A stretch of DNA of 64,000 nucleotides from Mobula hypostoma (lineage: Eukaryota): NCBI RefSeq assembly GCF_963921235.1, contig NC_086111.1:51894001-51958000 (forward strand), in the 5' to 3' direction. Under the pieces are notes generated by a model. The model was not told where the DNA came from. It saw nothing but the letters and a program-made list of their open reading frames with translations, and ran no database searches. The translations under genes were made by a program, and so were the position numbers. Of this stretch, positions 1-64,000 are shown piece by piece. Numbering within the stretch: the first letter of the stretch is position 1; every line of letters starts with the position of its first letter.

Positions 1-125
1 TGGGGTATGAGGGAGAGGTGGGGCATTAGCGGAAGTTAGAGAAGTCAATCAGGTTGGAGGCTACCCAGACACTTTGATGTGTGTTGCTTGAATTTCCAGC
101 ATCTGCAGATTTCCTCGTGTTTGCA
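1..125. mobile_element. Penelope-like element fragment
   Basis: The minus strand of 25-70 reads as the GIY-YIG C-terminus (LGSLQP...DFSNFR). The ccagcatctgcag end is shared with other copies in the window. Confidence 0.55.
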
Positions 126-703
126 CTATAGGGAAATCCATTCATTTCCAGCAAATGCAGAAGTACTTTCTTGTGTCAGAAGTGAATATAAATCTAAGAG
201 TCAAATGTACTTTCCTTGTACCCCGGCACCATTCATACTGATAGAGTAAAAATTATGACAAAATAAACATAGATCCACTTTACAATGACCAAGAGAAAAA
301 CTCTATAAATGCAATTATTACTAATTTGTTTAAATATGTATGTTTATATGTCCTCTTATCTAATTCTTCCATTCCCATTTATCATATCCTGATGAGTCGC
401 TGGGTGTCCAAAGTGCTAAAAAAAACCTTGAAATGTAATTTGGACTAAGGTAATTTACAGAACATTATTGCAATAGATCCTTCTAAATTCATTATCAGTA
501 ACATGGATTGAGCAAAAAGGCATCTTTCCACAACTCCCTCTGTTTATTTTACACATATGCATGCTACCTTAAAATTAGTTTTATGACATGTTAATTGAAA
601 CAAAATGATAGTACACTGAATAATATAATATGTTAATTTCGGCCTAAATTTATTTGATTCTGAAACAAATCTAAGAGTATTATGCTTCAAGTAATATACA
701 TAC

Positions 704-754
704 CTGATAACAAGTTGCTTCAGTTTTCCAACATCACCATAATTCAGTAAAAGC
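704..754 (-). CDS. ATP6AP1L: Ac45-family gene exon 8 (51 nt); gene continues beyond the left edge
   Basis: cccag|G CTT TTA CTG AAT TAT GGT GAT...ATC AG|gtatgt; encodes LLLNYGDVGKLKQLVI(R), like ATP6AP1L LSLKFGD...LAI. Confidence 0.85.
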
Positions 755-1034
755 CTGGGTGCATAAAATTGAACAACATGATATTTACTGATAGCTTTGG
801 AATACTGATTAGATGTTGTAAATAATTATTAAGATAATTAATTTAGGTAAATAATGTGACATTTTCCATGATTTGCATTTGTTATCAATATCAAGCAATA
901 AAACACCAGGTATTCCTTTCACTACTTAGCTCTTCCCATCAGTCTTTGCATCCAATTTTCCAATCTTTATTCAAATAGAATGAATCAGCTTGATTTGTTA
1001 CAGCTGTGTGTGCTTTCAAATTATTCATAGTTCA

Positions 1035-1780
1035 AGTGCTATCTGCAAATTCACTGAAGATATCACTGTTGGTGGAATCTCAGATTGCAATGACTACAGG
1101 AGGGAGATAGAACATCTGGTTGAGTGGTGTCACAGCAACAATCTTGTGCTCAACATCAACAAGAACAAAGAATTGATTAAGGACTTCAGGAAGGAGAATT
1201 TGGGAAAACACACACCAGTCTTCACTGAGGGGTCAGTTGTAAGTTCCTGGGCCCAACACATGATGCAATCATGAAGAAGGTGCAACGGTGGCTCGAATTT
1301 GTTTGGAATTTGAGGAGATTTGGTATGTCACCAAAACCTCTTAGATGTACGGTGGAGAGCTGCATCACGGCCTGTATGGAGGCTCCAATGCACAAGATCA
1401 CAAGAAGCTGCAGAGGGTTTATGGTCTTGGCCAGCTCCATCATAGTCACAATCCTCCCCACCGTTGAGAATATCTTCAAGAGGTGGTGCCTCAGGAAGGC
1501 AGCATCCATCCCTAAGGGCCCTCAGCACTCAGGACATGCCCTCTTCCCATTAGCACCATCAAGGAGAAGGTACACGATCCTGAAGACCCACACTCAACAA
1601 TTTAGGAACAGCTTCTTTCCTTCTGCTATCAGAGTTCTTAAAGGTCCATGAGTGTTCCCTCATTAATCTTCTTTGCACTATTTATTTTTGTAATTTATAG
1701 ATTTTTATGTTTTTGTCTTGTACTGCTGCCTCAGAACAAAAAGTTTTCTATCATAAGTTGGACGTAATAATTCTCATTCT
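1035..1780 (+). mobile_element. Rex1/Babar-type LINE 3' fragment (decayed RT C-terminus)
   Basis: ICKFTED..VG, WCHSNNLVLNINKNKELI.DFRK, LRRFGMSPK, RCTVES, FRNSFFPSAIR.L, with frameshifts. Confidence 0.8.
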
Positions 1781-2417
1781 TTTAAACTACTTTTAAAAGC
1801 TCACTAGCTTTTAAAATAAAACTAATCGTTATCCAAACCTCCTGGATTGCATACAATGCCAAAACTAGATCTTGCTAGCGATCATGTTTATTTTCCATTT
1901 CAAATCTAAGTATTCTGTTGTCAAACTTTCAGACTGTGAGATATTGCAAATTGATTTACATTTGCAGTATCTCACAGCCTGAAAGTTTGACAAATTTCAC
2001 AACTTGCCAAGATCTATAGAATAAAATTTAGATGTAAATAAGAAATTCATAAAAGAAAATATATTGCTTCAGAAAACCCTTATAATCAAATCAGTATGGA
2101 AATCTGAAAATAATTTATAACATCCAAAGATAAAGAGGTAAAATGATTTTTCAGGCAATTACAATTATATACTCAAAAACTGAGCAATAGGCAATTTCAT
2201 GCCTGTACCAAGAACTACCATGACTATTTAAACCATTATGTCAATAAAAATAAAATTATCTTTCTTCATTCATATTATTAAAACCTCTGTGATCAGATAT
2301 CATAATAAGGTGTTAAGTGTCTCTATAACCATATGTTTAAAAAGGTTTAATGTCTAGGAAAACATTCTTAATTCAGTGCAAGTTGCCAAAGGTAAAGTGT
2401 AACTTATCACAACTTAC

Positions 2418-2659
2418 GTGGCATGATCCGCAGAACATGTTGAATTCCTTGTATTAACTTTAGCAGTGTTCCCAAATGTTTTGTTAGTCAAATCGATCTC
2501 TGGCTGGTCTCCAAATCTAATTGTTATCTTTTTGGCAGTGAAGAGAATGCATGTTTTTTCACCATCTGTAACATTTATTGGTGAGTACTGGTTCCAATTT
2601 GGGATTTGCAGAAGCTTCCTACCAAAGCTCATGACATCACTGAAAGAATGTCCAGCCAC
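2418..2659 (-). CDS. ATP6AP1L: Ac45-family gene exon 7 (242 nt), start of the luminal domain
   Basis: VAGHSFSDVMSFGRKLLQ...YSPINVTDGEKTCILFTAKKITIRF...DLTNKTFG...VNTRNSTCSADHA|gtaagt. CILF.A and S.CS are ATP6AP1L-type signatures; several N-glycosylation sequons. Confidence 0.9.
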
Positions 2660-4179
2660 CTATAAAATAGTGATTTCTGAACTTAATTTCCAGCAATAGA
2701 TATTAAAATCACTATTGAATTAAACTTGTTCATTGTTTCAACAAAAGAGTTCAAGGTTTAAAACTGCTAGAGATAATTTATTAAATATATGGTAAAGACT
2801 GCATAAATATTGATATGGATACAAGTCCCGTGGATGTTGGACAAATTGTCTGAGAGAAACTCTACTGTGGCCTTTTCACCGCCAAAGTAAATACTGTTTG
2901 AGGTTTCATAACGGAGGTATTAGATTCTCATAATTTCAATGCACCTTATCCACTACTGACGACATACATTACACATTGCATAGAATTAGGTGGACATTTC
3001 AACACAATATTGAAATTACCAATATTTCTCTGTCATATTAAATCAAAGGAAGCACATGCTGCATACAACTAGATGGCAGTCAGCAAATAAATATTTGTTA
3101 ATGGTCTTCATCGAAAAAATGTTGTCCAGGAGACTAAGCACTGGAATGATTTATGTCTCAGAGAAGCAAATTAATTTCATTATGTGAGGTTAAGAATACT
3201 AACATTTTGCTATCAATTTAAGCAGGGGCAAGACCTTCAAAGATCAATTTGACACTCTACACTGGTATAAACCTGATAATCCGGCACATTCGGTGAGTTC
3301 GGCGATGCCAGACTGGCAGATTTTCTGGATGTTACTTTTATTAATATTTCAAGACTTCTAATTCACTTTTTAAAAACATTATACACAGTAGGATAATGGA
3401 TTTTCCAGTGAACAAGATGAGTTGAAAGGGAGTATGGAAGCAGAGACCCTGTTGTTTGCACAGATACGTGTGAACTGAGGCCCTGTTCTGTGGGGTGGAA
3501 GGAAGGAGCAGGAAATGTGGGCTTGACTGTGTTGGGGGGTGGGGAACTGTTGCATGGGGGATAGAAAGGGAGGAGAGGAACCATGGTCCCATTGTGTAAA
3601 AGGGATTGGAAGAACCAAGGCTCTGGCAAGTGGAAAGGGAGGGTAGGAACTGGGACTCCAATGTGCCACCTGGAACACAAGAAATGGTGTGTTAGAGGAA
3701 GTTAACAACCAGGGCCCTGAAAGTGAGTGTGGGAATCAGCCCCAGATAAGAGCAAAGGGAGTATGGCAAACATTATTAGTGTGCTAGATGCCGAGCTATT
3801 AGGACTTCCAAATAGTTGGATAGTGGTTTTACTTCTAATATCTGTAGTTTTAAAAGATTGTTGCAATCACTAGAAGATACAACATTCTCAGGCTTCTAAA
3901 ATGGGCAACAGAAATGCGTCGCCTTTGGATTTTTCCTATGATATTGCAACTGTTCTAATCTGCAACCTGGTGATCATCCTCATCTGTTCTAAAATGTGGG
4001 TTTGTGCTTTGTAAGCACACAACTTTTAACACTTGCAAATTGTTCAGTGACAGATTTGCTAACTCTCTCTTCACCGGCCACCCTAACACCACCACCCGCC
4101 CCCCCCCACCCCACCGCCCTTGCCTTCGCTTCCATAGTTTCTTGGTGATTGAGTTGAGTAACAGTTTATTCACCAAGTA

Positions 4180-4430
4180 GGATAAGCCCTCTTCTTGTTA
4201 CTACCATCAGGGAGGAGTTACATGAGCCTGAAGACCCTCACTCAATACTTCAGAAACAGCTTCTTCCCCTCTAATTCTGAACGGTCCATGAACACTACCT
4301 CACTATTATTTTAGTTACATTCTTTATATATTTTTAACTTATAAAAAAAATGTCTTTGCACAGTACTGCTGCTGAAAAAACAAATTTCATATCATATAAG
4401 GCAGTGATAATAAGCCTGATTCTGGTCCTG
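4180..4430 (+). mobile_element. Rex1/Babar-type LINE 3' tail
   Basis: LPSGRSY.SLKT.T...FRNSFFP motif plus the 3'UTR shared with other copies. Confidence 0.65.
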
Positions 4431-4688
4431 TTTTGGACCAGTGGGCTCAAAGACTAACTATAAGGAGGCACGAAGAAGCAGACTAGAGAATTAGGTATCT
4501 TTCCTCTCCCCATTCTCCTACTGGACGGGTAGATGAGGAGTTCTGAGCTCAGCTATTTGTAACAGCATGTGAACCACGGGCATAAACAGACATGCAGACT
4601 ATAATGAACATCAGAAATTTTAAGAACACATAATTATAAACAAACATTTGGAAAAGAAGAAAGAGGTAGTGGGTTAAGTATTTTATAC

Positions 4689-4771
4689 CTTGGAACTCCA
4701 GCCAGCCATGAAAATAGCTGTATAAGGGACCTCATTTGTTTTGAAAGTATTGACGACCAGTTTAATAACGT
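4689..4771 (-). CDS. ATP6AP1L: Ac45-family gene exon 6 (83 nt)
   Basis: DVIKLVVNTFKTNEVPYTAIFMAGWSSK|gtataa. The VPYTA motif is shared with ATP6AP1 (DVPYTAALTAVRPSR). Confidence 0.85.
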
Positions 4772-5394
4772 CTGTTTAAAAATAAAGCAAATTTTAAATT
4801 ATATGACAAAAAACAGAATATGCTTTTTTCTGATATGACCTACCACATTACCACAATTAGACTACATATCTTTAGTGATCATATTCATAATTTTTATATG
4901 TAATTCATTCTACCTCTTTAGAGCAGTTTGAGATACAATAGCTAAGGGAAAAGGGTAAAGATGAGTTCCTCTCCAATGTCCTTGTCCTTAACTGCTGTGT
5001 TATTCTGCTTCAATTCCTGCCTCGCTGTTAAGGAGGGATGCAAATGATTAATTGCATTTTTTAAAGTTATATTAATAATCATATGACTATTCTCCCAGAT
5101 CACCCAACCGTAGCTCCATGGGAGAACACCATTGCCTGGGCCAGCGCATTCCTGACCTCCACACCTGCAGATTGAAACTCCAGGTATCAGCACTGAGTCC
5201 AGGAGTGAACACAAAAAGCATAAGTTAAATTGAGAGACCCTGAGCTTTGTCTCAGTCATGGCTGTTGCACGTAACAGGGCCACAGAGGATAACAAAGATA
5301 GAAAAGATAACTGAAGGTCAATGATTATTGTTTATATTTTTACTAATTTGTGTTAATGTTCTTATTTAATTTGCATCAGTCAAATTTTTTTGGG

Positions 5395-5980
5395 ATATTA
5401 AACTGGCTGCATCACACACTGGCACGGAAATGCTAATACCCTTGAACAAAAAATCCTGCCAAAAGTAGTGGATATGGCCCAGTCCATCACGGGTAAAGCC
5501 CTCCCCACTATTCAGCACATCTACACTGAGCGTTGTCGCAAGAAACCCGCATCCACCACCCAGGGCATGGTCTCTTCTCACTGTTGCCATCAGGAAGAAG
5601 CTGCAGGAGTCTCTGGACTCACACCACCAGGTTCAGGAACAGTTATTACCCTTAACCATCAGGCTCTTGAACCAAAATGGATAACTTCACTCAACTTCAC
5701 TTACCCCATCACTGAACTATTCCCACAAGCTATGGACTCACTTTCAAGGACTCTTCATCTCATGTTCTTGATATTTATTGTTTATTTATTTATTATTAAT
5801 ATTTCCTTTTTTTCTTTCTTTTTGCATTTGCACATTTTGTTATCTTTTGCATTCTAGTTGTCTGCTATGGTCTTTCACTGATTCTATTATGACTATTGGA
5901 CTTACTGAGTATGCAGGCACGAAAATGAATCAGGGTTATATACGGTGACATACACTTGATAATAAATTAACTTTGAAATA
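5395..5980 (+). mobile_element. Rex1/Babar-type LINE 3' fragment
   Basis: AQSITGKALPTIQHIYTERCRKK plus the typical 3'UTR. Confidence 0.75.
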
Positions 5981-7120
5981 ATCATTTATTAATATTTTTG
6001 CTTTTGTTGGTTTTAAAGACATTTTAATTATTTAAGTATATTTCAACTCTTTTTAAAATGTTTCTGATTATCATTAGAAACATTTGAAAAGCCCTTTAAG
6101 AGCAGTAAGCAGTGAAGGCTACCAAGGCAGTGTAGAGTAGGGCATCAGGATGTGTTGTCTAAGTCCCATTGGCTACTTGCAGACCACTCCGCTTCATGGA
6201 ATAGCCACAATGGGGAGAACTGAGAAAGGTTAATGAATAGTGGGGGTCATGCAGTGAGGTGGGGTGAGGGGGAGCAGGAGATGAATGCATTTATGGGTAA
6301 TAATGTGCACAACCCAGTCCATTTTTATATGAAGAGGATGATCTAATTCCAAATGTGTTATAAAGTTGTACTTGGTCTATTTCTATACTCTGCTGTATAA
6401 CTGATCAGACCCCCAATAACTGACAACATTACCAAACGAGGACTGAGCACTCCAGGTCAATTACAACTCCCACCAAGCCACAGCCAAAATTTTGAATTCC
6501 AAACCGGACAGGAGTAGGTTGTGCCCTGATGTCTACACCTTGGGGAAGTGGTTCAGCAGCACCTACTGTCATACCACCAAAGCCAGCCCATTAACATGGT
6601 GTCTCAGCGAGCATTTGATGCCTTCAGGAAAGAGAGAAAAGATTATATGTGGAAAAATTTAAGGGAAAAATTCGAACCATGGCTTTTTTTTTAGTAAATT
6701 TCTGAATATTTTAAAATATCAGTTCTCTGGCCATCTTAATCTAAAAAGTTTCTATTTCTGAAAAGAGGTGGAAAGTGTTTGCTTTATCCATAGAATTCAG
6801 CTGATTCTATATAAAACAAACATAAAGCAAGTATGCTTAAAGAAAGGCAATTATTAACGTTTTGGACATTTTCAATCGTTGTACACCAATAATGCACCCT
6901 GCTATTTGGCTATCTGGTTGCCAAAAATTATTGGATAATTTTTCTGTCTACAATTTTAATAGCATTAAATTATCAAACAAATAAAAGCTTACAAAAGCAA
7001 TAGACTGGACACCTGAAGTAAATGCTAAACACTGTGAAATTATGAGCTGCTCTGCTACAGGCTAAAGTGAGAAAGCAATGTGAATATTTTGGGTTGTTCA
7101 CCTTTCATTAGAAAGCTTAC

Positions 7121-7161
7121 CATCATCGGCTAGGACTTTGATATCTGCTGTCACTGCAGAT
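7121..7161 (-). CDS. ATP6AP1L: Ac45-family gene exon 5 (41 nt)
   Basis: cttccag|A..G|gtaagc; encodes SAVTADIKVLADD. Phases 2/1 exactly bridge exons 4 and 6. Confidence 0.75.
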
Positions 7162-7329
7162 CTGGAAGAGGAATATTGTGTTTAATCAGTATAAACAATT
7201 ATATAAATTTAACACCTACAATCCCAAATTTGATAATTAGAGACAGGAAAATTAATTACTTCAAAATAAACCATGTAAGAACATGCACTATCAACAAAGA
7301 GTGATAAAAATCTATATCTGGAATCACTA

Positions 7330-8432
7330 GTTTGTGTGCTCATTAATCTTGTAACAGAAGTTTCCAGTACACTGTCTCTACGATTTGATTGATGCAGAAG
7401 CTGTAACTTCTGCCCTCCGGTCTATGTAGTGAAATGTGAAACCCTTGGGCTAGAATACTGTATCCGGAATGAACTATGTCTCAGTGAAGCAGAGTACGCA
7501 GCAATCCCTGATGTCCCTGATCTTTCTCTGAGGGCTTCAATTTTACTTTCCAGAGATTGTACAATAGTCAAGAGGATGGTGGGGAGAGAGAGTCTCAGTG
7601 CCCCCTGTTTCGGTTTTACTGGCAACCCACTTTGGCAAACTCGGTTTCTCAGCTTAGCCGGACAATGGAGACTTCTGCTACATTCCCTCGCTGGGTTGTC
7701 TGTAATCTCAACTGTGCTGACTTTAAAGACTGATAATGCCGACAGGCTAGTCCAGTGGCGTCATATCAACAACTTTGCACTCAACGTCAGCAACTGATTG
7801 TGGACTTCAGGAAGGGGACATAGAGAAAACACACACTCATTGAGGGTTCAGCCATAGAAAGGGCAAATAACTTCAAGTACAGTACCTGGGCATCAACATC
7901 TTAGAGGATACAACCATGCTGAACAGCTGGGAGTTTGAGGAGATTTGGGATGTCCCTAAAGACTCTAGTAAATTCCTACAGATGTACTGTGGAGAGCATT
8001 CTAACTGGTTGTATCATCGTTTGGCACAGAGATGCCAATGCACAGGATCATAAGACTTCAGATGTTATAGACTCAGCCAACTCTAACACAAGCACAAGCC
8101 TCCCCTCCAACAAGGCTATCTTCGAAAGGCAATGCCTCAAGAGGCAGCATCCGTCACTAAGAACCTTCACCACCCAGGACATGTCCTCTTATCATCTGTG
8201 AGCCTGCAGACCCACACTCAATGTTTTAGGATCAGCTTCTTCCCCTCAGCCATTAGAGTTCTGAATGGTCCATGAACCCCTAAATACTACCTCACTATTC
8301 CTGTTTTGCACTAACTATCTATCTAGGAATCTATTACTATAACTTACAGTAATTCAATATGTCTGCTCTGTACTGCTAGCCCAAAACAACTTTCATGAGC
8401 TAATGCCAGTGAAAATAATTGTGATTCTGATC
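7330..8432. mobile_element. Rex1/Babar-type LINE pieces: 5' endonuclease start (minus, ~7330-7735) joined to an RT 3' fragment (plus, ~7735-8432)
   Basis: Minus: LPTILLTIVQSLESKIEALR. Plus: NNFALNVS, RRFGMSLKTLVNSYRCTVESILTGCIIVW. Confidence 0.7.
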
Positions 8433-9296
8433 GTATATGAGAGGTGAAGTTATGGAGGTGGGAGTCGAGGGCCCTGGTGATAGAGAGGAAGCTGACTTCA
8501 GAATCAAATTGGATATCAAACCGCGAGCAATATGGTTCAGTATCTGGCTGGAAGTGATCAGAGGGAGGAAAACAATGGGTAAAACAGCTTTAATTTTCCC
8601 CAATGTTAACACTGCTTAGCATTCTACCGGATAAATGTTTCAAATTACTGTTTCAGAAGATTCAAAATACATTTTCTCTCTGGGGGAGGTGGGGGAATGG
8701 GATGTCGTCTAGACATTGAACAAAGATTGCCAACGAATCTGATGCCAATCTCCCGAACTTGTCAGCCACTGTCACTAATCAGCTCATTGTCACTGGACTG
8801 GGGAGATGGGGTGGGGGTGGAAGACAGGGTTGGGAGGGGGGGAAGGGGCAGCATTGCCTGTGTGGTCACCCCGGCACTCAGCCGTGACTCGGGACAGTGG
8901 ACGCTTTTCCCGTTGTGAGGAAACTTCTGGCAATCAAGGAATGGATTCCAGACAAGCAACATGGTAAATCAGGAATTACAGAGAGGTAGTTCTCAGCACC
9001 AACAGTGTACATGTCACGTCCTTGGATAATGCTGCACATTTATGAGAAATAGAAGAGGGTTAAAGATAAACCCCTGTCAAAATCCAGAGCTACCAGTGTA
9101 CGACAGGATGCAAAATCATTGCAGTTGGTTCACCTGCTATAAATAGATGTGAGACAGTGCTGAAGGTTCAGTTGTCATCGTCGAGACCAGAGGGAAGAAA
9201 ATTGTGGCAGCACAGGAAGAATCAAAATACTGCAAACTCGCTTCATTTAGTTCTAACCCAACTCATGCCCATTGTGCATTTAGAAATGTACATTAC

Positions 9297-9490
9297 CTGT
9301 ACGTTAATGGTAATTTCACTATTAGTAATAACGGTTTAGTGCTGTTCATTTCTGGATTCCAAAATGGTAATTGATTTACATATACTGAATATCCTCCGAG
9401 CTTCTCGTGCACGTATTCAGGGAGCCGATACGTCCAACGCTGGCTTACGGCTGGTAGGACAATCCAAGATGGAGCAGAATCCAGAATATT
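9297..9490 (-). CDS. ATP6AP1L: Ac45-family gene exon 4 (194 nt)
   Basis: NILDSAPSWIVLPAVSQRWTYRLPEYVHEKLGGYSVYVNQLPFWNPEMNSTKPLLLIVKLPLTY(R) vs ATP6AP1 NALDLAPSSLVLPAVDW...LQEKLGAS...NASLPALLLIRLPYT. Canonical ag/gt ends. Confidence 0.9.
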
Positions 9491-9644
9491 CTACGAACAA
9501 AAGAATGAGCTTGCATTTATAAAGTTATATTGCTTCTTTATTGACAATCATTTTTTAATTACTTTTGTATGTAATTGTAGATACTTCTTGAATATATTAC
9601 CATTGATCTTGTAACCTAGAGTCTTTGGCTAACAATCCTCATAC

Positions 9645-9785
9645 CCAAACAAGAGATTCTACAGATGCTGGAAATCTTGAGCAACAGACACAGAGTGCCA
9701 GGGGAACTCAGCAGGTCAGGCAGCATCTGCGGAGGGGAATAAACAGTTGATGTTTTGGGTCGAGACCCTTATTCAGGACTCTGGA
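9645..9785 (-). mobile_element. Penelope-type terminal repeat with decayed hammerhead motif
   Basis: cagatgctggaaatc...gaactcagcaggtcaggcagcatc...gttttgggtcgagaccctt, repeated at several places in the window. Confidence 0.6.
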
Positions 9786-10789
9786 AAATTAACATTGGGA
9801 GATCTTTTAAACTGTAAAAGTTAAGTTTTTTTAACACTTCATTATTTATTTATTTATCTATCTATCATCCTTAATCGTATATGTTGGTTAAAAGATATGT
9901 ATAATAATTTAGATATCATTTATAATTCCTGTTGAAAAATATTGCACTGTGCAAGTTTCACTGCAGATACTTCTATCTAACTGGCTGAAGAATTTCCTCA
10001 TACTTTTCAAATGACAGATGCCACAGAGACCACGTAATAACTTAGGAAAACTAGGAATTGTCACTCAAAATTGAGTACGCAAGGCAAACTGTGAAAACTT
10101 CCCCTGGCACTCTCAGCAGAAATAGTCAGAAAATATGTAGAAATCACCCAATATAACCATACCTCAACTGTATTTTAATGAATGGCATCAAAAACACATA
10201 CGATTGTTAAGAAAGAATAATTATTAAAAGTGGAGAGAGAGGGGAAGCTAGTTCTGCCGTTCATAGAAATGAATATATGTATATATGTTGGAACTTTGCG
10301 TTTGATCATCTGAATAGAGCTCATTCATATGTGCAGGCTTCTGTGAGCAAGGTGTTTGTAACCTGGGTATAGCCTGTATTTAACTATTTGACCACAATCT
10401 TGTCCAGACATAACTGCAGGAGTACTTCGGTGCAGTGTCCAAGGGGCAACCATCTTTACAGACCTTCCTTTCACCCATTCTTTCATCCTTAAGATCAGAA
10501 GTGGCGTGTTGTTCACCATCCTATTACATTCGCAACTCCTCAGAAAACTTAGCACATGGCAGTCAGGTACAGATTGGTAAGAGACAAGTGACAATCATGC
10601 CATAAAATATCTAGGCAATTACCATCCGCAATTGGACTTCGATGGGCAAACCATTCCTTCGATTCCCACTATGAACATCCTGGGAGTCTACAATAAGCAG
10701 TAACTTAGTCAGCCAGAGCAAATCAGAGGCTATGCAGACTGTGGCAATCAGTCATCTCCCCATTTTCATTATTTATAAGATACAGGAAG

Positions 10790-11010
10790 CCAGCTGGGGG
10801 TGTAGTGGCATCAGCACCAGACTTCGAGATGAGTCCTGGGTTTGAATCTGGCCGGATCCTTGCACACTTTCCATCTGTGCTGGGTTACTCTTCAAGCTAC
10901 CAACTCGGCCTCGTAAAAACAAACAAAATGCTAAAGAAATGGCAAACTTGCCACCTGATGCGCCACAAGGCGCGGAGGGGAACAGCGATATCACAGACAC
11001 AGGAAGGAGC
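10790..11010 (+). mobile_element. tRNA-derived SINE
   Basis: A-box-like GGTGTAGTGG and B-box-like GGGTTTGAATC, followed by a non-tRNA body. Confidence 0.55.
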
Positions 11011-11823
11011 ATGGTGGAACACTTTCCACGTGCCTGAATGAATGAAAATCCAATAACACTCAAGTACCTTCAACAGTTTACAGGACCAACTGGTGCAATA
11101 ATTGGTTTCTCATAAACCACACTAATTATTCATTCCTTCATCAGCAATGCGCCATTGGGGCTGTGCTCTACAAAAATGTCTAGTTATTCATCTGGGCTGA
11201 TCCGACAGCACCTTCCAGACCTGTGACCTACAGCAGAGAAGGCTAAAGGGCTGCAGATGGACCACCGTCTTGATTCAGATATATAATGTCATTGACGTAG
11301 TTACTTCATCATCAGGTCTTAGTCCTACAACACTCCCATTGTAGAAGGGCCTTTATTGGGAGCAGTTTAGTACTTTCAGGAGTGATTCACCACCACCATG
11401 CAAGGGGCATACCTCAAGAATAAATTTAACCAAAAAAAATTCAATGAGAAGTTTGGGGAAGTGGAAAGGAAATAAGCATTACATTCTAGTTAATTATTCT
11501 CTGCTTATCTACAGTGGAAGACATTCAATATTGTGAATTCAAAGCTTATGAATTATGGCCAGTATATTACTCATTGTGCATTTAATCAGTACTAAAAAAT
11601 GAATTCCACATTTCCCAATAAATTGGTCCTTATAAAAGCAGTAATAAAATTAATTTCTGAGTTATTCGTTAAGCTCTGAATATTATTCACAATTTAATCT
11701 TTCCTTTCAGGTCCAGAGATGAAAACATATTACCTAAAAAAAATCTTGATCACTTCATGCTTTGTTGTAATAAATAAACGAAGTAAATTTGGTAATATGA
11801 TCATGAAATAGGATCTATCATAC

Positions 11824-11886
11824 CTGAATGTTAGAAAATGTGTGGGCCACACTGGCATCAGAATTCATAATATCGTTGGTGTTCAG
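11824..11886 (-). CDS. ATP6AP1L: Ac45-family gene exon 3 (63 nt)
   Basis: ttttcag|CTG..CAG|gtatga. LNTNDIMNSDASVAHTFSNIQ resembles ATP6AP1 LSIEDF...SAFSNLE. Phase 0/0. Confidence 0.8.
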
Positions 11887-12369
11887 CTGAAAATACAAGG
11901 TTGAAATGTTGAAATAGAACATAGATTTTCATTTCTTTTTGAACATAAGCAATTAACTCAGTGTTCATAATTTGGTGCAAAATGTGCACTTTGAATGAAT
12001 CATTTAGTTGATAAATATTAAATCAGTTATTACAATATAACTTGATTACTTTGGATACCAGGTGTAGAATGACATACATGTTTAAACACACAAGTCCACA
12101 ACTGACAACACCAAAAAGCATCTTTGAATTAGAAAGTTAGATACAAAGTTTTGTGCAAAATTCTTAGATGTATATATAAAAAAGACAAATTTCATGACAT
12201 ATGTGAGTGATGATAAACCCGATTCTCTATGGGTCTCTATTGTGGACAGAGAGTGAGAAGGGGGGAATCATGGTTGGGAAAAAGGTGAGGGGAAGAGGGC
12301 GGGGGCAGGAAGCATCAGAGAGACATTCTGTAATGATCAAATAACCAATCATTTGGAATCAAAAGACAT

Positions 12370-13010
12370 TGACTGTGGGTGTTGTACAATGAACCAGAAT
12401 TGATTAGAAAGCTTAAAGTAAAAGAACCCCAAGGAGCAAGTGATCATAATAGATTACAAATTGATCGGGGCATCAAGGGATATGGTGAGAGGGCAGGTGT
12501 ATGGGGTTGAATGGGTTCTGGGATCAGCGGTGATGAAATGGCAGAGTGGACTCGATGGGCTGAATGGCCTAATTCTGTTCCTTTGTCTTATGGCCTTATG
12601 AACTGGGGTCTCAGGGCGGGGTGTGTCTTCCTCCACTTCACTCCCTGCCCTGGCACGGCTTCTCTGCCACCTGTCCCATACCCCTCCGCCATTCCCAACA
12701 TCCTTTGCTCCTGCCAGATTTACAAACTCGCTCTCCGCTCGATATTGACAAAGACAGCAAGTCTTAGGTACCCAACACGAGAGTGGTGAATCTGTTGAAT
12801 CCTCTGCCACAGGAAACAGTTGAGGCCAGTTCATTGGCTATATTTAAGAGGGAGTTAGATATGGCCCTTGCGGCTAAAGGGATCAGGGGGTATGGAGAGA
12901 AGGCAGGTACAGGGTTCTGAATTGGATGATCAGCCATGATCATACTGTATGACGGTGCAGGCTCAAAGGGCTGAATGGCCTACTCCTGCACCTATTTTCT
13001 ATGTTTCTAA
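12370..13010 (+). mobile_element. CR1 LINE fragments, including two 3' ends
   Basis: gggctgaatggcctactcctgcacctattttctatgtttcta tail (12970-13010) and a related tail ending ~12600; 12370-12450 resembles CR1 ORF2. Confidence 0.75.
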
Positions 13011-13493
13011 CACCTTTTCACAGTATTATATGATTTCATATTTCAAAAAGGTTGACTGTTGTAAAGGTATTTTCAAGTAAGAAATATGCTTATTCCTTTG
13101 TGCCCAGTCTTTCGTGAAATTAACTGTTGGTTTACCTACTGACAGCTCGTGTTTGTACGTAGCACTGGGAATTAGATGCGTTCTCTGTTTTTGTTTTCTA
13201 ATTTCAAAACGCATCTGCATTGTCACAGGGAAGCATAAAGTGGGAATTAGTGGAACACATCCCATTCCAAGTTCAAAATTATAATTGTTGGAATTTTGTA
13301 GAAATATTTTATATTACATTTATTATTTCATTACAGCGTAATATTGATCAAATTATTAAAATCAACATTAAAATATTGTACACACACAAAATGCCGGCTT
13401 TCCAGCATCTGTAGATTTTTTTCTTGTTTGTGATTAAAATAGTGTGTTCTTCAATGTTTAATTTTGTACTAATGAGGCTAAATGTATATCTTT

Positions 13494-14673
13494 TGTCATG
13501 ATCCAGTCCGTGAAGTCCGCATTCCGGTTCACGGTTCGGCCTGTGGACTCAGGACTCTGGGTCTTCCAGCTGTCCCTCGTTTGGTTGAGTTAAGCATAGG
13601 CACCTGATTCCCATCTTGGGGCTTGGAATACAAGTAGCCTTGGGGTTGAGTGTGAGCTGCTGGTCTGTCTCATCAGTTCCCCTGGGAGTAACTTACTGGT
13701 GGAAGGCTAGAGTGGCCACTTGTCATCTTTAGGCTGTGTTGGAGAACCATTGCTTCATGGAGCCTTGCTGTTGGTAGTCGGAACTGTCTTTGCGGTATGG
13801 ATTTGGCTGTTTCCTGGGCCAGCTGAGTGGCTGCCAGCTACTCCGAGCTAGGTAGGGATCCGGCTGCTTCTGTAGCCAGCTGAGGTTGCTGGCTGAACTG
13901 AGACTCAGAGCTTCCCTGGAGCAGAGATGGAACTCTCTGTTGTTCTCTGGTGTTTGTCTCTTCTTGTCCTTGCCTCTATGGGGTAAGCCAGGCTGTTTTG
14001 CCGTTGACCTGTGGGGGGGATCTGTCTTGTCCTTGCCTCTGTTGAGTAAGTCCGGCCGTTCTGCCATTACCTGACGGAGGAACCTGTCCCACCTTGGTGT
14101 GGAGATGAAGTTGAGTCCCGGCTCGTCTTAGGATAAGTCCTGGCTCTATGTCTATGTTGTGTCCTGTCTCATGTTGGTGTCAGGTTAAAGATGAGTCCCG
14201 GCTTGTCGAAGGATAAGTCCCAGCTCTACGTTGATGTTTGGTTCCCAGTCTGTCTCTAAGCTCCAAGAACACTAGCCTCCAGGATCCCAAGCCAAGCTCC
14301 AAGAACACAAGCCTGAAGTCCCCAGCCTCAAGCCTCAAGAGCAAAGACCCCAGCCTGTCTCCAAGCTCAGGCCTCTCGACCCCAGCCACATCCTGTCCTT
14401 TAGCCATGTTATGTCCTTGCCTGGTTCTGGGGTCTGAGCCAGAGGCAAGACCCAGGTTCTGGGTCCTTGTCCAGTCTCGGGCTCATAGTCCAAGCCTTGT
14501 CTCCTAGTCCATGGTTCCTAGTCCTGGTCCTGCCTTCCATAGCCCAAGTCTGCGTTCTTGTCCCTGCTCCTGGTCTGAATCCTGTCAGGTCCCTACTCTG
14601 GTCAAGTCCTGTTCCTTGTACTTCAGTGTCTGTGTCTTGCATTTGGGTCCGTTTCCAACGCCCCATTGTGACA
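13494..14673. mobile_element. Solo LTR (1180 bp), 5-bp TSD
   Basis: Termini TGTCA...TGACA flanked by TCTTT at 13489-13493 and 14674-14678; internal short degenerate repeats; no pol sequence. Confidence 0.8.
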
Positions 14674-14952
14674 TCTTTGTTTTTTTAAACATATTGAATT
14701 ATATTGAAGCCGTTATAAATTCAATATGTGTGTCTACATTCATTGGTATTGTTTCCGATTTTTACCGGAATCAAGAATTTGGAAGTATATTGTATCTTGG
14801 GGAGCAGAAATACTATCACATTAAATAATTACAGATGTAACCTGACTTTGCTGCTTGAGGTGAGAGGAAAGACTCTGAAGGCTGGGAACATTTGGCCTTG
14901 GGAAGATAGTGTATCACCTCGAACACATTTGCTGAATTATGTAGGTAAATAC

Positions 14953-15200
14953 GGGCGCCGCTGTAGTGTAGAGGTTTTAGCGCGACGCCGTTACAGCCGG
15001 GGCGTCGGAGTTCAATGCCGGCGTCCTCCGTAAGGACATCTTCCCCGTGGCATGCAGGGGCTTTCTCCCACAGTACAAAGACCCACCGGTTGGTAGGTGA
15101 ATTGGTCATTGTAAATTGTCCCCTGATTAGGCTAGGGTTAAATGTGTTGGATGCTGGCGGAGCAGTTCAAAGAGCCTATTCTGCGCTGTATTTCTTTTTT
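14953..15200 (+). mobile_element. tRNA-derived V-SINE-like element
   Basis: gtagtgtagagg (A box), ggagttcaatgcc (B box), central ttctcccacagtacaaagac V-domain-like motif. Confidence 0.6.
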
Positions 15201-15637
15201 TTAAAAAAGTACAGTATCTTGATTTATGGTTTTGAAATTTGAAGATGGATTTCAGAGAGATATTTCAGTACTATTTGAAGAGGGAGAGCAGAAAACGGTG
15301 AAGACGTTTGATATTTCAGGTCTTATTCCACAGATACTGCCTGACCTGAAATCTTTTTTGTTTCAGTTTTTAAACTCGTGCATTTATATTTTAATGACAT
15401 ACCCCAAAGGCTACCGTAATATTTGTTGTGGAACTGACTGCGAAGTGTTCTATAGGTCTAACTGCATCAGAAGGTGTGGGTAGATATTGCAGCATATAAT
15501 CTTCAAGATTCTGGCTCTGGGAGTCGGACTGGCTATAAGCACCTACCTTCTTGCGCCTTTAAAGTATTGCAGCATGATACTTATTTCCTTTATTTAAACT
15601 AGCTTTTAAACAGTTTAACAATTTTTGTATCATTTAC

Positions 15638-15764
15638 CGTGTCCAGCCAGAACAGTATCACTTTCTTCTGACTTCTGTTGAATACGGGATTGAGATACCA
15701 GGATAGTTCCGATACCTCTTTATTGTGCTCTCTGTGTCCATTCTCCACAGTTTTCCACAAGGCT
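15638..15764 (-). CDS. ATP6AP1L: Ac45-family gene exon 2 (127 nt)
   Basis: ag|A..ACG|gtaaat. ALWKTVENGHREHNKEVSELSWYLNPVFNRSQKKVILFWLDT aligns without gaps to ATP6AP1 [42 protein letters not shown]. Confidence 0.85.
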
Positions 15765-16238
15765 CTATGTAAAATTGAAGGAAACCACACATTCTTATCA
15801 AATCCGGAAATAGAACAGTTACAGTCCCGCATTGGGAAGTCGGGTGGGAAAAATTGGCGGTTAACTGAAGTCATCAAATAGCATTTCAACCAGGACATCA
15901 GTCCGACATCTAGTGGCAGGATGCTTGCCAGTCAATTAATTTATCACAGAATAACAATTTATGTACTTACACGGTCAAATTAGATCTGAAAGATAAATTC
16001 AGTTAAGGAGCTGCTAAATATTTAGCCCAAAGAAGTGCGTTTATTTTTTTTCGTTTGTTTTTGAACATTGTTTCAGTGCCAGTGTTCCTGATATTACATC
16101 ACAGCGAAATATTTTGTCCCTTTCCCAGATTGAACAGTCACATAGATTTTTTGATTCTTAATTGTGCATCTTGCAGAAATAATGCTCGTCAAAACCAGAG
16201 TGTTAACTCCCGGCCACAATGTCTCGAATTCCAGCTTA

Positions 16239-16855
16239 CCATAGAAACTACAGCACAGAAACAGGCCTTTTGGCCCTTCTTGGCTGTGCCGAACCATTTT
16301 CTGCCTAGTCCTACCGACCTGCACACGGACCATATCCCTCCATACACCTCCCATCCATGTATCTGTCCAATTTATTCTTAAATGTTAAAAAAAGAACCCG
16401 CATTTACCACCTCGTCTGGCAGCTCATTCCACACTCCCACCACTCTCTGTGTGAAGAAGCCCCCCGCAATGTTCCCTTTAAAATTTCCCCCCTCACCCTT
16501 AACCCATGTCCTCTGGTTTTTTTTTTCTCCCCTTGCCTCAGTGGAAAAAGCCTGCTTGCATTCACTCTATCTATACCCATCATAATTTTATATACCTCTA
16601 TCAAATCTCCCCTCATTCTTCTATGCTCCAGGGAATAAAGTCCTAACCTATTCAACCTTTCTCTGTAACTGAGTTTCTCAAGTCCTGGCAACATCCTTCT
16701 AAACCTTCTCTGCACTCTTTCAATCTTATTTATATCCTTCCTGTAATTTGGTGACCAAAACTGAACACAATACTCCAGATTCGGCCTCACCAATGCCTTA
16801 TACAACCTCATCATAACATTCCAGCTCTTATACTCAATAATAACATTCCAGCTCT
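16239..16855 (-). mobile_element. CR1 LINE 3' fragment
   Basis: LYKALVRPNLEYCVQFWSPNYRKDINKIERVQRRF...RMRGDLIEVYKIM...TRGHGLRV. Confidence 0.9.
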
Positions 16856-16999
16856 TCTTACAGTGTTATTAATTCAGTAACTTCATTATCAAATATACTC
16901 GCTCCCATTCTGATTAGAAAACATGTAAGAAAAATTGCGAGAAGGGAGCTGACAATAGAATGTGGAACAAAGACACCCTGAGCCAATAGGCTGGTCCTG

Positions 17000-17600
17000 G
17001 ATTTATTTCATAATTTACTGTCATAATTTACATATTACTGTTTAACTATTTTTGGTTCTATTACTATTTATTATTTATGGTGCGACTGTAACGAAAACCA
17101 ATTTCCCCCGGGATGAATAAAGTATGACTATGACTATCCTGGTAAACCTCTTCTGCACCTTCTCCAAAGCCTCGACATCCTTCTTATAAGGAGGCAACCA
17201 GACTGTAAGCAATGCTCAATATAACTAGAGATTTATAACGCTACATCAGAACTTCCTGACTTTTGAACTCAAGGCCACATGCCTTCTCAACCACCCTATC
17301 AACCTTCACAGCCATTCTCCGGGAGTTACGAACCTTACCCGGAGATCCACATGCTCATTAACACTGTTAAGCGTCTTGCCCGTAACACTGTACAGTCTCT
17401 TTACATTTGATCCACCAAGCTGTGCAATACTTCACATTTGATCGGGTTAAACTCCATCTGCCATTTCTCCATCCATATCTACAATTGATCTACATCCCTC
17501 TGTGTTCGTTGCCAGTCTTCTACACCATCCACAACACCAACAATCTTCTTATCTGCAAATTTACCGACCTGACCATTTTCATCCAGGTCATTTATATACC
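17000..17600. mobile_element. Rex-type tail (plus, ~17000-17136) abutting a decayed CR1 RT fragment (minus)
   Basis: cccccgggatgaataaagtatgactatgactat tail, followed by reverse-strand CR1-like coding remnants. Confidence 0.55.
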
Positions 17601-18964
17601 GGTTATTTATATTAAGGCTGAACTTATTTTTTAACAATGATATATTCGGGTCCTGCTGCAGAAATATATTTTATTCAGTTAAAACCAAAACTCTGTATCC
17701 TGGATGTTATCGGGATTATGTGGGAAATTGTCAATTGAGATTAGTGACTGAAATAAATGGTAGTCGGGCAAGCATAAATGAAACAGCTTTTGTCTTACTC
17801 CCTGATTATTTTTGGTACGAATATTTACCGTGTTTATTTATCCACGAATTAAACCCATCTATGAACAAATTGCATAGTCCGATAAGAGCCAAAACACTTT
17901 ATTCAACAATTATGATAAAAATGAAATTGATAGAACGGGCGTACATTGTATATTCTGGTGCGAGGACAGTTATAGAAAGGTAACTTACCACTAAACTGTA
18001 GATATGGGTGTATAATTTTAAAAAAAATAAATATGATGTTTACCGGGTTACCAAATATGCGTTTTGTATCTCCTGTATTGAGCATAGGAGCTAGCCACGT
18101 AGGCAAATCGGGAACTGGAAGATGCAACCCTGTCTAATAGTGTCGGGCCACTGCCTCACAATACAACTGACATCTCCGAATGCCTAATACAAGATTAAAG
18201 AACTCACATGTCCACAATGACCTGCCTAATCGGCCAAGTCCCATCTGTACAGCCCCGCTGGGCCTCCAGATTAAACTCGTAATTAGAAAATATAGTACAT
18301 AGGTCTGCATAGTTCCGTTCAAAATAGAAGCAAGCAGATACTCTATATACACCCACCCCCCATTTTCCATTCAAAGTCGAGTTAAAATCAGAAAATAAAA
18401 AGAACAAATATTAGAAATCACCAGCTGTACCCAATGGTTCCCACAAGGGATTAACATTTCTGATGTGGATCCTGTCACCGGTGCATTTAAAGGATTTTCT
18501 GTTTTATTTAACTGCTATTCCTGGAACCGACAAGGCAGAAGGACAAGTTAGAAGATTAAAACACGGAATTAAACGAACATTCCAAAAATAGATAATAATA
18601 AAATAATAAGTGATTCGAACTTCCTATTAAATCTATATTCATTTTCAAAGTCTTTATTACAATAATTGATAACCTAAATAGTTAGTTTCTTTGCGTTTAC
18701 AGTATTAATCTCGCTTTTTATGAAACTCTTAAAGGTTAATCCGGTCAGCATATGGTCATTTGGACAGCAAACCGCAAGTGGAATAAAATGTTCACTTTAT
18801 TATTCCCTGTCCATTTAGAATAAAATATGACGCTGATTTTGTCTTCTTTGTAAACCGCAATAATTACTCTCAACACGTCAGAAATTTATGGAGATATGTT
18901 GGTAAAATATTTGGAAATCACTTGTACAAGTTACATTGCTTGCATCTTGAAAGTATACACTTAC

Positions 18965-19065
18965 TCTGCTGTTGACCACATTATAACGGGCACTGTTTCT
19001 TCATTCATCATTGAAAACTTTATGAGAAGCGAAAATATTAAGCACTGAATGCGATGGACTTCCAT
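18965..19065 (-). CDS. ATP6AP1L: Ac45/ATP6AP1-family gene (ATP6AP1L-type), exon 1: signal peptide + VPVIMWS
   Basis: MEVHRIQCLIFSLLIKFSMMNEETVPVIMWSTA(E), then a GA|gtaagt donor. EETVPVIMWST matches ATP6AP1 EQQVPLVLWSS. Phase 2 joins exon 2. Confidence 0.85.
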
Positions 19066-19461
19066 TTATAAATAGCTCCGCTGCGAGCTGCACTACCCGG
19101 AGCTCTCAATGGGAATTTAAAGCGCTCTGTCTGCGAAGAGAGCGTATTCCCTCTGATTGACGGCGATGATTCCCAATCAGCGATGGGTATCAACACAATC
19201 AACCAATTATGTTCACTAAAAGGCGGGACTAGAGTTCTACAGTTTTTAAAGTCAAAAAGACTATTACTTTGCAGATTGTAACATTTTTATTCGAACTATG
19301 AACGTATTTTCTGTCTGCTTTTTGCCCAGCATTGAGTAAGAGGTAGTTTTGTTTGTGTTTTGCGGCAGGCGGAAGCGGGCTGCCGGCGGGGTCCTTGCTG
19401 CTGGTAAGAGACGCGTCGCGGGGCCGGCCCTTTCTTTTGGACGAGCGGCGGAGCCTGCAGC
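19066..19461. promoter_or_regulatory. Bidirectional CpG-rich promoter between the Ac45-family gene and RPS23; 5'TOP initiator
   Basis: Divergent ATGs at 19065(-) and 19462(+). Pyrimidine tract CCCTTTCTTTT at 19428-19438, GABP/ETS-like GCGGAAGC at 19369-19376, CCAAT boxes ~19170-19210. CpG-rich sequence extends to ~19710. Confidence 0.8.
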
Positions 19462-19465
19462 ATGG
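19462..19465 (+). CDS. RPS23: 40S ribosomal protein S23 (uS12) exon 1 (ATG G)
   Basis: ATGG|gtgagt immediately downstream of the TOP tract; phase 1 joins exon 2. Confidence 0.9.
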
Positions 19466-19979
19466 GTGAGTGTGGTGAGCGGCCCGAGTGCTCCCAGTCC
19501 GCTCGCCGGACTGGCCTCGGCCACGTCGGCACATTGTCGTCGCTCACAGTCGGTCGCGAAACGCAGCGAGCCCAAGGCAGTAGTATTATCCTGTCACCAA
19601 AGCCGCATCGAGCTGTTTTACACGAGGCGCCCGCAGTCAGACTGCGGGATCCCGGCCCAGGGCCCGAGGCCCGGCCTGGGCGTGAAATGTTGGGAAAAGC
19701 CGTCCCGTGAAGTACAGCTTCCAATTTCAGATATAGAAACGTTATGTGGGATGATTTTTGGTGTCATCCGAGCAATTGTTGGGGTTTTAAATCTGTTGAG
19801 TAGACTAGTTTGGAGATATGTCCTCTCACTGTCCACTTTCGTCATATGAGGGCCACTCTAACTGTTCGCGTTCGGCTCTCGTTTGAGTGGATTAATTTCA
19901 GCACCGAGCTTTTCTATTCAATTCCACTGATATTCTTAATAAACTTGTATTTGAGCAGAAATAATGCATGCAGGCCCTT

Positions 19980-19989
19980 CCGCCATTTT
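19980..19989 (+). promoter_or_regulatory. YY1-like site in RPS23 intron 1
   Basis: CCGCCATTTT matches the YY1 consensus; such sites are common near ribosomal protein gene promoters. Confidence 0.45.
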
Positions 19990-20634
19990 GTATGACAATT
20001 TACTTGCACTACGGTTTTTAAAGGAAGTATTAAGATTTTTTGGGTTTGTTTCAAATATAAGTAATTAGCTGGATACGGCAGGGAAAATGAGAAGCTAATG
20101 TAAAAAGCGTACAAGGGATATACGGGTGTATGTATAGTTCATTTAAAGTAGAAAAAGTTGAGGAAATTGTTGAAGCATGAAAATATCCTTGGTTGTGGGG
20201 AATAACAGCAAGAAATTCGTGATATGCTTTGTAACACACTAGTTGAGTTGCAACTTAATATTTTCAGTTTTGGGTGCATACTTTGTAGATTTGAAAGGAG
20301 TAGTAAAGAGAAGAAATTAATTCCCGGGATGAGGAGCTTCAGGTTGGTTGGTTACTGCGATGCTGCAGTTGCTCTTAGAAAGGAGTATTTTAAATCATAT
20401 TGGTGGAGTGGATTTGACATAAAGTGCAAGTAACTGACAAAAACAGAGTAAATGGGGGAAAAATGCAGTGAATGATTTGTGGAATCCACTGTCAGTAGTA
20501 TTAGAGGCAGATTGATAGAGGAGAACTTGGTTAGGATCTGAAAGAAATTGTGGAGCTATGAGAGGAGACTGATGAGCTGAATTGGTTTGCATAAAGATGC
20601 TACTGAATTGATGGGGGCACAAGACTGCAAATCT

Positions 20635-21055
20635 GTATAAACACAATGCTGGAGAAACTTGGCAGGGTGGGCAGCATTGATTGTGGGCGGTTGACATTTG
20701 GGTGGAGGAATGGAGTAGAAAGGAAGGGGAGAAGCCAGTATAAAAGTGTAAGAGCGGAACTTTTGCAGGTGGGTGATGAGGGTGAACCCAGGTTGGTGGG
20801 GAGAGAGATGGGCAGGAGATTGCGAGTGGGAATGATGTGAGAAGCTGAGAGTGACAAGGGGCTGAACAAGATGGAATCTGATAGAGTACTGTAGATATGG
20901 AATAAAGGGAAGGGGGTGAGAAGAATTGGAGGGGAGAGTGGATGATGGGCAGAATAGGATGGTGGTGGAGAGGAAGGGGAATGGGTGATGAGATAAAGGG
21001 AAAACAAGGGGGCAGTAGAGGTAAGTTGTTACTGGAAGTTAGAAGAATCAAGTGA
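20635..21055 (-). mobile_element. Penelope-like 3' fragment in RPS23 intron 1
   Basis: acacaatgctggagaaactt...gcagcat terminal motif, GA-rich UTR, and the GIY-YIG end (ttactggaagttagaag). Confidence 0.55.
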
Positions 21056-21296
21056 AATTGGGGTTCCTTTCATGTTATAATTCTGTAGTTCACCTGCAGA
21101 TAGTTTTATGAACGCTAGCCTTGTACTTGTGATACTCAGTAATACGGCCATGATTCTTATTTTAAGCAAATGAACAATTTCAAATATTGAACATTGTATA
21201 ATTTTAAAAAATGCAAAATAAAATCTGGTTACCGAAAATGTGAAATTACAGAATATCTGAAATTAAAACTTTGGTTATATGGCAGTATAGAAATGA

Positions 21297-21554
<258 letters not shown>

Positions 21555-21902
21555 TAAGTATTTTTAAATGGAGGAACTATTATAGCTAAAGGTAGCACCC
21601 TTTTGAGGCAGCTGTGTACTACATATTTTTCTTAACATCTTAAAGTGAATTGTTAGATGATTAATCTCTTGCTAAGTGCTTGGAGTACTCTTGACTGGGA
21701 CTTGTAACTGAAAGTATAAAATACTTTGGTACAACTCAACTAGGTCTAGTAGTTTACTCAGTTGGTTGTAAGGGCCACCATGTACAGTGAAAACTACATG
21801 TCAGTTTGTGTTTTATTTTTAAGTAAAATGTACCAAGAGATTTTGCCGTTCTTGGAGGGGACAATGAAATAAGTGAGCTTAGTGTGGAAATGTAGAAAAT
21901 AA

Positions 21903-22070
<168 letters not shown>

Positions 22071-24384
22071 TAATTCAGAACTGAATTAATTTTATAAGTG
22101 GAAAATGAAGCAGTTTCTGTGAAACTTCAAAAGGTTCGTTTTATTATCAAAGTACGCAAGTATGAAATTATTCTTTCCTGGGTAGCCAAGAAAGAAAAGA
22201 TAGGCAGCACAATCATCAACCCCCAAACCACCAAAAAACAAACAAAAACAGAACAGGCACATCAGTGCCAAAACCCCCCCTGCAGCACAAAAAAACGAAT
22301 CAGGCACTTCAACACCCAAGTCCCCCCTTCAACACAAAAAATGTACAAAAACGTAACAGGCACATCAGGCCCCCCCGCCCCGGCACAATAAAAATGAGAA
22401 AGATAGAGCGAAAAACTTGATTTCTTTTTTTAAATTTTAAAATAATGAAGTAAGTTCTATTTTGCCTTTTCCAGTTTTTCTGTATCCCGTAATTTTTATC
22501 TTGTGGCTTTCATTCTAATTTATATTTTTCAACTAAGCATTCAAGAACTGCAAAACCTGCAAGATTAATAGATGATACTTTAAAATGGTTTGAAATTTCA
22601 CCATCCATTGTTACCATTCTGTCAATTGGTTCTTTATCATCACTGGGTCAAAATCCTGGAGCTTTATTTACGGCTATTTGAATGTTAGCCTTTAGAAAGG
22701 TGATGACCACATTGAACACTTAATAAAAGGTAATACCATGAGATTTGGCATTGAATTTAAAGCCAACAGAATGTGAAAAAAGATATTTGCTTCAAGGGGC
22801 CTTTTAAAAGAAAACACTTCTCACTTAGCAGACTTTTCATTTGAAATCTGCAGATAGCACTGCAGAAAATATTGTCAAAGTATATAATTGCTTTTGTGGA
22901 AACAGGCTATAGTTTGTGGAATGTCATATATGGCGCTCAGATGTAATGGGAAGTAAAGTGGCTTTATGCTTGGTTCATTACCCATTGCATTGCTATTAGG
23001 TAGTTACAAATGAATTAATTACATTTATGGTGACACCTACTGAACTAATGGCAGGGAGCTTGCAATTTGTATCCTGTATAGTTATTGCCTTTTAAATCAA
23101 CGTGTTGACTGGCATAAATAATATTATTCCCTTGTAACTATCAGTTTCAAGGTAATGAGATTATAGTTGATTGGGTTAATTACCAATACTGTAACCTGCA
23201 TGTTGAAGTGCTTACAGCATGATGCCTTTTATAACTGACATATCACAGTCAGATACAGATACAGCATAGGAACAGGCCTTCAGCCTATTAAATCCTCACT
23301 GACCATCAGCCACTAATTCTTTAATCTGCTACCTTAATCCTTTTCCCCTCCCACATTCTCTTCAAACTCTTACCAAATTCTACCACCCATTTACAAACTA
23401 AAGACGATTTTTGGCAGCCAGTTGACCTATATAGATACTGGAGGATACCCGCCAGGGAGAACAGGGTAGCTCCACATGAACAGCACTTGAGGTTGGGACT
23501 TCTAGGTCTTCTGCTTTGAGGCAGTAGCACCACTAGTTGATCCTTTGTCTTCAGCACAAAACTTTCTTAGCTCTATACACTATGCATTTTTGCCTTATTG
23601 GTGGCCTGCTTGCAAAATGGCTGATAGCAAAATTATCTAATTGAATGGAATACTTCCACAAATTCAAATTGTATCCTTGAACTGTGACGGACGATTCACT
23701 TCAATCTCTATAATATCCCTCACTTGCCAGTGAGCTTGGTCAATTAATTATAAGAAATAATTGGGCTTGTTTTTAAATTAGAATGTTCAATATTTTTATG
23801 TAATCTTTACATTGACTGTTTTCTTTATTTTCTACTTTACTGTTAAACTATTGTAATCTCATGGAGTGTTGGACATGCAACATATCTCCATGTGCATTGT
23901 GGCAATGACAGCGACGTGCTGATCATAGTTTTCCTCTAATTTCTCTCCCCAACATGAAGTTGTTACCTCTGTTCCTCATCTAGTCTGTTGATATGATTAG
24001 TTTCCTGCAGTGTTTTAACTGGCATGTTTAAAACAAAATCTAATGTAAGTAATTAAGAAAAATTAACCAATAATTATGAGTACTATACTCATTAAGAAAG
24101 GGATTAATGGCCATTCAGATTCTGAGCTTTACCTATGAAGGAAAGATAAAATTGTGCTCAACCTTTAAAGGCCTTATTCAGCTAGGGCCTGTATGTGTGG
24201 GCAAGTTATGCTGCCCTTAGAGGATTCAGAAAAAAAATTATGAGAATGGTTCCTGAGATGAGGGTCTCGGGTTGCTAGGGCAGATGACAAGCTAGGATTT
24301 CTGTTTTTAAATGTAAGGCTGAGGGAAATGGTAGAAATATGAAATGGTTAGGGGTTTGAACGGAATTGCTGGTAGGAAACTTGC

Positions 24385-24495
24385 TTTTGGGGGTCCTGCT
24401 GAAGGGTTTCAGCCCAAAACGTCAGCCCAAATGTACTTTTTTCCATCGATGCTGCCTGGCCTGCTGAGTTCCTCCAACATTTTGTGAGAGTTGTT
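24385..24495 (+). mobile_element. Penelope-type terminal repeat with decayed hammerhead
   Basis: cctgctgaagggtttcagcccaaaacgtc...gatgctgcctggcctgctgagttcctccaacattttgtg. Confidence 0.6.
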
Positions 24496-25544
24496 TGTCT
24501 TTGGAGGGGTTGAGGATTAGAGGACAAAGGTATAAAATAGAGAAATGAAGAGAATTACAGAATCTCTTCATGTGTATAAATGCAGGGTGAAGAAAAAAAT
24601 TGCAAGGATGGGGAAGGGTTTCTTGGTAGAAGTGTGTACCCAATTGACAAACTGCCTTCCGAGCCACAGCCATTCGTGATTCCACAAGCTTGAACTACAT
24701 GGGGTGTGACGGATTTCCGTTTAATGCTGAAGTCTAAAATAATAGGTTCAGACGTGATATTACTTGGAGCTAGTGTATGTGTATAAAGTTTGCAACAAAT
24801 TGGCTATGTGCTCTTTAGAGCAAGTTTTTAAAGATGAGCTTTATTTGTCACATGTACATTAAAACAATGAAAAATGTTTGCATCATGGTATGTGATGTGC
24901 TGGGGGCAGTCTGCAAGTGTCACCACACTTCTCGTGCCAACATAACATGCCCACAACTTACCGTACATCATTGGAATATGGGAGGAGCACTCATAGGATG
25001 TCCATTTGGTCATGGGGAGAATGTACAAACTCCTTACAGACTGGCAGAAAGCTGTGATTACTGGCACTGTAAAGCAATTGTGCTCACCACTGTACTGTGC
25101 CACCTGTCTCATGTTTTCTGTTCAGATTGTAAAGCTGTGGCTGCCTTATACCAGCTTCCCATTCCCTATTCCCTTTGAATAACATCCATTCATATAGCTC
25201 TTGCTCATATAAAATTGTGTGCCTTATGTCATGTGTCAAAATCATTTGGCTTTGCCCACAGGGAGGACAAGAAGAGCATTTAGATTCACATCCAATCTGC
25301 AAATCACTTTGACGTGGAAGAAGTTTAATTTTAATTTATCTTTGCTTGTTGAAATACTTTCCAACAGCCTTGAGGGAGTAACTTAACTAGATTACCTGCA
25401 GTGGTTCAGGGAAGTTTCATCACCATCTGCTTAAGGCAATTAGGTTGAGCATTAAATCTTGCTTTTTCCATAGTATGCACATCGAATAAATTCAAGAAGC
25501 TTGTATTACAAAAAAAAAATTGCACTCTTAACAGTCATTCTACT

Positions 25545-26830
25545 GAGCACAATTTAAATATCTGGGGAACTCGGGTCAGGCAGCATCCATAGAAATAAAT
25601 AGACAATCAGCATTTTGGGCCGAGATCCTTTTTCAGGATGGGATAAGAAGGTGGAAGACACCAGAATAAAAAGGTGGAGGGAGGGCACAGAGGACGAGCT
25701 GGAAGGACTACGAAAGGAGCGTGGACTATGGGAGAAGGGGAAGGGTGGGGGGGTACCAGGGGAGGTGGTAGGTGGTGAGGAGAAGTTCAGAGATGGGAAT
25801 AGAAGAGGGGGAAGGGAAAAAATTACTGGAAGGAGAAATTGATGTTCATGCCATCAGGTTGGAGACTAACCAGATGAAATCTGTGGTGTTGGTGTTCCTC
25901 TTCCATCCTGAGCGTCGCCATCATGAGCATCGTCATCATGGCAGAAGAGGAGACCAAAGACTGGCATGTTGAGAGAATGGGGATAGGAATTTAAAATGGT
26001 TGGCCTCTGGAGAAATTCTGCTGCCCCCACCCACCCACCCACCCATCTTCCCCTTCCTTTCCAGTCCTGTAGAAGTGTCTCGGCCCAACACGTTGACTGT
26101 TTACTCTTTTCTGTAGATGCCACCTGGCCTGAGTTGCTCCAGCATTTTGTGTGTGTTACTGACAAAAGGGAATAGTATTTATTTAGCGTGGAGCACGCCC
26201 TTCTGGCCCTTTGAGCACACCATCCCAACATCCCCAATTAACTCTCAATCTAATCGTGGGACAATTTACAATGTCCAGTTAACCTACTCTGTACATCTTT
26301 GGACTGTGGAAGAAAACCAGAGCAGCCGGGAAAACCCACGCATTCCATGGGGAGGTCGTATATTTACAGGAGACAGGGTGGGAAGAAGTATTGTCAAGAT
26401 ATTCGTAGGAATTGGTAGGTTTATGAAACATGTCAGACAGTTGTCTTCAAAGATGGAGACAAAAATCAAGAAAGGGGAGGGAAGTGCCAGAAATGGACCC
26501 AGTGAATTTAAGGGTAAGATGGAAACTGGGGGCAAAGTTAATGAAATTGATGAGCTCAGCATAGGTGCATGAAGCAGCATCAGTGCAGTTGCCAGTGTAG
26601 CACAGGAAGAGTTGGGGAGCATTGGAACATGGATTGTTCTATGTAGACAATGAAAAAGGCTACAGCTGGGGCCTATGTGGGTGCCCCTTGAGTCTGGGGA
26701 GAGTGGGGGGAGCCAAAGAAAAAATTGTTGAAAATGAGGACCGGTTCTGTGAATGGGAGGGTGGTGGTGGAACAGGTTGGGTCTTGTTTTGAGAAAGAAG
26801 TGGAGAGCTTTAAGGCCTTAATGCTTGGGG
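25545..26830 (-). mobile_element. Penelope-like element remnant with an inverted terminal repeat and a SINE insert (~26170-26370)
   Basis: Minus-strand GIY-YIG end LVSLQPDGMNINFSF (~25820-25880) and RT motif GTHIGPS (~26665-26690). Terminal repeat copies at ~25555-25650 and ~26050-26160 are in opposite orientation. Confidence 0.65.
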
Positions 26831-27041
26831 GGTGGGTGGGTGGATATCATCCCTATCTCTTTTCTCAGAACCTCTTGTGTTTTAAATATCATCTACAGTC
26901 TTCTGTCGGCGACTCTTGTGCTTTGGGTGATAAAAGCAACGTGGTATAAATGTGACGAACTATTGTAATAGCCTCTCCCTTGAATATTTTCTAATTAGTG
27001 AATGCTTTGAACTATTTAATTGTTGGAATTCTCTCCTTTAG

Positions 27042-27188
<147 letters not shown>

Positions 27189-27216
27189 ACCTGTCATTAT
27201 AGTAACAAATATGGAA

Positions 27217-27222
27217 AATAAA
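27217..27222 (+). terminator. RPS23 polyadenylation signal
   Basis: AATAAA ~30 nt after the stop codon, followed by T-rich sequence. Confidence 0.8.
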
Positions 27223-28214
27223 ACATTTTAAAGTGCTTTCTGAAGTTAATTATTTTATTAAATCCTTGCTATTTGCTGTCCATAAATTTTCATCTGAATT
27301 TGGGCTTTGCCATTTGTGGGTTATATCCTTTACCTTCTTGATCAAGGCTCTCAAAATTAACAAGCGAGTGGTACAACTTCTGTGGGACCAGAACCCAACC
27401 CGTTGTGGGTAAGCAAAGATCACAATAGAAAGTCTAGTTCTAAGATACTTGAATGCTTCTTTTAAAAACTTGGCATTTGGTGATTATACTAAATTAGGTG
27501 GAGGAGCAAAGTTGTCACAGTACACGTTTACAAATCCAAGTGATGTAAATTGCTAACTTGGTAATGTGAACAAAACATTGTGATTCAATTTGAAATATTG
27601 AGTTGGTATAGAGATTCTTAAACCTTATGGCACTTTATTCTTGGCTTACAATACACAATTCTAATTGGCAAATCTTAAGATATTGCAACAAGGGTGAAAG
27701 TAACAGATTTACAAGCATGAACTAAAAGGAATAACCATCAGTTAAGGTGAGCAAACAGTGTCTTGCTCAGGACAAATTTCTGAGTGGTAACCTTAAAGAT
27801 TATGAAGGCAGTCATGGGGGGGGGGGGCAATATTTCCTGTTGCAAGGAACCCAAATCCAAAATAGAGGGGCAATGAAATCAGTAGAAGATTGGTTATGCA
27901 GCATAGCAAAAGGCTCTGGCCTACTATGTCCACCATCATGTATCCATCTATATCAATCCATTTATAGCAGTTCTGTAATCTCTCTTGGTATTCAAATATT
28001 CATCTGGAGAAAGTCTCCCTTCGCCATCCTGATAAGCGGTATGTTCCAGATTCCAATGAGCTTTGGGTGAAAATGTTGCACCACCAATCCTTTCTGAACA
28101 TCATCTGCTTTGTTCTCCAGTATTGGACACTTGTGCTGTGGGAGAGGGGGAATGTTCCCTATTCCTTATTTATAGTTCTCATAAGATGCCCAGGAAAACA
28201 ATCCAGTCTGCTCA

Positions 28215-29590
28215 TAACTGATGGGTGGTGGAGAGAGCAGCTTTAAATTTCTGGATGTCACATCAGTTGACCTGTCCTGGGCCCAGCACATAGATACAAC
28301 TACAGTGAAGGTGCACCACCATCATAGGAAGTTACGGAGATTTGGCTTGTCACTGACTTAACAAATTTAATATGAATTGCAGTTTAAAGTATCCTATCTG
28401 GGTGTGTTGTATTCTGGTCTGGCAATTTGAATGTGTAGGAACATAAGCTAGAGAGTAGTAGATTCTGCCCAATAAATGATGGGTACTTCACTCCCCAGTA
28501 TTGCTAGTATCTACAGGAGACACTGCCCCAAGGTAACATCCATGGAAGTTCTCTGTCCTCTGCACCATGCCATCTTCTGAGTTACCATCGGACAGGAGGT
28601 ATAGAAGACAAGTCCCACAGCACCAGGTTCAAGAACAGCTACTTCAACTAGTTAGCCGTTGAATCAACTAGAGCAACACCAATCACTACAGTAATGCAAT
28701 ACCATGGTCATTTTGCAATAAAATGGGCTTTTATTCCCCCTCAAATTGTTTTCTCTTGTAAATAATGCCATATTTTTAGTGCCTGTGGTGCAGCTGCAAG
28801 TTCTTTTAATTGCATGTGTATATTCATGTACTTGCTGCATATGGCCTTAAATTTGACTTTGCAATGCTCCATTTCAGGTAATATTGTGTTGATTCTCTGT
28901 ATCCTCTACAATATAATTGCAGCCTTCCTGTTGTCACCAGAGCTACACACAGTATTCCATTTGTGGCTTAACCAATGGTTTATATAATTGTGCTAAAATT
29001 TCTCTGCCTTTGGCTAATGAAGCTGCCTTCACCATCTGGCTTTTCTGCTGTCACCTCTATAGATCGTGGGACTCGTACACCAAAATCAAGTTGGTTGCCA
29101 TTACTATATATTCAAGTATATCTATGTGCAGGTGCAATTAAAACTTACTGCAGCAGTGTTACAGGCATATAGCACCATATAATCATCATTAACAAAATGT
29201 AGTGTAAACATAAATTTAAACAAAAATTCACAATTGGGACAGAAAAGTCCCATTTTTGTGTGAAGTGGTCCAAGTGTTGCTAAAACGGTAGTGATTAGGG
29301 TTTTACCAGTTGGTGCAAGAACTGAGTGGTTAGAGGGAAGTAGCAGTCTTGAACCTGGTGGTGTGGGATTCAAAGCTTCAGTACCTCCTTCCTGCCCGAT
29401 GGTGGGGATCTTTAATGATTGGTGACCACCTTGAGGCATACTACAAATGATGGGGAGTGATGTGCCCAGGATGTACTGGGCAAAGTCCACTACTTGGCAG
29501 CTTCTTGCATTCTTGGGAATTTAAATGACTGTACTAGACCATGAAGCAACCAGTCAGGATATTTTCAACAGTGCTTCTGGAGAAGGTAGA
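28215..29590. mobile_element. Rex1/Babar-type LINE fragments (plus ~28215-28860; minus ~29110-29590)
   Basis: FKFLDV..LSWAQH, RRFGLS and RFKNSYF motifs, plus the reverse-strand equivalent AQYILGTSLP. Confidence 0.65.
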
Positions 29591-29599
29591 GTGATCGGC

Positions 29600-30720
29600 G
29601 ATGAGTCTAACTGGTGGCACACTTTCCTTAGGATTTCTACCCAACTCCCTACATTCTCTCTTCAGGATCCCATTCCTTTTCCTTTCTATGTTGTTGGTAC
29701 CATTATGTACCACAGCTTCTGTCTTCTTCCCCCTCCACCTTTAGAATATGGTGAACCTGATGAGACATGCCTGACCCTGGCACCTGGGAGGTACATCCAC
29801 AGAACTTGCTGTCTGCTCCTCTAACTATGGAGTCCCCTATCACTGTTGCATTCCTCCTCTTCCTCCTTCCCTTCTGATATACAGAGCCAGACACCCAGTT
29901 GCTGCAGCTTCCCCACTGGTAGTTCATCCCCCTAAAGGTATCCAAAGTGATATACTTATTGTTGTGAGGAATGGCCACAGAGGTACTCTTCACTGGCCGC
30001 CTATTCCCTGTCCCTCTCCTGGCAGTCGCCTACCTCAAGCCTGTAGCTCCTATCTATCACCTCCTCATCGATCTGGAATGACCAGTATGCTCAAAAATCT
30101 TGTGCTGTGCTATTTTTTGCCCAGTGACAGCAATACGTGCGTGCTGAATAATTGCTTCAATAAAAACTGTATAGGTAAGCCAGTTCTAAAATCTGCGGAC
30201 AAATCATCCTAAATTCCACATTGTCAACATCATCTGCATCAGAAACCAGAAAAGGATATACTTAACCTGCTAATGAGGTACAGGGTGACAACCTTTTGTG
30301 TGCAGTTTGAATTCCTTTGAGCACTAGTAGCAAAAGACGTGTATGTCTGTGCACCTTCGAGAGGATATTGTTCCTCATTCTCCCATATAACCTAAAGGTC
30401 ATCGTGCTGCAACTCTAGTTCCTTAACAAACTGTCTTAAGGAGCTGCAGCTCATTGCACTTTGTGCAGATAATACACTTTGTAGTTATCAGGGAGACTGG
30501 AAGTCTCCCAGAGTTTGTACATCTCACACAAAGAACATACCACTAACTCTGGACTCATTCTCACTACACTAGCTATGTACCAATAAACAAACAAAGGCAA
30601 AAGAACTAACTTAGAACCTTTGCTTTTTCTCACCAAATCTTCTTAAGCCAAAGCCTGATCACTCTAACACTGGCCCACACAAACAGTGGCTGCTCTGCTT
30701 AAACTTGAGTCTTTTTATTG
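29600..30720 (-). mobile_element. Decayed CR1 ORF1 (SGNH esterase/zinc finger) fragments
   Basis: RNATVIGDSIVRGADSKFCG and VVCSLCEM..WETSSLPDNY. Confidence 0.7.
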
Positions 30721-30895
30721 GACTTTATCATTATTATTATTTGTTTTCTTTGTATTTGCACAGTTTGTCTTCTTTTGTACATTGGTTGCTTGTCAGCCTT
30801 TGTGTGTAGCTTTTCATTGATTCTATTTTATTTCTTTGTTCTATTGTGAATGACTGCAAGTAAATGAATCTCAGGTGAGTATTTGGTGACATATA

Positions 30896-31292
30896 CAATA
30901 CTGTGCAAAAGTCTTAGGCACCCTAGACTTTTAGATGGTTTCAGATGGTTTGGCTTCCACAGAACCCCAATCTCAACGACATCGAGACTGTCTGGATTAC
31001 CTGGAGAGGCAGAAGCAAGTGAGACAGACAGTGGCAAGTTCTTCAAGATGCATGGAACAATCTACCAACTGACTTTCTTATAAAACCGCACAACAGAGTA
31101 CCTAAGAGAATTGATGCAATTTCAAAGACAAAGGGTGGTCGCAGCAAAGATTGATTTGATTTAGTTTTTACTATTTACTACTCTTTATATTAATTTTGTT
31201 TTTGATATTTAGATACTTTTCATTTCATTATTTTGAAAGCATCTTCACTTTACCGAATCTGTTACTTGCCCTGAAACTTTTGCACAGTACTA
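30896..31292 (+). mobile_element. Non-autonomous Tc1-like DNA transposon inserted in a Rex-type 3' tail
   Basis: TA+CAATACTGTGCAAAAGTCTTAGGCA ... TGCCCTGAAACTTTTGCACAGTACTA TIRs. Internal WLPQNPNLNDIETVW resembles the Tc1 motif WPPQSPDLNPIENVW. Confidence 0.8.
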
Positions 31293-32329
31293 CATGTACT
31301 TTGATTTTAAAAAGTACTTCAAATTTTGACTTTTGAAAATTGAAATTAACTCTCCACTCTCCCTTCATGCCACAAGTTAATCATTCACCTTTCTTTCATT
31401 CCCGTTGCTGAGGAGGAAGATGTTCTTATTCTTATGAGAATCAAATCTAGAGATGGCTTCTTCATCCTAATGGCACTTTGTAACAACATGTTGGATAGCC
31501 AGGATGAGTTTCAATATAAGAATCTCGAGACATGCTTGATGGGGTTACATATCCCTCGTCATCCAGGAACTAGCTTGAAGTTTAAGACCAGTTGCAATGA
31601 ATGCAAGATGGTGGAGGGGGTCTGTTTCAGGATGAAACGATTATGATTATTCCTAGGCTGTTAGGCTGAGATGTGTAGGATATGTTGCCTGTGATCACAG
31701 AGCAGTTCTATCTTTCAAGATTGATAAAGATGGCTGACCGTTGATAGATGATATCTAAGACAATGCAAGTTCAGCCTACAGCACACATTGTGGAATTGTA
31801 TCACATGCACAATACATTATGCACTCTCATGTTGCTTCACTTCATAGGACGGGAGATAAAAGTGTTCTTCCTAATGAACCACAAATTGTTCTTCCTGAAG
31901 AACCAGAAATTGTTAGATGCTGCTGGCTTAGCTTGCGAAGAAACTATGACAAAAACCTTGAAGCACACAGTCATCATAGTGGTGCTATGCGTTTGCGGCT
32001 GCAAACTGGTGTTAAAGCCTTGCCAAAAACATTCATCATCAGTAATATCCTCAGAGACGGAAGAGTACCTAGCAAGAGAAGTAGAGCTCCAATGCTTTCT
32101 ACAAATTTGCTGATAACACCACTGTTGTTTGGTAGAATCATGGATGGTGACAAGGAGACATCCAGGAAACAGATAAGTGGTGTCATACTAATAACCTCAC
32201 ACTCAATGTCAATGGCAGCACATTCCAAACCTGTATGTACTAGTAGGTTAATTGGTCACGAGTGTAATTGGGCAGTACAGGCTTGTGAGGCCAGAAGGAC
32301 CCGTTATCATGCTGTATTTCTAAATACAA

Positions 32330-33020
32330 ATGACTGAACTGTGAACAGGAAGTCAGGTGAATTAGCACCAATCCTCACTGAGGGGTCTGTGGTGGAAGAA
32401 TGAAAATTTCAAGTTTCTGGGTGTCGATCTATTGGAAGATTTATCCTAGACCCGGCACATAGTTGCACCCATGAAGAAAGCACACCAACATACCTAATTC
32501 CCTCAAAGTTATTAAAACTCTGTGACCAACTTCCAATGATGTACAGCGGAAAGCAATCAGACTGGGATGGGAACTCCAAACCGCAGGAATGCAGGAGGCT
32601 ACAGAGAGTGGCCAGTTCCTCATGTTTGAGCCTCCCAACGTCAAGGATATTTAGAAGATGCCATGCCTCATGAGGGCAAAATCCATTATTAAGACCCCCC
32701 CCCCCACTACCAACCATGCCTTTTGTCATTGCTGCCATCAAGCAGGAAGTACAGGAGTCTGAAGATCCACAGCTCAAGGTTCAGGAAGTTTCTTCTTCAA
32801 TGCTAACGGGTTCTGAACCAACCGCAAAAAAAATCCTAATACTGCCTTGAACTAGACTGTATTTCCCTCAAGTTGCACTAATATTCTTATGTAATTCCTT
32901 GTTTATTCTGTCATGTAAATTATGTACAATTTATGTTTGTAATGTACCTTATTGCTGCAGCAAAAACTGATTTTCATGGCATTCCTACCCTGGCTATGTG
33001 TGACCACGGCAATAATCGTG
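32330..33020 (+). mobile_element. Rex1/Babar-type LINE 3' fragment
   Basis: FKFLGV and LLPSSRKYRSLKIHSSRFR motifs plus 3'UTR. Confidence 0.6.
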
Positions 33021-33479
33021 AACAGCATGAACTTACTGTTCATGTACTGTTTATGTTTGTGAAACGCTTCATGAGTTCCCACTTCGGATCGAGTCTCAGG
33101 CAGCTCCATTCCCTGGTCTTTATCTGCAGCTCTTGCATTTTTTTTCTCTGTTCAAATACAATCCAACTTCATTTTTGGACTTCAGGTTGAATCCAGTTCC
33201 GCCGTTCTTTCGGAAGGGAGGCGGGAGCACTGCCGCCTATATACCCTTTTGCAAGTCCCCTCCGTGCCGCGGTGTTTATATTCTAGATCTCTTTCTCTCT
33301 TCTCCCAGTCCAATGACTGTGAGTGTTACTGTTCAAATCCTCACCACCAACTTTTCCAAGAACAATCAGGGATGGGCAGTAAACCCTGGCCTGGCCAGCG
33401 ATGTCCAGATCCTGAAATATTAAGAAATACAAATTGAATAGGGAGAGAAGAGGATGTTAAAGCGAGCAATACAGACGTA

Positions 33480-34050
33480 ATGGATTCTGAAGGCTTTTCA
33501 GCCCGTGGGTGTCATTGCCGCGGTTTATAAATGCAAGTTTGTTGTTGCATCAAAAATCTGATTGAGCAAAGTTGCTTTAAAAGCTTAACTTTGCAGACGT
33601 CTGCAGCAGAATCGAAAACATGTTTATATTGACGTGAATGGGACACGCCAGGTAGGAAGAACCGCATCTCACACTGGTCGCGATTCTCGCGGTCGCTCCG
33701 ACTCCCGAATGAAACACGAGTTGGGCTCGTGCTTCCACGCTGCAGCGCTGCCTGGCAACCTCCGATTCGCCATCACTATGGTGACCGACTTGTTTGCGAA
33801 CACCAGAAAGTAGCGGGCTTCCCTGGGGAGTGGACCGAGGTAAGACACGCGGGCCGGCCAGGTAGGTCACCCCGGGCACGTGTGTTTGTATAGCTGGCTT
33901 CTAAGGCTGTATGCTGGAGGAAACCCGGGACAAGTCGCCTGTAACACAGGCGAACGAGCCGGCTCAGGGGGAGGCCGAGCGAGCACTGATCGGTTCTCTC
34001 TCGGACCCCGTCAGGGGCGCCGCTCTGGGACTCAATTCTCACCAGTACCA
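33480..34050 (+). promoter_or_regulatory. CpG-rich DNAH12 promoter with RFX X-box and probable non-coding exon 1 (donor at 33840)
   Basis: Local CpG island; GCTGCCTGGCAAC at 33747-33759; forkhead-like TGTTTGC at ~33791; GAG|gtaaga donor. Lies 1.4 kb upstream of the first coding exon. Confidence 0.65.
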
Positions 34051-35215
34051 CAACACGTCTCAAAAAGGGCAAAAGAGATTTTAAAGGGGCAAAAACTAAT
34101 GATAGCCACGAGCTTATAAAGTTTAAATCTTACTCGAGTAATGAAAATGTTAATAAGCTTAAGAAAAGGAATTCTGATGTGATACATCATACGTCAACTG
34201 AAAAAAATCTTTTGAGTATCAAAAGTAGTGTGTGAATGTGATTAACCAGGAATGACAGGATTTTACTCAGTTAGACAATGTATGCAGTAATGTCACAGTA
34301 ATCCAACGATATCCTCTAAAACAAGTGCAATTATCGTTCAAAGTTACTAACGTTCTATTATCGCTACAATGCAATTGACTCGTGACTTACATTCTTATTT
34401 CACTCTAATAATGTAAAATGTTAGAAATAGACAACAAATTAAATTCCAGTTAAGTGGAGAGACATGGTGAGAGTCAGAGGATAGGAGGGGAGAGTGTGAG
34501 ATGGAGAGGCATCTTGCACGTTTCATTTGGTGAGCACCTGAAAGGCTACATTATCATTGAAAATGATTTTCAGACTGCTGTATGTCGTTTTTGGGTATTT
34601 TGACCGAAATTCGTGAACTTTGGACCTAAGGCCCTTAATGAAACATTTCCCTATATTTCGAAACTTCCATAAATTGAGGGATACTTATGAATGAATAGTT
34701 TCAAATTGCTTTGATCATAAATTTTGGTGACAAAATTAAAAACAAAATTAACATTCCAGCTTTACATCTATGCTTTGCTTTGGATCATTGTGTACACATG
34801 ACAAAACTGTGGAAGAATATCGGCAACTTCAGAAGAGACAGCTTAGAAGAGTGGACAGATCTTAAAGAGTGCATCTTCAAGGCAGATACTGTAAAATAAA
34901 GTTACAGAATGGAGGATGGATCAAGAGATTGATAACACAGAGGGGTTTAGCAGCATAGCCTTTTAAAAAAAAGTTATAATTTGTTTTAGAGACATAAAAT
35001 ATCCTTTTCCACTTTATGACAAGTTACATGAAGGGAAGGGAGTATTGATAGATGAGAAGGAACTTTAGGCCAAATCTTCTGCATTTGCACTGTATATTGC
35101 ATATAATTATTTGTAATTAATTTCACTTTTGTTCTTTATGTTTTACCATCAGAAAAATTATTAAATGATCTTTAGGAATAATTTTTTCATTAATTTTCTT
35201 TCTTTACTAACTTAG

Positions 35216-35388
35216 ATGAAGACCTCAAAGAAATTTAGAAATTCCTGTGCACCCCAGCCTGATATTAGAATTCGACTGCCTCCTATATACCCTATGTCTG
35301 AGTCAATAGTGAATAATGAACTCTCTCCAAGCAAACTCATGAGTTATAGTTCCCACAAGTACCACCAACAGTTACTTGGTAAAATCAT
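35216..35388 (+). CDS. DNAH12: Dynein axonemal heavy chain 12, first coding exon
   Basis: ttag|ATG; MKTSKKFRNSCAPQPDIRIRLPPIYPMSESIVNNELSPSKLMSYSSHKYHQQLLGKI|gtaagt, similar to human DNAH12 LNLKLPPIVHLPENI...SKLLKY...QQ. Confidence 0.8.
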
Positions 35389-35824
35389 GTAAGTAGAATG
35401 TTTCAAAGTGTCACATTTATTAAAGAAGGGTTTCTTTCATGAACAAATTATATTCAATCACAGCAACTGTAAACTTTTGCTCAGTAATGCAATTGGGATG
35501 CATGGATACAATTGTGATCACAGGTTGATAGTGATGCAGTGAAACTGTAGTGAGTACCTCCACTTAATGTAGCTCATTTGCATTTCCTTTCCATGAATTC
35601 ATAATTTCACCTTAATCATATGAAGCTAAAAGATGGAAGATCACTTAAATGAAACTCTAAGATAAGTTCATTTCTGAAAAAGGTGTGGTTTAGGCTGACT
35701 GCAAAAAATTTGATTGCAAATACATGCAGTAGATTACATGAAAGTGTCATTCATATTTGTAGGAAGTGGCTATATATGTCAGTGCTGACTGGAAGCAGCA
35801 GATTTGCAATTTGAAAAGAGGTTT

Positions 35825-37222
35825 GGTTCAATAGTTTGAGCAACAGACAGGAGATTCTATGGACGTGAATGACATCTGGATGGTATGTTACCTCCCGGGT
35901 GGCAGGGTCAAGGATGTCTTAGATTGTGTCCACAACATTTTGGAGGGGGAGAGACAGCAGTAGATGTTTTGATACATATTGGTACCAATGACATAGAAAG
36001 GAAAAGCAAAGGGGTCCTGAAGAGAGAATTTAGATAGCTGGGCAGAAAGCTGAGAAGCAGGACCTCCAGGGAGGTAATTTCTGGATTGCTGCCTCTGCCA
36101 TGCACCAGTGAGGGTAGAAACAGGATGACTTGGCAGATTAATGTGTGGTTGAGAGGTTGGTGCAGGGAGCAGGGCTTCAGGTTGTTGGATCATTGGGATC
36201 TCTTCTGGGGGAGGTATGACCTGTACAAAAGTGACAGGTTGCACCTGAACCTGAGGAGGACCAATATTCTCACAGGTAGGTTTGTTAGAGCTGTTGGGGA
36301 GGGCTTAAATTAAATTGGCGGGTAGGGTGGGGTGGGTAGGAACCGGAGTGAAGGGTAGGACAGATGATAAAAAAGCAAAGTTAGCATGTAGTCAGACTGT
36401 CAGGTAGGGCAGGTAGCTGATAGGACAAAGTTGCAGCCAGCAGGATGAGTATCAGTGCATTAGGGATGCAGAATCAAAAAGAGTAGCAAATATAGTACAC
36501 CAAGTGTTATATCTCAATGCATGGAGCATAAGAAATAAGGTGGATGAGCTTGTTGCAATATTACAGATTGCCAGGTATGATGTTGTGGCCATCTCTGAAT
36601 TCTTGCTGAAGGATGGTTGTAGTTGGGATATGAATGTCCAAGTTTGGGTCGGAGGAATAGAAAGGTAGGCAGAGGGGGTGGCGTGGCTCTGCTGGTAATG
36701 AATGGCATCAAATCAGTAGAAAGGTGTGATATAGGACCGGAAGATGTTGAATCCTTGTGGGTTGAGTTAAGAAACTGCAAGTGTAAAAGAACCCTGATGG
36801 CAGTTATATACTGTACAGGCCTCCCAACAGTAGCTGGGACATAGACCACAGATTACAATGGGAAATAGAAAAGTCGTATCAAAAGAGCAATGTTATGATA
36901 GTCATGAGAGATTTTAACACGCAGGTTGATTGGGAAAATCAGGTTGGTAATGGATCTCAAGAAAGTGAGTTTGTTGAATGCCTACGAGATGGATTTTTTT
37001 TAGAGCAGTTTGTTGTTGAGCCTACTAGGGTATCAGCTGTCCTGGATTGGGTGTTACGTAATGAACTAGAGTTGATTAGGGAGCTTAAGGTAAAAGAACC
37101 CTGAGGAGACAGTGATCATAATATGATTGAGCTCAAGTTGAAACTTGATAGGGAGAAATTAAAGTCTGATGTAGCAGTATTTCAGTGGAGTAAAGGAAAT
37201 TACAGTGGTATGAGAGAGGAGC
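35825..37222 (+). mobile_element. CR1 LINE copy A, 5' part (ORF1 esterase + APE endonuclease)
   Basis: HIGTND, LDHWDLFWGRYDLYK.D.LHLN, LYLNA.SIRNK, GGGVALLV. Ends at ...SGMREE and resumes at 46171. Confidence 0.85.
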
Positions 37223-39866
37223 ACTGTCACTGAGCCTGGTTCCATGGTGGAGAAGAAGATGAGGAATGTGGTAGTCATAGAGGATTCCATAGTGAGGAGA
37301 ACAGACAGGAGGTTCTGACAGCCTGACATACCAGCATGGTGTGTTGCCTCCCAGGTGCCAGGGTATGGGATGCCTCGGATCGGGTGCAGAGTATTCTGAA
37401 GCGAGAGGGTGAACAGCCAGAAGTCTTGCTACATGTTGGTACCAATGACGTAGGTAGAAAAAGGGAGGAGGCCCTGAAGAGAGAATTCAGAGAGTTAGGT
37501 AGGAAGCTGAAAAGCAGGACCTCCAGGGTCGTAATCTCAGGATTGCTGCCTGTGCCCACAAGCGCAAGAATAGCATGATCAGGCATATTAATGCATGGCT
37601 GAGAGACTGGTTTAGGGGACAGGGCTTTGGATTCCTGGATCATTGGGGCCTCTTTTGGGGGAGGTACGACCTGTACAAAAAGGACGGGTTACACCTGAAC
37701 CCAAGGGGTCCAATATCCTAATAGGCAGGTTTAATAGGGCTGTTAGGGAGGGTTTAACTAATTTGGCAGGGGGATGGGAACCATTGGGCTGAGGAAGGTG
37801 AAAACAGTAACAAATCAAAGATAGTGTGCAAAAGAGATGATAGAAAGGACAGGCAGGAGATGAGGCTTAATCATAGCCAGTGGCATGAGTTACAGGGCAA
37901 TAGAGGTGTGGTGCAGTTAAAACAGAAAACATCAAATACTGGACTGAAAGTGTTATATTTGAATGCACACAGCATAAGAAATAAAATGGATGATCTTGAA
38001 ATTCAGCTACAGATTGGCAAGTATGACGCTGTGGTCATCTCTGAAACTTGGCTGAAAGACGGCTGCCATTGGGAACTCAATGTCCAAGGATATATGGTGT
38101 AGTGGAAAGATAGGTTAGTAGGTGGGGGGGGGGTTGGTGTGGCCCTGTGTGTGAGAAATAATAAATCATTAGAAAGGGATGACGTAGGATTAGAAGGTGT
38201 AGAGTCTCCATGGGTTGAGTTAAGAAATGGCAAGGGTAAAAGGACCCCAGTGGCAGTTGTATACAGGCTTCCAAACAGCAGCTGGGATGTGGATTACAAA
38301 TTACAGCAGGAGATAGAAAAGGCATGTCAGAAGGGCAATGTCATGATAAGCGCTGGGAATTTTAACATGAAAGTGGATTGGGAAAACCAGGTCAGTACTG
38401 GACCTCAAGAGAGAGAATTTGTAGAATGTCAAAGGGATGGCTTTTTAGAACAGCTTGTTGTTGAGCCCATTAAGGGGTCAGTTGTGCTGGATTGGGTGTT
38501 GTGCAATGATCTGGAGGTGATAAGAGAGCTTAAGGTTAAGAAACACTTAAGGAACAGTGATCATAATAAGATCGAGTTCACTTTGAAATTTGAGAAGCAG
38601 AAATTAAATTCCAATGTGTCAGCGTTTCAGTGGAATAAAGGAAATTACAATGGCATGAAAGGGGAACTGGCCAAAGTTGACTGGAAAGGGACGCTAGCAG
38701 GAAGGGCAGCAGAGCAGCAATGGCTGGAGTTTCTGCAAAATATGAGGGAAGTGCAAGACAGATATACAAATAAGAAGTAATTTTCAAATGGAAGAAGGAC
38801 ACTACCATGGCTGACGAGTGAAGTCAGAGCCAAAGTAAAAGCAAAAGAGAGGGCATACAAGGAAGCCAAAGATAGTGGGAAGATAGAGGACTGGGAAGCT
38901 TTTAAAAACTTGCAGAAGGAAACTAAGGAGGTCATTAGAAGGGAAAGATGAATTATGAAAGGAAGCTGGTGACTAATATCAAAGAAGATACTAAAAGCTT
39001 TTTTTTTAAGTATATAAAGGGTAAAAGAGAGTCGAGGATAGATATGGGGCCAATAGAAAATGATGCTGGAGATATTGTATTGAGAGACACAGAGATGGCA
39101 GAGGAACTGAATGCTTATTTTGCATCAGTCTTCTCAGTGGAAGACATCTGCAGTATACCAGCATTCAAGAGTGTCAGGGAAGTGAAGTATGTGCAGTGAA
39201 AATTATGACTGAGAAGGTGCTCAGGAAGCTTAATGGTCTGAGGGTGTATAAATCTCCTGGCGCTGATGGAATGCACCTCGGGTTCTGAAGGAAGTAGCTG
39301 GAAAGATTGCAGAGGCATTAACAATGATCTTTCAAGAATCAATTAGATTCTGACATTGTACCGGATGAATGGAAAATTGCAGATGTTACTCCACTATTTA
39401 AGAAGGGTGGGAGGCAGCAGAAAGGAAACTATAGACCTGTTAGCCTGACATCAGTAGTTGGGAACTTGTTGGAATTGATTGTTAGGGATGAGATTATGGA
39501 GTACCTGGAGGCACATGACAAGATAGGCCAAAGCCAGCATGGTTTCCTGAAAGGAAAATCCTATCTGACTAACCTACTACAATTTTTTGAGGAAATTACA
39601 AGCAGGGTAGAGAAGGGAGATGCAGTAGATGTGGTGTACTTGGATTTTCAGAAGGCCTTTGACAAGGTGCTGCACATGAGGCTGCTTAGCAAGATAACAG
39701 CCCATGGAATTACAGGGAATTTATTAGCATGGGTGGAGCATTGGGTGATCGGCAGAAAGCAAAGAGTGGGAATAAAAGGATCCTATTCTGGCTGGCTGCT
39801 GGTTACCAATGAAGTTCTACAGAGGTCGATGTTGGGACCACTGCTTTTTACGATGTATATCAATGA
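37223..39866 (+). mobile_element. CR1 LINE copy B, 5' part, inserted in copy A
   Basis: GDSIVR..DRRF, VCCLPGARV, HVGTND; APE; RT VVYLDFQKAFDKV...LGPLLFTMYIN, cut by the Nimb insertion. Confidence 0.88.
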
Positions 39867-42800
39867 GGGAGTATCTTCTTACTTTGTGTCGACAGTATTG
39901 TTTGAATTGCTTGAACGGGGGTTTGAAAGTCTGCTGTGCTGGGAGCCAAAGAGGAAAAGAGAGTGGGGAAGGAGCAGGAATTGCTAGTAGGGGTTTGTGC
40001 GGGTCAGGTAATGGCGGAAAAGGCGAGGGGGGTTGAGGGAAAGAGAGTGGAGAAGGAGCGGGATAGGGATTTGGGATCAGAGGTAGGCAGCTGGGGAGAA
40101 ATGGATTATTGTGAAGGGAGAAATAAAGGGATGAGGAGATAGTGAGGGGATGGATGATTGAAAACCGAGACAAAGGGAATAAATGAATAAGAAATGACAG
40201 TGGAGAGAGCTCTGAAAGTGAGGAAGATGAAGAAGTTCAGAGAGAAGGTGTTGTCATAATTAGGTTTGATGAGAAGGCTCAAGGAAACATGAAGAAAATT
40301 AACCTGTGTGCTAACAACAACTCTGGCAAATAAGATAGGGGAAATAGTATTTGCAAAAGTCTTTAATAATGGCAACCTATTGGTAAAATGTGCGAATGAG
40401 GAACAACTTGAAAAAGCACTCAAGCTAAAAGAGATAGGAAAACGCAAGGTGGAATACTCAAGGAGGGTGGGGGCACGAAATGGTGGTGGATGTAAAGGAG
40501 TGATCATGGGGGTACCAATAAGTACAAATATGGAGGAGTTAAAGAGGAATATCAAAAGAGGAAAAGTAATAAATGTTCAAAGACTGAAAACAAAAAGGAG
40601 GGAATGAAAAAGAAAAGTGAATCAGTATTGATTGAATTTGAAGAAGAAAGAGTGCCAAGGAAAGTGTTCCTGGGTTTCATGAGTTACCCAGTAAGGGTGT
40701 ATGTGCCAAAACCACTGAGGTGCTATAATTGTCAAAAGTTTGGACACGTGGCTAAAAACTGTAAAGGCAGAGGAGATGTGTTAGACGTGGGGGTGATCAT
40801 GAATATGGAAAGTGCGGAACAGGAGTTCAACCAAAATGCTGCAATTGTGAAGGAGCTCATAATGTGGCATATAGTGGGTGTGAGGTTATGAGATGGGAGA
40901 ATAAAATTCAAGAAATAAAAGTGAAAAGAAAGATCACTTATGCAGAAGCTGTAAAAATGTCAAGAGTACAGAATAATGCTCCTAATGAACAGGGAGCAAT
41001 CAGGATGCGAGAGATGCAACAAAGAACAAATGACAGGATTTATGTAGACAAAAAGGCTCTAGTAACATTCATTGCAGGAGTGATTAATAGTACGACTGAG
41101 GTAAAGTCAAAAAGTGATAAAATTCAGCTGGTGGTCAAAGCAGCAGTGAACCATTTAGAGTTAGTAGGACTGACATGGGAGGAAGTGAGGGAGAACCTCA
41201 CTAATCAGTCAAGCCAGGAAGTGTCATGAGTTGGTTAATACTAATTATGGTGATTCTTTTGCAATGGAATGCAAGGAGCTTACTGGCCAATAGCCAGGAA
41301 TTCAAGCACTTTATTAAAGAAGTGGTTGTAAAACCGGATGTAGTATGTATTCAGGAAACTTGGTTGAAACCAACTTTAGACTTAGTGGTGTATGGGTATA
41401 CAATGATAAGGAAAGATAGAATTTTAAGGGGAGGAGGGGGTTGTGCAATGTTAATCAAACAACGTATACCATATAGGGTACTGGAGAAAGGAGATGATCA
41501 GGAATACATAGTGGTGGAAGTGTGGAAAAGAGGGGAGGGAGTGGTTATAATTAACTCCTACAATCCATGTAAAAGATTGGATTTGGACAGCCTATTAAGG
41601 ATACAAGGACAAAACAGACATAAAATAGTGTGGTGTGCAGATTTCAGTGCTCACAGCACAATATTGGGGGATACGATTACAGATTCAAATGGAAAAGTAA
41701 CTGAAGATTTCATGGAAGAAAGGGATTTGGTGTGTATGAATGATGATAGAGGAACAAGGATAAACTTAGCAACAGGGACTGAGTCAGTATTAGATATTAC
41801 ATTAGTGTCTAAATCGTTGGCTGGCGTTAGTAACTGGGGAGTTTGGACTGCTTCAGCAGTAGGCAGTGATCACTAACCAGTTTTATGTTCAGTGGGTGAA
41901 ATAATTGAAGTAAGACCAGGTGGTGGAATCTCAAAGTGGGTGTTTCGAAAAGCAGATCGGAATAAGTTCCAGAAGTTGAGTGAAGAGGCATTGACAAAGA
42001 TAGACAATTCTGGAAATATAGATGAATTAAACAGTCAGGTGACTTCAGCAATTATTATAGCAGCAGAAGGATCTATACCCAGGAGAAAAAATAGGATGAA
42101 TAAAAAACTGGTACCATAGTGGACAGAGGAATGTTGTCAGGCTGTAAAAAACAGAAACAGAGCATTCAGGTTAGTTAAAAGAACCCATAATATGCAGCAT
42201 TTGACTCAATATAAGAAGGCACAGGCAGTGGTGAGAAGAACTATACGTCAAGCTAAAAGGGCAAGTTGGAGGAGTTTTTGCAACAAAATAGGAAGAACCT
42301 GTGGGAGAGGTATGGGGAGTGATTAAGAGGATGGGGAGAGGTAGAAGGGAATGGGAATATCCAGTAATGATATCTGAGGAGGAAACAGCAGTCTCCAGTA
42401 GGGATAAGGCTGAGATCATGGCCAAGTTGTTTGTACAGATACACAGTTCAGAAAATTTGCCTGAAGAAGGGAGAAGGAGAAGGGAAAGAACAATGAATCA
42501 ACACCTAGGTGTGTTAAACAGGAGGGAAGAAACAGATGATATAATTGATCCATTTACGGTGGCAGAAATGGTGAGACCAATAAAGATGTCGAGAGCAACC
42601 TCCCCAGGGAAAGACCTGATATGCTATGTTATGCTAAAAAATCTAGGAGAAGGAGCACTCTTGAAGTTGCTGCATTTTTATAACAGAGTGTGGGAGGAGG
42701 GCAGATTCCCAAGTGCATGGAAAGAAGCAGTAGTAATTCCAATCAGGAAACCTGGCAAGGATCCATCAAAACCCACTGGCTACAGACCAATAACATTAAC

Positions 42801-45196
42801 ATCAAATACATGTAAGATAATGGAAAGGATGATAACAGAAAGGTTATCATATGAGCTTGAGAAGAGGGGAATGCTGGCAAGTTACCAGAGTGGTTTTAGG
42901 AAGGGAAGGAATTCCATGGACTCAGTAATAACGTTAGAGACTGAAATTAGAAGGGCCCAGGCGAATAACGGGTCAGTAGTTGTAGTGTTTTTTGACATTG
43001 AAAAAGCGTATGATATGATGTGGAAGGAAGGATTGTTAATTAAACTGCACAAGATGGGGGTTGGTGGAAGAGTTTTTAATTGGATTAAAGATTTTTTGTT
43101 TGGTAGAAAAATTCAAGTTCAGATTGGATCAGAATTATCAAAACAGTACATAGTGGGAAATGGCACACCTCAAGGTAATGTGATTAGCCCATTACTTTTC
43201 ATCATTATGATCAATGATATCTTCACAAAGGTACCAGTGGATATAGGTAGGTCACTGTTTGCAGATGATGGGGGCTTGTGGAAAAGAGGCAGGAACATGG
43301 AGCATATAGTCAGGAAACTACAAGGAGCAAATTGATGAAGTGGTGGAGTGGTGTTATGACTGGGGATGTAGATTTTCAGTAGAAAAAACTCAAACTGCAT
43401 TTTTCACCAGGAAAAGAAGTAAGGTAGGGAAGAAGTTAAGGATGTATGGGATTGAATTAGAAAGGGTTGGATCATTTCAATTTCTGGGAGTCATATTTGA
43501 TTCACGATTAACATGGGCAGACCATATCAGGAAAGTTGAGGAGAAATGTAAAAAAGTAATAAATGTGATGAGATTGGTACTGGTAGGGAATGGGGAGCAA
43601 GTTGTTCAGCTTGAAGAGAATGTATGTGGCTTTAGTGAGATCTGTGCTGGACTATGGAAATATAGCATATGGATCAGCAGCTAGGTCCCTTATAAGGAAA
43701 CTGGATGTGATTCAGGCTCAGGCTTTGAGAGTGTGCAGTGGGGCTTTTAAAACATCACCAGTATCAGCCCTACAGGTAGAAATGGGAGTAATGCCTTTGG
43801 AACTAAGAAGGATGCAATTGATGGCAAACTACTGGGCTAATTTGCAGGGACACAATGATTCTCACCCTGCAAAAGGAGTGTTGCAGGAGTGCTGGGAAAA
43901 TGAGAGGTTTCAGGGGGATAACTTTAGTTGGGTAGGGAATGATATTGCTAAAGAATGTGGAGCGTTTGATCTAAGGATAAGTCCTTCAGTAGTTTATCCG
44001 ATTGTAGATCCATGGAAGCTTGTATGGCCTGACATAGACTGCTATTTGTTAGAGGTAAAAAGGAAAGGAAAATATAAAACTGATTTGATTAGTGTGTTTA
44101 ACTGTCATGTGATGGAAAAATATAGTGATTATACTCAGGTTTATACGGATGGTGCTAAGAAACCTGAAATGGGAGTGACAGGGTTTGGGGTGGCTATACC
44201 AGCAAAACAAATTGGAATCAGCAGAAGAACATCTAATAAGTTAGGCGTGTATGCAGTGGAGATGCTGGCAGTGTTGGTCGCGTTGTGATGGGTGGAGAAA
44301 GCTAGACAAGTCAAAGCATTGATATGCTCAGATTCATCCTCAGTTCTAGCAAGTTTAAGGTCTTTTCACTCAAACAGTTGGCAAGATGTACTTTATGAAG
44401 TCCTTCAGTCAGTCACAAGAATTGCAAATCAGAGAGGCCAGGTAAAATTTTTATGGGTTCCAGCACATGTAGGGATGAAGGGGAATGAGAGGGTGGATGA
44501 GTTGGCAAAGAGGGCATTAAAGAAAGAAAATATAGAAATGCACATTAGTATCAGTAAAGCAGAGGTTAAGTGTGTAATCTGGGAAAAAAATCAACCAAAT
44601 GTGGCAAGAAAGATGGGACAAGGAGGGGAAAGGGAGGCATTTATATCAAATACAAAAAAGTGTTGCAGGTACTAGGGCAGGTAGTGGAAACAGAAGAGAG
44701 GAAACTGTGTGGACTAGGTTAAGGCTGGGCACTGTGCATTAAAGAAAACATTGAAAATGATAGGGAAACACCAGACAGGATTGTGTGAGGAATGTCAGGA
44801 AGAGGAGTCAGTAGAACATGTAGTTCTGAGTTGCAGGAAGTATGGGATACAGAGAGAGATGGTGATAATCAATCTAAGGGAATTGGGGGTGCAAGAATTC
44901 GCATTAAAAGGGTTGCTGGGCATGAGTGAGAGAGCACAGGTCAGGGTATTTTTAGCTTTCTTTAGGGGTACAGGGGTTTTTTACAGGATATGATGAATAA
45001 GCAGGAATAGGGTACTAGGATGGCCAAAGATGGGAGGATAAAATGTAGGTTAGAGTATGTGTGTGTGTGTATGATTCGGTGAAGGAATTTGGAATGTTAT
45101 TCTATTGCACACTCTGGAGCAGAAGGTGGCAGTAATGCACCATTAAGCTGGGTGCCAACCACCGTAAAACAAGAAGAAGAAGAAGAAGAATTAGAA
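39867..45196 (+). mobile_element. Full-length, inactivated Nimb/I-clade non-LTR retrotransposon (ORF1 zinc knuckles; ORF2 APE-RT-RNase H-CCHC)
   Basis: CYNCQKFGHVAKNC; LQWNARSL/CIQETWL/GSDH; FFDIEKAYD, GTPQG, LFADD; VYTDG..E..ICSDS..WVPAHVG..GNERVDELAK; CEECQEEESVEHVVLSC; (GAA)n tail. 12-bp TSD GTATATCAATGA (39855-39866) / GTATGTCAATGA (45197-45208). Confidence 0.9.
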
Positions 45197-46170
45197 GTAT
45201 GTCAATGATTTGGACAATGGGATTAATGGATTTGTGGCTAAATTTGCCGAGGATGCAAAGATAGGTGGAGGAGTGGGTAGTGTTGAGGAAACAGAGAGCC
45301 TGCAGAGAGACTTAGATAGCTTTGGGGAATGGGCAAAGAAGTGGCAAATGAAGTACAATGTTGGAAAGTGTATGGTCATGCACTTTGGTGGAAGAAATAA
45401 ATGGGCAGACTATTATTTAGATGGGAAGAGAATTTAAAATGCAGAGATGTAAAGGGACTTGGGAGTTCTTGTGCAAGATATCTTAAAGGCTAACCTCCAG
45501 GTTGAGCTGCTTGTGAAGAAGATGAATGCAATGTTGGCATTCATTTCTAGAGGTACATATAGAATATAAGAGCAGGGTTGTGTTGTTGAGGCGCTATAAG
45601 GCACTCGTGAGACCACACTTGGAATATTGTGTGCAGTTTTGGGCTGCTTATTTTAGAAAAGATATACTGACATTGGAGAGGATTCAGAGAAGGTTCACAA
45701 GAATGATTTCAGGAATGAAAGGGTTACCATATGAGGAACGTCTGGCAGCTCTTGGGCTGTATTCTCTGGAGTTCAGGAGAATGAGGGGGGATCTCATAGA
45801 AATATTCCGAATGTTAAAAGGCCTGAACAGATTAGATATGGCAAAGTTATTTCCCATGATAGGAGAGTCTAGGACAAGCGGGCACGACTTCAGGATTGAA
45901 GGACATCCACTTAGAACAGAGATGCAGAGAAATTACTTTAGTCAGAGGGTGGCAAATCTGTAGAATTTGTTGCCATGTGCGGCTGTGGAGGCCAAGTCAT
46001 TGGGTGCATTTAAGGCAGAGATAGATAGGTTCTTGATTAGCCAGGGCATCAAAGGGTGTGAAGGCCAGGGAGTGGGGATGACTGAAGAATTGGATCAGCC
46101 CATGATTGAATGGTGGAGCAGACTCGATGGGCCGAATGACCTACTTCTGCTCCTATATCTTATGGTTTTA
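45197..46170 (+). mobile_element. CR1 LINE copy B, 3' part with tail
   Basis: NDLDNGINGFVAKFAEDAKIGG continues the RT broken at 39866; LVRPHLEYCVQFW; tail cctatatcttatggttttat. Confidence 0.88.
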
Positions 46171-47710
46171 TGGCTAAAGTAAGTTGGAAGGAGATGCTGA
46201 CAGGGATGACAGCAGAGCAGCAATGGTATGAATTTCTGGGAAAAATAAGGAAGATGCTGGATAGATGTATCCCAAAAATGAAAAAATACTCGAATAGCAA
46301 AATAGTTCATCTGTGGCTCCACAATCTCTACCGTTACCACTTTCAGAACCCTAGGGTGCAGGTCGTCTGGTCCAAGTGACTTATGTACCCTTAAGTCTTT
46401 CAACTTTTTGAGCATCTTCTCCCTTGTAATAGTAACTGCACTCAAGTCAAAGCTAATGTAGAAGCAAAAGAGAGGGCATACAACAAAGCAAAAATTAGTG
46501 GGAAGATAGAGGAATGGGAAGAGAGCAACTAAATGAATTATTAGGAGGGAAAAATGAAATATGAAAGCAAGCTAACAAATGATATCAAAGTGGATAGTAA
46601 AAGCTTTTTCAAGTATGTAAAAAATAAGAGATGAGAGTGGATGTAGGATCACTCGAAAATGAGACTGAAGAAATAATAATGGGGAACAAGGAGATGGCAA
46701 ATGAACTTAATGAGGATTTTGCATCAGTCTTCACTGTGGAAGACAGATGTTGAAGAGTGTGTGGGAAGAGAAGTGAGTGCAGTTACTATGACAAGAGAGA
46801 AGATGCTCAAAAAGCTGAAAGACTTAAGGGTACATAAGTCACTTGGACCAGGCGAACTGCACCCTAGGGTTCTGAAAGTGGCAACAGTAGAGATTGTGGA
46901 GGCATTAGTAATGATCTTTCAAAAATCATTGGACTCTGATATGGTGCTGGAGGATTAGAAAATTGCAATTGTCACTCCACGCTTTAAGAAAGGAGGAAGG
47001 CAGCAGAAAGGAAATTATAGACCAGTTAGCCTGACCTCAGTGGCTGGGAAGATGTTGGAGTCAATTGTTAAGGGTGAGGTTATGCAGTACTTTGTGACAC
47101 AAGACAAGATAGGACAAGGTCAGCATGGTTTCCTTAAGGGAAAATCTTGCCTGATAAACTTGTTGGGATTCTTTGAGGAGATTATAAGTAGGATAGATAA
47201 AGGGGATGCAGTGGCTGTTGTATATTTAGACTTTCAAAAGGCCTTTGACAAGGTGCCACACATGAGGCTGCTTACCAGGTTAAGAGCCCATAGTATTATA
47301 GGAAAGTTATTAACATGGTTAGAGCTTTGGTTGATTGGTAGGAGGCAGCGAGTGAGAATAAAAGGATCCTTTTCTGGTTGGTTGCCAGTGGCTAGTGGTG
47401 TTCTGCAGGGGTCGGTGTTAGGACTACTTCTCTTTATGTTGTATCTCAATGATTTAGATGATGGAATAGATGGCTTTGTTGCTGAGATGGCAAATGATAT
47501 GAAGATTAGTGGAGGGGCAGGTAGTGTTGAGGAAACAGATAGGCTGTAGAAGGACTTAGACAGATTAGGAGAATAGGCAAGAAAGTGGCAAATGAAACAC
47601 AATGTTGGAAAGTGCATGGTCATGCACTTTGGTAGTAGAAATAAATGGGCAGACTATTTTCTAAACAGGGAAGAAATCCAAAAATCTGTGATGCAAAGGG
47701 ATTTGAGGTG
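46171..47710 (+). mobile_element. CR1 LINE copy A, 3' part (3'-truncated)
   Basis: LAKVSWKE continues GMREE from 37222; RT YLDFQKAFDKVPH...GVLQGSVLG. Confidence 0.85.
46317..46901. repeat. 128-bp inverted repeat pair (46317-46444 / 46774-46901)
   Basis: The reverse complement of the left arm matches the right arm with 7 mismatches by manual count. Confidence 0.9.
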
Positions 47711-48139
47711 ACAGTTGAATCTGTACAATTGTGTATATGGAATTCCAATCTCAATCATATAGCAACTTCGAGAACATATACAATTGAAATCTCAAAGGCG
47801 AAATTTGTGTCACCAGAGGTTTGTACATGCATTCAATTGGTCAATTGGCCCCTCTGAGATGTAACAGTTCTGCAATTCAATCTTTATATTGCTATTAAAA
47901 CGGTAATTAAGATGATCCATGAAGATGGTGTATTATGACCACAAGGTAGGTACTGTAATCCTAACTGTCTGTTTATCACATGCATATTTTAAGATGCACT
48001 GTGCTTTTCCTTTCCACCACTAAGGAAGTCTAGAGTTTTGATTTGGTCCCACTTCTTGACCAAAATCTTACTTGCATATACGCACTTGCATGCAAAGATT
48101 CCCTCAATAAGACTTACACTATTAATTTTTAATTTATAG

Positions 48140-48230
48140 CTTTGATGATGCACGTAGAATTTATGATGAAGTAATGCAAGAAATTGAGAAACAGGAACCG
48201 AGCACTCCCGAGCCTCAATTGCCTTCTACA
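48140..48230 (+). CDS. DNAH12: DNAH12 coding exon 2 (91 nt)
   Basis: tatag|C..ACA|gtgagt; FDDARRIYDEVMQEIEKQEPSTPEPQLPST. Phases 2/0 fit the neighbouring exons. Confidence 0.8.
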
Positions 48231-50238
48231 GTGAGTGATTATTGTCTTTTGCTAAAATATGAATAACCCACGTTTATTTAATGTATTAACTCTTTTTTTC
48301 CTCATTGTATTCCTTCTTTTAGCTTTATAATATTAAAACCTCAGTATCCTAGTCAGAAGCAATCAATTTTGATACTACCTCCCAAGCAAAAGCCAGGATT
48401 ATCTTTGAAGGTTAAATACAGAGTCGTTCATTGTGGTTTCTCTCTCATTTGAAAGTTCATATAGCAAAATGCAACAAGAATGCAACTTTCAGGATATATT
48501 TATTTTTCCAACAAGCTTATCTAGTCTATTTTTTAAATAGACACAAAACGAATTCTATTTTAGCAAACAATTTACTATTTTGTTTCTGTTCAATAAGTCA
48601 TTGATAGATGTTTCAAAAGACACTGTGAGAAAATTAAAAATAATTCACTAAGCTTCCATCAGGCGTGTAAAACTAATTATTCACATGAGTATGCCAAAGA
48701 TTGGCATAATTTCATTTTGCATGGAGCTTAGACATAGCTAAACACAATGTATCAACTATATTAAACTATACCCAAGCTCCATGCAAACTTATGAACAAAA
48801 AAAACAAGCAGACCATCTCTCATGACTCAAAATAAGAGCTCATCACTTTCAGTGCACAACAAGAACAGAAATTTCTCTAGTAACACAAAGAAGAGGAGGA
48901 GATTTTATATTTTCCCATTTTCAAATGTTGACTTAATGATGATGATATGTAATTTGGATAGAAAGTCACATCATGGCCACTTTTGGATGGGGAGTGATAG
49001 TGATGACGAACTTCTTGAAGTTGTATAGAAAGTTGCAGAAGCTTTTGTGTAATGTATTCATTCTCACACAAGAGGAAGTAATGATGTGTATCAAGTCTTT
49101 CATTTAGATTCACCATAATCTGTCTGAATTAATGTAGCTTTGCAGATTTTGGAACTTCCTTAGAGTGGATGATGCAAGTTCAGTTCTTGGCATCACAGCC
49201 TCGGGCAAAACTGTAATGTCAATATCTGGGCTTTTGGAAGAACATATTGCTTTGAGATTCTATCAACATTGAAAGAATCAACAAGAATTATAATAAAACT
49301 TTGTTTAAATGGAATAAGTTTCTCCCCTTTTTTGTCAACTTTAATTTTAGAAAATGACATCTTGAAAAGTGCACAGTTCCTTTCTATCATTCTCCACATC
49401 CATGTAATCAAGGGCTGCTCACTTTGCAAATTGTACAAAGTGCATAGTACAAGAAAATTTGCTGCCCAGGTCACAAACCTTGAACAGCTCATTAAACAGT
49501 TATTGAAACCTGTGCCTCTGAATGGAGAAAAGTTATTGTGGGCCTTCACTTTCAAGGCAGTGAAAGTGAACTAACTTAAATAGAAAAGTTCAAAACAAAG
49601 CACAAATAGAACACAATATTATGTGAAATGAATCTTTGTCTTTTCAAGTTACACTAATTATAACATTACTTGAATCTCCATAAGAAATATACTGGAAATT
49701 TTGTATTTGTATAATTAATAAAGCATTTTGAGTCCCTTTGAGTCCCATTTCCTTTATATTTCTTTTCACAAACATTTGTGAGTACTTCACTATTCAAATT
49801 ATCAAATTTAAAATCCTCATATTTATCACTGTGAAATCCCTATTCTTTCATCCCTTAATGTGCCCTGCCTTCAGAAATGAAATGCAACCAACTCCCACTA
49901 CAGCAAAAAATGATTTCACTTAAATATTTTATATGTTCTTTTAAAGAAATTAGGCAATTTCTTGTTTTGGACCCAACAATTTCAGTTATTGATGAAGAAA
50001 CATTTAAAAGAATTAAAGTCAAAAAGAACAAGTTGATTTTGAAAGAATTATCGAAACAACTGGTTGAACATAAAAATACTGCAGGCAAGGATAGATTTAA
50101 ATGTTAGTTGTCAAGAAAGTATCAACAATCTATATAGAAAAAAAATCAGAGTTTTGAATATATCTGATGGTGTTGTATAAAGGAATTACTGTATTGGACG
50201 GAGATGCATAATGAATATTGTATTTCTTTCACTTGCAG

Positions 50239-50265
50239 ATGAACAGTGAGCAAAAGCAGCGAAGG
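50239..50265 (+). CDS. DNAH12: DNAH12 coding exon 3, 27-nt microexon
   Basis: ttgcag|ATGAACAGTGAGCAAAAGCAGCGAAGG|gtaagt; MNSEQKQRR vs human MTSEMKKKG. Confidence 0.8.
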
Positions 50266-50464
50266 GTAAGTTCTAAGAAGTGACTTCCAAAGTAAAGATT
50301 TGTGTAAACTGCAGAACAAAAGTAACAGTGAATCATAGGCATGACTGTGTACTCAATGATGAAGGTCAGCATGTCAAATGCCTCGTCCACTACCCTGTGT
50401 ATCTGTGATACTCCTGTCAGTGAACTGTTTACTTGTACTCCTAGGACCCTCTGTTCCACAACAT

Positions 50465-51291
50465 CAGACATCCCACCTCTCCCGGAACTTCCGAAAGTCT
50501 CCCGCATATTAATAGTGGCTCCCTGATGCCGCAAATTATATACGATGTCCCGGAAATTGATTTTTTTTGAGAGCGAGCGTGAGAGAACGCGCGAGAAAGA
50601 GCGAGAGAGCAAACGCAAGAGCAAGAAAGCAAGCGCGAGTGAGAGCAAGAGCGAGAGAGCGAGCACGAGTGAGAGCGACCGCGAGAGAGAGAGCAAGAGC
50701 GAGAGAGCGAGCACGAGTGAGAGAGCGAGAGCAAGAGCGAGAGAGCGAGCACGAGTGAGAGAGCGAGAGCAAGTGAGAGCGACCGCGAGAGACAGAGCAA
50801 GAGCAAGAGAGCGAGCACGAGTGAGAGAGCGAGAACGAGTGAGAGCGACCGTGAGAGAGAGAGCGAGAAAGCAAGAGCGAGAGAGCGAGCGCGAGTGAGA
50901 GCGACCGCGAGAGAGAGAGAGAACGAGAGAGTTCCAAAAAAAGTCAGAGTAGCAGAGTGTTCCAATAAAAGAAATTATAAAACGTACGTCACCCCAGACT
51001 ACCCTAAAGTGTACCCCTGCCTTATAGGGCTCAAAATAATGACAGTGTTGCTCACTGCACTGTTTGCAACAGTGACTTTTCTATTGCCCATGGTGGGTTA
51101 AGACTGTAAAAGTCATGTTGAGGTGAGTTTAACAGGTGTCATTCGTTCATTAGCATAGCTAATGTTATTTAAACCAGCTGGCCAGCTGCTAAGGAGCTAC
51201 TCTATTGCAGACATCCCACCTCTCCCGGAAGTCTCCCACAAATTGATGGTGCTACCTCCCTGAAATGAGTTTTTGCAGGGTGGGATGTCTG
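50465..51291. mobile_element. Non-autonomous TIR DNA transposon (hAT-like), 6-bp TSD, inserted in a CR1 fragment
   Basis: 13-bp TIR CAGACATCCCACC / GGTGGGATGTCTG; CAACAT at 50459-50464 and 51292-51297; CR1-like minus-strand sequence continues on both flanks. Confidence 0.8.
50568..50931 (+). repeat. (GA/GC)-rich degenerate microsatellite inside the TIR element
   Basis: gagagcgagcacgagtgagagagcgagagcaaga-type units. Confidence 0.9.
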
Positions 51292-51734
51292 CAACATCCC
51301 CTAGGGACCAACCATTTACTAAGTTCTACCCTGGTTTGACTTCCAAAAGTGCAGCATTTTACACTTATCTGAATTGAAAGCTATTTGCAAATCCTTGGGC
51401 CTTATCTGGCTGATTAAGATCTTCCCTGATTAAAAAATTCACTTAAGAAGATTTTACCGTGGCTGGATTGCATAAAGTATGACTGAAAGCATGTACAAAC
51501 AATAATGTATTTTTGTTCATAGTTCTTTGACTTTGCTCCGTTTCTCCTTCTCTATTCACTATTAACTACATCAAACATAAATGCAAAAGGAAATACAATT
51601 AGATTTTGGGTATTACTGTGACGGAATGTTCAAGGGCATTATTTTGTAATTTGTGACTGAGGGCTGAAGAAATAGCAGTCAGTAGGATGAGTGTTTCTGA
51701 AGTATATCTCCTGATGTGTTCTATTCAATTTCAG

Positions 51735-51924
51735 TTAAATTACTTATTCATGAAACAATGTGTGGAGAGCAGCCCTGTGGTACCAATCCAGCAGCAGTGG
51801 CTGGACTCAATTTTGACTCTGGTACCACTCTCGCTGAGAGAAGGAAAAATGAGGGAGGTAATCATTCGCGAACTGTTTGAAGAAGTTACCAAAGATTTTG
51901 AAAATAGCATGAAGAGATTTTTGG
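51735..51924 (+). CDS. DNAH12: DNAH12 coding exon 4 (190 nt)
   Basis: LNYLFMKQCVESSPVVPIQQQWLDSILTLVPLSLREGKMREVIIRELFEEVTKDFENSMKRFL; closely matches human MKQCVESSPLVPIQQEWLD...DFENSMKRYL. Confidence 0.93.
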
Positions 51925-52379
51925 GTATGTTTTTCATCATCTTATTCACTGTGAGACTATTTCATTATAATATATACAGTACTTAATAGTGAAAAATGTT
52001 TACTTGTTCTGTGTTGAAATGGCTAATCGTGTGATGAAAAGCCTCTTGAGAGAAATAATAGAGGGTTATGTAGATGTTAACATGCGTCACCATTTCCAGA
52101 ATGGATCGATAAGGAAAGAAAATTCTCTTCACAATAATTTGCTAATAAACAAATACAAAGCATTTGTTACAATACAGAAAGCAGGGTACTGCAGGCCAGT
52201 TGGCGTAATATCTGTCATAGGGAAAATATTAGAAGTTATTAACACTTAGAATAATTCATGGAAATCAGGCAAATCAACATAGAATCTTTGAAGAAATAGC
52301 ATGTACAATGGATATAAGAACACATTTTTAGAAGGCACTTGATAAACTGCCAGGCTAGTAACTGATTTACAGTATTATT

Positions 52380-54270
52380 GTCAGACATACTGAGGTACAG
52401 TAAAATCTTTGTTTTGCATGCCATCCATATGGGTGATTCCAAACATAAGGATGCTGAGGGGTTACACAGGGAATATTCATAACAGGATGCAGAGTGTAGT
52501 GTTACATTTATAGAGTAAGTGCAGTACAGGTGACAAATAAGGTTCAGTTGCCATGACATGGTAGATTGAGAGATGAAGAGTTCAGCTTTACTGTACAAGA
52601 CATCCTCCTGTATGATAAAGATGAACTCATGATGTCTTAATCTACTTCATCTTATAACAACAGGATAGAAGATGTTTGTTAAGTTTTTGCCTAATAGAGG
52701 AGGGCAGAAGAGAGAATGACAGGGCTGGGAGTGTTGGCTCTTTTCCTGAGGCTGTGAAAAGGGTAGACAGAGTCAGTTGAGGGGAGGCTGATTTTCATGA
52801 TAGACTGGGCTGTCTCGAATTTCTTGCATTCTTGGGTAGAGCAGTTGCCATTCCAAGCTACGATGTATCCATGGTCGGGATGAACAGGGACATTAGCAAG
52901 TTTCCTTTGTCCCCTTAGGAAGTGAAGAGTGCACAAACACTACACCCTGCCAAAACTCAATGACCAACTTTTCTGATGGAAATTTTGTTGACATGACACC
53001 ATGTCACTAGGCTCTCTATCTCCTTCCTGTACATGGTTATTTGAGAAATGGCCTGCTATAGTGGTATCATAAGCAAACTTGTAAATGGATTTAAAACAGA
53101 ATCGTGCGTGTACAGGGAGTAATGCAGGGGGCTGAGGATACAGTCTTGTGGGGTGCCTCAGGGTAGAGGATAATTGTGGTAGAGGAGTGTTGCTGCTCAT
53201 CCTTACCGATTGCAGTTTGTTGCAGAAATTAAGGATTCAGTTGTAGAGGGAAGTGTTGAGTCCCAGGTTTAGGAAGCTGGTGATGAGTTTGCTTAGAATT
53301 GTAGTATTGACGTGGAGCTATGGTCATTAAACAATAGTCTAACATAAACAAGAGAAAATCTGCAGATGCTGGAAATCCAAACAATGCACACAAAATGCTG
53401 AGGAACTCAGCATGCCAGGTGGCATCTATTGATGGTGCAGAAGTCTAACATACCTATTTGCTTCAGAGACGAGTGTAGGGCCAGGGAGATAGTTTCTGCT
53501 GCAGACCTGTTTCAGCAGTAGCTGAATTGCAATGTGTCAAGGCCGGCCTCTACTTCACGATGGTGGATGTCAGAGCCACGAGGCAGTAGTCATTAAGGTG
53601 CATTACCCTGTTTTTCTTAGCTAATGGGATGACAGTAGCCTTCTTAAATCAGTTGGGAACCTCAGATTGAAGCGCAGAGAGACTAAAAATTTCTGCAAAT
53701 TCCCCCAACAGCTGATCTGTCCAGGAGCTAACAACAGAGCCAGGGACTCGATCTGGACTGGTAGCTTTTTGTAGGCACATATTCTGGAAAACGATCTTTT
53801 GCCCGTTATGGTGACTGTGGGTTCAGATGCATTTGAGGCTGTTGGCGTGGATGATGATATTCTAATCCCCTTCCGTTCAAAATGTGCATTAACCTCATTG
53901 AGATGGAATACACTGTTGTCAGCAATGCTGCCTGGTTTTGTTTGTCTGTTACAGCATGTAAACCCTGCCACAACTGAAAACTGGCCTGGGACTCTGTTAT
54001 GTTCTGGTTTTGTCTTTTGACACCCCTAATAGCTTTATGGATTTGTACAGTATCCCAATTTCATGCAAAGTCACCTGATTTGAATGCCACAGTCCAAGAC
54101 TTTGGTATGGAATGGACCTCCTGGTTCATCCCTGGTTTCCAGTTTGGGAACTCTGTCCTGGATTGTCCATGTGAGAAAATATGATTCTCCCCCCCGCCCC
54201 ATATTGTCAGGAAAATAGAAAAGAAACATTACATAACCAGTGAAAATTTGCACTACTTTGAAATAGGATC
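52380..54270 (-). mobile_element. Decayed Rex1/Babar-type LINE, with a Penelope end inserted at ~53345-53430
   Basis: Minus strand IYKFAYDTTIAG, AQSIMKISLPS and LNEVNAHFE remnants. Confidence 0.65.
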
Positions 54271-54379
54271 TGGAAGTCCTTATACATTATTCACAGAAGG
54301 TTGAAGTTGAAGGTGAAGAATGAGGTTAATGACAGGATTCAAGGCAGTGTGGAGGAACCAAGGGATCTTCATTGTGGCA

Positions 54380-57300
54380 ATGTAATTGGCTGAGACAACT
54401 ACAACTTGATTTGAGATCTACCCACTATTTTCATGCCATATCCCTCAACAGAGTCAACTGAAGGTGACTAAAGGAGGGTGCAGGATTAGGCCACAGTAGT
54501 GTTCAAGGATGTCATTGAAAAACTCAAACATATCAAGGGTAAAATAGTATCAAATGAAAATGCCACACCTAAGTTTTACAAAGCCCTTTGGATTCCTTAT
54601 ACCATCCATGATAAAGTAGCCAGCGAACTAGATTGCATGGAGGCTGAAGGAATTCTGTCCAAGTTGAGTGGGGTCTACGGACAACACCAGTGGTCCCAGT
54701 AGACAAGATGAATGGGTCTGTGGTGATTTTAAGGTCACCATCCACTCTGTACTGAAGGTAGATCAATATCCTCTGTCCAGGATAGAGGATATCTTTGCAA
54801 ACCTTTCCGGAGGAAAACACTCCAGCAAAGTGGACTTAGCTGAGGGCTATATACAGTTGGAGATGGAAGGAGAATCCAATGTGTTTCTCATCATAAGCAC
54901 TCATGAAAGGCTTTATCATTATAATAAGATTATTTTTAAAGGAGCATCTGCACCACTCTGGCAGAAAGCTATGGATCAGGGGCTGCAATGCTGCTCGGGT
55001 ACTCCGTGTTAACTGGATGACATCATTGTTACTAGTAAGGATGACTATGGACATCTCCTCAATCTCAAGACAGTGTTAAAACGATTAGAAGATTACGAGC
55101 TCAGTGCACAACACAAAAAGTGTAAATCATTTAAACAAAGCATCACTTATTGTGGCCACACCATTAACAAGCAAGAACTACACGTGTGCTGAGAAAATTC
55201 AAGCTGTGATGGATGCCCCAAGGCCAAAGGGAATGTCACAGTTGTGGTTCTTTTTAGAATCTGTCAATTACTATAACGGGTTCCTGCCAAACCAGGCTAT
55301 TGTGCTGCAATATCATTACTGCAGATCGGGAAGAAATGGCAATGGACAAAGCAGTACGAGATGGCTTTCAAAAAGGTAAAGGAAATGGTGACGCCAGACA
55401 CTGTACTCACACACTATTGTCCACATCATCCAGTGAAGCTTGCCTGTAACACCTCACCTTATGGTATAGGTGCAGTTGTGACATATGTTATGAGTGATGG
55501 AAGTGAATGCCTCATAATCTTTGCATCATGTTCCCTTACTGCAGAGCAAAATTATGCACAGATTCACAAACAAAAAGGCCTTGAGCCTGGTTTGGGGTGT
55601 AAAATGTTTCAAGCAATACTTGTACAGGAGAGAGTTTGCCCTCATTACTGATCATTAACCAGGAGTGTCCATTTTCAAACCACAGAAGGGTGTTCCACTA
55701 ACAGCAGCAGCACAAGTGCAGAGATGGACTGTTTCTTGGAGGATACAATTACAAGATCAAATTCAAGAGGTTGTCTATTCATGGAAATGCTGATGTATTG
55801 TCACATTTACCATTGGAAAAGGAAATACCTGAACCATTTACAGAAGCGGACACTCCTCTTGATGTATTTGCCTTAACACAAATTGAAAGTCTCCCTTTTA
55901 TGTCAGAGATGATCCAAAGGAAAACCAATATAGACCCCACACTGTCTCAAGTCTGTGTGGCCACTCAAAATGTCTGGCTGTGCCGCAGAAACTCCAGTTT
56001 CCCTATTTGAACCAGCGCCAGGATGAACTTGCCCTTGACGGAGGTTGCCTTATGTGGGGATCGAGAGTTGCTGTACCATCCAAGCCAAGAGCTAAAGTGT
56101 TGGAGGAGCTGCGTGCAGATCATCAAGGCATGATCAAAATGAAAGCATTGGCTTGAAGCTTTGTCTGGTGACCAGGGATAGCTCAGCAGACCGAATAGCT
56201 CACCAAGTACTGTTCAGGATGCCAACACCTCCATAAGATGCCAAGAGTAGTGCCTCTCCATCCCTGAAAATTGCCTGCATTGCCTTGACTGAAGATTCAT
56301 GTAGATTTTGTCTGACCATTCATGGGCACAAATTTATTGGTGGTAATGGATGCAGCTGCAAAGTGGCCAGAAGTGTTCCCAATAGCCTCCACTACAGCCT
56401 CGCACACTGTTGATGTGTTGAGAAGCATCTTCTCAAGGACTGGTGTTCCAGGACACTTAGTCATTGACAATGGACCACAGTTAGTTGCGTCTAAAGAATA
56501 CACTGCAAGTCATGTCAGCAGAACACACGACACTGACACTGAGTCAGAAACTCACCAATTTCCTCCTTGCATATCACAATACAGCACACTCCACAACCAA
56601 CAATTCATAGAAACATAGAAAATAGGTGTGGGAGTAGGCCATTCGGCCCTTCAAGCCTGCACCGCCATTCAGTACGATCATAGCTGATCATCCAACTCAG
56701 AACCCTGTACCTGTCTTATCTCCATACCCCCTGATCCCTTTAGCCACAAGGGCCATATCTAATTCCCTCTTAAATATAGCCAATGAACTGGCCTCAACTG
56801 TTTCCTGTGGCAGAGAATTCCAGAGATTCACCACTCTCTGTGTGAAGAAGTTTTTCCTCATCTCAGTCCTAAAAGCTTCCCCTTTATCCTCAAACTGTGA
56901 CCCCTTGTTCTGGACTTCCCCAACATCGGGAACAATCTTCCTGCATCTAGCCTGTCCAATCCCTTTAGGATTTTATAGAATTCACTGGCTATGCTGTTCC
57001 TAGGTCGTCCCTTGCACTCACAATTGGATCTCTCAAATTCAATCTCTGACAGAGTACGCAGGCCAAACAGCTGAGACAACTTGAGGGCTCCTCAAACACG
57101 GAGGTTCGATGTTTCACTCCTGGACAAGCAGACTTGATGAGGGACTACAGAGGGGATCAAAAGTGGGTACAGTACTTGGAAAAATTTAGAACAGAACTGG
57201 ACCACTCTCCTACACTGTGCAGATTGCATCTGCTCAATCAGCTGAGGAGAGCAGAGGCAATTGTTAGAGAAGAAAGGAGTCCAAGCTGTCAGAACCACTT

Positions 57301-57632
57301 CCTGCAGTTCCTGAATCAACTCCTACAAACACCATGGAGGAGGCCGCAGAATCTAAGATTGTTTTACAGCCACAAATCTCACCTGCCAAGCAGAGTGACC
57401 CCCCTGCCAGCCCCCGCCAGCAAAGAAGTTATCCCACAAGAGTAAGAAATCCTGTACTATGATTAAATCATTAGGCCTGAATGGGATAATTTAAAATTTA
57501 CTATGCTGTGGATGTCTATGTACTAGTTGTATTATGTAGTATTCAGAATATACATATACTGTATATAATATATATATATATGTTGAGATGCATTCTATAT
57601 TGAGTTGGAGATGCTAGCTAAGCAGAGAGGAG
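54380..57632 (+). mobile_element. Decayed Gypsy LTR retrotransposon internal region (RT, RNase H, integrase), ending in the PPT
   Basis: CGDFKVTI..VLKVDQYPL.RIEDIFANLSGG; .LDDIIV; LACNTSPYGIGAV; HGNADVLSHLPL; IHVDF, VVMDAAAKWPEV, DNGPQ; purine tract agcagagaggag before the LTR. Confidence 0.85.
56605..56980 (-). mobile_element. CR1 3' end inserted into the Gypsy integrase
   Basis: catagaaacatagaaa tail; YKILKGLDRLDAGRLFPMLGKSRTRGHSLRI; AATTCA duplicated at 56602-56607 and 56979-56984. Confidence 0.85.
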
Positions 57633-57866
57633 TGTTGTGTATTTAATATTTCAGGAAAATTTGAGTAATATTGTAAATGTATTGTTTGATTAAGCATTCT
57701 TTCTTTACATAATTCATTACAGTTTATATGTAAAAGTATGTGAATGACATGCATTATTATAAGTGTGTGTCTTGCAATAAGTAAAAACAAAAAGTACATG
57801 TTTGTCTTGGTCTCTCTGTGTTTTTCTTTCAATTAGTTTCATGTTTTGGAGTTACAAAACATAACA
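57633..57866 (+). mobile_element. 3' LTR of the Gypsy element (234 bp)
   Basis: TGTTGTGT...ACATAACA termini directly after the PPT. Confidence 0.75.
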
Positions 57867-58258
57867 GGTCACCTTTTTAAGACTGGGATGGTGTGAAATT
57901 TGTCTGAGGGTGGAACTGTACTATTTAAATTATTACTGCAAGTTTGTGGAGCATTAATCTGTCCATGATGCCCATGCTTGGTTATGGTCTATTTATTCAT
58001 TCATTTGATCTATATTTTAAGCAAAATTACTCTTATTTTTGTCAATTGAACTTCGGATAATTTTAATTTTAATTAATTTATTGTTGATGGTGGAGTTGAA
58101 ACATTGAAAATATTACCTCTGTAACCTGCTTTCCTTTGATTTCAGAGTAAGTATAATTCTGAGTGTGGAAAACTTAACAACACTGCATTGTTATTCTGAT
58201 TACTATTAAATTTCATGTTTATGCAACAAGTGTATATCTAAATGCTCACTGTAACAAG

Positions 58259-59141
58259 TGTTACAAACCCGCAGGTTTCGTTTGCTGTGGACCGTCACTT
58301 TAAAAGAGTGCTTCAGTGAGGCAGGACTATGATATTGTTCACTGACTGACTCGCAGCTTGTTTACCTTTTAAAACAAGGACACTGACAGTCACANNNNNN
58401 NNNNNNNNNNNNNNNNNNNNNNNNNNNNNNNNNNNNNNNNNNNNNNNNNNNNNNNNNNNNNNNNNNNNNNNNNNNNNNNNNNNNNNNNNNNNNNNNNNNN
58501 NNNNNNNNNNNNNNNNNNNNNNNNNNNGCTCCAGCTTGTCGAAGCTGGGGTTTGAAGTTCTGCTGTACCCACAAGGGTGGGTTGATTATCGATCCAGTGC
58601 ACATCGAATGGGTGGCTGTCACTTCGTATAGGAGTGGATTAAGGAATGTCCTGTGGGACCGCTCGAAGTTAACCCTTGCCTGGGTATATTATGTGGCAAC
58701 CCCTTTGAAGACAACATCCCTGTGACAAATCACTCTGATGGTAATTTGTACGTGGATTTGGAACGGCTCGACGGAGGATCTTTGACAACTGATATTTATT
58801 AATTACCATCGTGTAACCTGTGGAATTCGACGTAATTGCCTTCTCTCTACATTTCACCCTGGATTACAAATATCTCTCTCCCACCATTCCTTCCGTGGAT
58901 GAACTGAACTTTCCTACTTTACCATCTCAAGAGTCTAAGCTTTGTTTCCCCAAGCTTAACTTAGTTTGGGAGCTATATTACACACATAAATACGCATAAC
59001 ACTGTTAACATTTGTTTATCTTGGTTAAGTTACTATATTATAAGTAGATACTAATAAAGATAATGGTTTTAACATTAAAATCTGACTCAGTGTGAAATTT
59101 CTTGCTGCTGGTTTATTTCTAAAACGCTACAGTATGTAACA
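58259..59141. mobile_element. LTR-bounded element (apparent solo LTR) spanning the assembly gap, 4-bp TSD
   Basis: TGTTACA...TGTAACA termini; CAAG at 58255-58258 and 59142-59145. Confidence 0.7.
58395..58527. other. Assembly gap (133 N)
   Basis: Run of n characters. Confidence 1.
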
Positions 59142-59431
59142 CAAGATAACGCAATAGAATCTACTAATAAATCTTAAAGATGTTTTTGTTGCTTCACTTT
59201 CCTGAGAAGGAAATAATTGTTCCTCTCTATCCAGTAGTAGTTGCCTGTCTTTGATTTGGTATTTATATTATATAGGTATTGTAATAAACTCAGTGTGTTT
59301 TATTCATCTGTAATATGAATCGGTCTGCACTGAAAATAAAGGAAAAGCCATAATTTACATAGCTGCTAACTTTAAAAGTTAAGGAATTAACAACAAATAT
59401 ATCTACTTATTATCCATTTCATACATTCTAG

Positions 59432-59507
59432 TGAAAAGTGTTCTTGTAAAGCCAGAAGTGAAAGGCCTGGAGTATGAAGATTCAGAACCTCTTCCACAGG
59501 AGCCAAC
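59432..59507 (+). CDS. DNAH12: DNAH12 coding exon 5 (76 nt)
   Basis: VKSVLVKPEVKGLEYEDSEPLPQEP(T)|gtgagt vs human VQSVLVKPPVKSLEDEGGPLPESP. Confidence 0.9.
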
Positions 59508-60480
59508 GTGAGTATAAAGTGCTGATGCAGTCAGCTACCAAAATGCTTATTTCATATAGATTCAAGATTCATTAATTCAGTCATTTAACTTTGTGAATGC
59601 ATGAACACCTTTCCACATCAAATACTTCACATAGACTTCCAGGTGTAAAAGAAACATTTACAGCTGGAATCTACTCACCAGCATAGCACTAGAAATACAG
59701 CAAATTTGCAATACATATATTATAAAATTGTTGGGCTGGAGAAGGAAGCACAACTGTGTCACTACAATACTAACTTTCCCCAGCTGAGCAGAATTGCACT
59801 GATACTGAACCTAAGAGACAGCAAGTGGCCCCTCACAATCAGCAAAGCCAAAAATTGCATGGGTAAAATGAGCTCCAATCTTTATCTTCATATGATTAAA
59901 GAACTTGTAAGTCAAGAAAACTATGAGGTTCTCAGTGCAAACTCTTTGGTGGGTGATCTCATTACATGTGGGATCTAGAACAAACTCTGTCCATGAAATT
60001 GATTAAAATTTTTTGAATGTTTATGACAAAGATCCTTTAATATTCTTACATAGCAGAGTAAATCTGAATTTGATTGCACTTTTCTGAGAAAAAGTTGAGA
60101 CTCTTCTAATCCAAGGCAGTCTGTGAGATAATATTTCCAGCCACGTACTGAGAAGAAAAATTGGCTGCAAATACTGAATGCATAATTAATCAGGTTTTGA
60201 CTTAAAAGTTTCAAGAAACATCGGCTTGCCATATAGCAGATTAAATTTATAAATTTACTTGCCTCATTCTCACTGGTAGTAGTTTTTATTCCCCTGCTAC
60301 CAATATTTCCAATCCCTGCTTATCCAAATTTTCTGGCATTAGTAGTGATGGCAAATAGAAAATTAGTCCTTATGGTTTGAAAATTTTGTACTGAGATTTT
60401 TAACTGTATATTTTATATGTGTAGCATTTTATTTCATTTAAACTAAAATTTATTTATGTATTTTGTTCTCTGTTATCTAG

Positions 60481-60639
60481 AGGTTTGGACTTCTCTAATC
60501 CTTGGCATGAGAGTTTTGTAAAAGCTAGAGAGGAGATCAAAACAAATCTCTACATCCTTCACCCGGTTCTGCAAGCAGTTTTGGATTTAGGTTATCTTAC
60601 TTTTTCCAAGCTGCTCCTTCTGGATCTGTCAGATTGTAG
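60481..60639 (+). CDS. DNAH12: DNAH12 coding exon 6 (159 nt)
   Basis: GLDFSNPWHESFVKAREEIKTNLYILHPVLQAVLDLGYLTFSKLLLLDLSDC(R)|gtatga. Confidence 0.93.
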
Positions 60640-60694
60640 GTATGAAAAGGCAACTTATGATGCAAAAATAGGACATTTTAAGATTTCATTTCAT

Positions 60695-62130
60695 TGAACT
60701 ACGGACTGGTGAGCCGGGGAACTATACGTTAGTGAACCTGGCATCAGTGGATCAGTGGTGAGAAAGTTACTGGAAGGGATTCTGAGTGACAGGACCTATC
60801 TGTGTTTGGAAAGATGAGGAATGATTAGGGATAGTGAGAATGGCTTTGAATTGTGGACAATTATGTCCCACTAATTTGACTGAGTTTTTTTAAAGAGGTG
60901 ACCAAAAGGTTTGAGGAGGCAGGCTAGTAGATGCTGTTTACATGGACTTTAGCAAGGCATTTGACAAGGTTCAGCCAGTTCAGAAATTTAGATCGTGTGG
61001 GATCGAGGTTGAGCTAGCCAATAGGATACAAAATTGCCTAGGTGGTAGGAGTTAGAGGGTGATAATAGAGAGATTTTTTTTAGATTGGAAGCTTGTAATC
61101 TGTGGTGTGCCACAGTAATCTGTGCTGGGTCCCTTTTGTTTGTTACTTATACTAATGATTTGGGTGAGAATGTAGATGACATGGTTAGTAACTTTGTGGA
61201 TGATACTATAATCCCCGGAAAGTGTTGTAGGACTGAGTGACCCAAGGGTAAAGTACGAAGTTCTCTGACATTGGCAACACACAGAGACAGGGTGTTGAAG
61301 ATGTTTGGCACTCTTGCCTTCATTGGTCAATGCATTAAGTACAAGAGTTGAGTCATCATAGAACAGAGAACATAGAACAGTACAGCACAGTACAGGCCCT
61401 TCGGCCCACAATGTTGTGCTGACCCTACAATGTTACAGCTGATTCTACACTTTGGGTACTGCATGCAGTTGTGGTCACCTAGCTACAAGACGGATGTCAT
61501 TATCAGGGATGCATCTCACCCTAACCATGGACCTTTTACTCTCTTCCCATCCGGTAGGCGCTACAGGAGCCTCCGCTCCCTCACCGGCAGGCACAGGAAG
61601 AGCTTCTTTCCTGAGGCTGTGACACTGCTGAACCTCTCATCACAGCGCTAAGTAGTATTGCACCCATATTGTACTGTCTCAGTACTTTTATATTTGTATG
61701 CTGTAGCACTTTTTTTATTCACAGTTATTTTGTAAATAACACTATTCTTTGCATTTCTGGTCAGGTGCTAAATGCATTTCATTGGCTTTGTATCTGTACT
61801 CGGCACAATGACAATAAAGTTGAATCTATAATCTAATCTAATCTAATTAAACTGGGAAGAGTGCAGAAACATTTCACAAGATGTTACAAATGTTACTGGG
61901 ATTGAAGGGGTTGAGTTATAAAGAGAGACTGGATAGTCTAGGAGTTCTAGTGGGTAAATGAAGTGAAGTGGTAGGGGCATAAGTAACGACAACATTTAAA
62001 GTACATTTAGACAGGGACATAGATAAAAAAAGGATACGGGCTAAGTGTAGGCAAATAGAACTAGTTCAGGTGGGTAACTTGGTTGACATGGACTAGTTGT
62101 GTTGAAAGACCTGTTACTGTACTGTGTAAA
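60695..62130 (+). mobile_element. Decayed CR1 RT/3' end carrying a reversed CR1 tail (~61357-61430) and a Rex-type 3' piece (~61495-61847)
   Basis: AVYMDFSKAFDKV, YCMQLWSPSYK, FPSGRRYRSLRS, (ctaat)n tail. Confidence 0.7.
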
Positions 62131-62267
62131 CTATGATAATGACATTTATAAACTTAGCATTAAAAGGTTAATGAGCATCAATAATATTGTACTGTAATTC
62201 TACTATAATGTGTTTGTGGTTTTGTGACTTTGACAGCTGTACTTTGATGTTTTGATTATTGATTTAG

Positions 62268-62463
62268 ATGCAAAGGACCAATTGAATGTGAATCCTTTAA
62301 GAATAATGTAGTGATAGAGCATGGCAAAATGGAGAAAAAAATAATGACCACGTGGTACCCTAAAGTTCTCAGTCTGCTAACCGACAAAGAGCAAATAAAG
62401 AATATTAAACCTGAAAAAATGGACTGTTTCTACTCCACTGCTAATGTGCTGATAGGTAATCAG
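62268..62463 (+). CDS. DNAH12: DNAH12 coding exon 7 (196 nt); gene continues beyond the right edge
   Basis: CKGPIECESFKNNVVIEHGKMEKKIMTTWYPKVLSLLTDKEQIKNIKPEKMDCFYSTANVLIGNQ|gtaact. Confidence 0.93.
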
Positions 62464-62929
62464 GTAACTATTGCTCAAGTTTATTGTAGTTTCCTCTGAT
62501 ATCTGTTGGTTCAGTTCTTAGACATTTCCATTTAATCACAGGAAAGAGAAAATGGCTTACTAAATCTTTTAGTATAGTCTAGTTTTTTTAAGGTAACCTA
62601 ATAATATTTGTCTCCATTGCATCATACCATGGATCTTCTCTAGTTACAGAATCTGTTTTAATTTTTTAATCACCTCAGTTGCTTGGACTGATTACATTTA
62701 GCATAATGTAACTGACACGAGGAATGTGGTTTGCATGGTGGAATGCAGAAAGGTTGTCTAGGTAAATGAAGTCTGGTATGGTGCTAAGGCATGAGAAGAA
62801 TAAGAAGGATATTTAATAAACCATGATCTGATGATGGCAGTGTGGATATACATTGTTGTGAGAGGTATGTGTTTTGTGATTAATAGAGTGGCAGTTCGTA
62901 CAGCAATAATGTAGAATAATGTACGTTTT

Positions 62930-64000
62930 ATCTCAAGTTCAAGTTTATTGTTATGGGTATATTTGCCTGCAAACTAGCTTCCTGCAGCAGCATAATAAAT
63001 TACAAGAATAAATTAACATAAATTATGCACAACTTACATGACAGAACGAACAAAAAAACATAAACATCATCATCAACAACGATGATGCAGCCTACAGAGA
63101 GGAGGTGGAAGAGCTCGAGCCCTAGTGCCAGGAAAATAACCTCTTCCTCATTGCCAACAAGACAAAAGAGATGTATCGACTTCAGGAGAAACTGCAACAC
63201 TCACACCCCTCGTCACATTGGCGGCACAGCAGTGGAACTGCGAGCAGTTTCAATCTCCCGGGAGTGGACATCATACACAACCTCTCATGCTCCCGGATTG
63301 CATTTTACCTAATCGAGAGAGCTCACCAATGCCTCTGCTTTCTGAGGAGGCTGAGAAGAGCTAGACATCGCACATCTGTACTCATGACCTACAGATGCAC
63401 AGTAAACAATGCAAGTTCAGTGAAATATGCAAGCAGAATTAAGGGTTTTTAGATTGGTTCAAGAACTTGGTGGGAGTGGGGGAGAAATTGTTGTTGAACC
63501 AAGAGGTATGGGTCTTCAGACTCCTCTACCTCCAGCCCAAAGTCAACAATGAGTAGAGGGAATGGTGGAGGTCCTTAAAGATGGATGTTTCCTTCCTAAG
63601 ACATGGCCTCTTATAGATGTCCTCAATGATGGGGAGAGCTGTATCTGTGATGGAACTGGCTGAATTCTCTGCTGTCTCTTGCATTCCTGTACCTTCGAGT
63701 TCCTACGCCAGGCCATGATGCTAGCACTCAGAATGCTTAACATTCTATATCTGTAGAACTCTTCAGTGACATGCTGAACCTCCCTAAACGTCAAAAAAAG
63801 TGGAGGCACTAGTGCACAGCCTCATTGTTGCATCCATGTGTTGGGCCCATGATAGGTCCTGCATCCTACGAGATGCTGAGACCTTGGAACTTACAGTTGC
63901 TCACCCTTTCCACTACAGACCCTTCAAAGAGGATTGGTGCTAGATTGCCTGACTTCCTTCTCCTAAAGTCCATAGTCAGTTCCTTGGATCTGCTGACGTC
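62930..64000. mobile_element. Rex1/Babar-type fragments (plus ~63060-63410 within a minus-strand copy)
   Basis: NNDDAAYREEVE and FLRRLRRA on plus; FYRYR.LSILSASI.AW on minus. Confidence 0.65.

Follow-up and report, generated by a model that had tools for sequence, protein, structure and literature searches.

The 64-kb stretch of Mobula hypostoma DNA analysed here, hereafter the window, carries eight exons of ATP6AP1L on the minus strand (19065 to 704) and, head-to-head with them, RPS23 on the plus strand. The features are as follows.

18965 to 19065, minus strand: ATP6AP1L exon 1 (101 nt), containing the ATG and a hydrophobic segment that resembles a signal peptide; the luminal part opens with the conserved 'VPVIMWS'
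15638 to 15764, minus strand: exon 2 (127 nt), in which the N-terminal alpha/beta domain begins; Ac45 residues 47-91 aligned (PDB chains)
11824 to 11886, minus strand: exon 3 (63 nt), N-terminal domain; 100% identity to residues 77-97 of the RefSeq Mobula protein
9297 to 9490, minus strand: exon 4 (194 nt), core of the N-terminal domain; its residues 1-63 align end-to-end with Ac45 121-183 (E 4.5e-6)
7121 to 7161, minus strand: exon 5 (41 nt), with RNA-like contig coverage
4689 to 4771, minus strand: exon 6 (83 nt), encoding the helix and strand with which the N-terminal domain ends
2418 to 2659, minus strand: exon 7 (242 nt), a linker without furin motif, after which the VAS1 luminal domain begins; Ac45 residues 237-290 aligned
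704 to 754, minus strand: exon 8 (51 nt), luminal domain; last exon within the window
19066 to 19461, no strand assigned: putative divergent promoter region, CpG-rich, ~400 bp between the ATP6AP1L and putative RPS23 start codons
21393 to 21566, plus strand: RPS23 exon 2, by phmmer against PDB uS12/RPS23 (E 7e-31, residues 2-55)
about 21897-22049 and 27042-27191, plus strand: further RPS23 exons, by tblastx against the RPS23 locus of spotted gar (hereafter gar)

Canonical AG/GT splice sites are found throughout the ATP6AP1L model, and its internal exons are preceded by a pyrimidine-rich tract and AG and followed by GTAAG or GTATG. Spliced together, exons 1 to 8 amount to 902 nt, which translate into 300 residues without a stop codon. 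The translation matches residues 1-300 of the 456-residue RefSeq entry 'ATPase H+ transporting accessory protein 1 like a [Mobula hypostoma]' with 100% identity, and that protein was annotated independently of the eight-exon reading; exon 1 was also recovered at 100% identity in a tblastn search with residues 1-34 of that protein. The eight exon sizes and the single open frame proposed in the first-pass annotation of this DNA were thus confirmed. Its description of the gene as full-length applies to the N-terminal domain, but the coding sequence as a whole is incomplete in the window. Since no stop codon is reached and residues 304-456 of the RefSeq protein gave no tblastn match within the window, the gene continues past the window start, and the final ~156 residues are coded outside. 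Two further coding exons would be expected beyond position 1, as in gar. A pseudogene reading was considered and rejected on account of the intact frame, the canonical splice sites, sequence conservation and expression in the form of putative RNA contigs. A gene model for ATP6AP1L already exists in RefSeq for M. hypostoma and at least eight other elasmobranchs.

On the plus strand, a putative RPS23 exon-1 ATG was located at position 19462, where ATGG is followed directly by gtgagt after a pyrimidine tract; the ATP6AP1L start codon is 397 bp away. The GC content of the segment 19251-19750 is 0.57, with a CpG observed/expected ratio of ~1.0. The head-to-head arrangement of RPS23 and ATP6AP1L recognized at first pass is seen both in the window and in gar, where the gene order is dynein heavy chain - RPS23 - ATP6AP1La - PDE12. 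When the window was searched by tblastx with 2.9 kb from the end of the gar locus, a short query including the final 1.4 kb of the gar dynein gene, no match was returned.

The 456-residue protein would begin with a signal-peptide-like segment, followed by a luminal alpha/beta N-terminal domain of ~180 residues (N-domain; Ac45 or 'BIG1_N' type), which exons 2-6 encode. After a linker that lacks a furin motif would come a LAMP-like beta-sandwich luminal domain, in which the cysteine pair is conserved, and then a single transmembrane helix and a short tail. The whole protein matched Pfam PF05827 (VAS1 luminal domain) over residues 238-386 with 119.7 bits, and exon 7 alone scored 29.4 bits (cutoff 26.9). 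Residues 401-436, coded outside the window, matched PF20520 (Ac45/VOA1 transmembrane domain) with 43.3 bits (cutoff 25). Just ahead of the transmembrane helix, the pair C349 and C399 is invariant in a 37-sequence alignment; a cysteine pair in this position is a hallmark of the Ac45 family (PMC2812417). The Ac45-type N-domain was identified from the alignments of exons 2 and 4 and from BLAST searches, in which residues 1-203 matched ATP6AP1 proteins with E values down to 4e-31. Searched singly against a Pfam set without PF27676 (BIG1_N), the N-terminal exons gave no domain match. Precomputed PF27676 matches exist for four shark orthologues, with none recorded for the Mobula protein itself.

The structural comparison with Ac45 suggested at first pass yielded a fold match, as the AlphaFold model of the Mobula protein matches mammalian VAS1 across residues 3-449. 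It also matches Drosophila VhaAC45 across residues 36-428, and its match to human VAS1L is limited to residues 272-447; model confidence is moderate in the N-domain (pLDDT about 60-80). Furin releases the N-domain from Ac45, and ATP6AP1 carries an RPSRVxR furin motif at the domain junction. We found no RXXR at this junction in seven elasmobranch ATP6AP1L proteins, and none anywhere in the Mobula protein. Lacking a furin site, the ray protein would not shed its N-domain, in contrast to Ac45. By homology, the transmembrane helix and the membrane-proximal luminal domain may place the protein in the V0 sector.

We searched for transcript-like support among contigs from runs presumed to be RNA, with tissues coded or unknown. 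The contig mapping covered exons 5 to 7, and the junction of exons 6 and 7 was worked out from the lengths of the contigs and the depth per bin. All of the coverage falls on exons. The ends of two contigs (X1 record 2 and X3 record 26) exactly match the borders of exon 6, three contigs end at the exon 7 donor site, and a 1156-nt contig runs from exon 7 onward through that site. A 191-nt RNA-like contig was placed by depth arithmetic over the last 13 nt of exon 4, exons 5 and 6 and 52 nt of exon 7. We infer that exons 5, 6 and 7 are joined in RNA-like contigs; the predicted link between exons 1-6 and exon 7, tested with these contigs, is borne out by the one that spans the end of exon 4 to exon 7.

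These data bear on whether the first-pass and automatic annotations fused two genes, one coding for the N-domain only (exons 1-6) and the other for a short ATP6AP1L starting near exon 7. In favour of such a fusion, the junction support comes from contigs and not from reads, and a RefSeq entry of Pristis pectinata (251 residues) consists of the N-domain part alone. Nevertheless, the frame is open with matching phases through all eight exons, contig 26 of X3 fits exons 4, 5, 6 and 7 within 0.01 depth units, and contig 2 of X1 has the same layout. Moreover, RefSeq models from at least eight elasmobranchs join both halves, no start codon with a signal peptide is found immediately 5' of exon 7, and the exon pattern copies the single-gene layout of ATP6AP1. 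We therefore consider a fusion of two genes highly improbable and treat the eight exons as parts of one gene.

The coding exons of the ray gene were compared with those of gar and echidna genes (sizes in nt).

Gar ATP6AP1: 119/127/75/194/41/86/260/51/232/210
Ray ATP6AP1L: 101/127/63/194/41/83/242/51/...
Gar ATP6AP1La: 101/41/86/242/51/244/234
Echidna ATP6AP1L: 95/41/62/242/51/...

The exons of 127, 194, 41 and 51 nt are identical in size between ray ATP6AP1L and gar ATP6AP1, the others differ by multiples of 3 (12 nt for exon 3, with 63 nt in the ray and 75 nt in gar), and the phases are the same. The similarity of exon sizes and intron phases to ATP6AP1 stated at first pass was thereby borne out. 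In the gar and echidna ATP6AP1L genes, exons 1, 5, 6, 7 and 8 are kept and exons 2-4 are absent, such that exon 1 joins straight to the 41-nt exon. The suggestion that bony vertebrates lack exons 2-6 was thus correct for exons 2-4 but not for exons 5 and 6, which are retained with 41 nt and with 86 or 62 nt, respectively. In the ray, exons 2-4 are present, open and conserved; they represent 128 codons, or 384 nt, and their loss is therefore in frame. At the DNA level, this loss was established in two bony vertebrates, gar and echidna.

At the protein level, the annotated bony-vertebrate ATP6AP1L sequences among the matches listed, more than 90 with every bony-vertebrate class represented, have 280-410 residues and match no more than the C-terminal ~50% of the shark protein. 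BLAST found no N-domain homology in bony-vertebrate ATP6AP1L proteins, and N-domain profile HMMs run against 20 osteichthyan ATP6AP1L proteins gave nothing better than E 0.04, with those matches at inconsistent positions. Together with the 224 residues of human ATP6AP1L (reviewed VAS1L), these results agree with the first-pass statement that the bony-vertebrate proteins are shorter and lack most of the N-domain.

The ray gene would be ordinary if bony-vertebrate ATP6AP1L did have exons 2-4 that annotation and cDNA work had overlooked. Many ATP6AP1L models are indeed automatic predictions, with several isoforms each and N-termini that vary. However, tblastn searches of the 29-kb gar locus, its 4.3-kb intron 1 included, with the N-domains of ray, shark and coelacanth returned nothing below E 0.7. 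The direct passage from exon 1 to the 41-nt exon in the gar and echidna proteins, the short reviewed human sequence and the half-length coverage of the shark protein likewise speak against overlooked exons, which have very little chance of being the explanation. Instead, bony-vertebrate ATP6AP1L would have lost exons 2-4 in frame, and its signal peptide would now lead into a degenerate linker (exons 5-6) and then into the C-terminal half.

We built separate trees for the two halves of the protein. The chondrichthyan ATP6AP1L sequences in them are from elasmobranchs. In the C-half tree, chondrichthyan and osteichthyan ATP6AP1L form one clan with support 100/99 and species-tree order within it, and the osteichthyan group has support 95/89. 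The C-terminal half thus groups with ATP6AP1L and not with ATP6AP1, as had been proposed from its sequence motifs. In the N-half tree, the chondrichthyan ATP6AP1L sequences cluster with one another as a separate clan (100/100), whose stem is long (0.79). This clan falls outside both the Ac45LP-like group (98/96) and the gnathostome ATP6AP1 group (93/87), the latter with six ATP6AP1 sequences from chondrichthyans among its members. ATP6AP1 proper is present in cartilaginous fishes as a group and an Ac45LP-like paralogue in elasmobranchs, with neither retrieved from Mobula itself. The Mobula gene is not a member of ATP6AP1 proper, as it falls outside that clade in both half-trees and lacks RPSRVxR. 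The first-pass annotation had envisaged a distinct V-ATPase subunit of cartilaginous fishes; on the evidence of the trees, the Mobula gene is an ordinary ATP6AP1L orthologue and not an extra subunit.

Alternatively, the N-terminal exons might be a later gain of elasmobranchs, taken over from ATP6AP1 or the Ac45LP-like paralogue through gene conversion or exon capture. The N-domain of Heterodontus ATP6AP1L shows 45% identity to Latimeria ATP6AP1 and 30% to the elasmobranch Ac45LP-like protein, a somewhat greater closeness to ATP6AP1 that is in line with such an event. Nevertheless, the position of the elasmobranch clan in the N-half tree, on its long stem outside both groups, implies no recent capture from either, and any transfer must predate the split of cartilaginous and bony fishes. 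In addition, exons 1, 5 and 6 of bony-vertebrate ATP6AP1L keep ancestral sizes and phases, as predicted by a deletion of exons 2-4, and Drosophila VhaAC45 aligns through the N-domain, which is thus ancestral to the Ac45 family. A secondary gain is therefore very unlikely, and the N-terminal exons of the ray gene are best regarded as inherited.

Between batoids and sharks, the N-domain of ATP6AP1L shows 64-67% identity, compared with 62-69% for the Ac45LP-like paralogue. This equal conservation argues for constraint on the N-domain, as far as sequence identity can indicate. A word-indexed search of limited sensitivity with the N-domain (residues 24-203) returned elasmobranch ATP6AP1L proteins alone.

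Altogether, we consider it probable (about 0.88) that Mobula ATP6AP1L is an orthologue with the ancestral Ac45 architecture, and that exons 2-4 were later lost in bony-vertebrate ATP6AP1L. Its architecture would be that of the ancestral ten-exon Ac45 layout. As the three N-terminal exons are still in the ray, its gene shows the form that preceded the shortening. The ancestral state proposed at first pass is thus supported, and it withstood the three tests set for it in advance, on the affinity of the C-terminal half, on the presence of exons 2-6 in bony vertebrates and on transcripts linking exons 1-6 to exon 7. We found no paper describing the loss of ATP6AP1L exons, and our literature search returned nothing joining ATP6AP1L with sharks and nothing on the evolution of atp6ap1la or atp6ap1lb.

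To our knowledge, ATP6AP1L/Ac45RP is among the least understood V-ATPase accessory proteins, and we know of no role for the Ac45 N-domain. The ray gene and the exon maps of gar and echidna offer a simple origin for the short protein, by in-frame loss of exons 2-4 after the divergence of cartilaginous and bony fishes. More speculatively, and with the odds rather against it, elasmobranch ATP6AP1L might be a functional, uncleaved, full-length Ac45 paralogue, with one frame-preserving deletion of exons 2-4 in the osteichthyan stem lineage producing the neuron-specific Ac45RP and bony vertebrates giving up the role of the N-domain. If so, that role, for instance expression in a wider set of tissues or an interaction in the lumen, would rest on the N-domain kept in the elasmobranch protein. 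The ray protein represents a natural 'long form' with which to probe N-domain function. Since RefSeq already annotates the gene in Mobula and other elasmobranchs, this is a tidy point of gene-structure evolution and not a new system.

Several known systems resemble the ray protein. Drosophila VhaAC45RP (CG31030), an Ac45-family protein, lacks a furin site, binds V0 and is specific to neurons (PMC8541823); going by that description, it is an independent insect paralogue and not an orthologue. Ac45LP of Xenopus and birds is likewise a full-length, ten-exon Ac45 paralogue uncleaved by furin, but it is a separate ohnologue located at IQUB-SLC13A1 (PMC2812417), and the elasmobranch Ac45LP-like gene groups with bird Ac45LP in both half-trees. 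ATP6AP1/Ac45 (V-ATPase subunit S1; PDB 6wm2, 6vq6 and 7u8o) has in common with the ray protein the ten-exon layout and the two-domain luminal architecture followed by a transmembrane helix. Nevertheless, overall identity is only about 32-37%, and the transmembrane helix and tail of the ray protein have diverged (36-40% identity), compared with 61% between ATP6AP1 and the Ac45LP-like protein. Lastly, ATP6AP1L/Ac45RP shares with the ray protein its C-half phylogeny, RPS23 synteny, VAS1 luminal domain, cysteine pair and transmembrane helix, as well as the 242-nt and 51-nt exons and the lack of a furin motif, the latter stated for Ac45RP in PMC8541823, which cites Jansen et al. 2021 for the mouse and human protein. 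The difference is that the ray protein has 456 residues, compared with about 224-365 in bony vertebrates, and that its gene keeps exons 2-4 and, with them, a complete Ac45-type N-domain.

The eight coding exons of ATP6AP1L (E1 to E8) lie on the minus strand of the window and have exactly the sizes proposed in the first-pass annotation:

E1, 19065-18965, minus strand
E2, 15764-15638, minus strand
E3, 11886-11824, minus strand
E4, 9490-9297, minus strand
E5, 7161-7121, minus strand
E6, 4771-4689, minus strand
E7, 2659-2418, minus strand
E8, 754-704, minus strand

A pyrimidine tract and an AG precede every internal exon, and GTAAG or GTATG directly follows each exon. As had been claimed, the exons splice into one open frame, of 902 nt and 300 stop-free codons, which is still open at the window edge with no closing stop inside the window. 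Over its whole length, the 300-residue spliced model shows 100% identity to P0052 (residues 1-300), a 456-residue Mobula hypostoma protein named 'ATPase H+ transporting accessory protein 1 like a' in RefSeq, and the RefSeq annotation corresponds exactly to the splicing first proposed. Residues 304-456 of P0052 have no match in the window, which places the 3' part of the gene past position 1. Annotated copies exist for Mobula, Heterodontus, Pristiophorus, Mustelus, Rhincodon, Chiloscyllium, Carcharodon and Cetorhinus, and Pristis has an annotated fragment.

The proposed head-to-head arrangement with RPS23 was also found:

19462, plus strand, likely exon-1 ATG of RPS23, in a CpG-rich stretch 397 bp from the ATP6AP1L ATG
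21393-21566, plus strand, RPS23 exon 2
~21897-22049 and ~27042-27191, plus strand, further RPS23 exons

The same divergent pair is present in the spotted gar, where the genes read dynein heavy chain - RPS23 - ATP6AP1La - PDE12; an ATP6AP1L/RPS23/dynein order may thus be a conserved one. In humans, ATG10, RPS23 and ATP6AP1L share a common cis-eQTL (PMC8345087).

Contigs of four public runs that contain exon 7, guessed to be RNA, were aligned to positions 1300-7250. Repeats aside, contig depth is zero over the introns and present over E5, E6 and E7. Three contigs stop at 2417, the E7 donor site, with one base ambiguous, and the contig of run X1 has 919 more letters past this site. On E6, contig 26 of run X3 (191 nt, depth 10.8) carries 54 letters before and 52 after. 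The depths predicted from this layout are 85 x 10.8/199 = 4.61 for the E6 bin (observed, 4.61), 66 x 10/199 + 52 x 10.8/199 = 6.14 for the E7 bin (observed, 6.14) and 2.46 for the E5 bin (observed, 2.64). The bin depths thus reproduce a layout in which this contig passes from the end of E4 through E5 and E6 into the start of E7, indirect but numerically tight evidence that includes the E6-E7 junction. A separate record of X1 (record 8, depth 2, 7135-7250) crosses from intron 4 into exon 5 without splicing, as pre-mRNA, a retained intron or traces of genomic DNA in this run might do.

Interspersed repeats are found at 1300-1700, 4086-4400 and 5280-5880, in introns 6 and 7. The summed contig depth on them is very high, reaching ~18,000 at 5479-5677, and variant letters are numerous; the repeats probably belong to an abundant family of SINEs or LINE tails. 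Other repeated features of the window are as follows:

16404-16814, minus strand, ORF in intron 1 resembling the C-terminal part of a LINE reverse transcriptase
38139-47549, plus strand, LINE-type ORF cluster with endonuclease and reverse-transcriptase pieces of at least two nested elements, coinciding with strong positive GC and AT skew at 36-48 kb
50615-50931, imperfect, purine-rich tandem array of AGAGCGAGAG-type units of 38, 66 or 104 nt, with 70-84% matches

Even taken one at a time, exons indicate the Ac45 family, and their matches are collinear: E2 corresponds to residues 47-91 of Ac45 (ATP6AP1), E4 end to end with residues 121-183 (E 4.5e-6) and E7 with residues 237-290, and E7 alone is above the Pfam VAS1_LD threshold. 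An exhaustive phmmer search with E7 collected 47 proteins, and the named relatives were obtained by a second search using the best full-length E7 match as the query. In P0052, PF05827 covers residues 238-386 and PF20520, the Ac45/VOA1 transmembrane domain, residues 401-436. The protein also has eight sequons for N-glycosylation, a single C-terminal segment of strong hydrophobicity and the cysteine pair C349/C399, which is invariant. The AlphaFold model of the ray protein (37 input sequences, mean pLDDT 70) shows a beta-sandwich and a transmembrane helix with high confidence (residues ~230-440), and an N-domain of alternating strands and helices with moderate confidence (residues ~47-198). The closest Swiss-Prot models are those of mammalian VAS1, over both domains, followed by LAMP proteins over the C-terminal domain. 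The structural alignment with Drosophila VhaAC45 spans residues 36-428, which makes the N-domain ancestral to the Ac45 family.

The ray protein is likely to be a type I membrane glycoprotein that would dock in the V0 sector, as Ac45 and mouse Ac45RP do, the latter according to PMC8541823, citing Jansen 2021. ATP6AP1 proteins harbour RPSRVxR at the domain junction. No RXXR motif was found there in seven of seven elasmobranch ATP6AP1L proteins, or anywhere in that of Mobula, and the N-domain would stay permanently attached, unlike that of Ac45. The ray-shark identity of this domain (64-67%) equals that of the Ac45LP-like paralogue (62-69%), and it therefore looks to be under constraint. Several ray-finned-fish ATP6AP1L proteins, P0085 (Amia), P0132 (Polypterus), P0073 (Electrophorus) and P0101 (Anguilla), have an RX[KR]R motif (RSRR, RAKR, RTKR) immediately upstream of a conserved 'KLLQ', where the exon-7 region begins. 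It is a possible proprotein-convertase site, at which the degenerate linker would be cut off, and is absent in the sarcopterygian and elasmobranch orthologues.

The two halves were placed in separate trees, as initially suggested. In the maximum-likelihood tree of the C-terminal halves of 45 proteins, a single clan (100/99) unites the seven elasmobranch 'like a' proteins with 20 bony-vertebrate ATP6AP1L proteins, and the branching inside this clan agrees with the species tree, cartilaginous fishes first and then the lobe-finned and ray-finned lineages. In the N-half tree, the elasmobranch ATP6AP1L proteins are a separate clan (100/100) on a long stem, outside both the gnathostome ATP6AP1 group (93/87), which includes six chondrichthyan ATP6AP1 proteins, and the Ac45LP-like group (98/96). 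This placement makes the N-domain as deep in history as the C half and rules out its recent capture. The first-pass reading of an ATP6AP1L orthologue that keeps the N-domain from before its loss is essentially right. Its further suggestion of a distinct cartilaginous-fish subunit did not hold: the gene is the ordinary orthologue of ATP6AP1L and adds no further subunit. Other cartilaginous fishes have ATP6AP1 proper and an Ac45LP-like gene as well; none of the sequences retrieved for these two is from Mobula.

The 'S1-like' proteins of elasmobranchs (P0110, P0150, P0158, P0160), Polypterus (P0141) and Acipenser (P0153) cluster, in the C-half (100/99) and N-half (98/96) trees alike, with a 'subunit S1' protein from a bird. 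Going by PMC2812417, in which Ac45LP is reported in tetrapods only, the bird protein should be this paralogue. Based on this grouping, Ac45LP appears to predate tetrapods and to occur in cartilaginous and early ray-finned fishes as well. A lamprey sequence is on a long branch on the Ac45LP-like side.

More than 90 listed bony-vertebrate ATP6AP1L proteins, from mammals, birds, reptiles, amphibians, lungfish, coelacanth, bichir, sturgeon relatives, gar, bowfin and teleosts, have 280-410 residues and span about half of the shark protein. They are shorter, as had been stated, with no N-domain similarity by BLAST or profile HMM. The reviewed human VAS1L has 224 residues, and its match is limited to residues 272-447 of the ray model. 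Coding exons of the gar and echidna genes were placed exactly on genomic DNA.

Coding exon sizes (nt)
Gar ATP6AP1: 119/127/75/194/41/86/260/51/232/210
Ray ATP6AP1L: 101/127/63/194/41/83/242/51/...
Gar ATP6AP1La: 101/41/86/242/51/244/234
Echidna ATP6AP1L: 95/41/62/242/51/...

In the gar and echidna maps, exons 2-4 (384 nt or 128 codons in the ray) are missing, which leaves the gene in frame, and exon 1, the 41-nt exon 5 and the exon-6 equivalent are retained. The N-terminal loss first proposed therefore stands for exons 2-4 and not for exons 5-6, whose peptides show only faint residual similarity in bony vertebrates, e.g. near the exon 5/6 border. No relic of exons 2-4 was detectable in the gar locus. 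In the literature searched, we found no description of the retained N-domain or of the exon 2-4 loss; the finding is real, a small, clean addition on the origin of the short ATP6AP1L. Ray ATP6AP1L shares four exon sizes with gar ATP6AP1, and every other size differs by a multiple of three, which bears out the equal phases and near-identical sizes noted at the outset.
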